Of a DNA stretch of 64,000 nucleotides, positions 1-64,000 are shown one piece after another. This DNA is from Candidatus Coproplasma stercoripullorum (GTDB lineage Bacteria; Bacillota; Clostridia; Christensenellales; Borkfalkiaceae), in the NCBI GenBank assembly GCA_018712405.1, contig DVHB01000062.1, positions 1,684 through 65,683 of the forward strand, in the 5' to 3' direction. Numbering within the stretch: position 1 is the first letter of the stretch; each line of letters starts with the position of its first letter. The notes under the pieces were generated by a model. The model saw nothing but the letters and a program-made list of their open reading frames with translations, was not told the DNA's origin and did no database searches. The position numbers and the translations under genes are program-made.

Positions 1-22
1 GTTTATAAACGATCACCGCACA

Positions 23-829
23 TTGCTCATTTCGATTGCGATCGGGCTGATGTTTATTGTCATGCTTCTGTCGCTCATATTCTATATATTGGATTTAAAA
101 TCGCTATACCGTCTTGCCGTATGTGTAATTGTATGCCTGATCATTTTTTCCGGCGTATTCTTTGCTATAAGCGCCACAGGCTTTATTAAAGAGATGACGA
201 GCGTGGAGGACCTGCGTGAATTTATCGAAAATTCGGGCGGATATGGCGTGACGGTATGTATGTTTATACTCATTCAGTTTTTACAGGTCGTGCTTCTTCC
301 CATTCCCAGTACTGTCACCGTAATGGCCGGTACTGCTATATTCGGTCCGTGGTGGTGCTCTCTCTACAGTTTTATGGGAATCTTTGTCGGTTCTGTCGTA
401 GCTTTCGCTATAGGCAGATTGCTCGGTTATCGTGTTGTGTGCTGGATAGTCGGCAAAGAGGATCTCGATAAGTGGCTCAAAAAGATAAGGGGAAAGGACT
501 ATCTCATTCTTTCGATAATGTTCCTTCTGCCGCTCTTTCCCGATGACGTGCTCTGCTTTATATCAGGCCTCTCATCGATGACCTGGCCATATTTTATCGT
601 GATGATATTCATAACGCGGGCGCTGTCTATTACGCTTTCCTCGCTGTCGTTCGATTCAATACCGTTCACAACGTGGTGGGGGCTGCTTATATGGGCGGCT
701 ATCATTGCCGCGGTGGTTGCACTGTTCTATTTTGTGATAAAGTATTCCGAGCAGATTGACAGGTTTATAAAGACCAAATTCGGTCTCAGATTTAAAAAGA
801 GAAAATCAGATTCAGACAAAAAGCGGTGA
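23..829 (+). CDS. TVP38/TMEM64 (DedA-related) family integral membrane protein; the frame is open to the window edge, so the true start may lie upstream
   Basis: 268-aa multi-TM ORF with the family-typical segment VVLLPIPSTVTVMAGTAIFGPWW...FAIGRLLG and a basic C-terminal tail. It starts at TTG 23 with no in-frame stop back to position 2. Confidence 0.7.
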   Translation: MLISIAIGLMFIVMLLSLIFYILDLKSLYRLAVCVIVCLIIFSGVFFAISATGFIKEMTSVEDLREFIENSGGYGVTVCMFILIQFLQVVLLPIPSTVTVMAGTAIFGPWWCSLYSFMGIFVGSVVAFAIGRLLGYRVVCWIVGKEDLDKWLKKIRGKDYLILSIMFLLPLFPDDVLCFISGLSSMTWPYFIVMIFITRALSITLSSLSFDSIPFTTWWGLLIWAAIIAAVVALFYFVIKYSEQIDRFIKTKFGLRFKKRKSDSDKKR

Positions 830-850
830 GCATGATCTTACCGTTTTTTC
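824..850 (+). terminator. Rho-independent terminator candidate
   Basis: CGGTGAG / CTTACCG stem (one G-T pair) overlapping the stop codon, followed by TTTTTT. Confidence 0.5.
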
Positions 851-962
851 TTTTGCTATTTATGCGAAGTATTATGTCTGATATAATTGTTTCTGTTTTT
901 CGGTTGTAAACAGCGCACTTAAAGTGTGAATAAATTTTATTAAGTAAAACATTATCAATTTA

Positions 963-991
963 TTGATTTTGAAATTTTAATCTGTTATAAT
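963..991 (+). promoter_or_regulatory. Sigma-A type promoter for the decarboxylase operon
   Basis: TTGATT (963-968), 17-nt spacer, TATAAT (986-991), about 40 nt upstream of the 1031 start. Confidence 0.55.
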
Positions 992-1030
992 ATCTTTAAA
1001 GCGATATTTACCGAGAGGGGAGATGTTTAT

Positions 1031-2398
1031 ATGGATAAAATCAGGATGCTTCAGGACCGCCGCAGCGCCGTCAAATCGGCGGGGAAGTCGGTGCGCGCCG
1101 ACATCGCCGCGCTGTGCGACGAGGGCAGCTTTGTTGAACTCTCTACGTTCAGCTTCTCAAAGAGCGAACTGTTTCCCGAGGGGGCTGCCGGCGAGGGGGT
1201 AGTCGCGGGGTTTATAACAATCGACGGCTATCCGTTCTGTGTTGTGGCGCAAAACGGCGAGGTTCTCGGCGGAGGCGTTTCCGAGGCAGGTTGTAAAAAA
1301 ATTGCAAAGTGCCTTTCGGGCGCCGAAAAGAGCAACACGCCGGTAATTTATGTGCTGAGTTCAAAAGGCGTTCGAATAGGCGAGGGGGTGAACGCTCTCG
1401 AGGGGCTTGCCGAAGTACTTTTAAAGGCCGCGCAGCTGAAAGGTTCCGTGCTCCAGTTCTGCATTATAGACGGTGAAGTGTACGGCCAAATCGCGGCGCT
1501 TGCGGCGATCTGTGACTTCAGTTTCTTTATAAAGAATAAGAGTGTGCTTGCTGAAAACAGTCCGCTCGTGCTTGCCGCAAAGAGCGGAGTAAACGCTTCC
1601 GCAAAGGAGCTTGGCGGGGCTGACGGATTAAAGAATGCCAATCTTGTAGCTTTTAATGTTGACTCGGTTTCCGAAGTCAGAAAGAAAATACTTGCTATAA
1701 CTTCCGCCGTGTCTCCCGCAGTCGTCGATTGTGACGAGATGAACACAGTTGTCGAGGCGCTCAACTCAACGCCTTCTGCTGAAAATCTGTTAAAATTGTT
1801 TGACGGCGGCAGTTTAGTCGAGGTGGGTTCGTTATATTCGCCTGAAGTAAAGTGCGTTCTTGGCAGAATGGGTGGGATTTCCTGTGCTGCGATCATATTC
1901 GGCGGTGACGGGGTTCTGCTTGACGCGGCGAAAGTAAGAAAAATTAAAGATTTTGCCGAGCTTGCCTGTTGCCGCGAACTTCCGCTTGTATTCTTTGTAA
2001 ATTGCGCCGGACTGCGACCCGATATCGCCACGCACGACAGTCTTGTTTTAAAGGAGATAGCTGAACTTATCAATGTGCTCGACTGTTGCGACAAGAAGGT
2101 TTCCGTCATAAGCGGTAAGGCGGTCGGACTCGGTTACACGTTGTTTGCCGCCAAGAGTATGGGATATGACTATACGTTCGCGTTTGCAACTGCAAAAGTC
2201 GCGCTATTTGACGGCGTTCAGGGCGCGGAGATAGAATTTGCCGGAGAAAATGTTGGGAAAGAGATGCTTGAGAAGCGTTATTCCGAAGAAACTTCCGACC
2301 CTGTCAATGCGGCCAGGAACGGTTATATCGACAACATTATAGAACCTGCGTTTGCCAAGCAGTATATTGTTGCATGTCTGCAGACGCTGCTTCCGTGA
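1031..2398 (+). CDS. Divergent acyl-CoA carboxyltransferase-domain protein (MmdA/GcdA/12S-like), shorter than typical family members
   Basis: Two-lobed carboxyl-transferase pattern is recognisable (DEGSFVEL..., GFITIDGYPFCVVAQN, VLGGGVSEAGCKKIAK, second lobe GGISCAAIIFGG...LPLVFFVNCAGL...GKAVGLGY). Several usually conserved Gly-rich motifs are altered. RBS GAGAGGGGAG lies upstream. Confidence 0.7.
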   Translation: MDKIRMLQDRRSAVKSAGKSVRADIAALCDEGSFVELSTFSFSKSELFPEGAAGEGVVAGFITIDGYPFCVVAQNGEVLGGGVSEAGCKKIAKCLSGAEKSNTPVIYVLSSKGVRIGEGVNALEGLAEVLLKAAQLKGSVLQFCIIDGEVYGQIAALAAICDFSFFIKNKSVLAENSPLVLAAKSGVNASAKELGGADGLKNANLVAFNVDSVSEVRKKILAITSAVSPAVVDCDEMNTVVEALNSTPSAENLLKLFDGGSLVEVGSLYSPEVKCVLGRMGGISCAAIIFGGDGVLLDAAKVRKIKDFAELACCRELPLVFFVNCAGLRPDIATHDSLVLKEIAELINVLDCCDKKVSVISGKAVGLGYTLFAAKSMGYDYTFAFATAKVALFDGVQGAEIEFAGENVGKEMLEKRYSEETSDPVNAARNGYIDNIIEPAFAKQYIVACLQTLLP

Positions 2399-2406
2399 GG
2401 TGAACG

Positions 2407-2757
2407 ATGAACAGCGCGCTTTTAGATATTGTTCAGGGTGAAAACGGCAGTTATTATTTTGAAAACGCGGCGGAGAGTCTTATATATGCTCTCATAGGCA
2501 TAGCGGTTGTGTTTGTCGGAATTGCTTTGCTTATTGCTATACTCTATCTCGTGGGTTTCATAATAAAAAAGATTGAAAAAGCCAAACTTTCGGTTGGTAA
2601 AAACAAGGCCTCGGCTGTGCCTCAGGATGGTGAAGCGACAGCCGATGCAGATGTGCCCGACGAGGTAAAGGCGGCAATAGTTGCCGCGATCATGGTTTAT
2701 TACAGTAAAGAAAAACCTCAGTGCGACTTTGTCGTCAGAAAAATTAAGAGGTTATAA
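2407..2757 (+). CDS. OadG/MmdD-like small membrane subunit of Na+-translocating decarboxylase
   Basis: 116 aa with a single N-terminal TM helix (IYALIGIAVVFVGIALLIAILYLVGFII), a Pro/Ala/Asp linker and a C-terminal AAIVAAIMVYY motif. It sits between the carboxyltransferase and the biotin carrier. Confidence 0.65.
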   Translation: MNSALLDIVQGENGSYYFENAAESLIYALIGIAVVFVGIALLIAILYLVGFIIKKIEKAKLSVGKNKASAVPQDGEATADADVPDEVKAAIVAAIMVYYSKEKPQCDFVVRKIKRL

Positions 2758-2771
2758 AGGAGGGGAAAATT

Positions 2772-3128
2772 ATGCGAAATTTTATCGTTACCATAGACGG
2801 AAAGAGCTATTCCGTAGGCGTTGAAGAGGTGGAGAGCGGCGTTACTCCCGCTCCCGTGCAGACGGCCCAAACGGCGTCCGCATCCGTAAAACCCGCCGCA
2901 CCGGCGGCCGTACCCGAGGGTGAAAAAGTGCTTTCGCCTTTTCCCGGTATAATTAAAAATCTGCTTGTGGAAAACGGTGCCAAAGTTAAAAAGAATCAGC
3001 CCGTCATAGTCATGGAGGCTATGAAGATGGACAACGATATCACCGCCCCGTGCGACGGTACGGTTACGTTTGCCGTGATAAAGGGAGCAAACGTTGAGAC
3101 GGGTACTGTTCTTGCAGTCATAAGCTAA
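2772..3128 (+). CDS. Biotin carboxyl carrier protein (biotinyl domain, 1.3S/MmdC-like)
   Basis: 118 aa with an Ala/Pro-rich linker and the biotinylation motif VMEAMKMDNDI. Strong RBS AAGGAGGGG. Confidence 0.85.
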   Translation: MRNFIVTIDGKSYSVGVEEVESGVTPAPVQTAQTASASVKPAAPAAVPEGEKVLSPFPGIIKNLLVENGAKVKKNQPVIVMEAMKMDNDITAPCDGTVTFAVIKGANVETGTVLAVIS

Positions 3129-3143
3129 GGCGGAGGTAAACAG

Positions 3144-4403
3144 ATGCATAGTTTACTTGCGGTGGATATCGGCGGGATATTCTCCGGGCTCTACGAGCAG
3201 ATGGGGTTCATGAACGGCGACTGGCAGAATTACGTCATGTTGCTGATATCATTTGTTCTGATGTACCTCGCCATCGTGAGAAAGTTCGAGCCGCTTCTGC
3301 TGCTGCCCATAGCCTTCGGCATGTTTCTCATAAACATTCCCGGCGCTTCCGAGCAGCTTTGGGGCACATATCCCACCGACCCTGAAACAGGTGAGATCAT
3401 CAGCAATGCGTATGACGATGTTGAGAACAGAGGGCTCTTGTGGTATCTCTATTTCGGCGTGGATAAAGTTATATACCCGCCGCTGATATTCCTCGGCATA
3501 GGCGCTATGACCGACTTCGGCCCGCTCATTGCCAATCCCAAGAGCATGCTCATCGGCGCGGGTGCACAGCTCGGCATATTCATAGCGTTCGTGCTGGCGA
3601 TACTTCTCGGCTTCTCTGTAGCGGCGGCTGCGGCGATAGCTATGATAGGCGGCGCCGACGGCCCCACGGCGATATACGTAACAAAGATACTTTCAGAGTC
3701 GTATCTGCCGGCGATAGCCATTGCGGCCTATTCGTATATGGCGCTCATACCAATAATACAGAAGCCGCTCATGCGCCTTCTGACCACCAAAAAAGAACGC
3801 TTGATAAAGATGGAGCAGCTCCGCACGGTATCCAAGCTCGAAAAGGTACTGTTCCCGCTTATAGTTACGCTTGTCGTCGGTATTATTCTGCCTTCGGCGA
3901 TAGCCCTTCTTGGCATGCTCATGCTGGGCAATCTTTTCAGGGAGTCGGGCGTTGTCGAGAGACTGTCCTCGCAGGTGCAGAACGGCTTGATGAACACGAT
4001 CACTGTTTTCCTCGGAATCTCTGTCGGCTGTAAAGCCACGGGTGAGATGTTCCTGGCCCTTTCAACTCTCGAAATTATAGGCCTCGGCCTTCTGTCGTTC
4101 GTATTCGGCACTATCGGCGGCCTTCTTATAGCAAAGCTCATGTGCAAGCTCACAAAAGGCAAGATCAACCCTCTCATCGGTTCGGCGGGCGTTTCGGCCG
4201 TTCCTATGGCGGCGCGAATATCGGAGGACGTCGGGCGCGAGTACGATCCTCAGAACCATCTTCTGATGCATGCCATGGGGCCCAATGTGGCGGGCGTAAT
4301 AGCTTCGGCTATTGCGGCGGGTTTCCTGCTTGCGTGCTTCACTGCATTTGCCGACGTCGGTACGGTTTCCGCAGCTTTGGAAGCGGTGGGCGCTGTTGCC
4401 TGA
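3144..4403 (+). CDS. Sodium ion-translocating decarboxylase beta subunit (OadB/MmdB/GcdB family)
   Basis: 419-aa polytopic membrane protein with family-typical segments (LLLLPIAFGMFLINIPG, GGADGPTAIY, NPLIGSAGVSAVPMAAR). Confidence 0.85.
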   Translation: MHSLLAVDIGGIFSGLYEQMGFMNGDWQNYVMLLISFVLMYLAIVRKFEPLLLLPIAFGMFLINIPGASEQLWGTYPTDPETGEIISNAYDDVENRGLLWYLYFGVDKVIYPPLIFLGIGAMTDFGPLIANPKSMLIGAGAQLGIFIAFVLAILLGFSVAAAAAIAMIGGADGPTAIYVTKILSESYLPAIAIAAYSYMALIPIIQKPLMRLLTTKKERLIKMEQLRTVSKLEKVLFPLIVTLVVGIILPSAIALLGMLMLGNLFRESGVVERLSSQVQNGLMNTITVFLGISVGCKATGEMFLALSTLEIIGLGLLSFVFGTIGGLLIAKLMCKLTKGKINPLIGSAGVSAVPMAARISEDVGREYDPQNHLLMHAMGPNVAGVIASAIAAGFLLACFTAFADVGTVSAALEAVGAVA

Positions 4404-4484
4404 TGTCAATGCCCATAACTCAGTAATTTTTGTGTATGCATACAGTCATAGTGCGGCAACAGCCGCAGCTTAAGGGGTGTTTAT

Positions 4485-5924
4485 ATGTCTGATAAAACCA
4501 AAGTTACGCATAAAGTGATGATAACTGATACAATACTTCGCGATGCGCATCAGTCGCTTGCGGCAACGCGCATGCGCTGGGACGAAATAGAGCCTGTGCT
4601 TTCTCAGCTTGACGAGATAGGCTATTATTCGCTCGAGGCGTGGGGAGGGGCGACGTTCGATACCTGTCTCAGATTTCTGTGTGAGGATCCGTGGGATAGG
4701 CTTAAGAATTTAAAGAAATATCTTAAAAAGACGCCTATACAGATGTTGCTCCGCGGGCAGAATCTCTTGGGATATCGTCACTACGCCGACGATGTGGTCG
4801 AAAAATTTATTGAAAAGGCGATAGAGAACGGTGTGGGAGTAATCAGGGTATTCGACGCGCTCAACGATGTTCGCAATCTCGAAACTTCCATGAAGGCTAT
4901 AAAGAAATACGGCGCGGGCAGGTGCGTGTGTGAAGCTGCGATATCATATACGACCAGTCCAGTGCACACCACCGAGTATTTTGTAAAACTTGCAAAGACG
5001 CTCGAGGACATGGGCGCAGATAATATCTGCATAAAGGATATGGCCAATCTTTTGCTTCCTTTTACGGCGTACGAGGTTGTAAAAGAGATAAAAGAGGAAC
5101 TGCGGCCGGAGACAAAGGTACACGTTCACACGCACAATACGACTGGCACAGGTGATATGATAAATCTTATGGCCATACAGGCAGGCGCCGACATTGTTGA
5201 CTGTGCGCTTTCGCCCTTGGGGAACGGTACTTCAAATCCCGCAACCGAGCCGCTTGTGGCAACTTTAAAGGGCACGCCTTATGATACGGGTATAGATATA
5301 AATAAGTTGCTGCCCATAGTAAATCACTTCAATAAGGTTGCTGCAAGACTTGAAAAGGACGGTTTTCTCTCTGCAAGGGTGAGGAAGGTGGACATCAATA
5401 CCCTCCTGTATCAGGTTCCCGGCGGAATGCTTTCCAACCTTATAAGCCAGCTCAAAGCTGCAGGTAAGGAAGATAAACTCATGGAATGTCTTTCCGAAGT
5501 TCCTGTCGTAAGAAAGGATTGCGGCTATCCTCCGCTTGTCACGCCCTCCAGCCAGATAGTTGGCACGCAGGCGGTGTGGAACGTGCTTGCGGGAAGATAT
5601 AAGACGCTCACTGCGCAGTATAAAGATCTGATACTCGGCAAATACGGCAAGGTGCCGGGAGAGGTTTCGCCGGAGGTATTAAAGTTGTGCACGGCGCACG
5701 GCGAAGAGGCTATAACATGCAGGCCTGCTGATCTTTTGAGCGGCGAGTTGCAGCGCCTTACTGAAGAGGTTAAGAGTTCTGGTTATTATCAGAAAGAGGA
5801 GGATGTATTAAGTTATGCCCTCTTCCCCGAGGTAGCAACAAGCTTCTTCAAATGGCGCAAGGCACGCGAGACAGGTGTCGATGATGACATGGCGAAAAAT
5901 TCTGACGGGGTCTATCCCGTATAA
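4485..5924 (+). CDS. Oxaloacetate decarboxylase alpha / pyruvate carboxylase subunit B / transcarboxylase 5S-like carboxyltransferase, lacking its own biotinyl domain
   Basis: N-terminal ITDTILRDAHQSLAATRMR and HVHTHNTTGTG (HMGL-like TIM barrel), followed by a conserved C-terminal region. 479 aa with no AMKM motif. Confidence 0.85.
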   Translation: MSDKTKVTHKVMITDTILRDAHQSLAATRMRWDEIEPVLSQLDEIGYYSLEAWGGATFDTCLRFLCEDPWDRLKNLKKYLKKTPIQMLLRGQNLLGYRHYADDVVEKFIEKAIENGVGVIRVFDALNDVRNLETSMKAIKKYGAGRCVCEAAISYTTSPVHTTEYFVKLAKTLEDMGADNICIKDMANLLLPFTAYEVVKEIKEELRPETKVHVHTHNTTGTGDMINLMAIQAGADIVDCALSPLGNGTSNPATEPLVATLKGTPYDTGIDINKLLPIVNHFNKVAARLEKDGFLSARVRKVDINTLLYQVPGGMLSNLISQLKAAGKEDKLMECLSEVPVVRKDCGYPPLVTPSSQIVGTQAVWNVLAGRYKTLTAQYKDLILGKYGKVPGEVSPEVLKLCTAHGEEAITCRPADLLSGELQRLTEEVKSSGYYQKEEDVLSYALFPEVATSFFKWRKARETGVDDDMAKNSDGVYPV

Positions 5925-5938
5925 AATATAATATTATG

Positions 5939-5970
5939 CGGCGGGAGCGCAGAACGCGTTCCCGCTTTTT
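5939..5970 (+). terminator. Rho-independent terminator after the decarboxylase operon
   Basis: GC-rich hairpin GCGGGAGCG...CGC.TTCCCGC followed by TTTTT. Confidence 0.6.
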
Positions 5971-5979
5971 AAGGTTAAG

Positions 5980-7206
5980 ATGAAAGTTGCGGTGATAGGC
6001 GGAGGCGCCGCGGGGCTGATGGCCGCTTATACGGCGGCCGAAGGCGGAGCGCAGGTCACGCTGTTCGAAAAGAATGAAAAGTGCGGCAAAAAGATATATA
6101 TAACTGGTAAGGGAAGATGCAACGTCACCAATGACTGCGGAGCGCAGGAGTACCTTACGCACGTCGTCCGCGGCAGCAAATTTTTAATGGGCGCTGTATA
6201 TTCATTTCCTCCGCGCTCTTTGATGGACTTTCTTGAAAGCGGAGGATTAAAGTTAAAGACAGAGCGCGGCAACAGGGTTTTTCCCGCTTCCGACAAGGCG
6301 AGCGATGTCACGAAGTGCCTCGAAAATTACTGCAGAAATGCGGGCGTAGAGATATGTTTTAACAGCGAAATTTTAAATTTGAGTATTTTAAATAGTACTA
6401 TGCGTGGAATAATCACTCAAAACGGCGAGCTTTTGTTCGATAGGGTGATAGTCTGCACGGGCGGCAAGAGCTATCCTTCCACGGGCTCTACCGGAGACGG
6501 ATATAGGTTTGCCGAACACGCTGGTCACAGCATAGTTCCGCCCGTGCCATCGCTCTGCGGAGTTAATTTAAGTGGCGACTACTTTAGGGGCATGCAGGGG
6601 CTTTCCCTCAGAAACGTCGCCTTAAAGGTGTATGTCGGAGGCAAACTTGCGAGTGAGCTGTTCGGCGAGATGCAGTTCACGCATTTCGGCGCCTCTGGAC
6701 CGCTCATCCTCACGGCGAGCGCGCTTATAAACCGTGAGCGGACAGAAAACGTCAGACTTGTGCTCGATTTTAAGCCCGCGCTTGACGACGAGCAGCTCGA
6801 CAGGCGCCTGTTGCGCGATTTCGAGGGAGACAAGAACAAGGATTTATCCAACTGTCTGAAGGCGCTGTTGCCAGCTTCGCTCATAGAGCCGCTTCTTGCA
6901 CGATGCGGTATCGCTGCGTGGAAGAAGGTGAATTCCGTTACTAAAGCAGAGCGTGCGGCGTTGTTGACAAATATCAAAAACTTTGATATGCTCTTTTTGT
7001 CGCTGCGCGGCTTTGAAGAGGCTGTAGTTACGAGCGGAGGAGTAGATCTTAAAGAGATCAATCCGAAGACAATGGAGAGCAAACTTGTAAATGGATTGTA
7101 TTTTTGCGGCGAGGTGCTCGACTGCGATGCATTTACGGGCGGCTTTAACCTGCAGATAGCCTTTTCGACCGGCTATGCGGCGGGGCGCGCCGCGGCGAAG
7201 GCGTGA
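5980..7206 (+). CDS. NAD(P)/FAD-dependent oxidoreductase, HI0933/BaiN family flavoprotein
   Basis: MKVAVIGGGAAGLMAA Rossmann motif, ITGKGRCNVTN, and C-terminal GLYFCGEVLDCDAFTGGFNLQIAFSTG. Confidence 0.85.
   Translation: MKVAVIGGGAAGLMAAYTAAEGGAQVTLFEKNEKCGKKIYITGKGRCNVTNDCGAQEYLTHVVRGSKFLMGAVYSFPPRSLMDFLESGGLKLKTERGNRVFPASDKASDVTKCLENYCRNAGVEICFNSEILNLSILNSTMRGIITQNGELLFDRVIVCTGGKSYPSTGSTGDGYRFAEHAGHSIVPPVPSLCGVNLSGDYFRGMQGLSLRNVALKVYVGGKLASELFGEMQFTHFGASGPLILTASALINRERTENVRLVLDFKPALDDEQLDRRLLRDFEGDKNKDLSNCLKALLPASLIEPLLARCGIAAWKKVNSVTKAERAALLTNIKNFDMLFLSLRGFEEAVVTSGGVDLKEINPKTMESKLVNGLYFCGEVLDCDAFTGGFNLQIAFSTGYAAGRAAAKA
6391..6410 (+). repeat. Copy of the recurrent motif (AATAGTACTATGCGTGGAAT)
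   Basis: Contains the palindromic core ATAGTACTAT plus the GYGTG extension. AGT ACT ATG is in frame in the BaiN-like CDS (NSTMRG). Confidence 0.6.
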
Positions 7207-7288
7207 TGCGTGTGTGCGCGATATAGCTTTTATTGTAATCTGAATTTGAATTTTATTTTGAATTTAATGCGGAGGAAACGAGTAAAAT

Positions 7289-8296
7289 ATGATAGCCATA
7301 CGCGGGGCGACCACTGTGGCCGCCGATACTCCTGATGATATAAGGGAAGCCGTTAAGGAACTTTTAACGGAAATTAGAAATGTAAACGGCCTTTCGGCTG
7401 AAAACATCGTATGTATAATGTTTTCAAGCACGGGCGACATTACGTCGTTTTATCCCGCCAAGGCTGCAAGGGAGGCAGGATTTTCCGATTGTCCGCTCTT
7501 TTCCTCGCTCGAGCCGCCCATTTCCGGTTCGCTTAAGTTGTGTATACGCGTTATGATCCTCGCGGAGATAGCGGGCAGGGCCGGCCATGTGTATTTGCGC
7601 GGTGCTGAAAACCTGCGCCGCGACATAACAAAAAAACTTGTTATAGCGCTCGACGGCCCTGCGGGCAGCGGAAAAACCACCGCAGCCAAGAACCTTGCCA
7701 GAGAGCTGAATATTTTGTATCTTGACACAGGCGCAATGTATCGCGCCTGCGCTCTTGCGTGCGTAAACGCCGGCGCAGATCTTTCGGATGAAAAGTCGGT
7801 AAAGCGGGTTATCGATAATATCGACCTCAGAATAGAGTATTCTGACGGCAGGCAGCTCACCGAGCTCGACGGAAGGGACGTCTCTGAGGATATACGCCGT
7901 CCCGAGATATCTCAGCTTGCTTCAAAGGTTTCGGCCTACGGCTGTGTACGGCGCAAGATGGTGGAGATGCAGCGCAGGATAGCGGCTACAATGTCGTGCG
8001 TAATGGACGGGCGGGATATAGGCACAAACGTGCTTCCTAACGCCGAGCACAAATTCTATATCACAGCTTCTGTGGAAGTCCGTGCAATGCGCCGTTTTGC
8101 CGAAGACAGAGCCAAGGGGTACAGCGTTTCTTACGAGAATATAGTAAAAGATATCCGCGAGCGCGACAAGCGCGACAGCGAAAGGGAGATAGCTCCCTTA
8201 AAGTGCGCCGATGACGCCGTAATTGTGGATACCTCGGCGCTCACGCCCGAGCAGACGGTAGAGTTCATTAAGAATAAGATACAGGAAAAGATCTGA
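7289..8296 (+). CDS. cmk: Fusion protein: AroH-type chorismate mutase (N-terminal, about 115 aa) + cytidylate kinase
   Basis: N-terminus MIAIRGATTV...DDIREAV...FYPAKAARE...LKLCIRVMIL...HVYLRGAENLRRD resembles B. subtilis AroH. The C-terminal part has IALDGPAGSGKTT...LDTGAMYRA, typical of Cmk. Confidence 0.8.
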   Translation: MIAIRGATTVAADTPDDIREAVKELLTEIRNVNGLSAENIVCIMFSSTGDITSFYPAKAAREAGFSDCPLFSSLEPPISGSLKLCIRVMILAEIAGRAGHVYLRGAENLRRDITKKLVIALDGPAGSGKTTAAKNLARELNILYLDTGAMYRACALACVNAGADLSDEKSVKRVIDNIDLRIEYSDGRQLTELDGRDVSEDIRRPEISQLASKVSAYGCVRRKMVEMQRRIAATMSCVMDGRDIGTNVLPNAEHKFYITASVEVRAMRRFAEDRAKGYSVSYENIVKDIRERDKRDSEREIAPLKCADDAVIVDTSALTPEQTVEFIKNKIQEKI

Positions 8297-9039
8297 TGGA
8301 AAATCAACCTAACGATATTAACAGGGAAAAAGCTAAAGAAGTCAAGAAAAAACAGCGCGCCGACAGGGCGTATGTCCGCTGGTTTGCTTTTTTGCGTTTT
8401 GCGGAAAAGGTACTCAGGGTTTTTTATCCGTATGTTCGGCACGACGCCGTGGAAAAGTATGAAGACAGGCCGTATGTTCTTTTATGCAACCATTTCAGAA
8501 TGGTGGATGTGATGTACCCTTGTGCAGCAATGAAAAAGCCTGTGCACTTCATGGCTAAAACCGAGTTGTGGGAGAACGGCTTTCTGCATTGGTTCTGCAA
8601 CAAATGCAGGTGCATACCCGTTAGCCGCGACGGGTCAGGCACCGACGTAAAGGCGATCATGCAGTCTATGAAATACTTAAAGAGCGGTGAAAATATTCTC
8701 ATCTATCCCGAAGGAACGAGAAACAAAGAAAACGTTGACATGCTTCCTTTTAAGGGGGGCTTTGCCGCCATTGCAATTAAGACAAGAACGCCTATTGTTC
8801 CCATAGTGCAGTCGGGCAAACCCCGCCTGTTTAGAAAGTCGCACGTGTTCTACGGCGCGCCTATCGAATTTCCCGAATATTACGGCAAAAAGCTCACAGA
8901 AGAGGAAATAGCCGAGTGCGAAAAGCGCGTGAGAGATATAATGGTCAAAACGCGCACGGATTTTCTCGCCTCTCAGGCAGCGGAAAGAGCGTCCAAAGCG
9001 GCAAAGAAACAGAAAAAATCAGACAGGTCCGAGAAATGA
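8296..9039 (+). CDS. plsC: 1-acyl-sn-glycerol-3-phosphate acyltransferase
   Basis: NHFRMVD (HX4D) and YPEGTR acyltransferase motifs. The start shares its ATG with the cmk stop (ATGA overlap). Confidence 0.8.
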   Translation: MENQPNDINREKAKEVKKKQRADRAYVRWFAFLRFAEKVLRVFYPYVRHDAVEKYEDRPYVLLCNHFRMVDVMYPCAAMKKPVHFMAKTELWENGFLHWFCNKCRCIPVSRDGSGTDVKAIMQSMKYLKSGENILIYPEGTRNKENVDMLPFKGGFAAIAIKTRTPIVPIVQSGKPRLFRKSHVFYGAPIEFPEYYGKKLTEEEIAECEKRVRDIMVKTRTDFLASQAAERASKAAKKQKKSDRSEK

Positions 9040-11264
9040 ATGTCATTCTTGCGAAAAACAGCGGTTTTTGTTCTGGGGTGCGCCGCGCGGTAGATACTGC
9101 GATGGGTGCGGACGGTCGCGACACCTATGTTCTAGGCGAGATCATCCATAACAAAGAGGTGATAGAAAGCATAGAAAAGCGCGGAGTTAAGTCGGTTGAG
9201 TCGCTCGAAGAGGTGCCCGACGGCGCCACGGTCATATTTCGTTCGCACGGCGTGCCGGAATGTTATTACGGCGAATGTGCGCGGCGCGGCATAAAGATCC
9301 TGGACTGCACTTGTGAATTTGTAAGAAAGACGCAGCGCATTGTCAGCGAACAGTACGCGCAGGGAAAAGCAATCGTCATTATAGGAGAGGCGGCTCATCC
9401 GGAAGTTAAGGGGCTTCTGGGCTGGTGTGATAACTCCGCTTACGTCATAAATTCCGAGAATGCGGAATTGCCCGACTTTGACGGGAAAGACGTTATCGTT
9501 GTGTGCCAGACCACCTTTTCGGTAGAGAAATTTGAAAAAATAATAGAAAATATAAAAAAACAGCGTGAAAAAACAGTTGCCGTTTTTAAAACTATTTGTT
9601 ATACTACTATAGGACGTCAAGCGGAGGCAGAGAAGATTGCCGCCGAATGCGATGCAGTACTTGTTATAGGCGGACTCAACAGCAGTAACACAAACAAGCT
9701 GTTCGAGGTAGCTTCAAAGAAGTGCGCAAACGTATTCAGGCTGGCAAACGCCGACGATTTCGATTACGCCAAATTAAAAAATTTTTCAAATGTAGGTATC
9801 GTTTCAGGGGCATCAACCCCGGATGCCCAAACCCGGGAGGTTCTTTTAAAGATGGAAGAAGTTAGCACAGAAGTTAAGGCAACCGAGTCTGCCGAAGAAG
9901 AAAAAGTTGTAGCCGAAGCGGCTGAAGCTGTTTCCGAAGTTTCGTCAGATACGGCACCCGCCGAAGAGAAAGCGGTTGTTGAAGAGGCATCCGCAAAGGT
10001 AGAGGCAAAGGAGGAAGCTCCTTTAAATCCTATGGATGCTGTAGTTGCCAAGATCGACAGCGAGTCGAAGTTCAAGAAGGGGCAGATAGTTAAGGCTACC
10101 ATATCGGAAGCTACGGATGATGGCATAAAAATTTTGCTTCCTTTCTCCAAGTCGGAGATATTGCTTCCCAAGGAAGAGCTCGACTGTGATGTGTATAGCG
10201 CTGCCGATTATGCAGGTAAAGTCGGCGAACAGATCGATTTGCTCGTCGTTGAACTTCGTCCCTCTTTGAAGCTCTCGCAGAAGATGATAAAGCTTCTTCA
10301 GGAAGAGGAAGCGCTCAGTGCAGAGATTGCCGCAGGAAAGGAGTTCTCCATTACCTGCACAGGGTATAACAAGGGTGGCCTTGTTGGAAATATGGGCACA
10401 TATCAGGTGTTTGTTCCCGCAAAAGAGATTCGTCCCGGCTATGTAAAGGATCTCTCCAAATACGAGGGTAAAACCTTGAGGCTCCGCGCTTTGGAGATCA
10501 AGAAGGATAGCAGAAGGAAGGAGATAATCGCTTCCCAGAGAGTTATACTTCAGGAAGAGAAGGACGCACGCGAGGCTGCAAAGGCCGCAAAGGAAGAGGC
10601 TTTCTTTGCCTCTATCAATGTCGGCGATACCGTTGAAGGAAAAGTTGAAAGGGTAACAGATTTCGGTGCTTTCGTGTCTGTTAACGGTTTCGACTGCCTT
10701 GCCCACATCTCCGATCTTTCATGGACTGGTATCGACAACGTTACCGACGTTTTAGAGATAGGCAAGACGTATAACTTCCTTGTTTTGAAGGTAGATAAAG
10801 AGAACAAAAAAGTTTCTATAGGCTACAAGCAGCTCCAGCCCCAGCCTTGGGATCTTGCAGCTGAAAAGTATGCTGTAGGCGACGTTGTTCACGGAAAGGT
10901 TGTTAGAATCGTTCCTTTCGGAGCATTTGTAGAGGTTGAGAAGGGAATCGACGGTCTCGTTCACGTTTCTCAGATAAGTCATGAGAGGATCGAGACTCCC
11001 GCAAGCGTTCTGAACGTAGGCGACGAGGTTGACGCAAAGATCATGGCTCTCGATACCGCCGCAAAGAAGATGAATCTCTCCATAAAGGCGCTTCTTCCCG
11101 AAGCCGAGCGCAAACCCCGTGCTCCCCGTGAAGACGGTGAAGAGAGGCCTGCAAGGCGCAGGGCTCCCAGAAGGGACGACGGCGAGATGAGCAACTGGAG
11201 CGAAGGTGCTTCCGTTTCTACTTCACTTGCCGATATTCTTGCAAACGCTGAAAAGAATAAGTAA
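9036..11264 (+). CDS. ispH: Bifunctional 4-hydroxy-3-methylbut-2-enyl diphosphate reductase (IspH) / ribosomal protein S1
   Basis: Start chosen at MNVILAKNSGFCSGV (ATG 9036, overlapping the plsC stop). The IspH core includes GEIIHN and SSNTNKL. An acidic Ala/Glu linker follows, then four S1-type OB repeats (e.g. GDTVEGKVERVTDFGAFV, GDVVHGKVVRIVPFGAFV). Confidence 0.85.
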   Translation: MNVILAKNSGFCSGVRRAVDTAMGADGRDTYVLGEIIHNKEVIESIEKRGVKSVESLEEVPDGATVIFRSHGVPECYYGECARRGIKILDCTCEFVRKTQRIVSEQYAQGKAIVIIGEAAHPEVKGLLGWCDNSAYVINSENAELPDFDGKDVIVVCQTTFSVEKFEKIIENIKKQREKTVAVFKTICYTTIGRQAEAEKIAAECDAVLVIGGLNSSNTNKLFEVASKKCANVFRLANADDFDYAKLKNFSNVGIVSGASTPDAQTREVLLKMEEVSTEVKATESAEEEKVVAEAAEAVSEVSSDTAPAEEKAVVEEASAKVEAKEEAPLNPMDAVVAKIDSESKFKKGQIVKATISEATDDGIKILLPFSKSEILLPKEELDCDVYSAADYAGKVGEQIDLLVVELRPSLKLSQKMIKLLQEEEALSAEIAAGKEFSITCTGYNKGGLVGNMGTYQVFVPAKEIRPGYVKDLSKYEGKTLRLRALEIKKDSRRKEIIASQRVILQEEKDAREAAKAAKEEAFFASINVGDTVEGKVERVTDFGAFVSVNGFDCLAHISDLSWTGIDNVTDVLEIGKTYNFLVLKVDKENKKVSIGYKQLQPQPWDLAAEKYAVGDVVHGKVVRIVPFGAFVEVEKGIDGLVHVSQISHERIETPASVLNVGDEVDAKIMALDTAAKKMNLSIKALLPEAERKPRAPREDGEERPARRRAPRRDDGEMSNWSEGASVSTSLADILANAEKNK

Positions 11265-11282
11265 GGCCAATATTGCCTTTAT

Positions 11283-11316
11283 AAAGAGCTCTGCGATTGG
11301 CGCAGAGCTCTTTTTC
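11283..11316 (+). terminator. Rho-independent terminator
   Basis: 13-bp perfect stem AAAGAGCTCTGCG / CGCAGAGCTCTTT followed by a T run. Confidence 0.8.
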
Positions 11317-11347
11317 TGTCTTGTGCAATCAATTTAGCGTTAAAATG

Positions 11348-11376
11348 TTGACAATCAGGCATTGTACGGCTATAAT
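11348..11376 (+). promoter_or_regulatory. Sigma-A consensus promoter of copA
   Basis: TTGACA (11348-11353), 17-nt spacer, TATAAT (11371-11376). Confidence 0.65.
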
Positions 11377-11446
11377 TAAATCATATAAAAAAAGTAGGAA
11401 TTAACGTCGCGCCGCAGACAGCCAGTGCGCGGCAAAAGAGGTCAAT

Positions 11447-13984
11447 GTGAAAAATACTTATGCTGTCACGGGCATGACGTGCTCGGCGTGTTCGTCGGGC
11501 ATAGAGAGAGTGGTCGGGAAGATGGAGGGTGTAAGTTCGGTCGATGTCAGCCTTATGGGCAAGCGTATGACCGTCGATTTCGATGAAACAACCGTCTCCG
11601 AACAGGATATATTCAACGCGGTCAAGGAACTCGGGTACGGAGTGTACCGCGAGGGGGAACAGCCGCAGGGAAAGGAGGACCGTCAGGACAGAAAGCTGTT
11701 CATAAGGTTTATAGTTTCACTGTGCATACTAATTCCGCTGTTAGTCGTGTCAATGGGCCACATGGCCGGCCTTCCGCTGGGCCTTATGGACCCTTCGGTC
11801 AACCCGCAGTGGTTTGCCTTTTATCAATGTATTTTAACGGCCGCAATCATAGGTGTGAATTTCAAATTCTTCACCAGCGGAACCAAGGCGCTGTTTAAAA
11901 AAGTACCCAATATGGATACGCTCGTGTCTTTGGGTGCGGGTGTGTCGTTTGTATATTCATTCGTGTTGATGATACTTATATTTATCGATCCCCATTCAGA
12001 GACGGCGCACGGCTATGCGATGAATCTGTACTTTGAGTCGGCGGGCACCATACTCACGCTTGTGACTGTCGGCAAGTGGCTGGAAGAAAAGTCGAAGCGC
12101 CGTACGGGCAGTGAGATAGAAAAGCTTTTAAAACTTGCGCCCGACAGGGTTACAAAAGAAGTAAACGGTGAGCAGGTCGAAGTTCCTGTATCTCAGGTGT
12201 CTGTCGGCGATATCGTCATTGTAAAGCAGGGAGAATATATCCCGGTTGACGGCGTTATAACCGAGGGAAGCACCTTTGTGGATAAATCGGCCATAACGGG
12301 CGAGAGTCTGCCCGTAGAGGTTACGGTAGGCGACGCGGTGACGTCGGCTGCGCTCAACAAGAGCGGCGTTATAAAGATGCGCGCTCAGAAGATAGGAGCG
12401 GACACTACTCTCTCCAAGATAGTTAAGATGGTGCGCGAAGCCGGAGCGTCAAAGCCGCCCATCCAAAAGTTTGCCGATAAAGTGGCGGGAGTGTTTGTGC
12501 CCGTAGTTGTGGCGATAGCGCTCATAACCTTTGCCGTATGGCTGATAATCGACGGCGCGTTCGTGCCTGAACATTGCGTGACGTACGCCATAAGTGTGCT
12601 AGTGGTGTCCTGCCCGTGTGCGCTCGGCCTTGCCACTCCCGTGGCGATAATGACTGCTACGGGCAAAGCTGCTTCGCTCGGCATACTGTATAAGGATGCC
12701 GAGAGCCTGCAGAAGGTGTGTGACGTGAATGCCGTGCTCCTCGACAAGACAGCTACGCTCACCGAGGGCAAGCCGAGGGTAACTGATGTAGTCACATTCG
12801 GTACTGACAGGCAGAGAATGCTGAATATAGCCTGCGGTATAGAAAAAAACTCCAATCATCCGCTTGCAAAGTGCATTGTCGATTATGTCGGCGAGGGCGT
12901 TTCTGCGCAGTCGTTTGAATATATCGTCGGCAGGGGAGCTGTTGCCGAAGTTGACGGTGAGAAGTATTATCTCGGCAATGAAAAACTTGTTTCCGGTTCA
13001 AAGATTACAAAGGAAGTCAGAGACTCCGCACTTTCTCTTTCAAAGCAGGGTAAGACGGTCATCTACCTTGCAGATGAAAAGAGGGTGCTCGCGCTTATCG
13101 CTGTGGCCGATACCTTGAAAGAGGGCAGCAGGGAGGCCATTTCACTGCTTGTTGACAGGAAGATGCGCGTTGCCATGCTTACGGGCGACGAGGAAAATAC
13201 TGCGCGCGCCATAGCGGAGAGCGTGGGCATAGATGATTTTATGGCCGAAGTAATGCCCGAAGATAAACTGCGTGCGGTTACAAATCTTCAGCAGGTGGGG
13301 GGCGATGTCGCCATGGTGGGCGATGGTATAAACGATTCGCCGGCGCTGAAGCAGGCCGACGTGGGCATAGCAATGGGTACGGGCACTGATGTTGCGATAG
13401 ATTCCGCCGATGTGGTGCTCGTCAGCGAGGATCTGCGTACGCTCGACGACATGTTCGAGCTCTCTAAGGCGACGGTGCGCAACATAAAGGAAAACCTGTT
13501 CTGGGCATTTATCTACAACATTATCATGATCCCCGTTGCGGCGGGCGTGTTCTCGTGGGTGGACGTAGAGATCTTTGGCGAGCGCTTCACGTTCAATCCG
13601 ATGTGGGCGGCGATATGCATGTGCCTTTCGTCGTTGTTTGTTGTGTTCAACGCCCTCAGACTGCTGCGTTTTAAAAATAGGCGCACGCACAGGGCCGCCG
13701 ACTCTGAGATTGTCGCGGGCGATGTTATTTCTGAAAATAAATCTGATAACAAATCGGAGGATGGATATATGAAAACTATAGTAAATATCGAGGGTATGTG
13801 CTGCGAACATTGTGCAAACCGCGTTGAAAAGGCGCTCTCTGCCGTGCACGGTGTGGTAAGCGCGGACGTAAAACTCAAGAAAAATCTCGCTGTGATGCGC
13901 TCCCGCGAGCCGCTCTCTGAAGAGGAGATAAAAAAAGCGGTGGAGGATGCTGGCTATAAAGTCACTTCTTTTGAGAGTAAATGA
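11447..13984 (+). CDS. copA: Cu+-exporting P1B-type ATPase with an N-terminal HMA domain and an additional C-terminal HMA (CopZ-like) domain
   Basis: GTG start with RBS AAGAGG. Motifs present: GMTCSACSS (HMA), TGES, SCPCALGLATP (CPC), the phosphorylation loop (here DKTATLT), GDGINDSPAL, the Cu-type signatures YNIIMIP and MCLSS, and a C-terminal EGMCCEHC HMA. Confidence 0.85.
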   Translation: MKNTYAVTGMTCSACSSGIERVVGKMEGVSSVDVSLMGKRMTVDFDETTVSEQDIFNAVKELGYGVYREGEQPQGKEDRQDRKLFIRFIVSLCILIPLLVVSMGHMAGLPLGLMDPSVNPQWFAFYQCILTAAIIGVNFKFFTSGTKALFKKVPNMDTLVSLGAGVSFVYSFVLMILIFIDPHSETAHGYAMNLYFESAGTILTLVTVGKWLEEKSKRRTGSEIEKLLKLAPDRVTKEVNGEQVEVPVSQVSVGDIVIVKQGEYIPVDGVITEGSTFVDKSAITGESLPVEVTVGDAVTSAALNKSGVIKMRAQKIGADTTLSKIVKMVREAGASKPPIQKFADKVAGVFVPVVVAIALITFAVWLIIDGAFVPEHCVTYAISVLVVSCPCALGLATPVAIMTATGKAASLGILYKDAESLQKVCDVNAVLLDKTATLTEGKPRVTDVVTFGTDRQRMLNIACGIEKNSNHPLAKCIVDYVGEGVSAQSFEYIVGRGAVAEVDGEKYYLGNEKLVSGSKITKEVRDSALSLSKQGKTVIYLADEKRVLALIAVADTLKEGSREAISLLVDRKMRVAMLTGDEENTARAIAESVGIDDFMAEVMPEDKLRAVTNLQQVGGDVAMVGDGINDSPALKQADVGIAMGTGTDVAIDSADVVLVSEDLRTLDDMFELSKATVRNIKENLFWAFIYNIIMIPVAAGVFSWVDVEIFGERFTFNPMWAAICMCLSSLFVVFNALRLLRFKNRRTHRAADSEIVAGDVISENKSDNKSEDGYMKTIVNIEGMCCEHCANRVEKALSAVHGVVSADVKLKKNLAVMRSREPLSEEEIKKAVEDAGYKVTSFESK

Positions 13985-14026
13985 CAAAGTTATATTATTT
14001 GTGACATAATGCTCCAATAATACATT

Positions 14027-14056
14027 TTGACATATTTGCATACGTGAAGCTATAAT
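14027..14056 (+). promoter_or_regulatory. Sigma-A type promoter of the ArsR-family gene
   Basis: TTGACA (14027-14032), 18-nt spacer, TATAAT (14051-14056). Confidence 0.55.
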
Positions 14057-14116
14057 TGAATAGAGGTTGCGGCGGTGCCGCTTTTCCTCGTCAGAACAGA
14101 TTTGCGGAGGCGCTAT

Positions 14117-14467
14117 ATGCAGGATGTATTACAGGACACTATGTTGCTCGACAGGCGCACCAAAGAACTTATAAAGGAATATGTACCGGAAGGCGATGTT
14201 CTGGACGGTATCGTCTGCTTTTTTTCGGTATTTGCCGACAGTACGCGGGTACGCATGCTTTCGGCCTTGGCAATTTCCGAGATGTGCGTTACTGATCTTT
14301 CGCGGGTGTTGGGCATAAACCAGACAACCGTATCGCATCAGCTCAGGCTGCTGAAAAATCTGGGCATAGTCAAGTGCGAGCGATACGGAAAGATCATATT
14401 TTACAGTTTGATAAACGACACGGTGAACGACGTGATGTTAAAGGGCGTCGAGTTTTTGGGGCACTGA
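14117..14467 (+). CDS. ArsR/SmtB family metal-responsive transcriptional repressor
   Basis: Start chosen at ATG 14117, 6 nt after GGAGG. The winged HTH reads FADSTRVRMLSAL...VTDLSRVLGINQTTVSHQLRLLKNLGIV. Confidence 0.8.
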   Translation: MQDVLQDTMLLDRRTKELIKEYVPEGDVLDGIVCFFSVFADSTRVRMLSALAISEMCVTDLSRVLGINQTTVSHQLRLLKNLGIVKCERYGKIIFYSLINDTVNDVMLKGVEFLGH

Positions 14468-14470
14468 AAC

Positions 14471-14500
14471 TGAAGGCCGCGGGTTTTTCCGCGGCCTTCA
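14471..14500 (+). terminator. Terminator hairpin
   Basis: 12-bp perfect stem TGAAGGCCGCGG / CCGCGGCCTTCA. It lacks a clean trailing T run. Confidence 0.55.
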
Positions 14501-14561
14501 GTATTGCCTGTTACATTCGTTCAATTTATTTGTAATTTGTCTGTTTTTTAAGCGCTTAATA

Positions 14562-14591
14562 TTGCAAAAATGCGCACTTGTATGCTATAAT
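14562..14591 (+). promoter_or_regulatory. Sigma-A type promoter of uvrC
   Basis: TTGCAA (14562-14567), 18-nt spacer, TATAAT (14586-14591). Confidence 0.5.
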
Positions 14592-14619
14592 TATATAAGA
14601 GCCAGTATACTTCAGAACT

Positions 14620-16437
14620 ATGGATATAATAAGGGAAAAATTAAAACTTCTGCCAGACAATCCGGGCGTGTATATAATGCTCGACAAGTACTCCAATGTG
14701 ATCTATGTCGGCAAGGCGCGTATCTTAAAAAATAGAGTCAGACAATATTTTCACTCCACGCCTAAGCCCGACAAGGTCATGCGCATGGTGGAGAATATTG
14801 CCGACTTCAACTATATAATAACCAAGACCGAGCGTGACGCGCTTGCGCTTGAAAACAATCTTATAAAGAAGTATAAGCCCAAATACAATATCCTTTTAAA
14901 GGACGATAAAACTTACCCGTATATAAGGGTGAACCTGCACGATCAGTTCCCAGGCTTTTATGTCACGCGAAAAGTAAAAAGGGACGGCGCGCGCTACTAC
15001 GGTCCGTATATGGGCGGCGTAAGTTATAAGGATATACTGGAGATTCTGCAGCTCACATTTCAGATAAGGCTATGTCACACCGCCATTGGCGAAAAGCCCA
15101 AGAGGGAGTGCCTGAATTATCACATAGGCCGCTGCCTCGCCCCGTGCGCTCACAGGTGCACAGAGGAGGAGTACGCTGCGTGCGTAAAGCGCGCCGTCAG
15201 CTTTCTTGATGGCAACTATAAAGACGCAGAGGCGCTGTTAAAGGAGAAGATGCTATCGGCGGCGGCAGGTGAAAATTTTGAGCTTGCGCTCGACTATCGC
15301 AACAAGATAGATATGCTCTCAAAACTCGAGGCGCGGAGGATCACCTCGCTTTCCAATTTTCTCGACGCGGACGTCATTGCCTACACAACGAACAATCTGT
15401 ATTCCGCCGTCAACGTGCTGATAACGCGCAAGGGCATAATGCAGGGCGGCACGAGCTATGCGCTCGAGGATGCGCACGCCTCCGATTCGGAGGCGCTCTC
15501 GCAGTTCATTACGCAGTACTATGCGAATAAACTTCCGCCTTTGGAGATAATCACAGAGAGCTGTCTTGAAGGCGAGCGCGAACTTTTAGAGGAGTTTTTT
15601 AAGGAAAAATACGATAAATCGGTAAAGATAACCTTTGCAAAGCAGGGCGTAAAGGCACAGCTGCTTTCAATGGCACAGGAGAACGCGCACGAGTATCTCG
15701 AAAAGTCGATAGACAAGATAAAACATAAGGACGATATGACTGTGAATGCCTGCAGACGGCTACAGGCCGTGCTGGGGCTTGAAAAATATCCGCGCAGAAT
15801 GGAATGTTACGATATTTCCAATATAAGCGGCGTTGATAAAGTGGGGTCTATGGTCGTCTTTGTTGACGGCGAGGCCGACAGGAACAGCTACCGCCGCTTC
15901 AGGATAAAGACGGTAGAGGGCGCCAACGACTTCGCCTCCCTGCAGGAAGTCCTCATGCGCAGGCTTTCAAAGTTAGGTACGGACGAGGAGGATCGTTTTC
16001 CTAAGCCTGACCTCATCATAATTGACGGCGGCAAGGGACAGCTTTCGGCGGTAGAAAAGATATTCAATGACATGAATGTCGGTGGCATCGAGCTGATTTC
16101 GCTTGCAAAGCGTGAGGAGGAGATCTTCACTTTAAATTCCGACGAGAGCGTGAAGATAGACCATCGAGATTTTGCCTTGAAGATGTTGCAGAGGATAAGG
16201 GACGAGGCGCATCGGTTTGCCATAACCTACTTCAGGAACCTGCATTCCAAGCGCAATCTGGAGAGCGTGCTTTCGGAGATAGACGGCGTGGGCAAAAAGA
16301 AGCGGATGGCGCTTTTGGATAAATTCGGCACTATAGACAGGATTATGAACGCAAGCGAGAGCGAACTTGCCGAGACCGAGGGCATAGGTCCCGTGCTCGC
16401 AAAGACTATATACGACTATTTTAACGAAAAATTATGA
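14620..16437 (+). CDS. uvrC: Excinuclease ABC subunit C
   Basis: GIY-YIG N-terminus (PGVYIMLD...VIYVGKA..LKNRVRQYF), a UvrBC domain, an RNase H-like endonuclease domain and a C-terminal HhH. 605 aa. Confidence 0.92.
   Translation: MDIIREKLKLLPDNPGVYIMLDKYSNVIYVGKARILKNRVRQYFHSTPKPDKVMRMVENIADFNYIITKTERDALALENNLIKKYKPKYNILLKDDKTYPYIRVNLHDQFPGFYVTRKVKRDGARYYGPYMGGVSYKDILEILQLTFQIRLCHTAIGEKPKRECLNYHIGRCLAPCAHRCTEEEYAACVKRAVSFLDGNYKDAEALLKEKMLSAAAGENFELALDYRNKIDMLSKLEARRITSLSNFLDADVIAYTTNNLYSAVNVLITRKGIMQGGTSYALEDAHASDSEALSQFITQYYANKLPPLEIITESCLEGERELLEEFFKEKYDKSVKITFAKQGVKAQLLSMAQENAHEYLEKSIDKIKHKDDMTVNACRRLQAVLGLEKYPRRMECYDISNISGVDKVGSMVVFVDGEADRNSYRRFRIKTVEGANDFASLQEVLMRRLSKLGTDEEDRFPKPDLIIIDGGKGQLSAVEKIFNDMNVGGIELISLAKREEEIFTLNSDESVKIDHRDFALKMLQRIRDEAHRFAITYFRNLHSKRNLESVLSEIDGVGKKKRMALLDKFGTIDRIMNASESELAETEGIGPVLAKTIYDYFNEKL
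15515..15525 (+). repeat. Partial copy of the recurrent motif (AGTACTATGCG)
   Basis: 11-mer identical to the copies at 6394 and 37384. Here it is in a different reading register (TQYYAN in uvrC). Confidence 0.45.
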
Positions 16438-17255
16438 AGATAAAGTGTGGACTTATCGTCTCCGATTTCGACGGAACATTACTTACAACAAGACAGACTG
16501 TGCCTGAAGACGTGCGAAGGTCAATTGATGACTACGTTGCGGCAGGCGGCATATTTGCCGTATGCACGGGCAGAATGCTCGCCTCAATCCTTCCGCAGGT
16601 GCGCTCGCTCGGCTTAAAGGGGCTTGTCGCGGCCTACCAGGGCACGGTGATCGCCGATATAGAGAGCGGCAGGATCATTCGCAACGGCGGGTTTAAACTT
16701 GAAGAGGCGGTGGAGATCTGCAAGACGCTCGAATCGCACGGCGAGGCCATAAATGCCTATGCCGACGACGTCATGTACACGACTTTGCCTCCCGAAAATA
16801 AAATGCTGCAGATGTATGAGAGCATAACAGGCGTTACGGCGCGGCATATAAGCGGCGCCATGTCGGACTACGTAAGGGAGCACGCGCTCTATTGTCAGAA
16901 GATAGTCAGTGTAGTCATGCCCGATAAAAAGCTGCCGCTCTATGAATACCTTGTAAAGAAAATAGGCGACAAGTACGAGGTGACTTACAGTGCGGCGGTT
17001 TTAGTGGAGGTGTCACCCAAGGGCGACGATAAGGGCGAGGCTTTAAAATTCCTTGCGGAACACTACGGCATCCCCATTGATAAAACCGTCGCCATAGGCG
17101 ACAATTTGAACGACCTCCCCATGATCGAGGCGGCGGGGACGGGCGTGGCCGTTATGAACGCAACAGAGGAACTTAAAGAGTATGCCGACGACGTCTGCCC
17201 CTCGTGCGATGAGGGCGGCGTGGCCCATGTTATCAAAAAATACGGTTTTGCATAG
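16434..17255 (+). CDS. Cof-type HAD-IIB family phosphatase
   Basis: DFDGTLL motif I and GDNLNDLPMIEAAG motif IV. 4-nt overlap with the uvrC stop. Confidence 0.8.
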   Translation: MKIKCGLIVSDFDGTLLTTRQTVPEDVRRSIDDYVAAGGIFAVCTGRMLASILPQVRSLGLKGLVAAYQGTVIADIESGRIIRNGGFKLEEAVEICKTLESHGEAINAYADDVMYTTLPPENKMLQMYESITGVTARHISGAMSDYVREHALYCQKIVSVVMPDKKLPLYEYLVKKIGDKYEVTYSAAVLVEVSPKGDDKGEALKFLAEHYGIPIDKTVAIGDNLNDLPMIEAAGTGVAVMNATEELKEYADDVCPSCDEGGVAHVIKKYGFA

Positions 17256-17270
17256 TACTATGTGTGAAAT
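17251..17270 (+). repeat. Copy of the recurrent motif (CATAGTACTATGTGTGAAAT), perfect 12-bp palindrome
   Basis: CATAGTACTATG equals its own reverse complement. Its ATG (17260) is the predicted start of the U32 peptidase gene. Confidence 0.6.
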
Positions 17271-19434
17271 ATTAGCCCCTGCAGGCGATAAAAACAGCGC
17301 AATTGCGGCAATAAACAGCGGTGCCGACGCGATCTACCTTGGGTTAAAGCAGTTTTCGGCACGTTCATCGGCAGATAATTTTGATATCTCTGCGCTAAAA
17401 GAGATAATAAATTATGCCGCCGTTTTCGGCGTAAAGGTGCATGTCGCCATGAACACCCTTGTAAAGCAGGACGAGGTTGAAAACTTTTTGTCTGCCGTAA
17501 AGGCGGCATGGAACTGCGGTGCCGACGCCATAATAATGCAGGATATTTTTTTAGGAAGGACCGTGCATGAAGCGTTCCCGCAGATCACGCTGCACCTTTC
17601 CACCCAGGCTGGCGTGTGCAACGAATACGGTGCGCGCCTTGCAAAAGAGTTCGGCTTTTCGCGCGTGATACTTGCGAGAGAGACTGCGTTTGAGGATATT
17701 GAAAGGATAGCAAAAATAATCGAGACGGAAGTTTTTGTGCAGGGCGCGCTGTGCACCTGCTTTTCGGGGCAATGCTATCTCTCGTCGTTTGCGGGCGGCA
17801 ACAGCGGCAACCGCGGGCGGTGCAAACAGCCATGCCGCAAGCTCTATTCAATAGACCGCAATGGCTTTGAAGAGCGGGCGTACAGGCTCTCGCCCTCCGA
17901 TCTGTGCGCGGGGGAGAATATAAAGAAGCTGAAAGACGCTGGAGTTTATTCCTTCAAGATAGAGGGGCGCATGCGCCGCCCTGAATACGTCGCGGCCGCG
18001 GTAAATTATTACAGGGCTATACTTTGCGGCGGTAAGGGGGATATCTCCGCGCTCAGACGCACTTTTAACCGCGGTAATTATACGAGGGGGCTGGCGTTCG
18101 GACAGGATAAGGGCTTTTTGTCGCCTGCCGTGCAGGGGCATTTGGGCGAATATGTGGGTACGGTTAAAATAGTAAACGGCCGGGCCCTCTGCGAGAGCGG
18201 ACAGCATTTTAAAAGGGGCGACGGCTTTAAAATCCTGCGTTCGGGCAGCGAGGTGTGCGGCGGCGCATACGACGGCGACTGTAAGGGCGGGTTTTATATT
18301 GTTACGCCCAAGCGCCTCAAGAACGGGGACAAGGTTTTTGTGACCACCGATACGGCGCTCAACGAGCGGCTTACGTCGGGCAGGCGGCTTTTGAAAGTCG
18401 ATATATTTGCTCGGTTTACCGAGGGTGAGTATCCCCGAGTTAGCATAAACGGATGTGAATTTACTGGCGGTGAAAGGCTTGGATCAGCGCAGAGCAGGCC
18501 GCTCACTTCCGGGGATATAGTCGATTGTTTCCGCAAGGTAGGCGAACTGCCGTTTGACGTTTCCTTCGGCGATGTTGCGGTTGAGGGCAACCCTTATCTC
18601 GGCATGGCGGCGCTCAATGCCTTCCGCAGGGCTGCCTATGAAAATTTTCTGTCGCTCATAACTTTCAAAGAGCGATTCCATGTCGAGGATGATATTGCCG
18701 TGCCCGAGACGGATTGTATTGTAAATACAAAAACGGCAGTCATTTGTTCTGACTTGAACGGCGTGCAGGCGGATATCGGTATTCTGAAGCCCGACGACTA
18801 TTTTTCCGACCTTGCTCCGCTGATAAAAGATTTTGATGGCGAGAAGTATCTCTGTCTGCCCGCATATTTACGGGGGGACGATATCGAAAAACTGAAGCCC
18901 GCGTTAAAGCTCTTTGACGGCGTCTATTGCGAGGGGTACTACGGCATCGCCCTTGCGCGCGAGCAGAATATGCCCCTCTTTGCGGGGGTGGGATACAATG
19001 TTTCAAATACGTTTGCCGCAAAGTATCTTTCGGAGTGTGCAAAATATTTCTGTATTTCAAAGGAACTTTCCATGCGCGAGGCCGCGCCGCTTCGCACGCG
19101 CAATGCATTCATGCTCTCCGTGGGCGGCATAAAGGTCATGGACCTCATATACTGCCCGTTCGGCCGCACATGCTCTGCCTGCGACAGGCGCAGGGTATAT
19201 ACCCTCACCGACGAGTCGGGCAGGAAATTCCCGCTGAAGCGTTACGAACTTTCGTCCTGCCGTTTCGAGTTGTATAACTGCGCAAATCTATATTCTGAAA
19301 ATACTGAAGGACGCCTGTGTGATTTCACTCTGCTCGACGGAGTAAAACTTTCGCGTGAAATGTCGGAGGACAGGTCGGTAAAACACTTGCTCGGCGATAT
19401 AACGCGCGGACACATCAATTCGCCCGTGCTCTGA
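17260..19434 (+). CDS. U32 family peptidase-like protein
   Basis: Start chosen at MCEILAPAGD (typical U32 N-terminus ELLAPAG). Other family segments: AIxxGADAIYLG, VHVAMNTL, FVQGALCTCFSGQCYLSS and EGRMRRPEYV. Confidence 0.8.
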   Translation: MCEILAPAGDKNSAIAAINSGADAIYLGLKQFSARSSADNFDISALKEIINYAAVFGVKVHVAMNTLVKQDEVENFLSAVKAAWNCGADAIIMQDIFLGRTVHEAFPQITLHLSTQAGVCNEYGARLAKEFGFSRVILARETAFEDIERIAKIIETEVFVQGALCTCFSGQCYLSSFAGGNSGNRGRCKQPCRKLYSIDRNGFEERAYRLSPSDLCAGENIKKLKDAGVYSFKIEGRMRRPEYVAAAVNYYRAILCGGKGDISALRRTFNRGNYTRGLAFGQDKGFLSPAVQGHLGEYVGTVKIVNGRALCESGQHFKRGDGFKILRSGSEVCGGAYDGDCKGGFYIVTPKRLKNGDKVFVTTDTALNERLTSGRRLLKVDIFARFTEGEYPRVSINGCEFTGGERLGSAQSRPLTSGDIVDCFRKVGELPFDVSFGDVAVEGNPYLGMAALNAFRRAAYENFLSLITFKERFHVEDDIAVPETDCIVNTKTAVICSDLNGVQADIGILKPDDYFSDLAPLIKDFDGEKYLCLPAYLRGDDIEKLKPALKLFDGVYCEGYYGIALAREQNMPLFAGVGYNVSNTFAAKYLSECAKYFCISKELSMREAAPLRTRNAFMLSVGGIKVMDLIYCPFGRTCSACDRRRVYTLTDESGRKFPLKRYELSSCRFELYNCANLYSENTEGRLCDFTLLDGVKLSREMSEDRSVKHLLGDITRGHINSPVL

Positions 19435-19504
19435 TTTTTTTGTTGCGGCTAATCAGGCGCCATATTTGTACTGTGCATAAATTTCTGATATAAAAATTAC
19501 CAAA

Positions 19505-21874
19505 ATGAATTCGCAATTTTTCGAAAAACTTGAACTCAATAAAGTGCTCGCAAAGTGCGCCGAATACGCCGCGCTCGGTTCGGCAAAGTCGCTCATCGCG
19601 TCGTGTGCGCCCTCTTCAGACCTTGAGGAGGTGCGCGAAAGGCTTGCGCGCACGGAGGAGGCAGACAAACTGCTGTTCAGGGCGGGAGTTTCGGGTATAG
19701 AATTTTTCGATGACGTGGATGAACTGCTCGCCCGTGCAAAGAAAGGAAGCGCTCTTTCGTGCGGGGAATTGCGGCAGGTCAACGCCCTCAACCACTCGGC
19801 GCGCATTGCGCAGAATTCGGTATTTTCTCTCGCGGATGAAGATATCGTTCTTTTAAAGGCCGACTGTTCCCGGCTGTATTATGACCAGCGTCTGGAGGAT
19901 GACGTAACTTTTGCCATAATTTCCGACACTGAACTCAGCGACCACGCCAGCGAAAAGCTGTTCGATATACGCACTAAGATAAAGTCGCTCAACGCGCGCA
20001 TACGCACCAAACTCACTGAATATATAACGGGTCCCACGGCGGCCTTTTTGCAGGATGCCACGGTCACTATGCGCAACGATCGATTTGTCATTCCCGTGAA
20101 AGCCGAATACAAAAACAGGGTGCGCGGCTTCGTGCACGACCGCTCGCAGACAGGCGCAACGTTTTTTATCGAACCGGAGTATGTGCTCGAGATGAACAAC
20201 GAGCTTATAGCGCTCTCTATCGACGAGCGCGAAGAAATCGAGCGTATTTTAAAGAGCCTTTCCTCGCGTTTCGGTGCGATCGCCGATAAGCTAAAGGCGG
20301 ACGAGGAGATACTCGCAGAGCTCGACTGCTGCTATGCCCGCGCTCAGTACGCTTATGCGTTGAAGGCTGTAAAGCCAAATGCGAACAGGCGCGGCTATAT
20401 AAATATAATAAAGGGCAGACACCCGCTTATAGATAAAAACAAAATAGTTCCTGTGAGCGTGGAGCTCGGCGGCGACTACAACTTTCTGCTTTTAAGCGGC
20501 GCGAATACGGGCGGCAAGACCGTCACCTTAAAGATGGTCGGACTGTTCTGTCTTATGGCGGCGTGCGGGCTGTATATCCCCGCTGCCGAGGGCAGTTCGG
20601 TGGGAGTGTTCGACAATGTGTTCTGTGACCTTGGCGACAGCCAAAGCATTGAGGAAAGCCTTTCAACATTCTCATCGCACATAAAGAATATAATTGAAAT
20701 TGTGAATGGAGTAAGTTCGTCAAGCCTGGTGCTGATCGACGAGCCGGGCGGCGGCACCAACCCGGACGAGGGTCAGGCGCTTGCGCGCGCGGTGGTTGAA
20801 AAATTGCTCTCCACGGATTGCCGCGGAATAGTTACCACGCATTTCACTGCTTTAAAGGAGTTTGCGTTTGGTGCAAAGGGCATAGAGAATGCCAGCATGG
20901 AGTTCGATTCGGCCACTTTGAAGCCGCTCTATAAGATAAAGATAGGAATGCCGGGGTCGAGCAACGCCCTCGCAATATGCAGGCGCATGGGCCTGCCCGA
21001 AGATATTCTGGATAAGGCCGTCTCCTATCTCTCCGAAGGCGGACGTGCGTTTGAAAATATCGTACGCAAGGCCGAGGATAGCAGGGTACAGGCCGAACAG
21101 CTCGTTGCGGAGAACGAGGCGCTGCGCGCTGAACTTAAAAAGAAGATAGCTCTTGCGGAGACTCGCGCAGACGAGCTTGAGCGTGAGCGGGCAAAACTTT
21201 TCAATAATGCAAAGGCGGAGAGCCGCCGCATAATCAATGAACGCGCGGCAGAAGCGGAAGAATTGCTCGCAGAAATTGAAGAAATATTCAAAAAATCGGA
21301 GCTTTCTGAGGCCGACCTCATAGAGGCGCGTACCCTTAAAAATAAGATAAAAGACGCGGCGTTTAAATCGGAAGAATCCCCTGAACGACAAACGCCATAT
21401 TCGCCTGCCGCAAAGGATAACCTTCATGTCGGAGATAGAGTATTCATAAAGCCAATGCAGACCGAGGGGGATGTGCTCTTCTTTTCGCCGGGTAAGGGTG
21501 AGGCCGAAGTTGCGTGCGGCAGTATGAAATTGCGCTGCAAACTTGCCGATCTTCTTGTGATAGGGTCCGACAGGCATAAAAGTAAGGCGGCCGGCAATGT
21601 TCGTGTTGTGCGTAAGATAGCGCCTTCCGTGCCGGTGCTCGAGATCAACGTGCTCGGACTCACCGTAGAGGAGGCGCTCTATGAAGTCGATAATTTTATC
21701 GATAAGGCCGTGACCGATAATCTTGAAGAGGTAAAAATCATTCACGGCGTCGGGACAGGCAGGTTACGCAAAGCAATTTGGGAGCACCTGAAGCGGCATA
21801 AAAATGTCGGCAGTTTGCGCCTCGGTAAATACGGCGAGGGTGAGACGGGTGTGACGTTTGTAAAACTTAAATAA
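19505..21874 (+). CDS. mutS2: Endonuclease MutS2 (MutS ATPase core + C-terminal Smr domain)
   Basis: GANTGGKTVTLK Walker A, DEPGGGTNPDEG, a long coiled-coil segment and a C-terminal Smr (INVLGLTVEEAL...IIHGVGTGRLR). Confidence 0.9.
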   Translation: MNSQFFEKLELNKVLAKCAEYAALGSAKSLIASCAPSSDLEEVRERLARTEEADKLLFRAGVSGIEFFDDVDELLARAKKGSALSCGELRQVNALNHSARIAQNSVFSLADEDIVLLKADCSRLYYDQRLEDDVTFAIISDTELSDHASEKLFDIRTKIKSLNARIRTKLTEYITGPTAAFLQDATVTMRNDRFVIPVKAEYKNRVRGFVHDRSQTGATFFIEPEYVLEMNNELIALSIDEREEIERILKSLSSRFGAIADKLKADEEILAELDCCYARAQYAYALKAVKPNANRRGYINIIKGRHPLIDKNKIVPVSVELGGDYNFLLLSGANTGGKTVTLKMVGLFCLMAACGLYIPAAEGSSVGVFDNVFCDLGDSQSIEESLSTFSSHIKNIIEIVNGVSSSSLVLIDEPGGGTNPDEGQALARAVVEKLLSTDCRGIVTTHFTALKEFAFGAKGIENASMEFDSATLKPLYKIKIGMPGSSNALAICRRMGLPEDILDKAVSYLSEGGRAFENIVRKAEDSRVQAEQLVAENEALRAELKKKIALAETRADELERERAKLFNNAKAESRRIINERAAEAEELLAEIEEIFKKSELSEADLIEARTLKNKIKDAAFKSEESPERQTPYSPAAKDNLHVGDRVFIKPMQTEGDVLFFSPGKGEAEVACGSMKLRCKLADLLVIGSDRHKSKAAGNVRVVRKIAPSVPVLEINVLGLTVEEALYEVDNFIDKAVTDNLEEVKIIHGVGTGRLRKAIWEHLKRHKNVGSLRLGKYGEGETGVTFVKLK

Positions 21875-21981
21875 TATGCACAATGAGTGCAGCAGAGCGG
21901 GTGTTAGACTAAAAAATAGGCATTTGACATCTTCTTCAGATGCAATATTGCGCCCCGAACATAATATTATATAAATAGTAT

Positions 21982-22704
21982 TTGATTAATCGGGGTAAAC
22001 TGTTGAAGAACAAGGTCATAATGGTTGTAACAAATCTGCTCATCTGTGCCATAATCGTTGTCACGGCGGTAGTAGGCTTTGCAGGCGGTAGCGCAGTGAC
22101 GGTTTCGGACGGCGACGGAAACGTAATATACCGCTCTGAATCGGAGAGCTCGGTAAGTCTGATGTTCAACGTCTATCAGGGCACGGACGAGGTGCTTGAA
22201 ATTCTGGATGTGCTAGATGAATATAGCGCAAAAGCCACGTTTTTTATAGGCGGCTGCTGGGCGGACGACAATGTGGACTGCGTGCGCGAAATATTTGCGC
22301 GCGGACATGAAATAGCAAGTCACGGCTATTTCCATAAGGACCATTCCGCGCTCTCTTACGAGGAAAATCTCGCCGAGATTTCACCGAGCGTAAAACTTCT
22401 GAATATGATATGCGGCCAGAATATATCGCTATTCGCTCCGCCATCCGGGGCATTCAACGACTATACGGTCAGTGCCTGTCTGGAGCTCGGTTTAAAAGTG
22501 ATAATGTGGAGCAAAGATACTATCGACTGGCGCGACAGCGATGTGAATCTGATAGTTTCGCGCGCGACAAACGGGTTGCAGGGCGGGGACTTCGTTTTGA
22601 TGCATCCCACGGAGAGTACTGTAAGGGCTCTTCCTTCAATATTGAATTACATAGGAAACAGCGGCTTTGCCGCCTGTACGGTTTCGTGCAGTTTAGGAGA
22701 ATAG
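21982..22704 (+). CDS. Polysaccharide deacetylase (NodB domain), membrane-anchored
   Basis: N-terminal TM helix, then ATFFIGGCWADDN...HEIASHGYFHKDH...LFAPPSGAF...MWSKDTIDW. TTG start; an alternative ATG lies at 22021. Confidence 0.75.
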   Translation: MINRGKLLKNKVIMVVTNLLICAIIVVTAVVGFAGGSAVTVSDGDGNVIYRSESESSVSLMFNVYQGTDEVLEILDVLDEYSAKATFFIGGCWADDNVDCVREIFARGHEIASHGYFHKDHSALSYEENLAEISPSVKLLNMICGQNISLFAPPSGAFNDYTVSACLELGLKVIMWSKDTIDWRDSDVNLIVSRATNGLQGGDFVLMHPTESTVRALPSILNYIGNSGFAACTVSCSLGE

Positions 22705-23943
22705 ATGGTACATTATAAACAGCTTAAAAACGGAATCAGGCTTGTAGTAAAGCGCATGGAGGGGTTGATGTCTGTCTCCATGGGGGTGCTCGTGGGCACG
22801 GGTGCATATGTAGAAAGCGAGCGCGAGGACGGTATTTCGCACTTTATCGAGCACATGATGTTTAAGGGCACAAAGACGCGTTCAGCGTTCGCCATATCTG
22901 ACGAAATGGACAGAATAGGTGCTCAGATGAACGCTTTTACGGGCAAGGATCTCACATGTTACTATGCAAAGTCGACTACCGACAACGCAGCGAAGGCGTT
23001 TGAGATACTTGCCGACCTGTTTTTAAACAGCATATTTCCCGCAGAAGAGATCAAGCGCGAAAAGGGTGTTATCATCGAGGAAATAAATATGAATGAGGAT
23101 ACGCCCGATGATCTTTGTCTCGACCTCCTTGGCGAGGCTTATTACGGGCGCGAGGGATACGGCAGGAATATTCTCGGCAAGCGTGAAAATGTGAGCGGTT
23201 TCACTGCGGATGACGTAAAGGCGTATATGAAGAGCCGCTACACGGCCGACAATATTGTCATTTCCATGGCCGGCAATATAGATATCGCTCTTGCCGAAGA
23301 GCTTGCCGAAAGGTATTTTGCCTCTGTTCCCGCCTCGGAAAAGGACGAAAGAAAGGTAGAAGCTCTGGCCAAACATAATTCTCTCGTAAAATATAAGGAT
23401 ATAGAACAGATACACATAGCTATTGGCTATCCTTCGGTAAAGAGATACGATAAGTTTTATGATGCTACTCTGGTCATGAATTCTGTTCTGGGCGGCAGTA
23501 TGAGCTCGCGGCTTTTCCAGACAGTACGCGAAAAGCTCGGACTGGCCTATACTGTGTATTCATACAGTACAGCATATGCCGATACAGGCACTCTGGTGGT
23601 GTATGCAGGCGTCAATGCAGGGAATTATAAAAAGTCTGTAGATGCTATATACAAATGCATAGAGGAAATCAAACGCAAGGATTTGACGGAGGAGGAGTTT
23701 ATAAGGGGCAAGGAACAGCTAAAGTCCTCGTCTATCTTTGCGCAGGAAAGCACCAGCTCTCAGATGCTCTTATATGGAAAGGAACTTATCTACAGCGGCA
23801 AACTGTACGACTTTGAAGATAGGATAGAGAAGGTAAACGCTGTTACTATGGACGATGTGTTCAACGCCATAGATATCGGCTTCGACGAGTCGCGTATGGC
23901 GGCCGCTGTTGTGGGTAAAGTGGACAAGCCGCTTGAAATATAA
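22705..23943 (+). CDS. M16 family (insulinase/pitrilysin-like) zinc peptidase
   Basis: HFIEHMMFKGT (HxxEH zinc motif). 412 aa. Confidence 0.85.
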   Translation: MVHYKQLKNGIRLVVKRMEGLMSVSMGVLVGTGAYVESEREDGISHFIEHMMFKGTKTRSAFAISDEMDRIGAQMNAFTGKDLTCYYAKSTTDNAAKAFEILADLFLNSIFPAEEIKREKGVIIEEINMNEDTPDDLCLDLLGEAYYGREGYGRNILGKRENVSGFTADDVKAYMKSRYTADNIVISMAGNIDIALAEELAERYFASVPASEKDERKVEALAKHNSLVKYKDIEQIHIAIGYPSVKRYDKFYDATLVMNSVLGGSMSSRLFQTVREKLGLAYTVYSYSTAYADTGTLVVYAGVNAGNYKKSVDAIYKCIEEIKRKDLTEEEFIRGKEQLKSSSIFAQESTSSQMLLYGKELIYSGKLYDFEDRIEKVNAVTMDDVFNAIDIGFDESRMAAAVVGKVDKPLEI

Positions 23944-23960
23944 AATACTATGTGGGACAT
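23944..23960 (+). repeat. Degenerate copy of the recurrent motif (AATACTATGTGGGACAT)
   Basis: Aligns with the 17254, 25034 and 37384 copies. Its ATG (23950) is the predicted start of the glycosylase gene. Confidence 0.45.
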
Positions 23961-24444
23961 AAAATATGGTTTTTTGCCCGTTTTCGATAAAAACAGCCGT
24001 GTTCTGATACTTGGCAGCTTTCCGTCGGTAAAGAGCCGGCAGGTAGAGTTTTACTACGGGAACAGACAAAACCGTTTTTGGAAGATACTTTGCGGTTTTT
24101 TCAAAGAGGACATACCGGAGAGTACGCCTGATAAAATTGCTTTTCTGCATAAAAATCATGTTGCGCTCTGGGACATGGTAATTGAATGCGAGATTGAGGG
24201 GTCGAGCGACTCTTCGATAAAGAACTATAAAGTCGCAGACCTACGCGAAGTTTTGTCTGTAAGTACGATAGAACTGATATTATTAAACGGCGGGAAAGCA
24301 TTTGAGATATTTAATAAATTTTATGGCGGCATTTCCGTACCGTACATAAAATTGCCATCTACCAGCCCTGCAAATACACGGTGCGACGCAGGCGAATGGG
24401 TGCGTGCGTTATCTTCGGTGTTTGGCGCACAAAGGACAGTTTGA
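23950..24444 (+). CDS. DNA-deoxyinosine (hypoxanthine) glycosylase, UDG superfamily
   Basis: ILGSFPSVKS...FYYGNRQNRFW and LPSTSPAN motifs, typical of the small UDG-like hypoxanthine-DNA glycosylases. Confidence 0.7.
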   Translation: MWDIKYGFLPVFDKNSRVLILGSFPSVKSRQVEFYYGNRQNRFWKILCGFFKEDIPESTPDKIAFLHKNHVALWDMVIECEIEGSSDSSIKNYKVADLREVLSVSTIELILLNGGKAFEIFNKFYGGISVPYIKLPSTSPANTRCDAGEWVRALSSVFGAQRTV

Positions 24445-24451
24445 AATAATC

Positions 24452-25141
24452 ATGGTTAAATATTACGAACTTTTAGAAGAATTAGAAAGCATTTCCGAGG
24501 TTGATTTTGCTGACTTTCAGAGGAGGATCATCCGCGACGGTGAACTCAAAATTCTCGGCGTTCGTACGCCGCAACTTAGAAAGCTTGCAAAAAAATACAG
24601 CGGAAAATATGAACTTTTTACGCAATTTCCCAACGAATACTATGAAGTTGTGTTTTTAAAACTGACGCTTGCCGCGCAACTACCTTACGACGACTTTGTC
24701 GCAGTGCTGGACGATTGTGTGCGGCTGATAACCGACTGGGCGCTCTGCGACTTGTTTACGCCGCAATGTATAAAAAAGCGCAGGGACGACTTTATCCTAT
24801 ACATAAAAAAATACCTTGCTGCAGGAGATGGGTATTACAACGGAGGCGAGTATGCGCGCAGGTTTTCGCTGAGGATCTTGCTCTCGTTTTACGTGGAGGA
24901 AAAGTATCTGCCGTTCATATTTGAAAGTATTTCATGTTGCAACCCGGATAAGTATTACGTTGTTATGGGAGCGGCATGGCTGCTTGCTGAGGTTCTCATA
25001 AAATATTATGAGGCTGGTTTTAAATATTTGCACAGTACTACGTGTGACATAAATGTTAAAAATAAGGCCATATCTAAGGCGTGCGATAGTTTTCGCGTCA
25101 GTGCTGAGCGTAAAGCCGAGCTTAAAGCTCTGCGTGGCTGA
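24452..25141 (+). CDS. DNA alkylation repair protein (AlkD-like HEAT-repeat glycosylase family)
   Basis: Start chosen at MVKYYELLEEL. Family pattern FADFQRRII...ILGVRTPQLRKLAKKY...DWALCDLF. Confidence 0.65.
   Translation: MVKYYELLEELESISEVDFADFQRRIIRDGELKILGVRTPQLRKLAKKYSGKYELFTQFPNEYYEVVFLKLTLAAQLPYDDFVAVLDDCVRLITDWALCDLFTPQCIKKRRDDFILYIKKYLAAGDGYYNGGEYARRFSLRILLSFYVEEKYLPFIFESISCCNPDKYYVVMGAAWLLAEVLIKYYEAGFKYLHSTTCDINVKNKAISKACDSFRVSAERKAELKALRG
25034..25050 (+). repeat. Copy of the recurrent motif (AGTACTACGTGTGACAT)
   Basis: Same register as the other copies (AGT ACT ACG = HSTTCD in the AlkD-like CDS). Confidence 0.5.
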
Positions 25142-25226
25142 CGATAACAGAACGGTCTGTCGCCGGTTGCATTGCGCAAGAAGCGTTGGCGTTTAAATTT
25201 TAAGACGTCAAAATTGTAAAAAAGTA

Positions 25227-25255
25227 TTGACTTAACGGCCGTTTTTATTTAAAAT
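25227..25255 (+). promoter_or_regulatory. Sigma-A type promoter of tex
   Basis: TTGACT (25227-25232), 17-nt spacer, TAAAAT (25250-25255). TTGACT / AGTCAA form an inverted repeat flanking the core promoter. Confidence 0.5.
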
Positions 25256-25349
25256 AGTCAAGAAAAACTTTTACGCGGTTTTCAGCCTTTATTTTTGTGA
25301 CTGCAGGCCGCATTTGAATATGAAAAAGTTTTTACGGGAAATTTAACTT

Positions 25350-27506
25350 ATGGATATCATCAATCAACTTACAACCGAATTCAATCTCAAACCTGAACAT
25401 GCAAACAATATCGTGAATCTTTTGGACGAGGGCAATACAATACCGTTCATCGCCCGCTATCGCAAGGAGATGACGGGAGCCATAGACGACCAGATCTTAA
25501 GGCAGTTTGTTGACAGGTATGAATACCTAAAAAATCTTGAAAAGCGTAAGGAAGAAGTGCGTAAGTCAATAACCGATCAAGGCAAGATGACAGAGGAGCT
25601 CGAAGCCGCCATTGAAGCTTGTATAACAATGACTGAGGTGGAGGACGTCTATCGTCCCTATAAGCAGAAGAAAAAGACGAGGGCATCGGTTGCGATTGAG
25701 CGCGGACTGCAGGGACTTGCAGACTTTATTCTTGTGCAGGAGGGCGATCCTTATGTTGAGGCAGATAAGTACATAGATGAGGAGAAGAACGTGCCGGACA
25801 GTCAGTCTGCCATAAACGGCGCAAAGGATATAATTGCCGAGATCATTTCCGATAATGCTGAGCTCAGAAAAAAGCTGCGTGAGCTGTTTGAAAATCACGG
25901 CGAACTTCAGTCGAAGATGGTCAACGATGACGGCAAGGGAACATACGCTATGTACGCCGATTATGCAGAGATCGTGCCTGAAATCAAGAATCACCGCGTG
26001 CTTGCCGTAAACAGGGGTGAAAAGGAGGGCTGCCTTAAGGTAAAGCTCTACTTCAATCCCGATCTTGCAAAGCGTGTCTGTTCGGCCAAATACGTTCATT
26101 CCGATGGCGCATGCGCAGAGCTTATAAAAGAAGCCGCCGACGACGGCTATGACAGGTTGATAGAGCCGTCCATAGAGCGCGAAGTGCGCGCCTCACTTTC
26201 CGAAAGAGCGGGCGAGCAGGCCATAAAGATGTTTGAGGTAAATCTGCGCCCGCTGCTTTTGCAGCCGCCCGTAAAGGGTAAGGTTGCCCTCGGACTTGAC
26301 CCCGGCTACAGAATGGGTTGCAAAGTCGCAGTAGTTGACGAGACTGGCAAGGTGCTTGAAACTTCGGTCATTTACCCCGTTCCGCCCTTCAATAAGATTG
26401 AAGAGGCAAAGAAAATTGTAAAAAACTTCATAAATAAATTCGGTGTAGATATTATCGCTATAGGCAACGGAACGGCAAGCAAGGAGACGGAGATCTTTGT
26501 TGCCGACCTTTTGAAAGAGGTTGACCGCGACGTGAGTTACATGGTGGTAAATGAGGCGGGCGCCAGTGTGTATTCCGCAAGCCCGCTTGCCGCCGAGGAG
26601 TTCCCCGACTACGACCTTAACGTCCGTTCGGCTATCTCCATTGCGCGCAGGCTTCAGGACCCGCTTGCAGAGCTTATTAAGATCGACCCTAAGTCGATAG
26701 GCGTGGGGCAGTATCAGCACGATGTCGATCAGAAGAGGCTCGACAGTGCTCTCGGCGGCGTGGTCGAGGATTGTGTAAACAGCGTAGGCGTTGACCTTAA
26801 CACCGCCAGCGCATCGCTTTTGGAGCATGTTGCCGGACTTAATTCCGGTATTGCAAAAAATATTGTGGCGTATCGCGAATCGAACGGAAAATTTACCGGC
26901 CGCTCGCAGCTTTTGAAAGTAAAGAGGCTGGGTGAAAAGGCGTATGAGCAGTGTGCGGGCTTTTTGCGCATACCGGGCGGCGACAACATCTTTGATAATA
27001 CCGCCGTGCATCCCGAATCATATAAAAAGGCCGAAAAACTGTTAAAGCTGTTCGGCTATACCGAAGATGATGTAAAGGCGGGCGGGCTTGCCGAGTTGCC
27101 GCAGAAGATAAAGACCTTCGGCGAGCAGAAGGCTGCCGAATACGCTGAGCTCGATGCGGCGACTCTGCGCGACATTGTAACCGAGCTTCTCCGCCCCGGC
27201 AGGGACATACGCGATTCACTCCCCGCGCCTAAACTGCGCAAGGATATAATGGGAATAGAGGATCTGCAGGTGGGTATGGTCGTCGACGGGACGGTGCGTA
27301 ACGTAATCGACTTCGGCGCTTTTGTAGATATCGGCGTGCATCAGGATGGCCTTGTACACATATCTGAGATCACTGACCGTTATATAAAACACCCTTCCGA
27401 TGTGTTGAAGGTCGGTCAGCAGGTAAAAGCCGTGGTGATAAGCGTGGATGTGAAGAAACAGCGTATAGGACTTTCGCTCAAGCAGGTAAAAAAAATCACA
27501 AATTGA
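25350..27506 (+). CDS. tex: Tex-like transcription accessory protein (YqgF/HhH/S1 domains)
   Basis: NTIPFIARYRKE N-terminus, an RNase H-like YqgF core, HhH motifs and a C-terminal S1 domain (GMVVDGTVRNVIDFGAFVDIG). Confidence 0.9.
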   Translation: MDIINQLTTEFNLKPEHANNIVNLLDEGNTIPFIARYRKEMTGAIDDQILRQFVDRYEYLKNLEKRKEEVRKSITDQGKMTEELEAAIEACITMTEVEDVYRPYKQKKKTRASVAIERGLQGLADFILVQEGDPYVEADKYIDEEKNVPDSQSAINGAKDIIAEIISDNAELRKKLRELFENHGELQSKMVNDDGKGTYAMYADYAEIVPEIKNHRVLAVNRGEKEGCLKVKLYFNPDLAKRVCSAKYVHSDGACAELIKEAADDGYDRLIEPSIEREVRASLSERAGEQAIKMFEVNLRPLLLQPPVKGKVALGLDPGYRMGCKVAVVDETGKVLETSVIYPVPPFNKIEEAKKIVKNFINKFGVDIIAIGNGTASKETEIFVADLLKEVDRDVSYMVVNEAGASVYSASPLAAEEFPDYDLNVRSAISIARRLQDPLAELIKIDPKSIGVGQYQHDVDQKRLDSALGGVVEDCVNSVGVDLNTASASLLEHVAGLNSGIAKNIVAYRESNGKFTGRSQLLKVKRLGEKAYEQCAGFLRIPGGDNIFDNTAVHPESYKKAEKLLKLFGYTEDDVKAGGLAELPQKIKTFGEQKAAEYAELDAATLRDIVTELLRPGRDIRDSLPAPKLRKDIMGIEDLQVGMVVDGTVRNVIDFGAFVDIGVHQDGLVHISEITDRYIKHPSDVLKVGQQVKAVVISVDVKKQRIGLSLKQVKKITN

Positions 27507-27507
27507 C

Positions 27508-27536
27508 TTGACAATTGTAATATCATATTGTAAAAT
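27508..27536 (+). promoter_or_regulatory. Sigma-A type promoter of acpP
   Basis: TTGACA (27508-27513), 17-nt spacer, TAAAAT (27531-27536). Confidence 0.55.
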
Positions 27537-27571
27537 TTATTTGCAATGAAATAACTCGGAGGTTACGATTT

Positions 27572-27793
27572 ATGTTGGAAGAAATAGCAAAGATGCTCGG
27601 CGAACAGCTTGACGTCGATCCTTCTACAATAACACCTGATACTGATATTATCAAAGATCTCGGCGCCGATTCGCTCGATGTTGTTGAGCTTTTAATGGGC
27701 CTCGAGGAAAAGACGGGCAAAACTATTCCCGAAGACAAGGTTGCCGAAATCAAGACTGTCGGCGACATTGCTAAAGTTTTGGAAACTCTTTGA
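27572..27793 (+). CDS. acpP: Acyl carrier protein (stand-alone)
   Basis: 73 aa with the phosphopantetheine attachment motif DLGADSLDVVELLM. Confidence 0.85.
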   Translation: MLEEIAKMLGEQLDVDPSTITPDTDIIKDLGADSLDVVELLMGLEEKTGKTIPEDKVAEIKTVGDIAKVLETL

Positions 27794-27805
27794 TATAAAT
27801 AATTG

Positions 27806-27833
27806 TGCGGAGGCGTTGCCTCCGCATTTTTTT
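27806..27833 (+). terminator. Rho-independent terminator of acpP
   Basis: TGCGGAGG / CCTCCGCA stem followed by TTTTTTT. Confidence 0.8.
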
Positions 27834-27837
27834 CAGT

Positions 27838-27890
27838 GGAAAATGACGGGTCGGCGCGGCAGGAATCTGCCGCGCCGACCCGTCATTTTC
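27838..27890. terminator. Long bidirectional terminator hairpin (serves leuS on the minus strand)
   Basis: Perfect stem of about 21 bp, ATGACGGGTCGGCGCGGCAG / CTGCCGCGCCGACCCGTCAT, flanked by an A run on the left and a T run on the right. Confidence 0.8.
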
Positions 27891-27900
27891 AAACCGGATT

Positions 27901-30309
27901 TTAAACTATAATATTGATAAGGCGCTTGGGCACTATGATAAACTTCTTTATCTGCTTGCCGTCTATGAGGGGCGCTATGTCTGCATTTGCCTTTACGAGC
28001 GCTTCGATCTCGGAATTTGGCATGTCGACGGGAATATTGAGTTTGGTTTTGATTTTGCTGTTTACCTGAACGGCATATTCAAATGTATCTTCGCCGCATT
28101 TACTCTCGTCAAATTCAGGCCACTTTTCGTAAGTTATAGTATTTTCCTGTCCCAGAACTGTGTGCCATATTTCCTCGGTTATAAAGGGTATAACGGGGTT
28201 TATGAGCTTTATAAAGCCCTCGGCATATTCGCGGGGGAAGGGACGCCCCTCGCCGACTTCTTTATATACCGCGTTTATGAACACCATCATCTGTGAAATG
28301 GCGGTGTTGACCTTGAGAGCCATATAGTCCTCGCCGACCTTTTTTACTGTCTGGTTATAGATCTTTTCAAGATTTTTGTTTGACTCGCCGGAGATGGCGT
28401 TCAGTTCAAAATACAGCCTGTGTATCCTGTCGATAAATTTTTTGACGCCCTCGATGTTGGCTGTGTTCCAGGGCTTCGTGTCGGCGACGGGGCCCATGAA
28501 CATCTCATACATTCTCAAAACGTCTGCGCCGTAGTCGCGCACGATATCGTTGGGGTTTATCACGTTGCCAAGCGATTTCGACATCTTGTTGCCGTCTTCG
28601 CCGAGTATCATTCCTTGGTGGAAGAGCTTTTTGAACGGTTCTTTGCAGGGGACGTAGCCTTTGTCGTACAGGAAATTGTTCCAGAAGCGGGAATACAGAA
28701 GGTGGCCCACAAGGTGCTCCTTGCCGCCGCAGTAGAAGTCTACGGGCATCCAGTGCTTTAAAAGCTCGTAGTTGGCAAATTCCTTGTCGTTGTGGGGGTC
28801 ACAATAGCGGAGGAAATACCATGAAGAGCCTGCAGAGCCAGGCATGGTCGCCGTTTCGCGCTTGCCCTTTACTCCGTCTATCTCAACGTTTACCCATTCG
28901 GTGGCGTTGTCGAGGGGCGCCTTTCCGCCGCGCGCCCTGTAATCCTTCATAAGCGGAAGGGTGAGGGGGAGTTCCTCGTCTTTGAGCGCAACGTCTCTGC
29001 CGTCCTCAAGATGGACTATGGGCACGGGTTCGCCCCAGTAGCGCTGGCGCGCAAATATCCATTCGCGCAGCTTGTATGATACCGTCTTGTGTCCGCAGTT
29101 GTGCTCAACCAGCCATTCGGCCATCTTGTCTATCGCGTCCTGCTTGTTCAGACCGTTCAAAAAGGCGGAATTTATGTGCAGGCCGTCGCCCGTGAACGCC
29201 TCCTTGGAGATATCGCCGCCTTCAAGCACCTGAATGATGGGAATGTTGAACTTTTTGGCAAATTCATAGTCGCGCGTGTCGTGCGCGGGTACGGCCATAA
29301 TGGCGCCCGTACCGTAAGAAGTGAGCACATAGTCGCTTATCCAGACGGGGACCTTCGCTCCGTTGACGGGATTTATCGCATAAGCGCCAGTGAATGCGCC
29401 GGTCTTTTCCTTGTTGAGCTCCGTTCTTTCAAGTTCAGATTTGTGCGCGCATGCCTTTTTATAGGACTCTATCTCATCACGTCTGTCTGGCGTGGTAATC
29501 TTGTCCACAAGTATATGTTCGGGTGCGAGTACGCAGTAGGTTGCGCCGAAGAGCGTGTCGCATCGTGTGGTGAACACAGTGAATTTCTCATTGGTGCCGT
29601 CCACGGCAAAGTCGACGTTCGCTCCCACCGATTTGCCTATCCAGTTGCGCTGGGCAGTTTTTGAGGCCTCTGGCCAGTCTATCTCGTCCAGACCGTCCAA
29701 AAGCCTTTCTGCATATTTGTTTATGTCGATGACCCATTGCTTCATGTTTTTGCGCACTACCGGGTAGCCGCCGCGCTCGCTCTTGCCGTCGATTATCTCG
29801 TCGTTGGCAAGCACTGTACCCAGCTCTTCGCACCAGTTGACGGGGGTGTCGATATACCGCGCGAGTCCTGCCTCATAGAGCTGTTTGAATATCCATTGCG
29901 TCCATTTGTAGTAGGCGGGATCGCATGTGGAAACTGTCTGGGTATAGTCGTACGAAAGGCCGAGCATCTTCAGTTGCGAGGTAAACGTTTCAATGTTCTT
30001 CTGAGTGAAATCGGCGGGGTTGTTGCCCGTCTTTATGGCGTACTGCTCCGCGGGCAGGCCGAAGGAATCGAACCCGATGGGGTGAAGTACGTTATATCCC
30101 TGCATTCTCTTCATGCGGGCGATGATGTCTGTGGCGGTGTAGCCCTCGGGGTGGCCGACGTGCAGGCCCGCGCCCGAAGGGTAGGGAAACATATCCAGCA
30201 CATAGTATTTGGGCTTGGAAAAGTCGTGCAGATCGGTATGGAACGTGCCGTTCTTATCCCAATAATCTATCCATTTTTTTTCAACTTCGTTAAAATTTGT
30301 ATAAGCCAT
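27901..30309 (-). CDS. leuS: Leucine--tRNA ligase
   Basis: 802 aa with [12 protein letters not shown] (HIGH) and KMSKS motifs and a CP1 editing domain. It is the only minus-strand gene in the window. Confidence 0.95.
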
Positions 30310-30339
30310 AACTTTGTCCCTTATGATTTACTGTGTATC

Positions 30340-30368
30340 ATTATACATAATCGGGCCGTTTTTAGCAA
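30340..30368 (-). promoter_or_regulatory. Sigma-A type promoter of leuS
   Basis: On the minus strand: TTGCTA (30368-30363), 17-nt spacer, TATAAT (30345-30340). The leader is only about 30 nt long. Confidence 0.5.
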
Positions 30369-30400
30369 ATATTTTCATGCCTCGTAGTGCATTAAAGTTG

Positions 30401-30429
30401 TTGACAAACTCTTCAAAAAATAATATCAT
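30401..30429 (+). promoter_or_regulatory. Sigma-A type promoter of the thrS T-box leader
   Basis: TTGACA (30401-30406), 17-nt spacer, TATCAT (30424-30429). Confidence 0.55.
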
Positions 30430-30439
30430 AGATATACCG

Positions 30440-30650
30440 AACTGGAAGACAAGTATCGTCCGTGCGCCTTACAGAGAGCGGAGCCTTTGGCTGCAAGTTC
30501 CGCAGGCGGACAGGGTAGCGGGAAACCACTTCGCATACGTTCGGCGACAACTTATAAGCGGTCATTATGACAATTAAGGTGGAACCGCGCAAATGCGAAC
30601 TTTGCGTCCTTAAACTCAGCCGTATTCGGCTTGTTTAAGGACGTTTTTAT
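30440..30650 (+). promoter_or_regulatory. T-box riboswitch leader (Thr specifier ACC) controlling thrS
   Basis: AGAGAG element (30473-30478), specifier context GAA-ACC-A (ACC at 30525-30527), T-box sequence AATTAAGGTGGAACCGCGC (30572-30590), and terminator stem GTCCTTAAAC / GTTTAAGGAC (30606-30642) followed by a T run. Confidence 0.85.
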
Positions 30651-30684
30651 TTATTTACGATGAAAATTCAGGAGAGGTTATATC

Positions 30685-32592
30685 ATGAAGATTTTTCTCA
30701 GAAACGGGGATCAACTGGTACTTGACGGCGGCGCAAGGTGTTCCGACGCGGCTTCGGCAATTTCGGAAGGTCTGGCGAGAAATGCTGTTGCCGCAAAAGT
30801 CAACGGAAAACTTTGCGACCTTTCGCATGAGCTCAAAGAGGGTGATAAGCTTGAAATTGTCACTCTCAAGGATAAGGAGGGACTGGAGGTTTACCGCCAT
30901 ACCTGCGCGCACGTACTTGCCCAGGCAGTGAAAAATATCTTTCCTACCTGTAAACTTGCGATTGGACCCGTAATCGAAAACGGCTTTTACTACGACTTTG
31001 ATTTCAACACGCCTATAACGCAGGATGACTTTGAAAAGATTGAGGCCGAGATGCATAAAATAATCAAAGCCGATACTCCGATAGCTCGTTTCGAACTGCC
31101 GCGCAAAGAAGCAGTTGAGCTCATGTCAAAGTATAAGGAAAAATATAAGGTCGAGCTTATAAACGATCTGCCCGATGATTCGGTGATTTCATTCTATAAG
31201 CAGGGGGCGTTCACCGACCTGTGCCGCGGACCCCATCTTCCCTCGACGGGCAAGATCAAAGCTTTCAAGCTCACGTCGATTGCCGGCGCTTACTGGCGCG
31301 GCAACGAGAAGAATAAGATGCTTACAAGGATCTACGGTGTTGCATTCGCCAAAAAGGACGATATGCAAGCCTATTTCGACATGCTCGAAGAGGCTAAAAA
31401 GCGCGACCACATAAAGCTCGGCAAGGAGCTCAAGTTGTTCGCCCTTTTAAACGAGGGTAAGGGCTTTCCGTTCTTCCTTCCCAACGGCATGGTGCTCAAA
31501 AACACGCTCACTAACTACTGGCGCGAGCTGCACAGAAAGGAAGGATATGTCGAGATTCAGACTCCCATAATTTTGACGCGCTCTCTTTGGGAGACTTCAG
31601 GCCACTGGGATCACTACAAAGAGAATATGTATACCACAAAGATAGACGGCGAGGACTGCGCTATAAAGCCCATGAACTGCCCCGGCGGCATGCTTGTTTA
31701 TAAGCTTCAGCCCCACAGTTATAAGGATCTGCCCATAAGGATGGGCGAAATGGGTCTTGTCCATCGCCATGAAAAGAGCGGTCAGCTGCACGGACTCTTC
31801 CGCGTGCGCTGCTTCACCCAGGACGACGCACACATTTTCATGTTGCCCGAACAGATAACCGACGAAATCAAGGGTGTTGTGAGGCTCACTGACCAAATAT
31901 ACAAGCAGTTCGGTTTTAAGTATAAGGTGGAGCTCTCTACCCGCCCCGAAAACAGTATGGGCACAGAGGCAGAGTGGAACATGGCCACCGACGCGCTCAA
32001 AAAGGCTCTTGACGAGCTCGGTTTCGAATATGAAATAAACGAGGGCGACGGCGCATTCTACGGCCCTAAGATCGACTTCCACCTGCAGGACAGCATAGGC
32101 AGGACCTGGCAGTGCGGCACCATTCAGCTCGACTTCCAGATGCCCCAGCGCTTCGAGCTTGAATATGTGGGCGAGGACGGCGAAAAGCACCGCCCCATTA
32201 TGATACACCGCGCGATCTTCGGCTCTATAGAGAGGTTCATCGGCATACTCATTGAGCACTTTGCGGGCAAATTCCCCGTATGGCTCGCCCCCGTCCAGGT
32301 TAAGGTGCTTCCCATAACTGACAGGACGAAGGACTACGCGGACTCTGTCTGCGAAAAGCTGCGCGCCAGCGGCCTGCGCGTTGAGATGGACGGCAGAAAC
32401 GAGAAGATAGGCTACAAAATAAGGGAGGCCAAGCTCGAAAAGGTTCCCTATGTCATCGTAGTCGGCGACGCCGAGGAGCGCGACGGCACCGTCAACGTGA
32501 ACAAGCGCGGCGTCGAGGAAAAGACTACCATGGGTGCCGACGAGTTTGTCGAGATGGTTGCAAAGCAGGACAGGGATAGGGTCATCTTTTAA
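30685..32592 (+). CDS. thrS: Threonine--tRNA ligase
   Basis: 635 aa with a TGS N-terminal domain, second additional domain (HTCAHVLAQA), class II core (FRVRCFTQDDAHIF) and an anticodon-binding C-terminus. Confidence 0.95.
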   Translation: MKIFLRNGDQLVLDGGARCSDAASAISEGLARNAVAAKVNGKLCDLSHELKEGDKLEIVTLKDKEGLEVYRHTCAHVLAQAVKNIFPTCKLAIGPVIENGFYYDFDFNTPITQDDFEKIEAEMHKIIKADTPIARFELPRKEAVELMSKYKEKYKVELINDLPDDSVISFYKQGAFTDLCRGPHLPSTGKIKAFKLTSIAGAYWRGNEKNKMLTRIYGVAFAKKDDMQAYFDMLEEAKKRDHIKLGKELKLFALLNEGKGFPFFLPNGMVLKNTLTNYWRELHRKEGYVEIQTPIILTRSLWETSGHWDHYKENMYTTKIDGEDCAIKPMNCPGGMLVYKLQPHSYKDLPIRMGEMGLVHRHEKSGQLHGLFRVRCFTQDDAHIFMLPEQITDEIKGVVRLTDQIYKQFGFKYKVELSTRPENSMGTEAEWNMATDALKKALDELGFEYEINEGDGAFYGPKIDFHLQDSIGRTWQCGTIQLDFQMPQRFELEYVGEDGEKHRPIMIHRAIFGSIERFIGILIEHFAGKFPVWLAPVQVKVLPITDRTKDYADSVCEKLRASGLRVEMDGRNEKIGYKIREAKLEKVPYVIVVGDAEERDGTVNVNKRGVEEKTTMGADEFVEMVAKQDRDRVIF

Positions 32593-32684
32593 AACATTTG
32601 TCCCGCGCGCGTTGTGCCGGTATACAAAAGTTGCGCCGGCATGCAAAATTTATAAAAAATGTCGGATAAACAAGATAAAATCGT

Positions 32685-32713
32685 TTGACATTTTGCGCGG
32701 CTTATTGTATTAT
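32685..32713 (+). promoter_or_regulatory. Sigma-A type promoter of the infC-rpmI-rplT operon
   Basis: TTGACA (32685-32690), 17-nt spacer, TATTAT (32708-32713). Confidence 0.55.
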
Positions 32714-32719
32714 CAATAA

Positions 32720-32860
32720 GTAAGCAAAGGCAAAACCTTTCGCCGTACGGATAGTCTGTGTCGGCTCATAATGATTTCATCTTGTTCGCGCCTCTTTCTT
32801 TGCGCGCATATTCAGGTCATTATTGCGGTTTGCTTTTGCAAGCCGCTTATTTTTTGCGGC
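32720..32860 (+). promoter_or_regulatory. Leader with attenuator hairpin upstream of infC; candidate L20-responsive leader
   Basis: Untranslated leader of about 165 nt ending in the hairpin GCGGTTTGC / GCAAGCCGC (32825-32846) plus a T run, just before the infC RBS. This position matches the L20 leader described in Bacillus. Leader identity was not verified by a covariance model. Confidence 0.45.
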
Positions 32861-32884
32861 AAATAAAATGAGAGGTAAAAAGTT

Positions 32885-33397
32885 ATCAAAGATTCCTATT
32901 CTATCAACGAAGATATCCGCGACAGGGAAGTGAGAGTTATCGCGTCAGACGGACAGATGCTCGGAGTTATGAGCGCGGCGCAGGCGCAGAGGCTTGCCTA
33001 TGACCAGGAGCTCGACCTTGTAAAAATTTCCCCCACGGCCAACCCGCCCGTATGCAAGATAATGGACTATTCCAAGTTTAAGTACGAGCAGGCGAAAAAG
33101 GATAAGGAAAACCGCAAAAACCAGACCATTGTAGAGCTCAAAGAGATAAGGCTTTCCATGACAATAGACGTGGGCGATATCGCTGTCAAGACCAAGCAGT
33201 GCCTCAAATTTTTAGAGGCTGGCAATAAGGTCAAGGTGTCGATCCGCATGAAGGGCAGGGAAAATTCCCGCTCGTACCAGGGCGTAAAGGTCATGGAGAA
33301 CTTTTTCGAAGGTCTCGGCGGAAAGGCGGTAATGGATAAAAAGCCTACCACAGAGGGAAGAAATATCATAATGATGCTCTCTCCCGTAAAGGCTTGA
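32885..33397 (+). CDS. infC: Translation initiation factor IF-3, probably with a non-canonical start codon
   Basis: The listed ORF begins at GTG 32930 (MRVIASDGQ), but the conserved IF-3 N-terminus (IKDSYSINEDIRDREVRVI) is encoded in frame upstream. ATC 32885 lies 8 nt after GAGAGG. IF-3 genes classically use AUU/AUA-type starts. Confidence 0.75.
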   Translation: MKDSYSINEDIRDREVRVIASDGQMLGVMSAAQAQRLAYDQELDLVKISPTANPPVCKIMDYSKFKYEQAKKDKENRKNQTIVELKEIRLSMTIDVGDIAVKTKQCLKFLEAGNKVKVSIRMKGRENSRSYQGVKVMENFFEGLGGKAVMDKKPTTEGRNIIMMLSPVKA

Positions 33398-33441
33398 ACT
33401 GCTCATTTTAAATTTTAAAAATATCATCGGAGGTTATAAAT

Positions 33442-33642
33442 ATGCCTAAGCAGAAATCCCACAGCGGCACAAAAAAGCGTTTCTGGCTGACTTCAACCGG
33501 TAAGGTTAAGAGGGCGCACGGCGGTAAGAACCATAAGGCAGAAACCAAGAACAGAAAGAGAAAGAGAAATTTGCGTAAAAATACGTTAGTTTCCACCACG
33601 CAGGAATCAACCGTAAGGTCAATGATTCCCTACAAGGACTAA
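33442..33642 (+). CDS. rpmI: 50S ribosomal protein L35
   Basis: 66 aa, MPKQKSHSGTKKRF..., very basic. Confidence 0.92.
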   Translation: MPKQKSHSGTKKRFWLTSTGKVKRAHGGKNHKAETKNRKRKRNLRKNTLVSTTQESTVRSMIPYKD

Positions 33643-33658
33643 AGGAGGTTAAAACCGT

Positions 33659-34009
33659 ATGCGTATTAAGAGATCAGTAAACGCGCTTAAAAAGCGCAGA
33701 AAAATATTCCGCCTTTCCAAAGGTTATTTCGGAAACAAGTCAAAGTCTTACAGGATCGCCCGTGAAGCTGTGATGAAGTCTTTGAACTATGCGTTCAAGG
33801 GCAGAAAGCTCAGGAAGCGCGATATGCGCAGCCTCTGGATCGCCAGGATAAACGCTGCAGCAAGAATCAACGGCCTTTCGTATTCCAAATTTATGCACGG
33901 TCTTAAAGTTGCCGGCATCAACCTCAACAGAAAAGTTCTTGCAGACCTCGCCGTAAACGACGCGGCGGCATTCGCCGCACTTGCAGAAAAGGCTAAAGCT
34001 GCAGTTTAA
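33659..34009 (+). CDS. rplT: 50S ribosomal protein L20
   Basis: 116 aa, [16 protein letters not shown]...GYFGNKS... Confidence 0.92.
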
Positions 34010-34035
34010 GCGCATTTCTGCGCAAAGCATATCAA

Positions 34036-34066
34036 ATTAAGCCTTGAAACACAGGCTTAATTTTTT
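34036..34066 (+). terminator. Rho-independent terminator of the infC operon
   Basis: ATTAAGCCT / AGGCTTAAT stem followed by TTTTTT. Confidence 0.75.
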
Positions 34067-34074
34067 ACTTTTTT

Positions 34075-34824
34075 ATGATAATAGAATCAAGATCCAACCC
34101 GAAAGTTAAGGCGATGGCGGCGCTCAAAGAAAAGAAGTTCAGAAAGGAGCGCGGCGAATATCTCGTCGAGGGAGTAAAGATGGTTTCGGAGTGCATTGCC
34201 GCCGGTTGCGAAATAACGGCGCTGATGTGCACAAAAGATTATTTGCCGCAGTTCCCTTCCGCCACGGAGGTGGCGCGTGCCGTCTACGAATTTATCTCCG
34301 ACGAGAAGTCGCCGCAGGGCGTGATAGCGTCGGTGAAAATTCCCGGCTGCGCTTTGCACTCTCCGCGCGGCCGCAGCGTCCTACTGGACGGTCTGCAGGA
34401 CCCGGGGAATGTCGGTACTATAATAAGGACGGCTAATGCTGCGGGGTATGAGGATATATACCTTGTAAATTGCGCCGATCCGTTCTCTCCGAAGGCCGTG
34501 CGCGCGAGCATGAGCGGGATATTCTTTACCGACATAATGCTGTGCGGCAGTTTTTCGGAGGTGCTTCCGTATTTTAACGGCGTTCCTTTCGTTTGCGCCG
34601 ATATGCACGGCGCCGATGTGTTTTCGTTCAAAGTACCCGAAAAGTTCTGCCTTTGCATAGGCAGCGAAGGATCGGGGCTGAGCATAGAAGTTAGGGCGGC
34701 CGCGACGCATACGGTGAAGATACCTATGCGCGATACATGCGAAAGTTTGAATGCCGCAGTTTCGGCCGGGATCTTGATGTATCTTTTGAATGGTGCGGCA
34801 GATAATTCCGCGCGCAAAATATAA
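34075..34824 (+). CDS. TrmH/SpoU family RNA 2'-O-methyltransferase
   Basis: LLDGLQDPGNVGTIIRTANAAG, IGSEGSGL and ESLNAAVSAGILMY SpoU motifs. Confidence 0.85.
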   Translation: MIIESRSNPKVKAMAALKEKKFRKERGEYLVEGVKMVSECIAAGCEITALMCTKDYLPQFPSATEVARAVYEFISDEKSPQGVIASVKIPGCALHSPRGRSVLLDGLQDPGNVGTIIRTANAAGYEDIYLVNCADPFSPKAVRASMSGIFFTDIMLCGSFSEVLPYFNGVPFVCADMHGADVFSFKVPEKFCLCIGSEGSGLSIEVRAAATHTVKIPMRDTCESLNAAVSAGILMYLLNGAADNSARKI

Positions 34825-34836
34825 GGAGGTATTTAA

Positions 34837-35574
34837 ATGTCAGGTCATTCCAAATGGCATAATATACAGGCAAAAAAAGGCAAGACCGACGCGGCCCGCG
34901 GAGCGGCGTTCACAAAGCTCGGCAGGGAAATTGCCGTTGCGGCCAAAGGTAATCCTAATCCCGAAACCAACAGCAAACTCGCCGACGCCATAGCGAAAGC
35001 TAAGGCGGCAAATATGCCAAACGATACTATTAAACGTTCGATCGCGCGTGCGGCAGGCGAGCTCGGCGATAAGGAATATAAGGAGCTCACATACGAAGGA
35101 TACGGCGTGGGCGGTTCGGCAGTTATTATCAATACCCTTACCGACAATGTAAACAGGACAGCCGGCGACGTGCGCTCTACTATGTCAAAGTGCGGCGGTC
35201 AGATGGGTAATACGGGCTGCGTTTCTTATATGTTCGACAAGAAAGGATATCTTGCCGTGGAACGCACTCCCGCGCTCGACGAGGATACTATGATGGAGTA
35301 TTGCCTTGAGGCCGGGGCCGACGACTATGTTGCCCAAGACGACGCATATGAGGTGTACTGCGCACCCGAAAGCTTCTCGGCGGTGCGCACCTATCTCGAG
35401 GGTAAGGGCGTTAATTTCTTCGAGGCGGCAGTCAAAATGATACCGCAGAACTTTATCACGCTCGACGCCGACAAACTCGAAACGTTCAAGAAGATGCTTG
35501 ACAGGCTTGACGAGCTCGACGACGTTCAGGACGTATATCACAATGTGGAGCTTCCCGACGATGACGAGGAATAA
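34837..35574 (+). CDS. YebC/PmpR family DNA-binding transcriptional regulator
   Basis: MSGHSKWHNIQAKKGKTDAARG... family signature. Confidence 0.9.
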   Translation: MSGHSKWHNIQAKKGKTDAARGAAFTKLGREIAVAAKGNPNPETNSKLADAIAKAKAANMPNDTIKRSIARAAGELGDKEYKELTYEGYGVGGSAVIINTLTDNVNRTAGDVRSTMSKCGGQMGNTGCVSYMFDKKGYLAVERTPALDEDTMMEYCLEAGADDYVAQDDAYEVYCAPESFSAVRTYLEGKGVNFFEAAVKMIPQNFITLDADKLETFKKMLDRLDELDDVQDVYHNVELPDDDEE

Positions 35575-35590
35575 AACATGTATTCCGGTA

Positions 35591-35624
35591 AAAATGCCGC
35601 GCATGAATTGCGCGGCATTTTTTA
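35591..35624 (+). terminator. Rho-independent terminator
   Basis: AAAATGCCGCGC / GCGCGGCATTTT perfect stem with a T run. Confidence 0.8.
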
Positions 35625-35838
35625 TAAATTTTCCTGAATTGCACGTATAAAGCGCATACCGTTGCAAAAAATATTAGTACAAGCGGCGACGCTTTAATAA
35701 TATAGTCTGTTTTTAAAGCGATTCCGCTTTAATGCAAATATTAAATTTATGCAAAATTATTTGACAGCAAGATTGTTAGCTTTTGCAGAAATACTTTGCG
35801 TTGGAAAAAAAATAGGCGGTCGTTTTAGATCAGGCGAG

Positions 35839-35867
35839 GGGAAGAGTTTTCTTTGAAAACTCTTCCC
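35839..35867. other. Perfect 12-bp stem hairpin in the 5' region of the 35906 gene
   Basis: GGGAAGAGTTTT-ctttg-AAAACTCTTCCC. It is followed by the tandem 10-bp direct repeat GCGGCATAGG GCGGCATAGA (35879-35898). Confidence 0.6.
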
Positions 35868-35905
35868 TATGTATTTTAGCGGCATAGGGCGGCATAGAAT
35901 ATACT

Positions 35906-36811
35906 ATGCGCAAAATAGTAATGTTCGTGTGCGCTTGTCTGTGCATATGCGCACTTGTCGGCGGCGGAGTTGCTGCGTTTGTTTCGGGCGGGCAGACGGA
36001 GGAAGAGGAGCGGCTCGAGGTGCTCACACTCTGGCAGATAGACAGCTTTGAGGGAGGTATGGGCTCGCGCGCCGACTATTTAAGGCGGCTCGCCGACGAA
36101 TTTTCCGATGAGTATTCCGCCTATATAGAGATAACGTCGCTTACCTCTGCCGCCGCGCGGCAAAATATCGAAAACGGCGTAATTCCGGATATGATATCAT
36201 ACGGCGCGGGCTTTTACGGGATAGAAAGTATTGTTAAAAGTATACCGAGGGCATGGTGCAACGGAGCTTACTGCCTTATATCCCTGTCGGATTCAGATTT
36301 TTCGCAGGCAACGGCCGAAAACACGGTGATCAACGTCGGAAAAGATAACCTTGCGGCTGTGGCTGCGTTGCTGCTCGGACTCAACGGTGCGGAGTGCGCA
36401 GTACCCACAAGCGCTTATGTTCAGCTGATAGACGGTGAGTATAAATTTTTGCTCGGAACACAGCGTGATATTCAGCGGATCAAGACGCGCGGACTGAATT
36501 TTTATGTGCAGGCCGTTGAGCAATTTAATGACCTGTATCAGTATATCGCCGTGCTGAGCGGCGAGCATGACAAGGCGGAACTTGCGGAAAAATTTATAGA
36601 TCATCTGTTATCGCAGAGCGGGCGTCTTACCGGTATAGCAATGCTGCATGATGAGCAGAATTTATATGACGACGAGATGCACGCGCTTGAAACGGCGCGG
36701 TTTGAATATGGTTTGCCCGCCGTTGTGAGTTATGAGGCGATGAATAAGATTCGGTCCGCTGCACAGAGCGGAGATATAAATATCCTGAAAAGTTTACTTA
36801 AACCATTGTAA
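35906..36811 (+). CDS. Uncharacterized secreted or membrane-anchored protein (possibly a solute-binding-protein-like fold)
   Basis: 301 aa with an N-terminal hydrophobic signal/anchor (IVMFVCACLCICALVGGGVAAFV). I recognise no catalytic motif. No SD is evident upstream. Confidence 0.5.
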   Translation: MRKIVMFVCACLCICALVGGGVAAFVSGGQTEEEERLEVLTLWQIDSFEGGMGSRADYLRRLADEFSDEYSAYIEITSLTSAAARQNIENGVIPDMISYGAGFYGIESIVKSIPRAWCNGAYCLISLSDSDFSQATAENTVINVGKDNLAAVAALLLGLNGAECAVPTSAYVQLIDGEYKFLLGTQRDIQRIKTRGLNFYVQAVEQFNDLYQYIAVLSGEHDKAELAEKFIDHLLSQSGRLTGIAMLHDEQNLYDDEMHALETARFEYGLPAVVSYEAMNKIRSAAQSGDINILKSLLKPL

Positions 36812-36852
36812 AATCGCAAAAAAAATGTTATTATATAGAGGAGTGGATAAGT

Positions 36853-37758
36853 TTGTCCGATATATTTGATGGCCACATCTGTGCCGGTATACCGCGCAGG
36901 GATAATTTCAGCTTTGCTTCGGCAACTACATACGGCAGCGGCGGTGTGGCCAAGGCTGCATTTTTCCCGAGAAGCGAGGAGGAAGCGGCTTTTATATACC
37001 GCGCTATGAGGGCCGGCGGTGAAAAATTCTGCGTGTTGGGTCGCGGCTCTAATGTGTTGGCGCAGGACGGAATATATAACGGCTATGTAATAAGTACGTC
37101 GCAGCTTAAATCGCCTGTGAGAATAGTTGATAGCGATGGGGAGAGAGTTGTTCTTGAAGTTTCCTGCGGTTTAAATGTAGGCGAGCTCATTTCTTTTTGT
37201 AAAAGGGAGGGGCTGACGGGGCTGGAGTATCTTGCCGGAATTCCCGCAAGCGTTGGAGGACTATTGTTTATGAACGGCGGGGCCGACGGAAAATATATCG
37301 GCGGAAACGTCTGTTCCGTTAAACTTTTAAGTGACAATTTGGAAATATTTTCTAACAAAGATTGCAATTTTACATATAAGCATAGTACTATGCGTGACAT
37401 GGATTGTATGATCGTAAGCGCGAAGCTTGCTGTGCGGCGTTCCGACAGGCATACAGTAAGCGAAAATGTTGTAAACAGGCTGGCCGCACGCAGACAGTTG
37501 CCTGCGGGCAGAAGCTGCGGATGTGTATTTGAAAATTACTGCGGCGTGAGCGCCGGAAAGATAATAGAAAACGCAGGGCTTAAGGGTGCGCGCGTTGGTT
37601 GCGCATATGTAAGTCCAAAGCACGCAAATTTTATAATCAACCGCGGACGCCGTTCTTCAGACGTGTTTACGCTCATATGTCGCGTTAAAGACGAGGTGTA
37701 TAAAAAATTCGGCGTCACGCTCAAGGAAGAGGTGTGCTATATCGGAGATTTTGAATGA
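36853..37758 (+). CDS. murB: UDP-N-acetylenolpyruvoylglucosamine reductase
   Basis: TTG start. FAD-binding domain (GRGSNVL), YKHS, GCVFEN and PKHANFIIN motifs. Confidence 0.85.
   Translation: MSDIFDGHICAGIPRRDNFSFASATTYGSGGVAKAAFFPRSEEEAAFIYRAMRAGGEKFCVLGRGSNVLAQDGIYNGYVISTSQLKSPVRIVDSDGERVVLEVSCGLNVGELISFCKREGLTGLEYLAGIPASVGGLLFMNGGADGKYIGGNVCSVKLLSDNLEIFSNKDCNFTYKHSTMRDMDCMIVSAKLAVRRSDRHTVSENVVNRLAARRQLPAGRSCGCVFENYCGVSAGKIIENAGLKGARVGCAYVSPKHANFIINRGRRSSDVFTLICRVKDEVYKKFGVTLKEEVCYIGDFE
37381..37400 (+). repeat. Copy of the recurrent motif (CATAGTACTATGCGTGACAT), perfect 12-bp palindrome
   Basis: Lies inside murB. AGT ACT ATG is in frame (KHSTMRD). Confidence 0.6.
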
Positions 37759-38531
37759 TTTTAACCGGAGATTACCATACGCATACGCCATATTCACACG
37801 GCAAAAACACAGTTTTAGAGAATACCGAAGCGGCAAAAAAGCTCGGTCTTAAAGCCATAGGCATAACTGACCATGGTTTTAACCACATAATTTTTGGCCT
37901 TCGCAGAAAAAAACTATGTGCACTACGCGCGGAGTGTACGGCGGCTGAGGAACTCACAGGCGTAAAAGTGCTCATGGGGATGGAGAGCAATCTTATCTCA
38001 ACTGACGGCGATACCGACATGAAAGAAGATGATCTTCAATATTTCGATTTGTATCTGTGCGGTATTCATGAGGTTTTACGTTATAAAAGTTTGAGGGATT
38101 TTTATTTTATTTCGCTAAAAAATTACGCTGCCTATAAGTTTGGCAAAAAGCCTTCGGATAGGCTCTTTGCGGCCACTACTAAGTCATATATAAATGCGGT
38201 AAAGAGAAATCCCATAGATATTCTCACGCACATTAATTTCAGGTGCTTCTGCGATATTGTTGAGGTTGCCAAATGTTGTGCTGACTACGGCACATATATC
38301 GAGATAAACACAAAAAAATACCATATCACACCCGAAGAGCTCAACGCAATGGCGCAGACGGGTGTGCGGTTTGTGATAGATTCCGACGCTCATTCGGCTG
38401 ACAGAGTGGGAGATACAAGGATCGCCGAGCAATTGCTGTCGCAGGCCGGCGTGCCTTTGGACAGGATAGACAATATTGAGGGGCGCGAGCCGAAGTTCCG
38501 TTTTGCCGAATACAAGCTAAGAAATTTATAA
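37755..38531 (+). CDS. PHP-domain phosphoesterase (histidinol-phosphatase-like)
   Basis: GDYHTHTPYSHG, ITDHG and IDSDAH metal-binding motifs. 4-nt overlap with murB. Confidence 0.75.
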   Translation: MILTGDYHTHTPYSHGKNTVLENTEAAKKLGLKAIGITDHGFNHIIFGLRRKKLCALRAECTAAEELTGVKVLMGMESNLISTDGDTDMKEDDLQYFDLYLCGIHEVLRYKSLRDFYFISLKNYAAYKFGKKPSDRLFAATTKSYINAVKRNPIDILTHINFRCFCDIVEVAKCCADYGTYIEINTKKYHITPEELNAMAQTGVRFVIDSDAHSADRVGDTRIAEQLLSQAGVPLDRIDNIEGREPKFRFAEYKLRNL

Positions 38532-38594
38532 TGCAACGCCGCATTTTTCCGGCACATATTTCTGCGCGCTATATGCGAGGCGTAGGTTTTAGTT

Positions 38595-39551
38595 ATGATA
38601 AGTTTTACAGAAGAGATCAAAAGCGAAATAATCAAAAATTTCACAGGCGGCAGGCCATGCGCTCTTGCCGCCCTTTCGGCATTTATACGCACGAGCGGCA
38701 GTCTTATAAAATCTGGCGGGGACTATGGTTTTGAGCTTTCGACCGAGAGCGAGTATACGGCGCATTTCTTTGCCGATATAATCGAACACCACTTCGGCAC
38801 AGAAATAAGCGGCTTCAGTTCACGTTCAGATCTTTCGAGCGGAAGGGATAAGCTGGTATTTTCATGCGTGAACGGCAACAGTACGCGCCTTTTGCGCGAT
38901 GCCGGGATAATCGGTGAGGATGAAGAGGGTCTTTTTGTCAATTTTTCGATAAAACAGGAACTTGTGGACTCGGATGAGTGTGCCGAAGCGTATATCAAAG
39001 GCGCATTTTTGGGTGGCGGCAGCTGCACGTTGCCCGATTCGCTCAGCTACAGCAGTACAGGATATCACTTTGAAGTTGTGTTTCACAACAAGATAACGGC
39101 CGGTGATTTCTGTGACATTCTCTGCGGGTTTGATATCCTCGCGAAGCTCGTCATGCGAAAGGACAGCGCTGTAATCTATTTAAAAAGCATCGAGGCGATA
39201 TCCGCGGCATTGTCGCATATTGGCGCAAAAAAATCTCTCGATAAGCTGCGCGTAGTCGCGCGCGAGCGCGACAATGCCAACAACGAAAACAGAGTGAACA
39301 ATTGCTCGGTTTCAAACATTGATAAAACTGTGTCGGCATCGGTGAAGCAGGTGCAGGCCATAGAAATTATCCGTTCTACGATAGGTCTGCAGAGTCTTGA
39401 CGAAAACCTGTTTTCGGTGGCGGAAGGCAGACTTGCCGATAAAAATGCTTCCATGCAGGAACTCGCCGACAGGCTTAAGATATCGAAGAGCTGTTTAAAC
39501 CACCGCTTCAGAAAGCTCATGGAAATGGCCAAACAGCTTGACGAAGGTTAA
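38595..39551 (+). CDS. whiA: DNA-binding protein WhiA (sporulation / cell-division regulator)
   Basis: MISFTEEIKSEI N-terminus, degenerate LAGLIDADG-type domains and a C-terminal HTH (ASMQELADRLKISKSCLNHRFRKL). Confidence 0.88.
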   Translation: MISFTEEIKSEIIKNFTGGRPCALAALSAFIRTSGSLIKSGGDYGFELSTESEYTAHFFADIIEHHFGTEISGFSSRSDLSSGRDKLVFSCVNGNSTRLLRDAGIIGEDEEGLFVNFSIKQELVDSDECAEAYIKGAFLGGGSCTLPDSLSYSSTGYHFEVVFHNKITAGDFCDILCGFDILAKLVMRKDSAVIYLKSIEAISAALSHIGAKKSLDKLRVVARERDNANNENRVNNCSVSNIDKTVSASVKQVQAIEIIRSTIGLQSLDENLFSVAEGRLADKNASMQELADRLKISKSCLNHRFRKLMEMAKQLDEG

Positions 39552-39670
39552 ATTTTCAATTGTCTATTTGCGTTATTTGTTTATTTACGAAGTACTGTGC
39601 GTAGCATAATTGCTGGTATTTGCCGAATATTTTGCTTGCGCTTTTTATACATAAGTTTAAAGAGGATATA

Positions 39671-42600
39671 ATGACTGATTTTGTTCATCTGCATCTTCAT
39701 ACCGAATACTCCCTGCTGGACGGGGCGTGCAAAATCGATAATTTGATAGAGTATTGCAAGGAGAACGGTATAAATGCCGTGGCTATAACCGACCACGGTA
39801 ATATGTATGGTACTCTGCACTTCGCCGAGAAAGCTGCCGTTGCGGGAATAAAGTACATAATCGGCTGCGAGTTCTATGTCACCAAGGATATGTGCGACAA
39901 GACCTCGAATACGGCCGAACACTTAATACTTCTTGCTAAGAATAAGGCTGGCTATAAAAATCTTGTCCAGCTTGACTCTATGGCATTTGTCGACGGATTC
40001 TATTATAAGCCGAAGATAGACTGTAATGTTCTCAGAGAACATTCCGAGGGTGTGATATGTCTTTCTGCATGCATAGCAGGCGGTATTCCGCGCAGGCTGT
40101 TGACAGGCGACTATGACGGCGCCAAAAAACTTGCCGTCAGCCTCAAAGAAATATTCGGCGACGATTTTTACATTGAAATACAGAATCACGGGCTTGATGA
40201 AGAGAAGCGCGTTCTGCCGCTGCTCGTAAGGCTTGCCGACGAGATAGGCGTGGAACTGGTTGCCACGAACGACGTCCATTACCTCAAAAAAGAGGACGCA
40301 GAGATGCAGGACGTGCTGATGTGCATACAGATGAAAAAGACTCTCGACGACCCTAAACGAATGAAGTTCGGCACAAATGAGTTCTACTTCAAGAGCGGCG
40401 ACGAGATGGCCGACCTGTTCCCCAATCTGCCGCGCGCTATTTCCAACACGCGCGTCATTGCCGACAAGGTGACGGAGCCTGCCTTCAATTTAGATAAAAA
40501 AGGTTACCCCGTGAGAGATACTTCGCTCATTCCCGGTTATACCCCTCCGGATGGCAGCACGCCCGAGCAGTACCTGCGCAAATTAACTGACGAGGGACTC
40601 AGGCGCCGCTACGGTACTGTCACGCAGCGAGAACGCGAGCGCGCCGACTATGAGCTGAAAGTTATTTGCTCGATGGGCTATGCCGAATATTACCTTATCG
40701 TGTGGGATTTCATCAACTGGTCGCGTGAGCAGGGCATACCCGTCGGCCCCGGCAGGGGTTCGGGCGTAAGTTCGATAGTCGCGTATTCCATAGGCATAAC
40801 CGACGTCGAGCCCCTGCAGTACGACCTGCTGTTTGAGCGTTTTTTAAATCCGGACCGCGTCTCTATGCCCGACTTTGATATTGATTTCTGTACCGACAGG
40901 CGCGAAGAGACGATAGAATATGTCCGCAATAAATACCACCCCGAAAACGTTTGCCAGATAGTTACCTTCGGCACAATGGCCGCAAAGAACTCAATAAAGG
41001 ACGTTGGCAGAGTGATGAACGTGCCATATTCGGAGACGGACAGGCTGACCAAAATAATGGACGGCAAGACATCGATCAGCGACCTTTTGGGGCTCAATAT
41101 CGAAAAGACGAGAAAGAAGATGCAGGCGGAAGAGGACGAGGACAAACGCGCATCCATTGCCGATAAACTGAACGAGCTCCAGCTTGCCCGCAACGCCGAG
41201 TTCTGCGAGATGTACGAAAACGACGCCACTCTGCATGAGGTTATAGACATGGCCCTCAAGATAGAGGGCATGCCGAGGCAGACGGGAATGCATGCCGCCG
41301 GCGTTGTCATATGCCGCAAGAAGATTGCCGATAATGTGCCGCTGTCCAGGAACGGCGACGATATCACCACTCAGTTCGTTGCAAAAGAGATAGAGGCGCT
41401 TGGAATGCTCAAAATGGACTTCCTTGCTCTTGTCACACTCACTGATATAAAAAAGTGTATAGACTATATAAAGGAAGACTATGGCCGCGACATAGATTTC
41501 AATGAGATAGGCTATACCGACGCGGGTGCATATGAATTGATATCGGAGGGGGATACCGACGGCGTGTTTCAGCTTGAAGCGGGCGGCATGAAAAAGTTCA
41601 TGCGGCAGCTCAAGCCCGATACTCTTGAGGATTTGATTGCGGGAGTTTCACTCTACCGCCCCGGCCCCATGAAGTTCATCGATTCTTTCTGCAACAGAAA
41701 ACACGGTTTGGAACCCATTACTTACGACTGTCCGCAGGAGGAGAAAATATTAAAGGTAACTTACGGCATTCCCGTGTATCAGGAACAGGTGATGCAGATA
41801 TTCCAGTATCTTGCCGGTTTCTCTCTGGGTGAGGCCGATCTTGTGCGACGCGCAATGGGTAAAAAAGACAAAAAGACGTTGCTTGCGCAGAAGGATAAGT
41901 TTATATACGGCGGTACGAGCGACGTAAACGGTTCGCATATCGACGGCTGCATAAAGAACGGAATTTCTGCTGAAGTCGCCTCCAAGATATTTGCAGACAT
42001 GGAGGGCTTCGCTTCGTATGCGTTCAACAAATCTCATGCGGCGGCATACGCTACGCTCGCATATCAGACTGCGTGGCTCAAAAAATACTACATCAAAGAA
42101 TTTATCTGCGGCCTTCTGAATAACCGACTGAATAAAATAGACGAAATTACCAAATACGTACTGTATCTCAAAGACAAGGGACTTAAGGTCCTTCCGCCCG
42201 ATATAAACCGCTCAAAGACGGTGTTCTCCGTTGAGAATGATGGAGTAAGGTTCGGCCTCTCGGCCCTGAGGGGTACCGGTCAGGCCGCGATTGATCTTGT
42301 CATTCAGGAACGCACAAAAAACGGGCCGTTTGAGGATTTCCCCGACTTCATTTCGCGCTGCGCCGCAATGCTCAACAAGCGCATGATAGAGGGGCTGATA
42401 TATGCCGGCGCGTTTGATTCTTTCGGCGTGTATCGTTCACAGCTGATTCTTGTATACGATAATCTCTATCAGCGTGCTTCGAGCATTGCAAAGCAGAAGA
42501 ACAGCGCGCAGATGAGCCTTTTCGGCGACTTTATAAAGGAGGAAAAGCTCGAAGTAAAATATCCCGACGTGCCTGAATACGAGCTCAACGAAAAACTCGC

Positions 42601-43267
42601 CAAAGAGAAGGAGGTACTCGGCGTATATGTAAGCGGACACCCCTTTGAAAAGTACATGAATAGCTTTACAGATTGCAATTTTAACTGCAGTCTGCTGGAC
42701 GACTATACCGAGGACGAAGATGGTGAACGCACATATAATGCCGTTAAAGACGGCATGCGTGTAACTATGGGCGGTGTGATCACTGCATTCAAGCGCACGG
42801 TCACAAAGCGCACTGGCGCGCATATGGCTTTTATCACCCTTGAGGATGTATACGGCAGCGTGGAATGTCTGGCTTTCCCCAATATGTATGAAAAATTCAG
42901 GGGATTGATCGTAAACGATAAAATCGTGCGAGTAAGCGGCAAGCTTGACCTTGAAAACGGCAAAGAGCCTACAATCATTCTCGACGGGATAACGGCGTTC
43001 GACGCCTCTTCGGCGGACTCTTCTGCAACTGACGTCCAAGCGGCGCCAAAAAAGAAGCGCGACATTCTGTGGCTGAACGCGACGGATCTTTCGGACGACG
43101 ACTTTGACGAGCTTGTGGCGATGCTCGGCAACTATGAGGGGGAAACTGGTTGCGCTATAAAACGCGGCGATAAAAAGTTCCGGCTTGACGGAGGTGTAAA
43201 TTATTGCCGCGGCTTGCTTGCGGAACTGAGCACCTTTTTGAACGAGGCCGACGTAAAGCTTGTTTAA
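39671..43267 (+). CDS. dnaE: DNA polymerase III alpha subunit (DnaE type)
   Basis: Start chosen at MTDFVHLHLHTEYSLLDGA (PHP domain). Polymerase core (PDFDIDF), HhH and OB-fold follow. About 1198 aa. Confidence 0.93.
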   Translation: MTDFVHLHLHTEYSLLDGACKIDNLIEYCKENGINAVAITDHGNMYGTLHFAEKAAVAGIKYIIGCEFYVTKDMCDKTSNTAEHLILLAKNKAGYKNLVQLDSMAFVDGFYYKPKIDCNVLREHSEGVICLSACIAGGIPRRLLTGDYDGAKKLAVSLKEIFGDDFYIEIQNHGLDEEKRVLPLLVRLADEIGVELVATNDVHYLKKEDAEMQDVLMCIQMKKTLDDPKRMKFGTNEFYFKSGDEMADLFPNLPRAISNTRVIADKVTEPAFNLDKKGYPVRDTSLIPGYTPPDGSTPEQYLRKLTDEGLRRRYGTVTQRERERADYELKVICSMGYAEYYLIVWDFINWSREQGIPVGPGRGSGVSSIVAYSIGITDVEPLQYDLLFERFLNPDRVSMPDFDIDFCTDRREETIEYVRNKYHPENVCQIVTFGTMAAKNSIKDVGRVMNVPYSETDRLTKIMDGKTSISDLLGLNIEKTRKKMQAEEDEDKRASIADKLNELQLARNAEFCEMYENDATLHEVIDMALKIEGMPRQTGMHAAGVVICRKKIADNVPLSRNGDDITTQFVAKEIEALGMLKMDFLALVTLTDIKKCIDYIKEDYGRDIDFNEIGYTDAGAYELISEGDTDGVFQLEAGGMKKFMRQLKPDTLEDLIAGVSLYRPGPMKFIDSFCNRKHGLEPITYDCPQEEKILKVTYGIPVYQEQVMQIFQYLAGFSLGEADLVRRAMGKKDKKTLLAQKDKFIYGGTSDVNGSHIDGCIKNGISAEVASKIFADMEGFASYAFNKSHAAAYATLAYQTAWLKKYYIKEFICGLLNNRLNKIDEITKYVLYLKDKGLKVLPPDINRSKTVFSVENDGVRFGLSALRGTGQAAIDLVIQERTKNGPFEDFPDFISRCAAMLNKRMIEGLIYAGAFDSFGVYRSQLILVYDNLYQRASSIAKQKNSAQMSLFGDFIKEEKLEVKYPDVPEYELNEKLAKEKEVLGVYVSGHPFEKYMNSFTDCNFNCSLLDDYTEDEDGERTYNAVKDGMRVTMGGVITAFKRTVTKRTGAHMAFITLEDVYGSVECLAFPNMYEKFRGLIVNDKIVRVSGKLDLENGKEPTIILDGITAFDASSADSSATDVQAAPKKKRDILWLNATDLSDDDFDELVAMLGNYEGETGCAIKRGDKKFRLDGGVNYCRGLLAELSTFLNEADVKLV

Positions 43268-43331
43268 CGCGGTTTTTCCCTGTCTGAAATATTTTTTGTA
43301 AATGCAGAACGACAAAATCGGGTAAATATTG

Positions 43332-43380
43332 TGAGCGGAGAGTGCAAAAATAGCCTTCTCCGCTCATATTACTATTTTTT
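43332..43380 (+). terminator. Terminator candidate after dnaE
   Basis: TGAGCGGAGAG...CTTCTCCGCTCA imperfect hairpin followed by a T-rich tract. Confidence 0.5.
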
Positions 43381-43403
43381 ACTGTTTTATTTTGCTAAAA
43401 CTA

Positions 43404-43432
43404 TTGAAATTTTTTTTTCTATTTGTTATAAT
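43404..43432 (+). promoter_or_regulatory. Sigma-A type (extended -10) promoter of pfkA
   Basis: TTGAAA (43404-43409), 17-nt spacer ending in TGT, TATAAT (43427-43432). Confidence 0.55.
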
Positions 43433-43547
43433 ATATAACTGGAATGATGATTAGAAGTGCGCCTTATTTGATGCATAAGGGGGCTTGCGGCTTTGCCGCG
43501 CGGCGCGCTGCAAAAAATAACGACTTATTTTTTCGGCGGAGGTTTTT

Positions 43548-44510
43548 ATGAAGAGAATAGGCTTGCTTACCAGTGGCGGCGACGCCCCCGGCATGAACGC
43601 CTGTATAAGGGCGGTTGTCCGCAGCGCGCTTTACTTCGGCATGGAAGTGTACGGCGTAGAACGCGGTTATCAGGGTCTTATCGACGACGAGATGATATCA
43701 ATGGATATGCGCTCCGTCTCAGATATCGTCCAGCGCGGCGGCACCAAACTTCGCACGGCAAGGTGTCTTGAAATGCTCACCAAAGAAGGGCAGAAGAGGG
43801 CTGTCCGCACCCTTGAGGCGCGCGGAATAGAGGGCCTCGTCGTAATCGGCGGCGACGGCTCGTTCAGGGGAGCAAAGACTCTCTCTGAGGAATACGGTAT
43901 CCCCACGATCGGCATTCCGGGCACGATAGACAACGACCTTGAGTACACAGACTATACTCTCGGTTTCGATACGGCGGTTAACACCTGCATCGACGTTATA
44001 AATAAATTGCGCGATACTATGACCTCGCACGAGAGGATATCCGTAGTTGAAGTTATGGGCAGACGTTGCGGAGATATTGCTCTGTACGCCGGCATTGCCA
44101 GCGGCGCGGAGATAATCGTCGTTCCTGAAGTTGTTTTTGATCTCGACGATATCGTAATGAAGATAAACCGTTCGCGTGCAAACGGTAAGCACTCCAATAT
44201 CGTTGTCGTGGCCGAGGGTGTGTGCACGGCGGAAGAGTTTGCAAAACAGCTTCAGTCGATAACGACATATTCTGTGCGTCCCACAACGATAGGCCATATT
44301 CAGCGCGGCGGTTCGCCTTCCATGGCCGACAGAATGCTTGCCGCGCAGTTCGGCAACAAGGCCGTCCGTCTTCTGAACGACGGCATAGGCAACAGAGTGG
44401 TTGGTATCCATAAGAACGAAATTATAGATATGGATATTATCGAAGCCGTCAACATGAAGAAGAAGTTTAACTACGAACTCTATGAAACTCTGCAGATGAT
44501 TTCGATGTAA
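43548..44510 (+). CDS. pfkA: ATP-dependent 6-phosphofructokinase
   Basis: MKRIGLLTSGGDAPGMNA, GGDGS, PGTIDND and GHIQRGG motifs. Confidence 0.93.
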   Translation: MKRIGLLTSGGDAPGMNACIRAVVRSALYFGMEVYGVERGYQGLIDDEMISMDMRSVSDIVQRGGTKLRTARCLEMLTKEGQKRAVRTLEARGIEGLVVIGGDGSFRGAKTLSEEYGIPTIGIPGTIDNDLEYTDYTLGFDTAVNTCIDVINKLRDTMTSHERISVVEVMGRRCGDIALYAGIASGAEIIVVPEVVFDLDDIVMKINRSRANGKHSNIVVVAEGVCTAEEFAKQLQSITTYSVRPTTIGHIQRGGSPSMADRMLAAQFGNKAVRLLNDGIGNRVVGIHKNEIIDMDIIEAVNMKKKFNYELYETLQMISM

Positions 44511-44565
44511 CTTTCCAAGCTTATATTTGCCGCAGTAAAGTTTTTCGTAATAGTTTGCCGGAGGA

Positions 44566-45492
44566 GTGATGATATTAAGCATATGTTTGAGCCCGTGCAT
44601 AGACGTCAATATGGAAGTTGACAGCCTTAGTGTGGGAAAGACCAATAAAATACTCAACAAGCGTATCTACTTTACGGGAAAGGCGATAAACACGGCGCGC
44701 GGCTTAAAGCGGCTGGGCGCCGAAGTTTATGCGACCGGTTTCATGTACAAGGATAACGGCAGGCTGTTCGAGCAGGAATTACACTATGAGTGCGTACCAT
44801 ATCAGTTCGTGTGGTGCCCCGGCCGCGTGCGTGAAAACTATAAATTTGTAGATAATAAGTCTATGCTCACCGAAGTGGACGATATCAGTCCCGAGGTCAG
44901 CGAAGAGAAGAAGGCCGAACTGGTTGAAAAAGTCCGCGAACTCTCCAAAAAGTGTGAGGCCGTAGTGCTTTCGGGCGGGCTGGCGAAGGACATGTCGCCC
45001 TCCTATTACGGCGAAGTGCTCAGTGCCGTGCCCGCAGGCGTAAAAAAGATCGTCGATACCTCGGGCGAGCGCCTGTTTGAGGCATTGAAATGTGGAGTGG
45101 ATCTGGTAAAACCCAATCTTCAGGAACTTCAGAGCACTTTGAATATAACGGTGAACAGCAAGGAGGATATGCTGTACGGCTGCCGCGAACTTTTAAAACG
45201 GGGCGCAAAGTACGTCCTTCTTTCGCTCGGCAAAGAGGGAGCGGTAATAACCGACGGGGACAGGGGTTTTTACTGCAAAAGCATAAACGTCGCCATGAAT
45301 TCCACTATAGGGGCGGGCGACGGAATGGTTGCGGCGGCAACTTTCGCGCTCGCCAAGGGCGGCTCGCTTGAAGAGATACTGCGCTGCGGAGTTGCGGGCG
45401 GTACGGCAGCGGTGACCACTCCCGACAGCATAACTTTCAAACGCGAAAAGTATGAAGAAATTTTAAACGGGCTTGAGACTGTGGAACTCTGA
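44566..45492 (+). CDS. PfkB-family sugar-phosphate kinase (1-phosphofructokinase / tagatose-6-phosphate kinase-like)
   Basis: 308 aa with LKPNLQEL and the C-terminal GAGDGMVAA motif. The start is either GTG 44566 or ATG 44569. Confidence 0.75.
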   Translation: MMILSICLSPCIDVNMEVDSLSVGKTNKILNKRIYFTGKAINTARGLKRLGAEVYATGFMYKDNGRLFEQELHYECVPYQFVWCPGRVRENYKFVDNKSMLTEVDDISPEVSEEKKAELVEKVRELSKKCEAVVLSGGLAKDMSPSYYGEVLSAVPAGVKKIVDTSGERLFEALKCGVDLVKPNLQELQSTLNITVNSKEDMLYGCRELLKRGAKYVLLSLGKEGAVITDGDRGFYCKSINVAMNSTIGAGDGMVAAATFALAKGGSLEEILRCGVAGGTAAVTTPDSITFKREKYEEILNGLETVEL

Positions 45493-45565
45493 ATTTGATG
45501 ATGTTTTTTTGTTCATCGGGTTCCGATTTTTTGCTCATACATATGCTATGAACGGGAGTCTGTTT

Positions 45566-46147
45566 ATGTGGGATAAAAATAAACCGTTAAAACTTGCCGA
45601 TGCACTTTGCTTCAGCGCCCGCACAATGCAACATATCATAGATGTCGATAAATGCGTCGCAAGTGAAAAGCTTGGCACAGATCTCTGCGGAAATTACGCT
45701 CCTTTTTGCAGTGTCTGCACAAAGCGGGCGAGCGACCCTTGTTCGACAGCATACAGAATAAGCGAGCGCATGGCTATGATGCCGGCATTTTTCGATTCAA
45801 CGGAAGCAGACGATGCGCAGGTAATTCAAGCCGTAGCCGATGTTGATAAATACCTCGCGAGCGAGGGGTTGGGCGTCGATTTGTGCGGAAGATATGCCCC
45901 TTTTTGCTCTGTGTGCGATAAATCTCAGCCTTTCCCGTGCGGGAACGCCTATTTAAGAATGAAGGATATCGAAAATTTTTCAACCAAAGCGCTTGTTGCC
46001 CAGGAGGGCGGCGAACTTACAATAAACGCACCGCAGTGGGATGAAGCGCTCACGCAGGTGCTCGAGTCCGACGCAGAAGTTGCGGCGGATAAAGTAGCGG
46101 AGCGCAGAATAAAGATAGGGACGGCCAGACGCAGGATAAGCGGCTGA
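45566..46147 (+). CDS. Uncharacterized cytoplasmic protein with two tandem Cys-rich repeats
   Basis: Start chosen at ATG 45566, 8 nt after GGGAG; ATG 45548 is also in frame. It has two repeats of about 45 aa: DVDKCVASEKLGTDLCGNYAPFCSVCTKRASDPCSTAY and DVDKYLASEGLGVDLCGRYAPFCSVCDKSQPFPCGNAY. Confidence 0.55.
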   Translation: MWDKNKPLKLADALCFSARTMQHIIDVDKCVASEKLGTDLCGNYAPFCSVCTKRASDPCSTAYRISERMAMMPAFFDSTEADDAQVIQAVADVDKYLASEGLGVDLCGRYAPFCSVCDKSQPFPCGNAYLRMKDIENFSTKALVAQEGGELTINAPQWDEALTQVLESDAEVAADKVAERRIKIGTARRRISG

Positions 46148-46267
46148 ACGGGTTTTGTATAAATTAACTGTTGGCAGACAGTTGTTTTTCACCGCGCGTC
46201 TTTGTTTTGTGTGTTTTTTGGACGAGAATAAATGCGGGGAAAAAACTAAAATATATTGTTTCAGACT

Positions 46268-46294
46268 GAACGGCTTTCGGCCGTTCTTTTTTTT
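46268..46294 (+). terminator. Rho-independent terminator
   Basis: GAACGGC / GCCGTTC stem followed by TTTTTTTT. Confidence 0.7.
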
Positions 46295-46318
46295 GTTCTC
46301 AGTGAATAGATTAGGTGT

Positions 46319-47251
46319 ATGAACTTGTCATTTCTTCCGCCCGAAATACTGTCTGCTGTCAACAACGTAAATTTAAATTATCTTACGGAAATACGTTTAA
46401 GGCGTGGACAACCGGTGCTAATTGAGTACTGCGGCGAATATAAATATCTGAACTCGGGCGGCGCGAGCGGGCGCGGCAGCGGCGCGTTGATCTGCATGGA
46501 TATTGCAGGCATTCTGAATAAGGCAATGGACGGTTGCGTTTACAGCTATGCCGAGGAGTTAAAGCAGGGATTTATAACTGTTGGCGGCGGTATAAGGATA
46601 GGCGTCGCGGGAGAATATGTAACCGAAGGCGGACAGGTAAAGACGATAGCGAGGGCAACGTCTTTGAATATAAGAATACCTCACAGGGCAGAGGGGTGTT
46701 CGGACAGAGTGTTCAAGGCTATCTTTAAAGACGGACTGAACAGTGCGTTGTTCTATTCACGCCCGGGGCTGGGCAAAACTACAATGCTGCGCGACCTGAC
46801 GTCACGCATTTCGCACGAACACAGTGCAAACATACTCGTTCTCGATACGCGTAACGAGATAGGCGGCGCGGGGGAGGTCTATAACCTCGGCGAGACGGTC
46901 GATGTCGTTAAGAGCTGTGAAAAACTGCCCTCGCTAAAGAGTGCGATAAGAGCGATGCGCCCGGAGCTGATCGTCACGGACGAGCTGTACGGCGAAAACG
47001 ATGCGGCCGCCGTAAAGTTTGCGCGCGACTGTGATATAGCAGTCGTAGCTTCGTCGCATGTATGCGACAGAGATTACTTAAGGTCGCTGCCCTTTGATTT
47101 TTTTATAAAGCTCAACGGCATAAATCTTGAACCTGAAATATATGATAAAGATTTTAATACTGTTTGCAATAATAGCGCTTACGACAGCCGTGGGGGTGCT
47201 GCTCTCGGCAGAAAAGAAAAAGAAGGCGGCGGTATTCGCCGAACTGTATGA
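46319..47251 (+). CDS. spoIIIAA: Stage III sporulation protein AA (AAA-type ATPase)
   Basis: Walker A SRPGLGKTTMLRD and Walker B LIVTDEL. It is the first gene of an eight-gene spoIIIA-type cluster. Confidence 0.85.
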   Translation: MNLSFLPPEILSAVNNVNLNYLTEIRLRRGQPVLIEYCGEYKYLNSGGASGRGSGALICMDIAGILNKAMDGCVYSYAEELKQGFITVGGGIRIGVAGEYVTEGGQVKTIARATSLNIRIPHRAEGCSDRVFKAIFKDGLNSALFYSRPGLGKTTMLRDLTSRISHEHSANILVLDTRNEIGGAGEVYNLGETVDVVKSCEKLPSLKSAIRAMRPELIVTDELYGENDAAAVKFARDCDIAVVASSHVCDRDYLRSLPFDFFIKLNGINLEPEIYDKDFNTVCNNSAYDSRGGAALGRKEKEGGGIRRTV

Positions 47252-47567
47252 ATATAATGAATTGTTGCTTTTAAACCTGAAGTTCGGGAGAGATGATATG
47301 AGAACTCTCGCAAAGAAGTTCAGGTACATGGGCGACATGATAGACGGAAAACCGCTTTTAAACGGGGACGATGAAGAATTTATAAAGAGTTATGTTCAAA
47401 ATCTTGGAGTTACCGACGCATATTCGCAAATAGATTATTTGAGCGAAAGGAAATCGTACATCAAAAAACATAAGGACGAGGGTTTTGCCGATTACAAGAA
47501 ATACAGCTCGCTGTATGTTAAAATATTTCTTATGCTCGGCATACTTATCGCCGTTCTTCTTGTGTAA
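47127..47567 (+). CDS. spoIIIAB: Stage III sporulation protein AB
   Basis: N-terminal TM helix plus a soluble domain, in second position of the cluster. It overlaps the spoIIIAA 3' end by about 110-125 nt. Confidence 0.7.
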   Translation: MNLKYMIKILILFAIIALTTAVGVLLSAEKKKKAAVFAELYEYNELLLLNLKFGRDDMRTLAKKFRYMGDMIDGKPLLNGDDEEFIKSYVQNLGVTDAYSQIDYLSERKSYIKKHKDEGFADYKKYSSLYVKIFLMLGILIAVLLV

Positions 47568-47765
47568 ATGGATATTAGCATAATTTTTAAAATTGCCGCC
47601 GTAGGCATAATAGTCACTATAATCTGCCAGATACTAAAAAAATCTGACAGGGACGACATTGCTACTATAGTCAGCTTGGTGGGGCTTATAATTGTACTCG
47701 CTGCGGTGATATCTATGATAACCGACCTCTTTGAACAAGTAAGGGAATTGTTTGAGTTGTTCTGA
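47568..47765 (+). CDS. spoIIIAC: Stage III sporulation protein AC
   Basis: 65 aa, two TM helices, conserved position and size. Confidence 0.8.
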   Translation: MDISIIFKIAAVGIIVTIICQILKKSDRDDIATIVSLVGLIIVLAAVISMITDLFEQVRELFELF

Positions 47766-48157
47766 TGGTAATATTAAGGTTGTGCGCCATAGCTGCCATT
47801 ACGGCTATATGTGCCCTGATATTGAAATCGCATAAATCTGAACTGGTTCCGCTGTGCCTTGCTGCGGGCGGTCTCATCATGATATTGTACGCATTTGACT
47901 ACGTTTCACAGAGTGTTGAACTTTTGCGGCAATTTACCGAACAGACCGGCATCAGCAGTTCGGTCGTACGGGTGATATTCAAAATAATCGGCATAGGCTA
48001 CATAGTAGAACTGACCGCCTCGTCTGTTAAAGACCTCGGATTTGAAAGTATAGCGGACAAGCTGGTGATGTGCGGCAGAATATTGATATTTTTGATGGCA
48101 GTGCCCATACTTAAAAGTTTGTACGACGTGATCGTGTCGCTCATAGGGCTGGTATGA
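47765..48157 (+). CDS. spoIIIAD: Stage III sporulation protein AD
   Basis: 130 aa, four hydrophobic segments, conserved position and size. Confidence 0.8.
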   Translation: MVILRLCAIAAITAICALILKSHKSELVPLCLAAGGLIMILYAFDYVSQSVELLRQFTEQTGISSSVVRVIFKIIGIGYIVELTASSVKDLGFESIADKLVMCGRILIFLMAVPILKSLYDVIVSLIGLV

Positions 48158-49359
48158 AATTTTTAAGGATTTCAAAACAAAAGGCCGCGCTGCTGGCCGT
48201 AATAATGTTCTTTATTCTGCTGATGGCCGGCGTGCCGGTCTTGGGGGCTGCCGCGGACGAAGACGACGGGGAGGAACAGCTTTCGCAGAATATCGACGAC
48301 GTCCTCGAAGGACTGGATCTTTCCGAATTGCAGCAATACCTCGATGAAAACTCCGACAGTTATCTCTTTAATTTCGGCGACAATGCAGAAGAGATTATAC
48401 GCTATCTGATAAACGGTAACATAGGGACGGATTACGGGAGCTATATAACGGAAATTCTTTCGGTGGTTTTTTCCGACGTGGTTTCCCTTCTTCCCGCTTT
48501 TGCGGAGGTGGTGGCGATATCGCTGCTGTGCGCCGTGTTTTCCGGGGCTGAGGGAAGTGTGCTCGGGAAATCAACATCGCGCGTAGTAAAACTTGCCTGT
48601 TACTCGCTTGTTGTAGCCATAGTTTCTACCGCTTTGGTCGAAGTCGTAAGCGAGTGCATAAGTTGCGTAACGTCATTGCAAAAGCAGATGGAAATAATCT
48701 CGCCGATACTTATAACGCTCACCGTGCTAACGGGAGGGACTGGTTCGGCTGCGGTATACCAACCCTCGGCTGTATTCCTTTCTGGCGGGGCGGTTGAGAT
48801 AGTTAACGGTTTTATCTTCCCTGCGGCAATAGCGGCGGCCGTTTTGAACTTTATGTCAAAAATAAACCCGCAAATTTCTTTTACAGGGATGTCGAAACTG
48901 CTGAAGAGCATAATTAAATGGACTTTGGGCATAACAGTCACAATTTTCAGTGTGTTTCTTACAGTTCAGAGTTCGGCCACATCATTGTTTGACGGAGTTT
49001 TCTTCAAGGTCTCCAAATATATAATAGGCAACTCGGTCCCAATAGTGGGCGGCTTTCTTTCGGGCGGATTTGACCTGCTCACCGCGGCTGGACTTCTGAT
49101 AAAAAATTCTGTAGGTATGTGTGGCATAGTACTGCTTATAATGCAGATTTCCGCCCCGCTGGTATTGCTCATAGCATTTTCACTCCTTTTGAAGGTCGCG
49201 GGAGCAGTCGTGCAGGCTGCCGGAGAAAAGGAACTTTATTCACTTTTTTCAGATCTTTCATCAGATACGGAATATTTTATTGCAGGGCTTTTGGTTGTGG
49301 CATTCATGTATTGCCTGCTGATAATGCTTGTGATTAACTCTGCCAATTCATTCATATGA
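48154..49359 (+). CDS. spoIIIAE: Stage III sporulation protein AE
   Basis: 401 aa with a signal/anchor and a polytopic membrane domain. Conserved position and size. Confidence 0.85.
   Translation: MKFLRISKQKAALLAVIMFFILLMAGVPVLGAAADEDDGEEQLSQNIDDVLEGLDLSELQQYLDENSDSYLFNFGDNAEEIIRYLINGNIGTDYGSYITEILSVVFSDVVSLLPAFAEVVAISLLCAVFSGAEGSVLGKSTSRVVKLACYSLVVAIVSTALVEVVSECISCVTSLQKQMEIISPILITLTVLTGGTGSAAVYQPSAVFLSGGAVEIVNGFIFPAAIAAAVLNFMSKINPQISFTGMSKLLKSIIKWTLGITVTIFSVFLTVQSSATSLFDGVFFKVSKYIIGNSVPIVGGFLSGGFDLLTAAGLLIKNSVGMCGIVLLIMQISAPLVLLIAFSLLLKVAGAVVQAAGEKELYSLFSDLSSDTEYFIAGLLVVAFMYCLLIMLVINSANSFI
49125..49134 (+). repeat. Partial copy of the recurrent motif (CATAGTACTG)
   Basis: GGCATAGTACT is shared with the 61430 copy. 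Both encode G-I-V-L in TM segments. Confidence 0.4.
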
Positions 49360-49790
49360 CAGCATATCTTATAACCGCCTGCGGCGCGGTGTTTTTATCC
49401 GTAGTGGTTTCATTTATAATTCCGCAGGGTAAGCTCAACAGCACCATAACTTTTGTTCTGCGCATAGTGTGCATAGCTATACTCATTTCACCGCTTGCGG
49501 GGCTGTTCACCATATCAGACGAGCAGTTCGACGATATGGTTGATTACGGATATATATGTGCGCTTTATTCCGAAAACCAGAGCAAGGCGCTTGAGGAATG
49601 TCTTATGGAGGAATATTCCGCGCGCTCTGAGTGTTCGGTGGAAATTGTGTTTAGCGACGAGAAGGGATTTTACGCGGAAAGCGTGGAAGTTTGTCTTATC
49701 GGGTCGTATGGCGATTTGTCTGACAAAATTTATGAATATTTGGAGGAAGCCGATTATATAAATATAACTGTATATGAAAGCGCTGACTGA
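49356..49790 (+). CDS. spoIIIAF: Stage III sporulation protein AF
   Basis: 144 aa with two N-terminal TM helices plus a soluble domain. Assigned mainly by position. Confidence 0.6.
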   Translation: MTAYLITACGAVFLSVVVSFIIPQGKLNSTITFVLRIVCIAILISPLAGLFTISDEQFDDMVDYGYICALYSENQSKALEECLMEEYSARSECSVEIVFSDEKGFYAESVEVCLIGSYGDLSDKIYEYLEEADYINITVYESAD

Positions 49791-50124
49791 GTGGTTTAAA
49801 GATAAAAAGAAGATAATTGTCGTAGTGCTGCTCATAATACTGCTTATAGCTGCGGTATTTCTCTTTTTCGGTGGCGAGAGTAACGCTAGCGTTCTCGGCG
49901 ATGCCATGAAGTCAGATACTGAGTTGCGCCTTACTGCTTTGCTGGAAAGCATGGACGGCATAGATAGCGTCGAAGTTATGGTTACCGAGGATGAAGGAGT
50001 TGTGACAGGCGTAGTCGTTGTATGTGACGGCGCGGACCGCATTATGATAAGAAACGATATATTGAACGCCGTATCTACGGCGCTGAATATAAATAAAAAC
50101 ATTATTGCTATTTATTCAATGTAA
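49774..50124 (+). CDS. spoIIIAG: Stage III sporulation protein AG (short form)
   Basis: 116 aa with an N-terminal TM helix and a C-terminal ring-building-type segment (VEVMVTEDEGVVTGVVVVCDGADRIMIRNDILNAVSTAL). Assigned by position. Confidence 0.6.
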   Translation: MKALTEWFKDKKKIIVVVLLIILLIAAVFLFFGGESNASVLGDAMKSDTELRLTALLESMDGIDSVEVMVTEDEGVVTGVVVVCDGADRIMIRNDILNAVSTALNINKNIIAIYSM

Positions 50125-50134
50125 GGAGAAATTT

Positions 50135-50620
50135 ATGACAAAGAAAAAGAAGATCATCGTAATGTCGTCGCTTGTGTTCCTTCTGGCGCTCACGGCAGTA
50201 CTAAACGTGCTGCTCGCGCAGAATAACGCCGCTCAGGCCGGCGAGACAGTCACCACTGCAAACTATTTTGCGACTTATCGCTCGGAGCGCACGACGACCA
50301 GAAGCGAAGAACTTTTGCAGCTCGACAGCATAATAGCGCTGTACGACGAGACAAGCGAGGAGTATGCCGAGGCTGTCGCCATGAAAATGGATATAGTGGA
50401 AGTCATGGAACAAGAACTTCAGTTGGAGACAATGATAAAGTCTCTCGGCTTTTCCGACGCAGTTGTATCGATAGGCGTAGATTCCGAAAACGTGAATGTG
50501 TTCATCAATTCCGATGAACTCGACATGGATACCGCGCTCTCGATATATGATATGCTCAGAAACGAGGCGGGCATTGCAGCGGGAAATATAATAATTATGC
50601 CCGTTTATTCGGAAATTTGA
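50135..50620 (+). CDS. spoIIIAH: Stage III sporulation protein AH
   Basis: Start chosen at MTKKKKIIVM (RBS AAGGAGAA). TM anchor plus a soluble domain. It is the last gene of the cluster. Confidence 0.65.
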   Translation: MTKKKKIIVMSSLVFLLALTAVLNVLLAQNNAAQAGETVTTANYFATYRSERTTTRSEELLQLDSIIALYDETSEEYAEAVAMKMDIVEVMEQELQLETMIKSLGFSDAVVSIGVDSENVNVFINSDELDMDTALSIYDMLRNEAGIAAGNIIIMPVYSEI

Positions 50621-50630
50621 TTAAAGGCTG

Positions 50631-50659
50631 TTGCAAATCTTTACGGCATGTGCTATAAT
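50631..50659 (+). promoter_or_regulatory. Sigma-A consensus promoter of the asp23-nusB-folD... operon
   Basis: TTGCAA (50631-50636), 17-nt spacer with TGC, TATAAT (50654-50659). Confidence 0.6.
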
Positions 50660-50679
50660 TATATCATAGGAGAATAAAT

Positions 50680-51012
50680 ATGGCACATTTAAGGCACGAT
50701 CCTACACAAAATCAAAAGGGCAAAATAACATACGATTCCGGAATTGTTGACGGAATTGTGGCGCTTGCCATAAGCGAGGTCGACGGAGTTACGCTTTTGA
50801 ATAACAAAAACAAGGGCGTCAGGCTTGAATTCGACAAGAACGGCATAATTGCCGACGTCAGCGTTAAAGTTGATTACGGTTATAATGTTGCTTCGCTCGC
50901 GTTCCGTATTCAGCAGTCCATAAAACACAATGTGGAATCCATGACCAAGTTCAAAGTGGATAAGATCAACGTGCATATTCAGGACGTAGATTTCCCTGAT
51001 AATTTAGCGTAA
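50680..51012 (+). CDS. Asp23/Gls24 family envelope stress protein
   Basis: GKITYDSGIVDGIVALAISEVDGV, typical of Asp23 / alkaline shock proteins. Confidence 0.85.
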   Translation: MAHLRHDPTQNQKGKITYDSGIVDGIVALAISEVDGVTLLNNKNKGVRLEFDKNGIIADVSVKVDYGYNVASLAFRIQQSIKHNVESMTKFKVDKINVHIQDVDFPDNLA

Positions 51013-51018
51013 TAACTG

Positions 51019-51056
51019 ATATTCCCTTTGTCATTCAAAGCCAAAGGGAATATTTT
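51019..51056 (+). terminator. Hairpin / partial terminator between asp23 and nusB
   Basis: 12-bp perfect stem ATATTCCCTTTG / CAAAGGGAATAT with an 11-nt loop, followed by TTTTA. Confidence 0.5.
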
Positions 51057-51074
51057 ACTAAGTAAAGGACGCTT

Positions 51075-51479
51075 ATGAGGACGAAAGCAAGAGAAACATT
51101 ATTTAAAATTTTATTTTCATCGCAGTTTGTTCAGCCCGTGGACAAGAGTTTCCGCCTCGGTCTGTACAGAGCGGGCGAACTTAACGAGGACGACGTTAAA
51201 TATTGCGACAGGGTGCTATCTCTCATAGAGGAACATTCGGCCGACATTTCTTCGCTGATAGATAAAAAATCGCTCGCCTTTCCCGAGGCGCGTCTGTTTC
51301 CCGCCGACCGCAGCGTGCTGTTTATTGCCATTGCCGAAATTTTGTATTGCGACGATGTTCCTGATAAAGTTGCCGCCAGCGAGGCGGCGAACATAGCTTC
51401 GCGCTATTCGTCAGAGAAGTCGGCTTCATTTATAAGCGGAATACTTTCGGCAGTCATCAGTGACAAGAAGAATTTATAA
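51075..51479 (+). CDS. nusB: Transcription antitermination factor NusB
   Basis: 134 aa, ARETLFKILF... with an all-helical pattern. Conserved position upstream of folD. Confidence 0.8.
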   Translation: MRTKARETLFKILFSSQFVQPVDKSFRLGLYRAGELNEDDVKYCDRVLSLIEEHSADISSLIDKKSLAFPEARLFPADRSVLFIAIAEILYCDDVPDKVAASEAANIASRYSSEKSASFISGILSAVISDKKNL

Positions 51480-51500
51480 ATCTCATTCAGGGGGTGCAGT

Positions 51501-52346
51501 ATGTATAAGATAATCGACGGAAAAAAACTTGCGCATGCAATGCGCGCCGATATCAGAGAGAAAATCGCAGCATATAAAGAGAGCGCCGGAAGGGAAATAG
51601 GGCTTGCCGTGGTACTCGTAGGAGAAGATCCTGCTTCGCAGGTGTACGTCCGCAACAAAATAAAGGCGTGCGAAGAAGTGGGGATAAAGTCGTTCGCCTA
51701 TTACCTTGATAAAGATACTGCCCAGGCGAGAGTGGAGGAACTTATCAAGAGTCTTGCCGTCGATAACAAGATAAACGGCATACTTGTCCAGCTGCCGCTG
51801 CCTTCGCACCTCGATGCGAAAAAAATTCTCGAACTCATACCCTATTCCAAGGATGTCGACGGTTTTTCTGCGGAAAATACCGGAAAGCTCTCTATGAACG
51901 AGCCGTGTCTCGTTGCCTGTACGCCGAACGGCGTGATGAAGATGTTCGAGAGCGAAGATATATCTCTTTCCGGCAAAAGTGCTGTAGTCATCGGTCGTTC
52001 CAACATAGTGGGCAAGCCTATGGCGATGTTGCTGACCAACGCCGACGCTACTGTAACGCTCTGTCACAGCAAGACAAAAAATCTGAAAGAGATATGCGCT
52101 TCGGCCGACATAATAGTGGCTGCCGCAGGAAAAGCTAAATTTGTGACGGCCGACATGGTAAAAGACGGTGCGGTCGTGATAGACGTCGGCATGGACCGCG
52201 ATGAAAGCGGCAAACTGTGCGGCGACGTTGATTTTGAAAACGTCAAGGAGAAGTGCTCGTACATAACCCCCGTGCCCGGCGGCGTAGGACCAATGACGAT
52301 CACAATGCTCATGTATAACACCTATCTTTCCGCTGCAAGGAGCTGA
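51501..52346 (+). CDS. folD: Bifunctional methylenetetrahydrofolate dehydrogenase / methenyltetrahydrofolate cyclohydrolase
   Basis: VGEDPASQVYVRNK, GILVQLPLP, GRSNIVGKP and PVPGGVGPMT motifs. Confidence 0.93.
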   Translation: MYKIIDGKKLAHAMRADIREKIAAYKESAGREIGLAVVLVGEDPASQVYVRNKIKACEEVGIKSFAYYLDKDTAQARVEELIKSLAVDNKINGILVQLPLPSHLDAKKILELIPYSKDVDGFSAENTGKLSMNEPCLVACTPNGVMKMFESEDISLSGKSAVVIGRSNIVGKPMAMLLTNADATVTLCHSKTKNLKEICASADIIVAAAGKAKFVTADMVKDGAVVIDVGMDRDESGKLCGDVDFENVKEKCSYITPVPGGVGPMTITMLMYNTYLSAARS

Positions 52347-52352
52347 TTTACT

Positions 52353-53231
52353 TTGGATTCATTCAAGGAAAAATACGGGGAGTATCTGGCCTCGTTTGAA
52401 GCACGTCTGAAAAAATTTTATGACGAGCTCGACTGTAAGCCCGAGCTTTTAGGAGAAAGCCTGAAATACAGCTTGCAGAGCGGAGGCAAGCGAGTGCGGC
52501 CCGTTTTGATGCTGGCCTCTGCTGATCTTGTGGGGGCTAAGGCTGAAGATATTGAAGATTATGCGCTGGCCCTGGAACTCATTCATACCTATTCGCTCAT
52601 CCATGACGATCTCCCCGAGATGGACAACGATGATTACCGCAGGGGCAGGCCGTCCAACCATAAAGTTTTTGGGACGGGCAATGCAGTGCTTGCGGGCGAC
52701 GGGCTTTTGAACACCGCATATTATATGCTGTTCGAGCGCTCTGCCGATGGCAAGCTCTACGCAGACGCGGCAAAATTTCTGTGCGGATGTGCGGGCGTCT
52801 ACGGTATGATAGCGGGGCAGTCGGCCGACCTGTATTGCGCCGAAAATGGCATAAGAAACGGCGATATGCTCGATTTTATAGTGAAAAACAAGACCGGTAA
52901 GCTTATCTCTGCGGCAGTCGCCGTTCCTGCAATCCTGGCGGGCGGAAGATATTTTTTGGAACTGAGGCAATTCGGTGAGGACCTTGGCAAGCTCTTCCAG
53001 CTTGTCGACGATATACTTGACGAAGAGGGAAGCATTCAGAGTCTTGGCAAATCTACGGGGAAAGACAGGCGCGAAAATAAGCTGACCTACGTCACTTTCT
53101 ACGGTATTGACCAGTGCAGGGTATATGCCGATATAATGTTCGACAGGTGTCTGAAGATGCTCGAGGGAATAGAAGGCGATACCTCATTCATGCGCGATGT
53201 TGTAGCGTTCGTGCGATACCGTGAGAATTGA
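52353..53231 (+). CDS. ispA: Farnesyl / geranyl diphosphate synthase
   Basis: TTG start 10 nt after AAGGAG. FARM LIHDDLPEMDNDDYRRG and SARM QLVDDILD. Confidence 0.88.
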   Translation: MDSFKEKYGEYLASFEARLKKFYDELDCKPELLGESLKYSLQSGGKRVRPVLMLASADLVGAKAEDIEDYALALELIHTYSLIHDDLPEMDNDDYRRGRPSNHKVFGTGNAVLAGDGLLNTAYYMLFERSADGKLYADAAKFLCGCAGVYGMIAGQSADLYCAENGIRNGDMLDFIVKNKTGKLISAAVAVPAILAGGRYFLELRQFGEDLGKLFQLVDDILDEEGSIQSLGKSTGKDRRENKLTYVTFYGIDQCRVYADIMFDRCLKMLEGIEGDTSFMRDVVAFVRYREN

Positions 53232-53239
53232 AAATTTAT

Positions 53240-53268
53240 TTGACATTTTTTCTTAGGTATGTTAATAT
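53240..53268 (+). promoter_or_regulatory. Sigma-A type (extended -10) promoter directly upstream of the structured RNA
   Basis: TTGACA (53240-53245), 17-nt spacer ending in TGT, TAATAT (53263-53268). Confidence 0.55.
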
Positions 53269-53274
53269 ATTTAT

Positions 53275-53873
53275 AGTAATATTTTAGTGGCGCAGTATTC
53301 TAGTCAGTTGTTGCAGACGTGAAGGCGGGGTTAAAAGACCGTCGAAGGGCATATCTATGAAGTTTCTGGTGTCTGCTTGCTTTGCCCAAAAGCGGGTGGA
53401 TGCTGGGAGTAAAGGTTTATGGGAACTGCGTAACGGCATATGACAGTCAACCCATTCACCGCGGAGGCCGCAAAATTTGCGGATAAACCTGCTGCCGGGC
53501 GCAAGCTCGGCACAGAGTAGCCTGCCTTGAGTGAAGTCAGCGGATAACAGAACAAAGTTCCCGCGGCGCGGCCACGCCAAAGGCGCTATCGCTGTTTGAA
53601 ATTGACTTTGCAAAAGAGGATAAACCCTGTATCAGCTGTCAAGGAAAGCTTCTAGACTGTTAACGTATTAGAGATTACGGTGTGGACTCAGTGGCGATTC
53701 GGTTGCGCACAAGGTGACTTTGCGCCCGTGCCCTTAAAAGGAAACTGCTTCTTCGGCGACGGGAAGTGGGTGCGGGGGAAATCCTACCGAACCTAAAGCC
53801 GCAAAGTTTATTTAATATAAGCCACTCGGATATTTACTTTTCTACGCACAATAAAATTGTGCGTATTTTATTT
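53275..53873 (+). ncRNA. ole: OLE (ornate, large, extremophilic) RNA candidate
   Basis: About 600 nt with no + strand ORF. It has its own promoter and a 3' hairpin with a U tract. Local helices are dense (e.g. 53468-53482, and 53494-53511 with a GCAA loop). It lies exactly between ispA and a 4-TM protein gene followed by dxs-tlyA-nadK-argR-recN, which is the published ole/oapA context. Not verified with a covariance model. Confidence 0.7.
53843..53873 (+). terminator. Terminator-like hairpin at the 3' end of the RNA
   Basis: TACGCACA-ataaaat-TGTGCGTA followed by TTTTATTT. It ends 12 nt before the next start codon. Confidence 0.6.
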
Positions 53874-53885
53874 AGTTGAACTTTT

Positions 53886-54605
53886 ATGGATAAGAGCGGA
53901 AATTTGAAAGAACAGAGCGGAGAAAATTGCCCGGCTGTTGACTGCGGCGGCAGTAATAGCAATGCAAAATCTGATTCGGATGACGCAGTCGTGTCAGCCG
54001 ACATAAAACAGCGCTGTGCGAACAGTGCAGAGCAAGAAAAAGAACGCAAAAAGCGCAGAAAAAGAAGGAAAAAGCGGATACCCGTATGGTTGAGCTGGGG
54101 CATGACGATTTTGATATTGTCGTTTTTCCTCAGTGTGCTGTTCAGCTTTTTGACTGAAATTGCCGTAAACGACAGCCCAGTTTATATCTGCATAATAGTG
54201 CTGTTAGTGCTGCTAATTCTCAATATCGGGTGTGATATAATTGCCAACGCTGTTGTGTCTTGCGATGTCGATGGGTTCAACGCCATGGCGTCGAGGAAGA
54301 TAAGAGGTGCAAAGCGTGCGGTCACTTTCTGTAAGCACGCCGAAAAGATAGCAAGTATATTCTCCGATGTTATAGGTGATATCTGCGGTATCGTTAGCGG
54401 TTCGGCTGGTGCGGTGCTGGCTGCCTATTTCGGCTTTGCGGAGGGTTCGGTTTACGGCATAATCGCTTCCATTCTGGTCAGCGCCGTGATAGGCGCGCTT
54501 ACCGTGGGCGGCAAGGCCTTCGGCAAGCCTGTTTCTATTAAATATAACAGTAAAATAGCCTTCGCGTTTGCGAAGTTCACTACTTTTTTTGTCAAAGAAC
54601 AGTAA
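53886..54605 (+). CDS. oapA: OLE-associated protein A candidate (small 4-TM membrane protein with a basic N-terminal extension)
   Basis: Four hydrophobic segments after a soluble N-terminus of about 65 aa that ends in KERKKRRKRRKKR. It sits immediately downstream of the OLE candidate and upstream of dxs. Confidence 0.6.
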   Translation: MDKSGNLKEQSGENCPAVDCGGSNSNAKSDSDDAVVSADIKQRCANSAEQEKERKKRRKRRKKRIPVWLSWGMTILILSFFLSVLFSFLTEIAVNDSPVYICIIVLLVLLILNIGCDIIANAVVSCDVDGFNAMASRKIRGAKRAVTFCKHAEKIASIFSDVIGDICGIVSGSAGAVLAAYFGFAEGSVYGIIASILVSAVIGALTVGGKAFGKPVSIKYNSKIAFAFAKFTTFFVKEQ

Positions 54606-54629
54606 CGGTAAGAGGTTTGCATATAGTCG

Positions 54630-56471
54630 ATGTTTGAAAATATCTCGGGCGGCGAACTTAAGCTGCTGAACAATCGGGAGCTCGAAGCTCTATGCGAAAA
54701 CATACGCGGCAGGGTAATTTCTTCCGTTCTTGAGAACGGCGGACATCTCTCCTCCAACCTCGGGGTGGTAGAGCTGACCGTCGCGCTGCACTATGTATTT
54801 GACTTCCCGAAAGATAAAATTATTTTCGACGTCGGCCACCAGTGTTACGCCCATAAAATGCTCTCGGGAAGGATGGATAAGTTTTCCACGCTAAGGAAAA
54901 AAGGCGGTCTTGCGGGTTTTCCGAAGAGGAGCGAAAGTGAATACGACAGCTATAACACAGGGCACGCAGGTACGTCGATATCGGCTGCGCTCGGCATGGC
55001 AAAGGCGCGCGATCTTGCGGGTGCCGATTACAACGTAATCGCCGTCATCGGCGACGGCTCATTTAATAACGGACTTGTTTACGAGGCGTTCAACAGTCTT
55101 AAGCAGCTGGGCGCCCGTATTCTTATAATTCTGAACGATAATGGTATGTCGATATCGCCTACCGTCGGTAGTATGCACGAGTACTTAGAGGTCTTAAAAA
55201 ACGATGTGGAGGAGAGGTATCACAAAAACCGCCGCGCAGGCATATTTGAAAGATTCGGGCTTGAATATGACGGCGTTTACGACGGAAACGACGTTGTCGC
55301 CATGATTGCCGAACTTAAAAGGGTAAAGGAAAAGTTAAAGAGCGGCTCGGTGATAATGCACGTCATGACAAAGAAGGGCAAGGGATTCGGGCCAGGCGAG
55401 GATGATCCGGAGGCTACTCATGGCATTTCGGATAGCGGTTCAGCAAATGAGGTTGTCGAGTACTCGCAGGTACTTGGTAAAAAACTTGCCGGGCTTGCTA
55501 AAAAAGATGCCAGAGTCGTGGCTGTTACCGCCGCTATGACGGGCAGCCTCGGCCTTTCGGATTTTTTCCGCGAATTTCCCGCAAGGTCGGTGGATGTAGG
55601 TATATGCGAAGAGCATGCTGCGGTATTCTGTGCGGCTATGGCCGCGCAGGGGTTCAAGCCGTATTATGCAGTGTATTCAACCTTTCTTCAACGGTCCTTT
55701 GACGAAATAATTCTAGACATATGCAGTCAGAACCTGCCTGTCACGCTGTGTATAGACAGGGCTGGTATCAGCGGGGCCGACGGCGAGACTCACCAGGGTG
55801 TGTTTGATCTGTCATATTTGTCTTTGATTCCGAACATGGCTATCGCTGTGCCCAAAGATACAAATGAACTTGAGGCCATGCTCGACTTCAGCCTTGGATA
55901 TAACGGTCCGCTTGCCATACGATACCCGCGCGCCTGCTCGCATAATTTCGGAGGCGGTGGTAAAATTGAACTTGGCAAATGGGAGATCATGCGCCGCGGC
56001 GACGGAAAAATTGCAATGCTCGCATGCGGAGAGCGTGCAATAGCCCGCGCCATTGCGGCGGCTGATGATGCGGAGAGAAAGTGCGGCGTATGCCCCGCTG
56101 TTATAAATGCGCGGTTTGTAAAACCGCTCGACAGCGCCGTGCTGAACAGCCTTTCCGAAGAGAGTATCATAACGATAGAGGACAACGCGCTCATCGGCGG
56201 ATTTGGGTCGCTCATAGCTGAATATTATTCCGAGAGCAAAAAACAGATAAAAGTTTTTGCCTATAGAGATAAATTTATAGAGCACGGCGGCGTAAATGAA
56301 CTTATGGACGAAAACGGTATGAATGTAGCCGACATTCTTTCATATATAGAGAATCGGAATGAGACTAGACAGGCATCTTGCCGAAAAATTTGGTTCACGC
56401 AACAAGGCGGCCGCCGCGATAGAAAGGGGTATAGTAAGGGTGAACGGAATGATCCGCCCGGCCTCTTATGA
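54630..56471 (+). CDS. dxs: 1-deoxy-D-xylulose-5-phosphate synthase
   Basis: GGHLSSNLGVVELTVALHYVF, GDGSFNNG (ThDP motif), FDVGICEQHA-like VDVGICEEHA, and DRAGISGADGETHQG. The 3' end overlaps tlyA by 113 nt. Confidence 0.92.
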   Translation: MFENISGGELKLLNNRELEALCENIRGRVISSVLENGGHLSSNLGVVELTVALHYVFDFPKDKIIFDVGHQCYAHKMLSGRMDKFSTLRKKGGLAGFPKRSESEYDSYNTGHAGTSISAALGMAKARDLAGADYNVIAVIGDGSFNNGLVYEAFNSLKQLGARILIILNDNGMSISPTVGSMHEYLEVLKNDVEERYHKNRRAGIFERFGLEYDGVYDGNDVVAMIAELKRVKEKLKSGSVIMHVMTKKGKGFGPGEDDPEATHGISDSGSANEVVEYSQVLGKKLAGLAKKDARVVAVTAAMTGSLGLSDFFREFPARSVDVGICEEHAAVFCAAMAAQGFKPYYAVYSTFLQRSFDEIILDICSQNLPVTLCIDRAGISGADGETHQGVFDLSYLSLIPNMAIAVPKDTNELEAMLDFSLGYNGPLAIRYPRACSHNFGGGGKIELGKWEIMRRGDGKIAMLACGERAIARAIAAADDAERKCGVCPAVINARFVKPLDSAVLNSLSEESIITIEDNALIGGFGSLIAEYYSESKKQIKVFAYRDKFIEHGGVNELMDENGMNVADILSYIENRNETRQASCRKIWFTQQGGRRDRKGYSKGERNDPPGLL

Positions 56472-57114
56472 TGTTAAAGAAGGCGATGTTATAGATGTCG
56501 CCGAAGAGGGGATATCCTTTGTATCTGCCGGCGGATATAAGCTGTATAAAGCGCTCACAGACTTCAATTTTTCAGTGAAAGACAAAGCATTCGCCGATAT
56601 AGGCGCAAGTACAGGAGGGTTTACCGACTGTCTGTTAAAATGCGGCGCCAAAAAGGTTTACTGCATAGACGTGGGTGAAAGTCAGCTCGACAAGAGTCTG
56701 ATGGATAAAAATATTGTAGTCATAGACAATTTCAACGCCCGAAATTTAAGAAAAGATATGTTTGAAGAGGAACTAGACGGCATTACAATAGACGTAAGTT
56801 TTATCTCGCTCACATATCTGTTTGAGGCAGTTTGCGAAGTACTATGTCACGCAAAGTATGTGCTTGCGCTGATCAAACCGCAGTTTGAGTGCGGCAGCAG
56901 GACTGTGGGTAAAAACGGTATTGTCCGAGGAGAAAAAAGGCACAGGGAAATCATAGACAAGATATATGCAAGCTGCATATCCTGCGGTCTTGCGCCCATG
57001 GCGCTCACAAACGCGCCCGAAGTTAAGGGGAAGAACCTTGAATACGTAGTCTTGCTTGAAAAGGGCGGCGAACCCGTGCAGTTTGAAAAACTTATTGCCG
57101 GCGTGAAGCTGTGA
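56359..57114 (+). CDS. tlyA: TlyA family rRNA (cytidine-2'-O)-methyltransferase
   Basis: S4 domain N-terminus (MRLDRHLAEKF...) and SAM motif ADIGASTGGFTDCLL. Confidence 0.88.
   Translation: MRLDRHLAEKFGSRNKAAAAIERGIVRVNGMIRPASYDVKEGDVIDVAEEGISFVSAGGYKLYKALTDFNFSVKDKAFADIGASTGGFTDCLLKCGAKKVYCIDVGESQLDKSLMDKNIVVIDNFNARNLRKDMFEEELDGITIDVSFISLTYLFEAVCEVLCHAKYVLALIKPQFECGSRTVGKNGIVRGEKRHREIIDKIYASCISCGLAPMALTNAPEVKGKNLEYVVLLEKGGEPVQFEKLIAGVKL
56838..56853 (+). repeat. Variant copy of the recurrent motif (AGTACTATGTCACGCA)
   Basis: AGTACT followed by ATGTCACGCA. This is the reverse complement of the TGCGTGACAT extension seen at 37391-37400. Flanked by TTTGCG / CGCAAA. Confidence 0.45.
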
Positions 57115-57137
57115 TCACAAAATTAATTAAAGTTATC

Positions 57138-57168
57138 AGAGTTCGCATAAAAAAACTATGCGGACTCT
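57138..57168 (+). other. 12-bp stem hairpin between tlyA and nadK
   Basis: AGAGTTCGCATA-aaaaaac-TATGCGGACTCT (one G-T pair). No T run. The 3' arm contains ACTATGCG. Confidence 0.5.
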
Positions 57169-57208
57169 GTTGCATATTTGCATAAAACGTTGTATAATAT
57201 CAATTGAT

Positions 57209-58021
57209 ATGAAAGTGGGGATTTATTTCAACAAAAATTATCTGCCGGGTAATCTCAGACTGACTGCAAGAATAAAGGAGAGACTATCCGGTTTCGGCAT
57301 CGGTTGCCACAATGTATGTTCTCCGTCTGAGCTTGACGGAACTGACATACTCATGGTACTTGGGGGCGACGGGACTATTCTTACAATGGCGGCCGAGTGT
57401 GCGCGCCGCGGTATTAAAATCATGGGTATAAATTACGGCCATATAGGCTTTCTTGCCGAGTTTGAGCAGGAAAAACTTGATGATGCTGTAGAGATTTTGT
57501 GCAGCGGCAAATATTCCACTGAAAGGCGGAGCATGCTCTCTGTTGATATTGGCAAAAAAAATTATCTTGCTCTCAACGACCTCGTAATACAGCGCAGTAC
57601 TTACGGCAAGAGGTACAGCAATACTATAAATCTTTCGGCCATGATCGACGGTTCGCTCGTTGACAACTACCTGTCCGACGGTATTATCGTTAGCACTCCA
57701 ACGGGCTCTACGGCTTATTCGCTCGCGGCAGGCGGTTCGGTGCTTACGCCAGACATAAACGCCTTTATTTTAACGCCGCTGTGCGCGCATTCGCTTCATT
57801 CGCGTCCGATAGTGTTTTCCGACAAATCTGAGTTGAAAATCTTTTACCATAAAGAAAATACTGCTGTCAATGTCTCGGTGGACGGCATAGTGATAGGTGA
57901 ATTTGAATCTCTTGCAGAGTTCAAAGTTACAAAATCTGAATATTGCACGGAATTTATCGTCTCAAACAACGTTAACTTCTTTGATAAATTATTATCCAAA
58001 CTTAGTAAATGGAGCAGATAA
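57209..58021 (+). CDS. nadK: NAD+ kinase
   Basis: Start chosen at MKVGIYFNK. VLGGDGTIL (GGDG) and the TPTGSTAYSLAAGG motif. Confidence 0.9.
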   Translation: MKVGIYFNKNYLPGNLRLTARIKERLSGFGIGCHNVCSPSELDGTDILMVLGGDGTILTMAAECARRGIKIMGINYGHIGFLAEFEQEKLDDAVEILCSGKYSTERRSMLSVDIGKKNYLALNDLVIQRSTYGKRYSNTINLSAMIDGSLVDNYLSDGIIVSTPTGSTAYSLAAGGSVLTPDINAFILTPLCAHSLHSRPIVFSDKSELKIFYHKENTAVNVSVDGIVIGEFESLAEFKVTKSEYCTEFIVSNNVNFFDKLLSKLSKWSR

Positions 58022-58474
58022 GTGTACAGAAACGCAAGACAAGCAAAAATTCTTGAAATAATTTCCAAATACGAGATAGAGACGCAAGAGGAGCTGTGCA
58101 ACGAGCTGAATAAGCTCAACTTCAACGTGACGCAGGCTACTATTTCTCGCGATATCAAAGATTTAAAGCTTTATAAAGTGGCTGGCACGGTTAAAAAGTA
58201 TAAATACGCCAGCCTTGACGGTGCGCAGGAGGAGCTTAGTCCGAGGATGCTCAATCTGTTCAGGGAGTGCGTGCTCAGCATAAATTCCGCCAACAACCTC
58301 ATAGTTATAAAGACCATGCGCGGCAACGGGCAGAGCGGCGGATCGTTCGTCGATTCACTCCAGATTGACGAGATAATCGGTTGCGTCGCCGGCGACGATA
58401 CTGTGCTCGTGATTGTGGACAGCACCGAACACACGCCCGCCGTCACAAATAAATTAAAAGAATATCTGCTTTAA
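58022..58474 (+). CDS. argR: Arginine repressor
   Basis: GTG start. Winged helix RQAKILEII...TQEELCNEL...VTQATISRDIKDL and C-terminal GCVAGDDTVLV. Confidence 0.9.
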   Translation: MYRNARQAKILEIISKYEIETQEELCNELNKLNFNVTQATISRDIKDLKLYKVAGTVKKYKYASLDGAQEELSPRMLNLFRECVLSINSANNLIVIKTMRGNGQSGGSFVDSLQIDEIIGCVAGDDTVLVIVDSTEHTPAVTNKLKEYLL

Positions 58475-58488
58475 GAAGTGGCAAAATT

Positions 58489-60165
58489 ATGCTCGAAAGA
58501 CTTGTAATAAAAAACATCGCGCTCATAGACAGCGCAGACATAGTGTTCGGCGCGGGGCTGAATATTCTCTCAGGCGAGACAGGCTCGGGTAAATCGGTGA
58601 TCTTGGATTCGCTCAACTTTGTGCTCGGCAGCAAAGCCGATAAAAATATGATTCGTTATGGCGAAACCGAGGCTTATGTCCGCGGCGAGTTTACCGTTGC
58701 GCCGCAGTCGGCCGCGGTAAAGGCGCTCGAAGAGCTGGATATAGAAAGCGACGGGGAGATCATAATAACAAGGAAATACAGCGCGGACGGCAAGGGAAAC
58801 ATTAAGATAAACGGAAACACTGTGACGGCAGGTATGTTAAAAACAGTTTCGCAACACCTCGTGGACGTGTACGGCCAGAGCGAACACTTCGCTCTTTTGA
58901 GCGAGGCGAACCAGCTCTCCGTCATCGACGGGCTGTGCGGAGAACGGGCCGCCGACATAAAAAATGCGCTCTCGATCTTTATTTCTGAAAAGCGCGAATG
59001 TCTGCGCAGGCTCAAACAACTCGGAGGCGACAGTGCCGAAAGGGCGCGCAGACTTGATCTTCTTTCATACCAGATAAAGGAGATCGACTCCGCCGAACTT
59101 AAGGATGGCGAAGAGGAAGAGTTGATCGCAAAGCGCAGGATCATTGACAATACTGAAAAGATAGCGTCCGCCGTGAGCGGTTCTTTAGGCGCAATAAACG
59201 GCGACGGAGGGGGCAGCGACGGTATTTCTGCCGCACGCAGACTGATGGCGAATGTATCGGAATACGGGGATGATTATTCATCCGTGTCAGACAGGCTCGA
59301 CGCCGTCCTCGCGGAATTGCAGGACATTGCCGACACACTCTCCGACATGGCCGACGGCCTTGAATTTGACGAGGCCGATGCGCGCCGCGTCGAGGACAGA
59401 CTCGATCTGATACGAAATTTAAAGAAGAAGTACGGCGCAACCGTGGATGAAATTCTTGCCTTCAGGGCTAAGGCGGGTGAAGAATTTGACCTTCTCTCCG
59501 ACAGCGAAGCCGTGGCAGAAAAGCTGACCAAAAGACTTGAAGAGCTTGACGAAAGTATTTTTGGCGAGTGCGTAAAACTCACTGAGCTCAGAAAAAACAA
59601 CGCCGAAAATTTTTGCCGCGACGTTGAGAGCGAACTTAAAAGCTTGAATATTTCGGGCGCCCGCTTTGAAGTGAGGTTTGATGAATATGACAAAAGTTCG
59701 GCAAACCTTACCAGCGTCAATGGCAGCGACAAAGTAAAGTTTATGTTTTCGGCCAACAAAGGCGAACCGTTGAAACCGTTGAACAAGGTCATAAGCGGAG
59801 GCGAGCTCAGCCGCTTTATGCTGGCCATAAAGACCTGCCTCAAAGACCTGAACGGGATCTCGACATACATATTTGATGAGATCGACGCGGGCATAAGCGG
59901 TATAACAGCAAGGAGCGTGGCCGAAAAGTTTACGGACATTGCAAAGAATACGCAGATAATTGCCGTTTCACATCTGCCGCAGATATGCGCCGCGGGCGAC
60001 AGGAATTTTTTGATATCCAAGGCAGAACAAAATGGCGGCACGGTTACAAGCGTCAGGGAAATTGTCGGCGACGCAAAAATTGCCGAGATAATAAGGCTCA
60101 CGGGCGGAGGCGAAACCGAGGCCGCAAGGCAACACGCCGCTGAACTTATAGCCCAATATAAATGA
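58489..60165 (+). CDS. recN: DNA repair protein RecN
   Basis: LSGETGSGKSV Walker A, a long coiled coil, the signature SGGELSRFMLA and FDEIDAGISG. Confidence 0.93.
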   Translation: MLERLVIKNIALIDSADIVFGAGLNILSGETGSGKSVILDSLNFVLGSKADKNMIRYGETEAYVRGEFTVAPQSAAVKALEELDIESDGEIIITRKYSADGKGNIKINGNTVTAGMLKTVSQHLVDVYGQSEHFALLSEANQLSVIDGLCGERAADIKNALSIFISEKRECLRRLKQLGGDSAERARRLDLLSYQIKEIDSAELKDGEEEELIAKRRIIDNTEKIASAVSGSLGAINGDGGGSDGISAARRLMANVSEYGDDYSSVSDRLDAVLAELQDIADTLSDMADGLEFDEADARRVEDRLDLIRNLKKKYGATVDEILAFRAKAGEEFDLLSDSEAVAEKLTKRLEELDESIFGECVKLTELRKNNAENFCRDVESELKSLNISGARFEVRFDEYDKSSANLTSVNGSDKVKFMFSANKGEPLKPLNKVISGGELSRFMLAIKTCLKDLNGISTYIFDEIDAGISGITARSVAEKFTDIAKNTQIIAVSHLPQICAAGDRNFLISKAEQNGGTVTSVREIVGDAKIAEIIRLTGGGETEAARQHAAELIAQYK

Positions 60166-60178
60166 TTGTTTTAATTGC

Positions 60179-60215
60179 GCCGCAAAGTGGATATACTTTG
60201 CGGCTTCTCATTTTT
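60179..60215 (+). terminator. Rho-independent terminator after recN
   Basis: GCCGCAAAGT / ACTTTGCGGC stem followed by a T-rich tract. Confidence 0.7.
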
Positions 60216-60281
60216 AGACGGTAAATTTTCGGCATGCCATAATCTGAGTATATAAGCAGAAAAGCTGCGCAAAATAGTTTT

Positions 60282-61298
60282 ATGGTGAGCAGAAAAAAGT
60301 TATTTACCAAAGTTTTTATATTGATTTTCGCCGCGTTATGCAGCGTTTGCACGATGACGGGCGCGGCGCCGGCAGGCGGCGGTGAGTTGTATCTGGGAGG
60401 CTTCCCGGCGGGATTTATGCTTAATACCACGACTGTTGAGGTAGTGGGAATGTGTGACGTTATGACGGACAGCGGACTGGTTTCACCGGCGCGCGACGGC
60501 GGCCTTAAAACGGGCGATGTTATAAAAAGTATCAACGGCAAGGAAGTAACTTCAAGCGAACATGTAACTCGGTTGCTTTCAGGCAACTTAATGCGGGCTG
60601 AAATTACAGTGGAACGCGAAGGCAGCGAAATAAAACTTACCATTACCCCGGTAAAAGATATTACAAGCGGACAAATGAGGGTGGGTGTGCTGGTGCGTGA
60701 CAGCTTGAGCGGCGTGGGAACGATTACCTATATAAACAAGACGGATAATTCCTTTGCCTCGCTGGGCCATCCCGTGACAAACTCTTCCGGGAAAATAACT
60801 GATATTAACGGCGGGGAATTATACAGCTGCGTAATATACGACGTAAAACGCGGTGTACGCGGTACGCCGGGAGAACTTAAAGGGGCGTTTCAGAACGGTA
60901 AAACGATAGGTTCGGCGGAATTGAATTGCGAATGCGGAGTTTACGGAAAACTTGACGACGGTTATGATTTCAGTAATCTCACACGCATAGAGGCAGGTGA
61001 TATTGACGACGTGACTTTAGGAAATGCGGTGATATATTCAACGGTTTCTTCAAACAAGCGGGAGAGCTATGATATATCGATAGTCAAGGTCGACAAAACA
61101 AATAAGGATAACAGAAATTTTGTTATTAAGATAGACGATAAAAACCTCTTGGAAAAGACCGGAGGGATAGTGCAGGGCATGAGCGGCAGTCCCATAGTGC
61201 AAAACGGAAAACTTATAGGGGCCATAACTCATGTGTTTATCAACGACCCTACCCGAGGGTTTGGAATTTCCATCGGAAATATGCTTGAATCATATTAA
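60282..61298 (+). CDS. spoIVB: SpoIVB peptidase (S55 family, PDZ + serine protease)
   Basis: Signal anchor, PDZ (GLKTGDVIKSINGKEV), GVGTITYI, GHPV and GMSGSPIVQNGKLIGAITHVF. Confidence 0.9.
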   Translation: MVSRKKLFTKVFILIFAALCSVCTMTGAAPAGGGELYLGGFPAGFMLNTTTVEVVGMCDVMTDSGLVSPARDGGLKTGDVIKSINGKEVTSSEHVTRLLSGNLMRAEITVEREGSEIKLTITPVKDITSGQMRVGVLVRDSLSGVGTITYINKTDNSFASLGHPVTNSSGKITDINGGELYSCVIYDVKRGVRGTPGELKGAFQNGKTIGSAELNCECGVYGKLDDGYDFSNLTRIEAGDIDDVTLGNAVIYSTVSSNKRESYDISIVKVDKTNKDNRNFVIKIDDKNLLEKTGGIVQGMSGSPIVQNGKLIGAITHVFINDPTRGFGISIGNMLESY

Positions 61299-61341
61299 AA
61301 ATTAAATTCATTAATAAGTGAAAGTTCTCATATAATTTCGT

Positions 61342-61884
61342 ATGAGGACTTTCGACATTTCTTGCATTAAAATATCAAAAAAGTGGCTCATATGCTATAT
61401 TGTCATACTGATTGCGGCAATTATTACAGGCATAGTACTATGCAAAGCGACTCAATCAAGCACATATATGCAAAACTACGCCTCAGAATATGTGTATTAT
61501 GTATTCAATTTCCGCAACATATCGCTTTTGTTTCCCAAATTTTTCTATGAGACCGTCTATATGTACGCTTTTTTTCTGATAGCGTATTGCACGCGGTTCA
61601 GGTTTTTGACGTTGCCCTTTCTTTTTTTTAAATGCATGCTCTCTTCAGTATATTGCGTGCTTATAATTTCCGTGTCGGCACTTGGCGGCGTGCTTGCGGC
61701 TGTGTTTGTGTTTATTCCGTCTGCTGTCATTTCTTTTTGCCTTGAGGTAGTGCTCATTGAATGCTGTAGTATGCTGAACAGGAGATATGCGTTCTTCTCT
61801 CCGCTGCTTTTTGCCGCCGTTGCCGCGCTTGCGGAATGTTTGCTTTTGAACGTGCTCTTCCGCGTCGTGATCGCAGTAGTATAA
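61342..61884 (+). CDS. Uncharacterized polytopic membrane protein (possibly SpoIIM/DUF95-like)
   Basis: 180 aa with about 5 hydrophobic segments, rich in aromatic and Cys residues. No motif recognised. Confidence 0.45.
   Translation: MRTFDISCIKISKKWLICYIVILIAAIITGIVLCKATQSSTYMQNYASEYVYYVFNFRNISLLFPKFFYETVYMYAFFLIAYCTRFRFLTLPFLFFKCMLSSVYCVLIISVSALGGVLAAVFVFIPSAVISFCLEVVLIECCSMLNRRYAFFSPLLFAAVAALAECLLLNVLFRVVIAVV
61431..61442 (+). repeat. Copy of the perfect 12-bp palindrome CATAGTACTATG
   Basis: Identical to 17251-17262 and 37381-37392. Here it is read as G-I-V-L-C in a TM segment. Confidence 0.6.
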
Positions 61885-61912
61885 TTTGACGATTATTTCT
61901 TATACTGTTAGT

Positions 61913-63067
61913 ATGAAAAAGTTACTGTATTTATGTTGCGCGGCCGTCGTTGCGGTCGGCACATTCTCATCCTTCGGATTTGCTAAAGCGCCGGAGGCAG
62001 CGCTTACAACCGGATGCAAATCGGCATATTTAATGGATTTTGATTCGGGGGAATGCATATACAGGGAAAATGAAACTCTGCGCACACCCATTGCCAGCGT
62101 GTGTAAGGTAATGACGCTTACACTTTGCTTTGACGCCGTGGAGAGCGGCGCGCTTTCGTTGGATGAGAAAGTGTTTATAAGCGAGAACGCTTCCGGTATG
62201 GGCGGCTCGCAGATATTCCTTGAGAGCAACAAGTCATACCCTCTTTCCGAACTGATAAAGAGTATTGTGGTATGTTCCGCCAACGACAGCTGCGTTGCCG
62301 TGGCCGAAAAAATATCGGGCAGCGAGGAAGCGTTTGTGGCCGATATGAATGAAAAAGCCGACGAACTTGGTCTTTCCGATACGCTTTTTGCCAACTGCAC
62401 AGGTCTTCCTAAAGACACGCAGTATTCTTCCGCGGCAGACGTTGCAAAGATGTTTGCAAATCTGCTGAGGCACGAAGAATACTTCAACTACAGCAAAATA
62501 TGGCTTGAAGATTTTACACATGGCGGCGGCAGGACGACTTCGATGACAAACACCAACAAATTGATACGCAGTTACAACGGATGCGACGGTGGCAAGACGG
62601 GCTTTACCAATGAGGCAGGTTTTTGCCTTGCTTCTACCGCAAAGAGGGAGAACATGCGACTTGTTTCGGTTGTGCTCGGCGCTGATACGAGCGAACACCG
62701 CTTCGTGAGCGCCGCAAAGATCTTTGACTACGGCTTTGCAAACTACAAGAACAAAATCATACTTGATAAAACCGTCACTTTAAACGACGAGTTCAGCTTA
62801 AAGGGCGGCAAAAAACCGACTTATCAAGTTATGCCCAAGGATGACTGTTATATGTTTACCGAGCGAGGGAAAGATGTTAACGCCGAATTTGTAGTCAACG
62901 ACTTCAACGTCAGGGCGCCCGTCTCTAAGGGGCAGGTAGTAGGCAGGATAGAAGTATATAAAGACGGCGTTTTATATAAGACCGTCGAAGTAATTTCTGC
63001 TGAAGACGTTAAAAAAGCAAGTTGTCTTGACAGGCTTAAGTGGGTATCTGATGGTTGGTCGCTGTAA
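61913..63067 (+). CDS. D-alanyl-D-alanine carboxypeptidase (S11 family, low-MW PBP; DacB/DacF-like)
   Basis: Start chosen at MKKLLYLCCAA (signal peptide). SVCK (SxxK), SAND (SxN) and KTGFT (KTG) motifs, plus the C-terminal PBP5 beta domain. Confidence 0.88.
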   Translation: MKKLLYLCCAAVVAVGTFSSFGFAKAPEAALTTGCKSAYLMDFDSGECIYRENETLRTPIASVCKVMTLTLCFDAVESGALSLDEKVFISENASGMGGSQIFLESNKSYPLSELIKSIVVCSANDSCVAVAEKISGSEEAFVADMNEKADELGLSDTLFANCTGLPKDTQYSSAADVAKMFANLLRHEEYFNYSKIWLEDFTHGGGRTTSMTNTNKLIRSYNGCDGGKTGFTNEAGFCLASTAKRENMRLVSVVLGADTSEHRFVSAAKIFDYGFANYKNKIILDKTVTLNDEFSLKGGKKPTYQVMPKDDCYMFTERGKDVNAEFVVNDFNVRAPVSKGQVVGRIEVYKDGVLYKTVEVISAEDVKKASCLDRLKWVSDGWSL

Positions 63068-63150
63068 ATTTTTAAAACGCATGGCAGTACGCGGCCGATT
63101 TGCCTGGTATTCGGCAATGTGCCATAATAAAAACTAAAGTTATCAATCAA

Positions 63151-63179
63151 TTGACTTGAGCGGCGTATTTTGCTAAAAT
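63151..63179 (+). promoter_or_regulatory. Sigma-A type (extended -10) promoter of lysA
   Basis: TTGACT (63151-63156), 17-nt spacer ending in TGC, TAAAAT (63174-63179). Confidence 0.55.
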
Positions 63180-63210
63180 AAAGTATATAAATTTCAGCAG
63201 GGTACCGATC

Positions 63211-64000
63211 ATGAACCAAAGAGAAACTTTAAAAATAAATAGCAAGGGGCATCTCGAAATAGGCGGGTGCGACGCTGTCGATCTCGCCAAAAATTTCGGG
63301 ACGCCTCTTTATGTGTTTGATGAAAAATACATCCGTGACATGATGCGCGTCTACCGCGACACTATAGAGAAGGAATATGGCGGTAACGGTCTTGTGCTAT
63401 ACGCCTCCAAGGCGTTTTCATGCATGGCGATATACAGGATCGCCGCGCAGGAAAATATCGGCGTAGACGTAGTTTCGGGCGGAGAGCTCTATACTGCGAT
63501 AAAGGCGGGTTTTCCTGCAGAAAAGATCTACATGCACGGTAACAACAAGCTCCTTCGCGAACTTGAGTTTGCTGTCGATGCCGGCGTCGGAACCATAGTC
63601 GTAGATTCATACGATGAAGCCGATATGCTGGATGATATTGCAAAAGCAAAGGGTGTTGAGCAGAATGTGCTCATAAGGATAAATCCAGGCGTAGAGGCGC
63701 ATACGCACGCGTTTGTGCAGACGGCCCGCACCGATTCAAAGTTCGGCTTCTCCATCTCAGACGGTACGGCCGAAAAGATGTCGGCGTACATACTCAAAAA
63801 GAAGTATCTCAATTTAAAGGGCTACCATTGCCACATCGGTTCGCAGATATTTGAAAAGCAGTCGTTCGTGCTTGCCGCACAGAAGGCCATGGACTTTATG
63901 GCAATGATAAAGTCTGATCTCGGTTTCGAAGCCGACACGCTGAATATCGGCGGTGGTTTCGGCATTTGGTACACAGACGACGACGCAAAGATAAGCGTAG
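63211..64000 (+). CDS. lysA: Diaminopimelate decarboxylase, 3'-truncated by the window end
   Basis: My own translation from ATG 63211 gives MNQRETLKINSKGHLEIGGCDAVDLAKNFGTPLYVFDE...LYASKAF...HCHIGSQ...GGGFG. It is absent from the ORF track because there is no stop codon in the window. Confidence 0.88.
   Translation, partial: MNQRETLKINSKGHLEIGGCDAVDLAKNFGTPLYVFDEKYIRDMMRVYRDTIEKEYGGNGLVLYASKAFSCMAIYRIAAQENIGVDVVSGGELYTAIKAGFPAEKIYMHGNNKLLRELEFAVDAGVGTIVVDSYDEADMLDDIAKAKGVEQNVLIRINPGVEAHTHAFVQTARTDSKFGFSISDGTAEKMSAYILKKKYLNLKGYHCHIGSQIFEKQSFVLAAQKAMDFMAMIKSDLGFEADTLNIGGGFGIWYTDDDAKISV

Follow-up and report, generated by a model that had tools for sequence, protein, structure and literature searches.

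An OLE RNA gene followed by oapA in an uncultured gut Clostridia bacterium

The window (the whole 64-kb stretch of DNA analysed here) almost certainly carries a functional ole gene at 53271-53841 on the + strand, followed by oapA at 53886-54605. OLE is a large membrane-associated non-coding RNA of Gram-positive anaerobes and is among the largest and best-conserved bacterial non-coding RNAs. The original prediction, that a structured RNA of about 600 nt in the gap between ispA and dxs is an OLE orthologue, was borne out by the Rfam OLE model RF01071, and the identity is supported independently by covariation in relatives, by an OapA-type gene directly downstream and by the published OLE neighbourhood. 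The RNA is an unremarkable example of this known class. Publications already describe OLE, its synteny and its possession of a promoter of its own, and it has been catalogued in 2,846 assemblies of GTDB R214 (PMC11332333) and in 8,585 non-redundant GenBank sequences (PMC12286853). The locus adds nothing new in kind, and its use is modest, namely for annotation, distribution and comparison: with proteins alone annotated, this RNA-protein locus would appear as an "empty" gap of 654 nt beside a "hypothetical protein", and an OLE/OapA pair with a predicted strong promoter of its own is documented here in a common uncultured gut Clostridia lineage. The elements of the locus are as follows.

53240-53245, + strand: -35 hexamer TTGACA, kept in the close clade
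53260-53268, + strand: extended -10 element TGtTAATAT (TG at 53260-53261, TAATAT at 53263-53268)
53271-53841, + strand: OLE RNA, extent of the RF01071 match (covariance model, pair counts and covariation)
53843-53873, + strand: hairpin UACGCACAAU-AAA-AUUGUGCGUA (stem-loop 53843-53865) and then a U tract, predicted terminator or 3'-end protector
53886-54605, + strand: oapA, 239 aa, here called ORF239 (DxxxD motif, basic cluster, fold and synteny)

The check proposed with the original prediction, a search with the OLE covariance model, returned a significant + strand match to the whole model. Across the 64-kb window, RF01071 (gathering threshold 50 bits) matched 53271-53841 (+) at 424.2 bits with an E value of 3.4e-121, and the alignment is not truncated, covering model positions 1-616 of 616 with 571 nt matched. 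This is the sole above-threshold Rfam match within the 64 kb. Neither the minus strand of the interval nor any other Rfam family gave anything comparable, and at 53200-53900 the other RNA families yielded, at E <= 1, one chance 17-bit match to a eukaryotic lncRNA model. The window RNA possesses 141 of the 159 base pairs of the model, 128 of which are canonical (91%), and is identical to the consensus at 217 of its 249 highly conserved (upper-case) bases. The predicted folding energy of the interval lies well below that of dinucleotide shuffles (z = -3.47), and the free-energy fold recovers many of the family-model helices. From the predicted transcription start to the end of the U tract, the RNA measures approximately 598 nt, where the class is characterised by a length of about 600 nt with roughly one position in four almost invariant. 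The locus is present on at least 22 independent metagenome contigs, and so an assembly chimera is unlikely to lie behind the 424-bit match. The gap had been described as free of + strand open reading frames of 60 aa or more, and 53232-53885 indeed contains none of 40 aa or more; the GC-rich helices noticed at 53468-53482 and 53494-53511 are real and correspond to OLE P7 and P8.

For the analysis of covariation, 41 related OLE sequences were aligned with MAFFT and base pairs were counted explicitly, with the Rfam model alongside. Paired positions account for 89.4% of cells in the 41 sequences, against 40-44% when the partners are slid. Changes on both sides were found in 113 pairs, compared with 46-63 in the slid controls, and the covariation score was 0.397, compared with at most 0.111 in the controls; none of 500 shuffles reached the observed covariation values. 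The alignment and the family model show that the window RNA has the published two-domain OLE architecture, in which P1 and P2 close the molecule and P3/P3.1, a helix of approximately 12 bp, links domain 1 (P4-P9) to domain 2 (P10-P15). Helix names (P4, P5.1 and so on) were assigned from the text of published reviews, so that the match of name to hairpin in the following list is a probable one.

53286-53291 with 53821-53826, + strand: P1, 5' strand AGUGGC with 3' strand GCCACU (covariation)
53293-53303 with 53652-53659, + strand: probable P2, 5' strand CAGU-AUU-CUAG with CUAG-ACUG (sequence and published domain layout, PMC12265935)
53305-53316 with 53627-53638, + strand: P3/P3.1, 12 positions with one U-U mismatch (covariation)
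53324-53343, + strand: P4 hairpin with A-rich loop GUUAAAAG (family model; A run kept in nearly all 41 sequences)
53344-53362, + strand: P4a / J4a-5 region GAAGGGCAUAUCUAUGAAG, with the OapA-site palindrome (AUCUAU) and the UGAAG kink-turn strand
53363-53409, + strand: P5/P5.1 hairpin with loop GCCCA (98% paired in the covariation set)
53414-53460, + strand: P6/P6.1 with inner loop ACGGCA (family model and covariation)
53468-53472 with 53478-53482, + strand: P7 mini-hairpin of 5 bp, CCGCA-AAAUU-UGCGG (family model)
53489-53500 with 53505-53515, + strand: P8 hairpin with loop GCAA (91% paired)
53524-53620, + strand: P9, a long three-part arm with terminal loop CGGCCA (family model and covariation)
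53641-53651, + strand: P10 mini-hairpin AAG-GAAAG-CUU (99% paired; 3 of 3 pairs covary)
53664-53819, + strand: P12, P12.1 and P12.2 around P13, P14, P14.1 and P15, the main part of domain 2 (88-100% paired)
53705-53725, + strand: P13 hairpin with GUGA tetraloop and single bulged C, predicted OapB site (sequence)
53747-53767, + strand: P14.1 hairpin with GCGA tetraloop, predicted weak second OapB site (sequence; PMC7936274)

The long-range helices P1 and P3 are supported by covariation even though they are unannotated in the Rfam structure. P1 is paired in 100% of cells in the 41 sequences and four of its six pairs change on both sides, as in the compensatory version GAAGG/CCUUC found in three relatives (L060, L076 and L085). 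Both sides change in 11 of the 12 pairs of P3/P3.1, and 89% of its cells pair; its length matches that published for P3, approximately 12 bp with a small internal bulge (PMC12265935). P3 is the helix proposed in recent work to span the membrane, which OLE is proposed to cross as a dimer. P2 is fully paired and nearly invariant in the 41 sequences, its palindromic CUAG being invariant throughout, and because of this covariation is uninformative for P2.

The apparent conservation of the RNA could in principle be caused by a real gene on the opposite strand, where a 109-aa open reading frame with a TTG start does exist (53284-53613). This explanation has a negligible probability, since substitutions track base-pairing and not codon positions. 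A coding role for this frame was rejected: it has no Pfam match and is broken in many close relatives. Relatives do not keep any antisense frame open, and their longest antisense run without a stop varies between 57 and 122 aa. A second minus-strand open reading frame in the gap is 66 aa long.

The promoter upstream of the RNA matches 10 of 12 consensus bases plus the TG, with a spacer of 17 nt, and the pattern TTGACA/T-17-TGnTAnnnT is kept in position in 26 of 26 close-clade sequences (the window and 25 others) while the surrounding bases vary. Both this promoter and the hairpin with a T tract at 53843-53873 had been pointed out from the letters alone, and both were found in place. No terminator-like site between 50500 and 58600 is better than this hairpin (-12.1 kcal/mol), and its stem sequence is the same in about 22 of the 26 close-clade sequences, where the loops differ and the U tract is kept too. 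From the usual spacing of 7 nt, transcription is predicted to start at about 53275-53276, approximately 10 nt before P1; the OLE of Bacillus halodurans likewise has its own proximal promoter, and RACE places its 5' ends close to where P1 begins (PMC3413148). These conserved signals predict that OLE would be transcribed from its own sigma-A extended -10 promoter as a transcript of approximately 600 nt, which would end at, or be protected by, the hairpin and U tract. Read-through from the ole promoter or from the upstream operon would then supply oapA-dxs-tlyA-nadK-argR-recN.

The position of the hairpin invites another reading, in which oapA-dxs has in the gap a long cis-acting 5' leader (riboswitch or attenuator), the hairpin is a regulated terminator and there is no free RNA. 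The hairpin and U tract finish just 20 nt ahead of the oapA start codon, oapA lacks a Shine-Dalgarno-like sequence of its own, and the downstream genes need read-through, so that termination at the hairpin could be regulated. A pure leader is nevertheless very unlikely: the OLE model is matched end to end over the interval, P1, formed between the two ends of the RNA before the hairpin is reached, closes the structure without the hairpin, a search of the interval brought up no riboswitch family at E <= 1, and in B. halodurans OLE is present as one highly stable, abundant RNA species (PMC3413148). The leader and OLE readings are compatible with one another, as incomplete termination can free OLE and at the same time determine how much oapA is expressed.

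Beyond the gap, the gene order is Asp23/yqhY-like, nusB, folD, ispA, the RNA, ORF239, dxs, tlyA, nadK, argR and recN, with oapA starting 45 nt past the end of the Rfam match on the same strand. The original prediction of an OLE-type order minus xseAB holds at the locus, where folD and ispA are only 6 nt apart, and xseAB are therefore absent from this position. Sporulation genes, which like yqhY/Asp23 are usual neighbours of OLE, lie on both sides of the locus, with spoIIIA and spoIVB genes inside the window, and the nearest genomes are those of Candidatus Coproplasma and of uncultured Christensenella / Christensenellaceae gut metagenome-assembled genomes. The host belongs to Bacillota, as a gut bacterium of the Clostridia that is uncultured and spore-forming and, judging from its nearest relatives, probably anaerobic; most hosts of OLE are anaerobic or extremophilic Bacillota. 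Among the GTDB genomes scanned, OapA relatives reach no more than 83% identity, and an identical OapA is found in more than 200 blocks of a metagenome assembly index. Neither oapB nor oapC was found among the window ORFs scanned; these genes are normally located elsewhere in the genome.

On the strength of its sequence features, predicted structure and position, ORF239 is OapA, the predicted membrane partner of OLE RNA. In 80 of 86 loci an OLE gene immediately precedes the oapA homologue, a contig end leaves just 45-503 nt upstream in five of the six exceptions, and Rfam confirms OLE at 16 of the 17 oapA-homologue loci tested. ORF239 possesses the DxxxD motif, a distinctive feature of OapA (PMC11332333), as D161-V-I-G-D165, and the motif does not vary among 42 homologues; the basic cluster KERKKRRKRRKKR at residues 52-64 is conserved as a K/R run in homologues. 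An AlphaFold model of ORF239 contains four long helices (67-93, 98-124, 142-186 and 189-219), for which a membrane topology is predicted, preceded by an N-terminal extension of approximately 50 aa that is variable and predicted to be disordered.

A Foldseek search of the PDB with the ORF239 model placed three MtCorB chains (7m1t_A, 7m1t_B and 7m1u_B) at the top, with probabilities of 0.98-1.0 but weak E values of 0.03-0.14 and TM-scores of 0.36-0.38. The same CorB structure has been named as the best match for OapA of Halalkalibacterium halodurans (PMC11332333). Pfam and NCBIfam gave nothing significant for ORF239, with a CNNM alignment only at E = 9.1, and homologues 59-71% identical to ORF239 show sub-threshold Pfam CNNM matches over the same region. 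Against PDB chains, the ORF239 sequence gave chance membrane-protein matches only and a 42-sequence family profile gave no relevant relative, and so the relationship to CorB is seen only at the level of the fold. Compared with MpfA and CorB, which are CNNM Mg2+ transporters, ORF239 has its closest PDB transmembrane fold in MtCorB but lacks the CBS and CorC domains, has four long membrane helices where they have three, and carries a DxxxD motif that is missing from CNNM domains (PMC11332333). ORF239 is not a member of the CNNM family.

The kink turn of J4a/5 and J6/7 is the OapC site, and the window RNA has both conserved strands of this predicted kink turn, UGAAG at 53358-53362 (J4a/5) and GGAG at 53463-53466 (J6/7), with their GA dinucleotides kept. 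The palindromes near P2 and in P4a are reported OapA contacts; the P4a palindrome AUCGAU here reads AUCUAU (53353-53358), with a palindrome-breaking G-to-U change at 53356 that, among the compared sequences, is found only in the window, in the strain-level contig L005 and in L007. P13 reads GCGCA-C-AAG-GUGA-CUU-UGCGC (53705-53725) and thus possesses, at the level of sequence, the GNRA loop and one-base bulge that OapB docking requires (PMC7936274); about 21 close relatives lack this GNRA hairpin, which the window RNA retains. At the level of sequence, the elements expected to make dimer contacts are all kept: AAAA in L4, UGCC in L5.1 (53383-53386), GGCA in L6.1 (53435-53438) and GGCC in L9 (53570-53573). 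GGCA of L6.1 is complementary to UGCC of L5.1, the predicted kissing contact of the dimer. In cryo-EM structures the A-rich P4 loop forms dimer bridge B1 (PMC12286853, PMC12265935) and the palindromic P9 loop forms bridge B3 (PMC12286853).

The window match of 571 nt is similar in size to the OLE of Clostridium acetobutylicum (577 nt), and the three bridge elements of the C. acetobutylicum and C. botulinum cryo-EM dimers are kept here, as judged from their descriptions (PMC12286853, PMC12265935). Kretsch et al. report that L7 takes part in bridge B2, and this contact may differ here, where L7 sits on a much shorter stem. By homology to the genetics of H. halodurans and to the Clostridium cryo-EM structures, two OLE RNAs would dimerise through their A-rich P4 loops, the P5.1/P6.1 kissing loops and the P9 GGCC palindrome; OapA, as a four-helix CNNM-like membrane protein, would tether the dimer at the cell membrane, and the GUGA loop and bulged base of P13 would be the docking site of OapB. 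The particle would aid adaptation to stresses such as alcohols, cold, excess Mg2+ or a poor carbon source, and its most plausible route would be an influence on how divalent cations are handled through OapA. Such a stress-adaptation role in a gut anaerobe is inferred by analogy, being carried over from a distant Bacillus relative.

H. (Bacillus) halodurans C-125 is the genetic model of the class, and the window shares with it the RNA family, an oapA with DxxxD directly downstream, a proximal sigma-A promoter of its own that starts near P1 (PMC3413148), the nusB-folD-ispA-ole-oapA-dxs-tlyA-nadK-argR-recN setting, and the P13 OapB site with its GUGA loop and bulged base (PMC7936274). It differs from C-125 in the absence of xseA/xseB between folD and ispA, in a P7 of 5 bp and the loss of P11, in a host that is a gut anaerobe and not an alkaliphile, and in the variable N-terminal extension of its OapA. 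The reduction of P7 amounts to 29 deleted model positions and leaves 18 nt, the shortest among the 41 OLE sequences; this length is found in the window and L005, and the other 39 have 20-59 nt in the region. Of the other hairpins, P11 is deleted, and P8 and P9 are of normal length. A short P7 and a missing P11 are compatible with membership of the class, because accepted variants lack P7 and P8 altogether (PMC11332333).

The minimal P7, the missing P11 and the one broken palindrome would also be expected of a decaying, non-functional OLE relic in a gut bacterium with a shrinking genome, and reduced OLE variants have been reported in small-genome gut lineages (PMC11332333). Polymorphism within the species argues otherwise. 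In a set of six near-identical metagenome contigs, a single position of the 571 nt of OLE is polymorphic (1.8 per kb), compared with 12-18 polymorphic sites per kb in the flanking nusB, folD, ispA, dxs and tlyA and 5.6 per kb in oapA, so that OLE is the least polymorphic segment of the locus (one-sided Fisher p = 0.007 for OLE against the flanking genes). The high proportion of canonical pairs among those present, the compensatory nature of the changes among relatives, the intact and conserved promoter and oapA, and the dispensability of P7 in accepted 'variant 2' OLE RNAs (PMC11332333) likewise count against decay, and a relic is highly improbable.

A functional OLE could still work with a reduced set of partners, with OapA only and neither OapB nor OapC, in the manner of 'variant 1' OLE (Fernando and Breaker 2024), which is commonest in the TANB77 clade. 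A gut Clostridia host and a shortened P7 are common to the window and variant 1, the P13 end is missing from close relatives of the window, and scores in the close clade run from 390 to 415 bits, not far from the line published as separating 'full-length' from 'variant 1' (PMC11332333). The window RNA itself has an intact P13 site with the GUGA loop and bulged base, the GCGA loop of P14.1, the kink-turn GA motifs, and normal P8 and P9. Its score of 424 bits exceeds the authors' 390-bit 'full-length' line, although this line was set with their own model rather than that of Rfam and the comparison is indicative only. A particle reduced in this way is an unlikely, though not negligible, reading of the window itself.

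More speculatively, the lineage that unites Candidatus Coproplasma with the window and its strain-level contigs may stand part-way along a natural series of OLE-particle reduction, with the 3' hairpin as a possible lineage-specific functional element; this proposal is tentative and more likely wrong than right. Along such a series, the window would combine the shortest P7 and a lost P11 with a retained OapB hairpin, which about 21 sister species have deleted. The graded loss of P7, P11 and the OapB site offers comparative material on the dispensable parts of OLE and, if the proposal is true, species of the clade could readily be compared to learn which parts and partners OLE can do without. 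The stem of the 3' hairpin, UACGCAC/GUGCGUA, is constant in about 22 species in which the hairpin loop, P3 and P7 change freely, and it is this constancy that suggests a lineage-specific function; instead of a generic terminator, the hairpin might be a protein-binding site, or a regulated terminator that fixes how much OLE is made relative to oapA.

The locus is an OLE gene, encoding a large structured non-coding RNA (Rfam RF01071), that is under purifying selection, has the family fold, adjoins a gene for the membrane protein partner OapA and lies between conserved signals, a promoter on one side and a hairpin on the other. When the 64-kb window was scanned with all 4,227 Rfam families, OLE was the single match to pass a curated threshold. 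It lies at 53271-53841 (+), scores 424.2 bits where 50 are required (E 3.4e-121) and covers model positions 1-616 untruncated. The original prediction of an OLE orthologue is thereby borne out, and the check proposed with it, an Rfam scan of 53200-53900 on both strands, run here at a permissive cutoff, returned this significant + strand match and otherwise just one chance 17-bit match. The gap had been described as free of sizeable + strand ORFs, and from the ispA stop (53231) to the following start codon (53886) none reaches 40 aa; protein-only annotation would overlook the locus, as had been anticipated.

The alignment to the family consensus was parsed and 141 of 159 consensus pairs are present, 128 of these being canonical, and the sequence agrees with the consensus at 217 of 249 upper-case (highly conserved) positions. 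Two deletions, in P7 and P11, account for the 18 absent pairs. In a family-blind thermodynamic fold, the outer helix and many of the inner hairpins reappear, and the folding stability exceeds that of all 100 dinucleotide shuffles (z = -3.47). The locus is a plain member of RF01071, with the following helices named from published descriptions.

Helices of the window OLE
53286-53291 with 53821-53826, +, P1: 100% paired, 4 of 6 pairs covary
53293-53303 with 53652-53659, +, P2: invariant, covariation uninformative
53305-53316 with 53627-53638, +, P3/P3.1: 12 positions with one internal mismatch, 11 of 12 pairs covary
53468-53482, +, P7: long consensus hairpin shortened to a 5-bp stem
Deleted, P11: small consensus hairpin missing from the window OLE

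The 239-aa ORF that follows the gap (ORF239, 53886-54605, +) has 2,165 homologues, and 589 loci with a relative of it were found when each GTDB species was represented by a single genome. Of these, 80 were fetched and six strain-level metagenome contigs were added, making 86 loci. With the window RNA alone as the nhmmer query, OLE-like sequence was found directly upstream of the ORF239 homologue, on the same strand, in 80 of the 86 loci; in five of the six remaining loci the contig ends just 45-503 nt upstream of the match. Of 17 loci tested with Rfam, 16 were confirmed to carry OLE, at 224-518 bits. Pairs were counted in an alignment of 41 distinct OLE sequences, using the Rfam structure and three long-range helices unannotated in Rfam; the long-range pairings of P1, P2 and P3/P3.1 were derived here from sequence. 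The proportion of cells paired is 89.4%, against 40-44% when partners are slid by 1-3 columns, pairs changed on both sides number 113 against 46-63, and the covariation score is 0.397 against at most 0.111. None of 500 shuffles reached any observed pairing or covariation value, and the comparative support for the OLE structure is unambiguous. P2 is invariant, and so covariation is silent on this helix, while P3/P3.1 equals in length the published membrane-spanning helix that has been proposed (PMC12265935).

A separate observation concerns an uncultured Bacilli MAG (L069:3989-4591, CANQIS010000020.1), which encodes an OapA-like protein of 34% identity that has its DVIGDICGIVSG motif intact and matches CNNM below threshold. 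Searches reaching 4 kb upstream and 2.8 kb downstream of this gene found no OLE, even at E <= 1, and its upstream space is occupied by protein-coding ORFs; the genome either carries ole at another place or has an OapA that lacks an OLE.

Across 6.7 kb, 80 polymorphic sites were found in six contigs that share approximately 99.5% identity with the window. Among them, polymorphic sites per kb number 1.8 in OLE (1 site in 571 nt), 5.6 in oapA and 12-18 in nusB, folD, ispA, dxs and tlyA, and the low value for OLE is significant (one-sided Fisher p = 0.007). The non-coding gap is the most constrained segment of the locus.

Both transcription signals noted in the original prediction were upheld. The promoter comprises TTGACA (53240-53245), a 17-nt spacer and TAATAT (53263-53268) with a preceding TG, a 10/12 match with an extended -10, and its position is conserved in the close clade of 26 OLE sequences that includes the window and its strain-level contig L005. 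In each of the 26, TTGACA or TTGACT is followed after a 17-nt spacer by a -10 hexamer near TATAAT, and 24 have the TG; P1 begins 11-17 nt after the -10 element, and the bases between and around the promoter elements are variable. This conservation provides good comparative evidence for a real promoter, and the site matches the proximal promoter of Bacillus halodurans OLE, which is active experimentally and has 5' ends mapping near the start of P1 (PMC3413148). At the other end, the best terminator-like site in the interval 50500-58600 is a 10-bp hairpin (53843-53865) with a T tract behind it. In approximately 22 of the 26 sequences, P1 is followed by a hairpin and U tract, with the stem UACGCAC/GUGCGUA conserved and the loops differing. 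Such stem conservation exceeds the need of a generic terminator. The element is read as an OLE terminator or 3'-end protector. The oapA start lies just 20 nt past it, and no Shine-Dalgarno-like purine run is present in this interval (53866-53888) or in that of most close relatives, unlike dxs, which has AAGAGG 13 nt ahead of its start codon. Expression of oapA and of the genes after it would therefore depend on read-through. P3, P7 and other OLE stems covary freely in the set where the stem sequence of the hairpin stays conserved.

No Pfam or NCBIfam assignment was obtained for ORF239, and PDB searches with its sequence and family profile found nothing. ORF239 has an invariant DxxxD motif (D161 and D165, within FxDVIGDICGIVSG), termed distinctive for OapA (PMC11332333), and a conserved K/R cluster ahead of the first membrane helix. 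Its AlphaFold model has four long helices (mean pLDDT 70.9), and the top three PDB fold matches are all the archaeal CNNM protein MtCorB (7m1t, 7m1u), at a weak level (E 0.03-0.14, TM-score 0.36-0.38); the same structure is the best match reported for H. halodurans OapA (PMC11332333). Homologues 59-71% identical to ORF239 give sub-threshold Pfam CNNM matches in the same region, in agreement with the published placing of OapA as the next-best group after MpfA for the CNNM model (PMC11332333). In its sequence and predicted fold, ORF239 carries the published marks of OapA.

At sequence level, the window OLE retains P13 as a hairpin that has one bulged C and ends in a GUGA tetraloop, and binding of the partner protein OapB requires both the GNRA-type loop and the single bulged base (PMC7936274). 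Also retained are the P14.1 loop GCGA, the A-rich P4 loop, the complementary P5.1 and P6.1 loops (UGCC and GGCA) and the palindrome GGCC in the P9 terminal loop, and so are the GA-containing strands of the kink turn; loop motifs of this kind form the cryo-EM dimer bridges (PMC12286853, PMC12265935). The P4a palindrome, a reported OapA contact, is AUCUAU instead of AUCGAU, a change common only to the window, its strain-level contig L005 and the related locus L007. Compared with the full-length consensus, the window OLE lacks P11, and its P7 is minimal, none of the 41 sequences having a shorter one. Compared with variant 1, the published reduced type of gut lineages, its P8 and P9 are still normal and its OapB site is intact. 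In approximately 21 close relatives, P13 is truncated and the GNRA tetraloop is gone (alignment A2 of related OLE sequences, columns 547-570).

Related loci with truncated P13
L009, L012, L014-L019, L021, L024-L026, L029, L032-L038, L041

The loop is kept in the window, L005, L007, L010 and L039, and so the OapB site was lost inside a single clade.

By homology, OLE RNA would dimerise, OapA would hold it at, or possibly across, the membrane, and OapB would bind at P13. The particle would help the cell adapt to stresses, among them cold, alcohols, poor carbon sources and excess Mg2+, probably via a CNNM-like cation-handling activity of OapA. The OLE class, synteny, proximal promoter, OapA and reduced gut variants are all published, and the locus is already known in kind; Infernal surveys across GTDB and GenBank list thousands of OLE examples (PMC11332333, PMC12286853).

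Gene neighbourhood of OLE
46319-50620: spoIIIAA-AH operon, directly upstream of the yqhY-nusB cluster
Upstream genes: Asp23/yqhY-like, nusB, folD, ispA
Downstream genes: unannotatable 239-aa ORF, dxs, tlyA, nadK, argR, recN
60282-61298: spoIVB, directly downstream of recN

The predicted OLE operon order without xseAB holds; folD and ispA are 6 nt apart, with no xseAB between them. The presence of spoIIIAA-AH and spoIVB means that the host carries core sporulation genes, in line with the published link between OLE and sporulation genes (PMC11332333). Among named genomes, Candidatus Coproplasma stercorigallinarum and C. avistercoris come closest, with an OapA identity of 77-78%; many uncultured Christensenella/Christensenellaceae gut MAGs come after them. 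Three + strand ORFs inside well-annotated operons, 45473-46147 (224 aa), 49774-50124 (116 aa) and 61342-61884 (180 aa), have no Pfam match at E <= 0.001; from where it lies, the one of 116 aa may be spoIIIAG. Elsewhere in the window, a local scan placed a T-box leader at 30437-30614 (+), upstream of thrS (30685-32592), below threshold (54.8 bits against a gathering score of 93, E 1.5e-10); the default whole-window Rfam scan did not report it. For leuS (27901-30309, minus strand), which is transcribed divergently, no T-box was seen. At the dxs/tlyA junction (56340-56471), comparison with all six strain-level contigs shows the window to be one base short at approximately 56355 and to have a different base at 56357. 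These differences remove the dxs stop that overlaps the tlyA start, giving a dxs ORF of 613 aa versus 577 that extends 113 nt into tlyA; the cause is either a frameshift particular to this strain or an error in the assembly.
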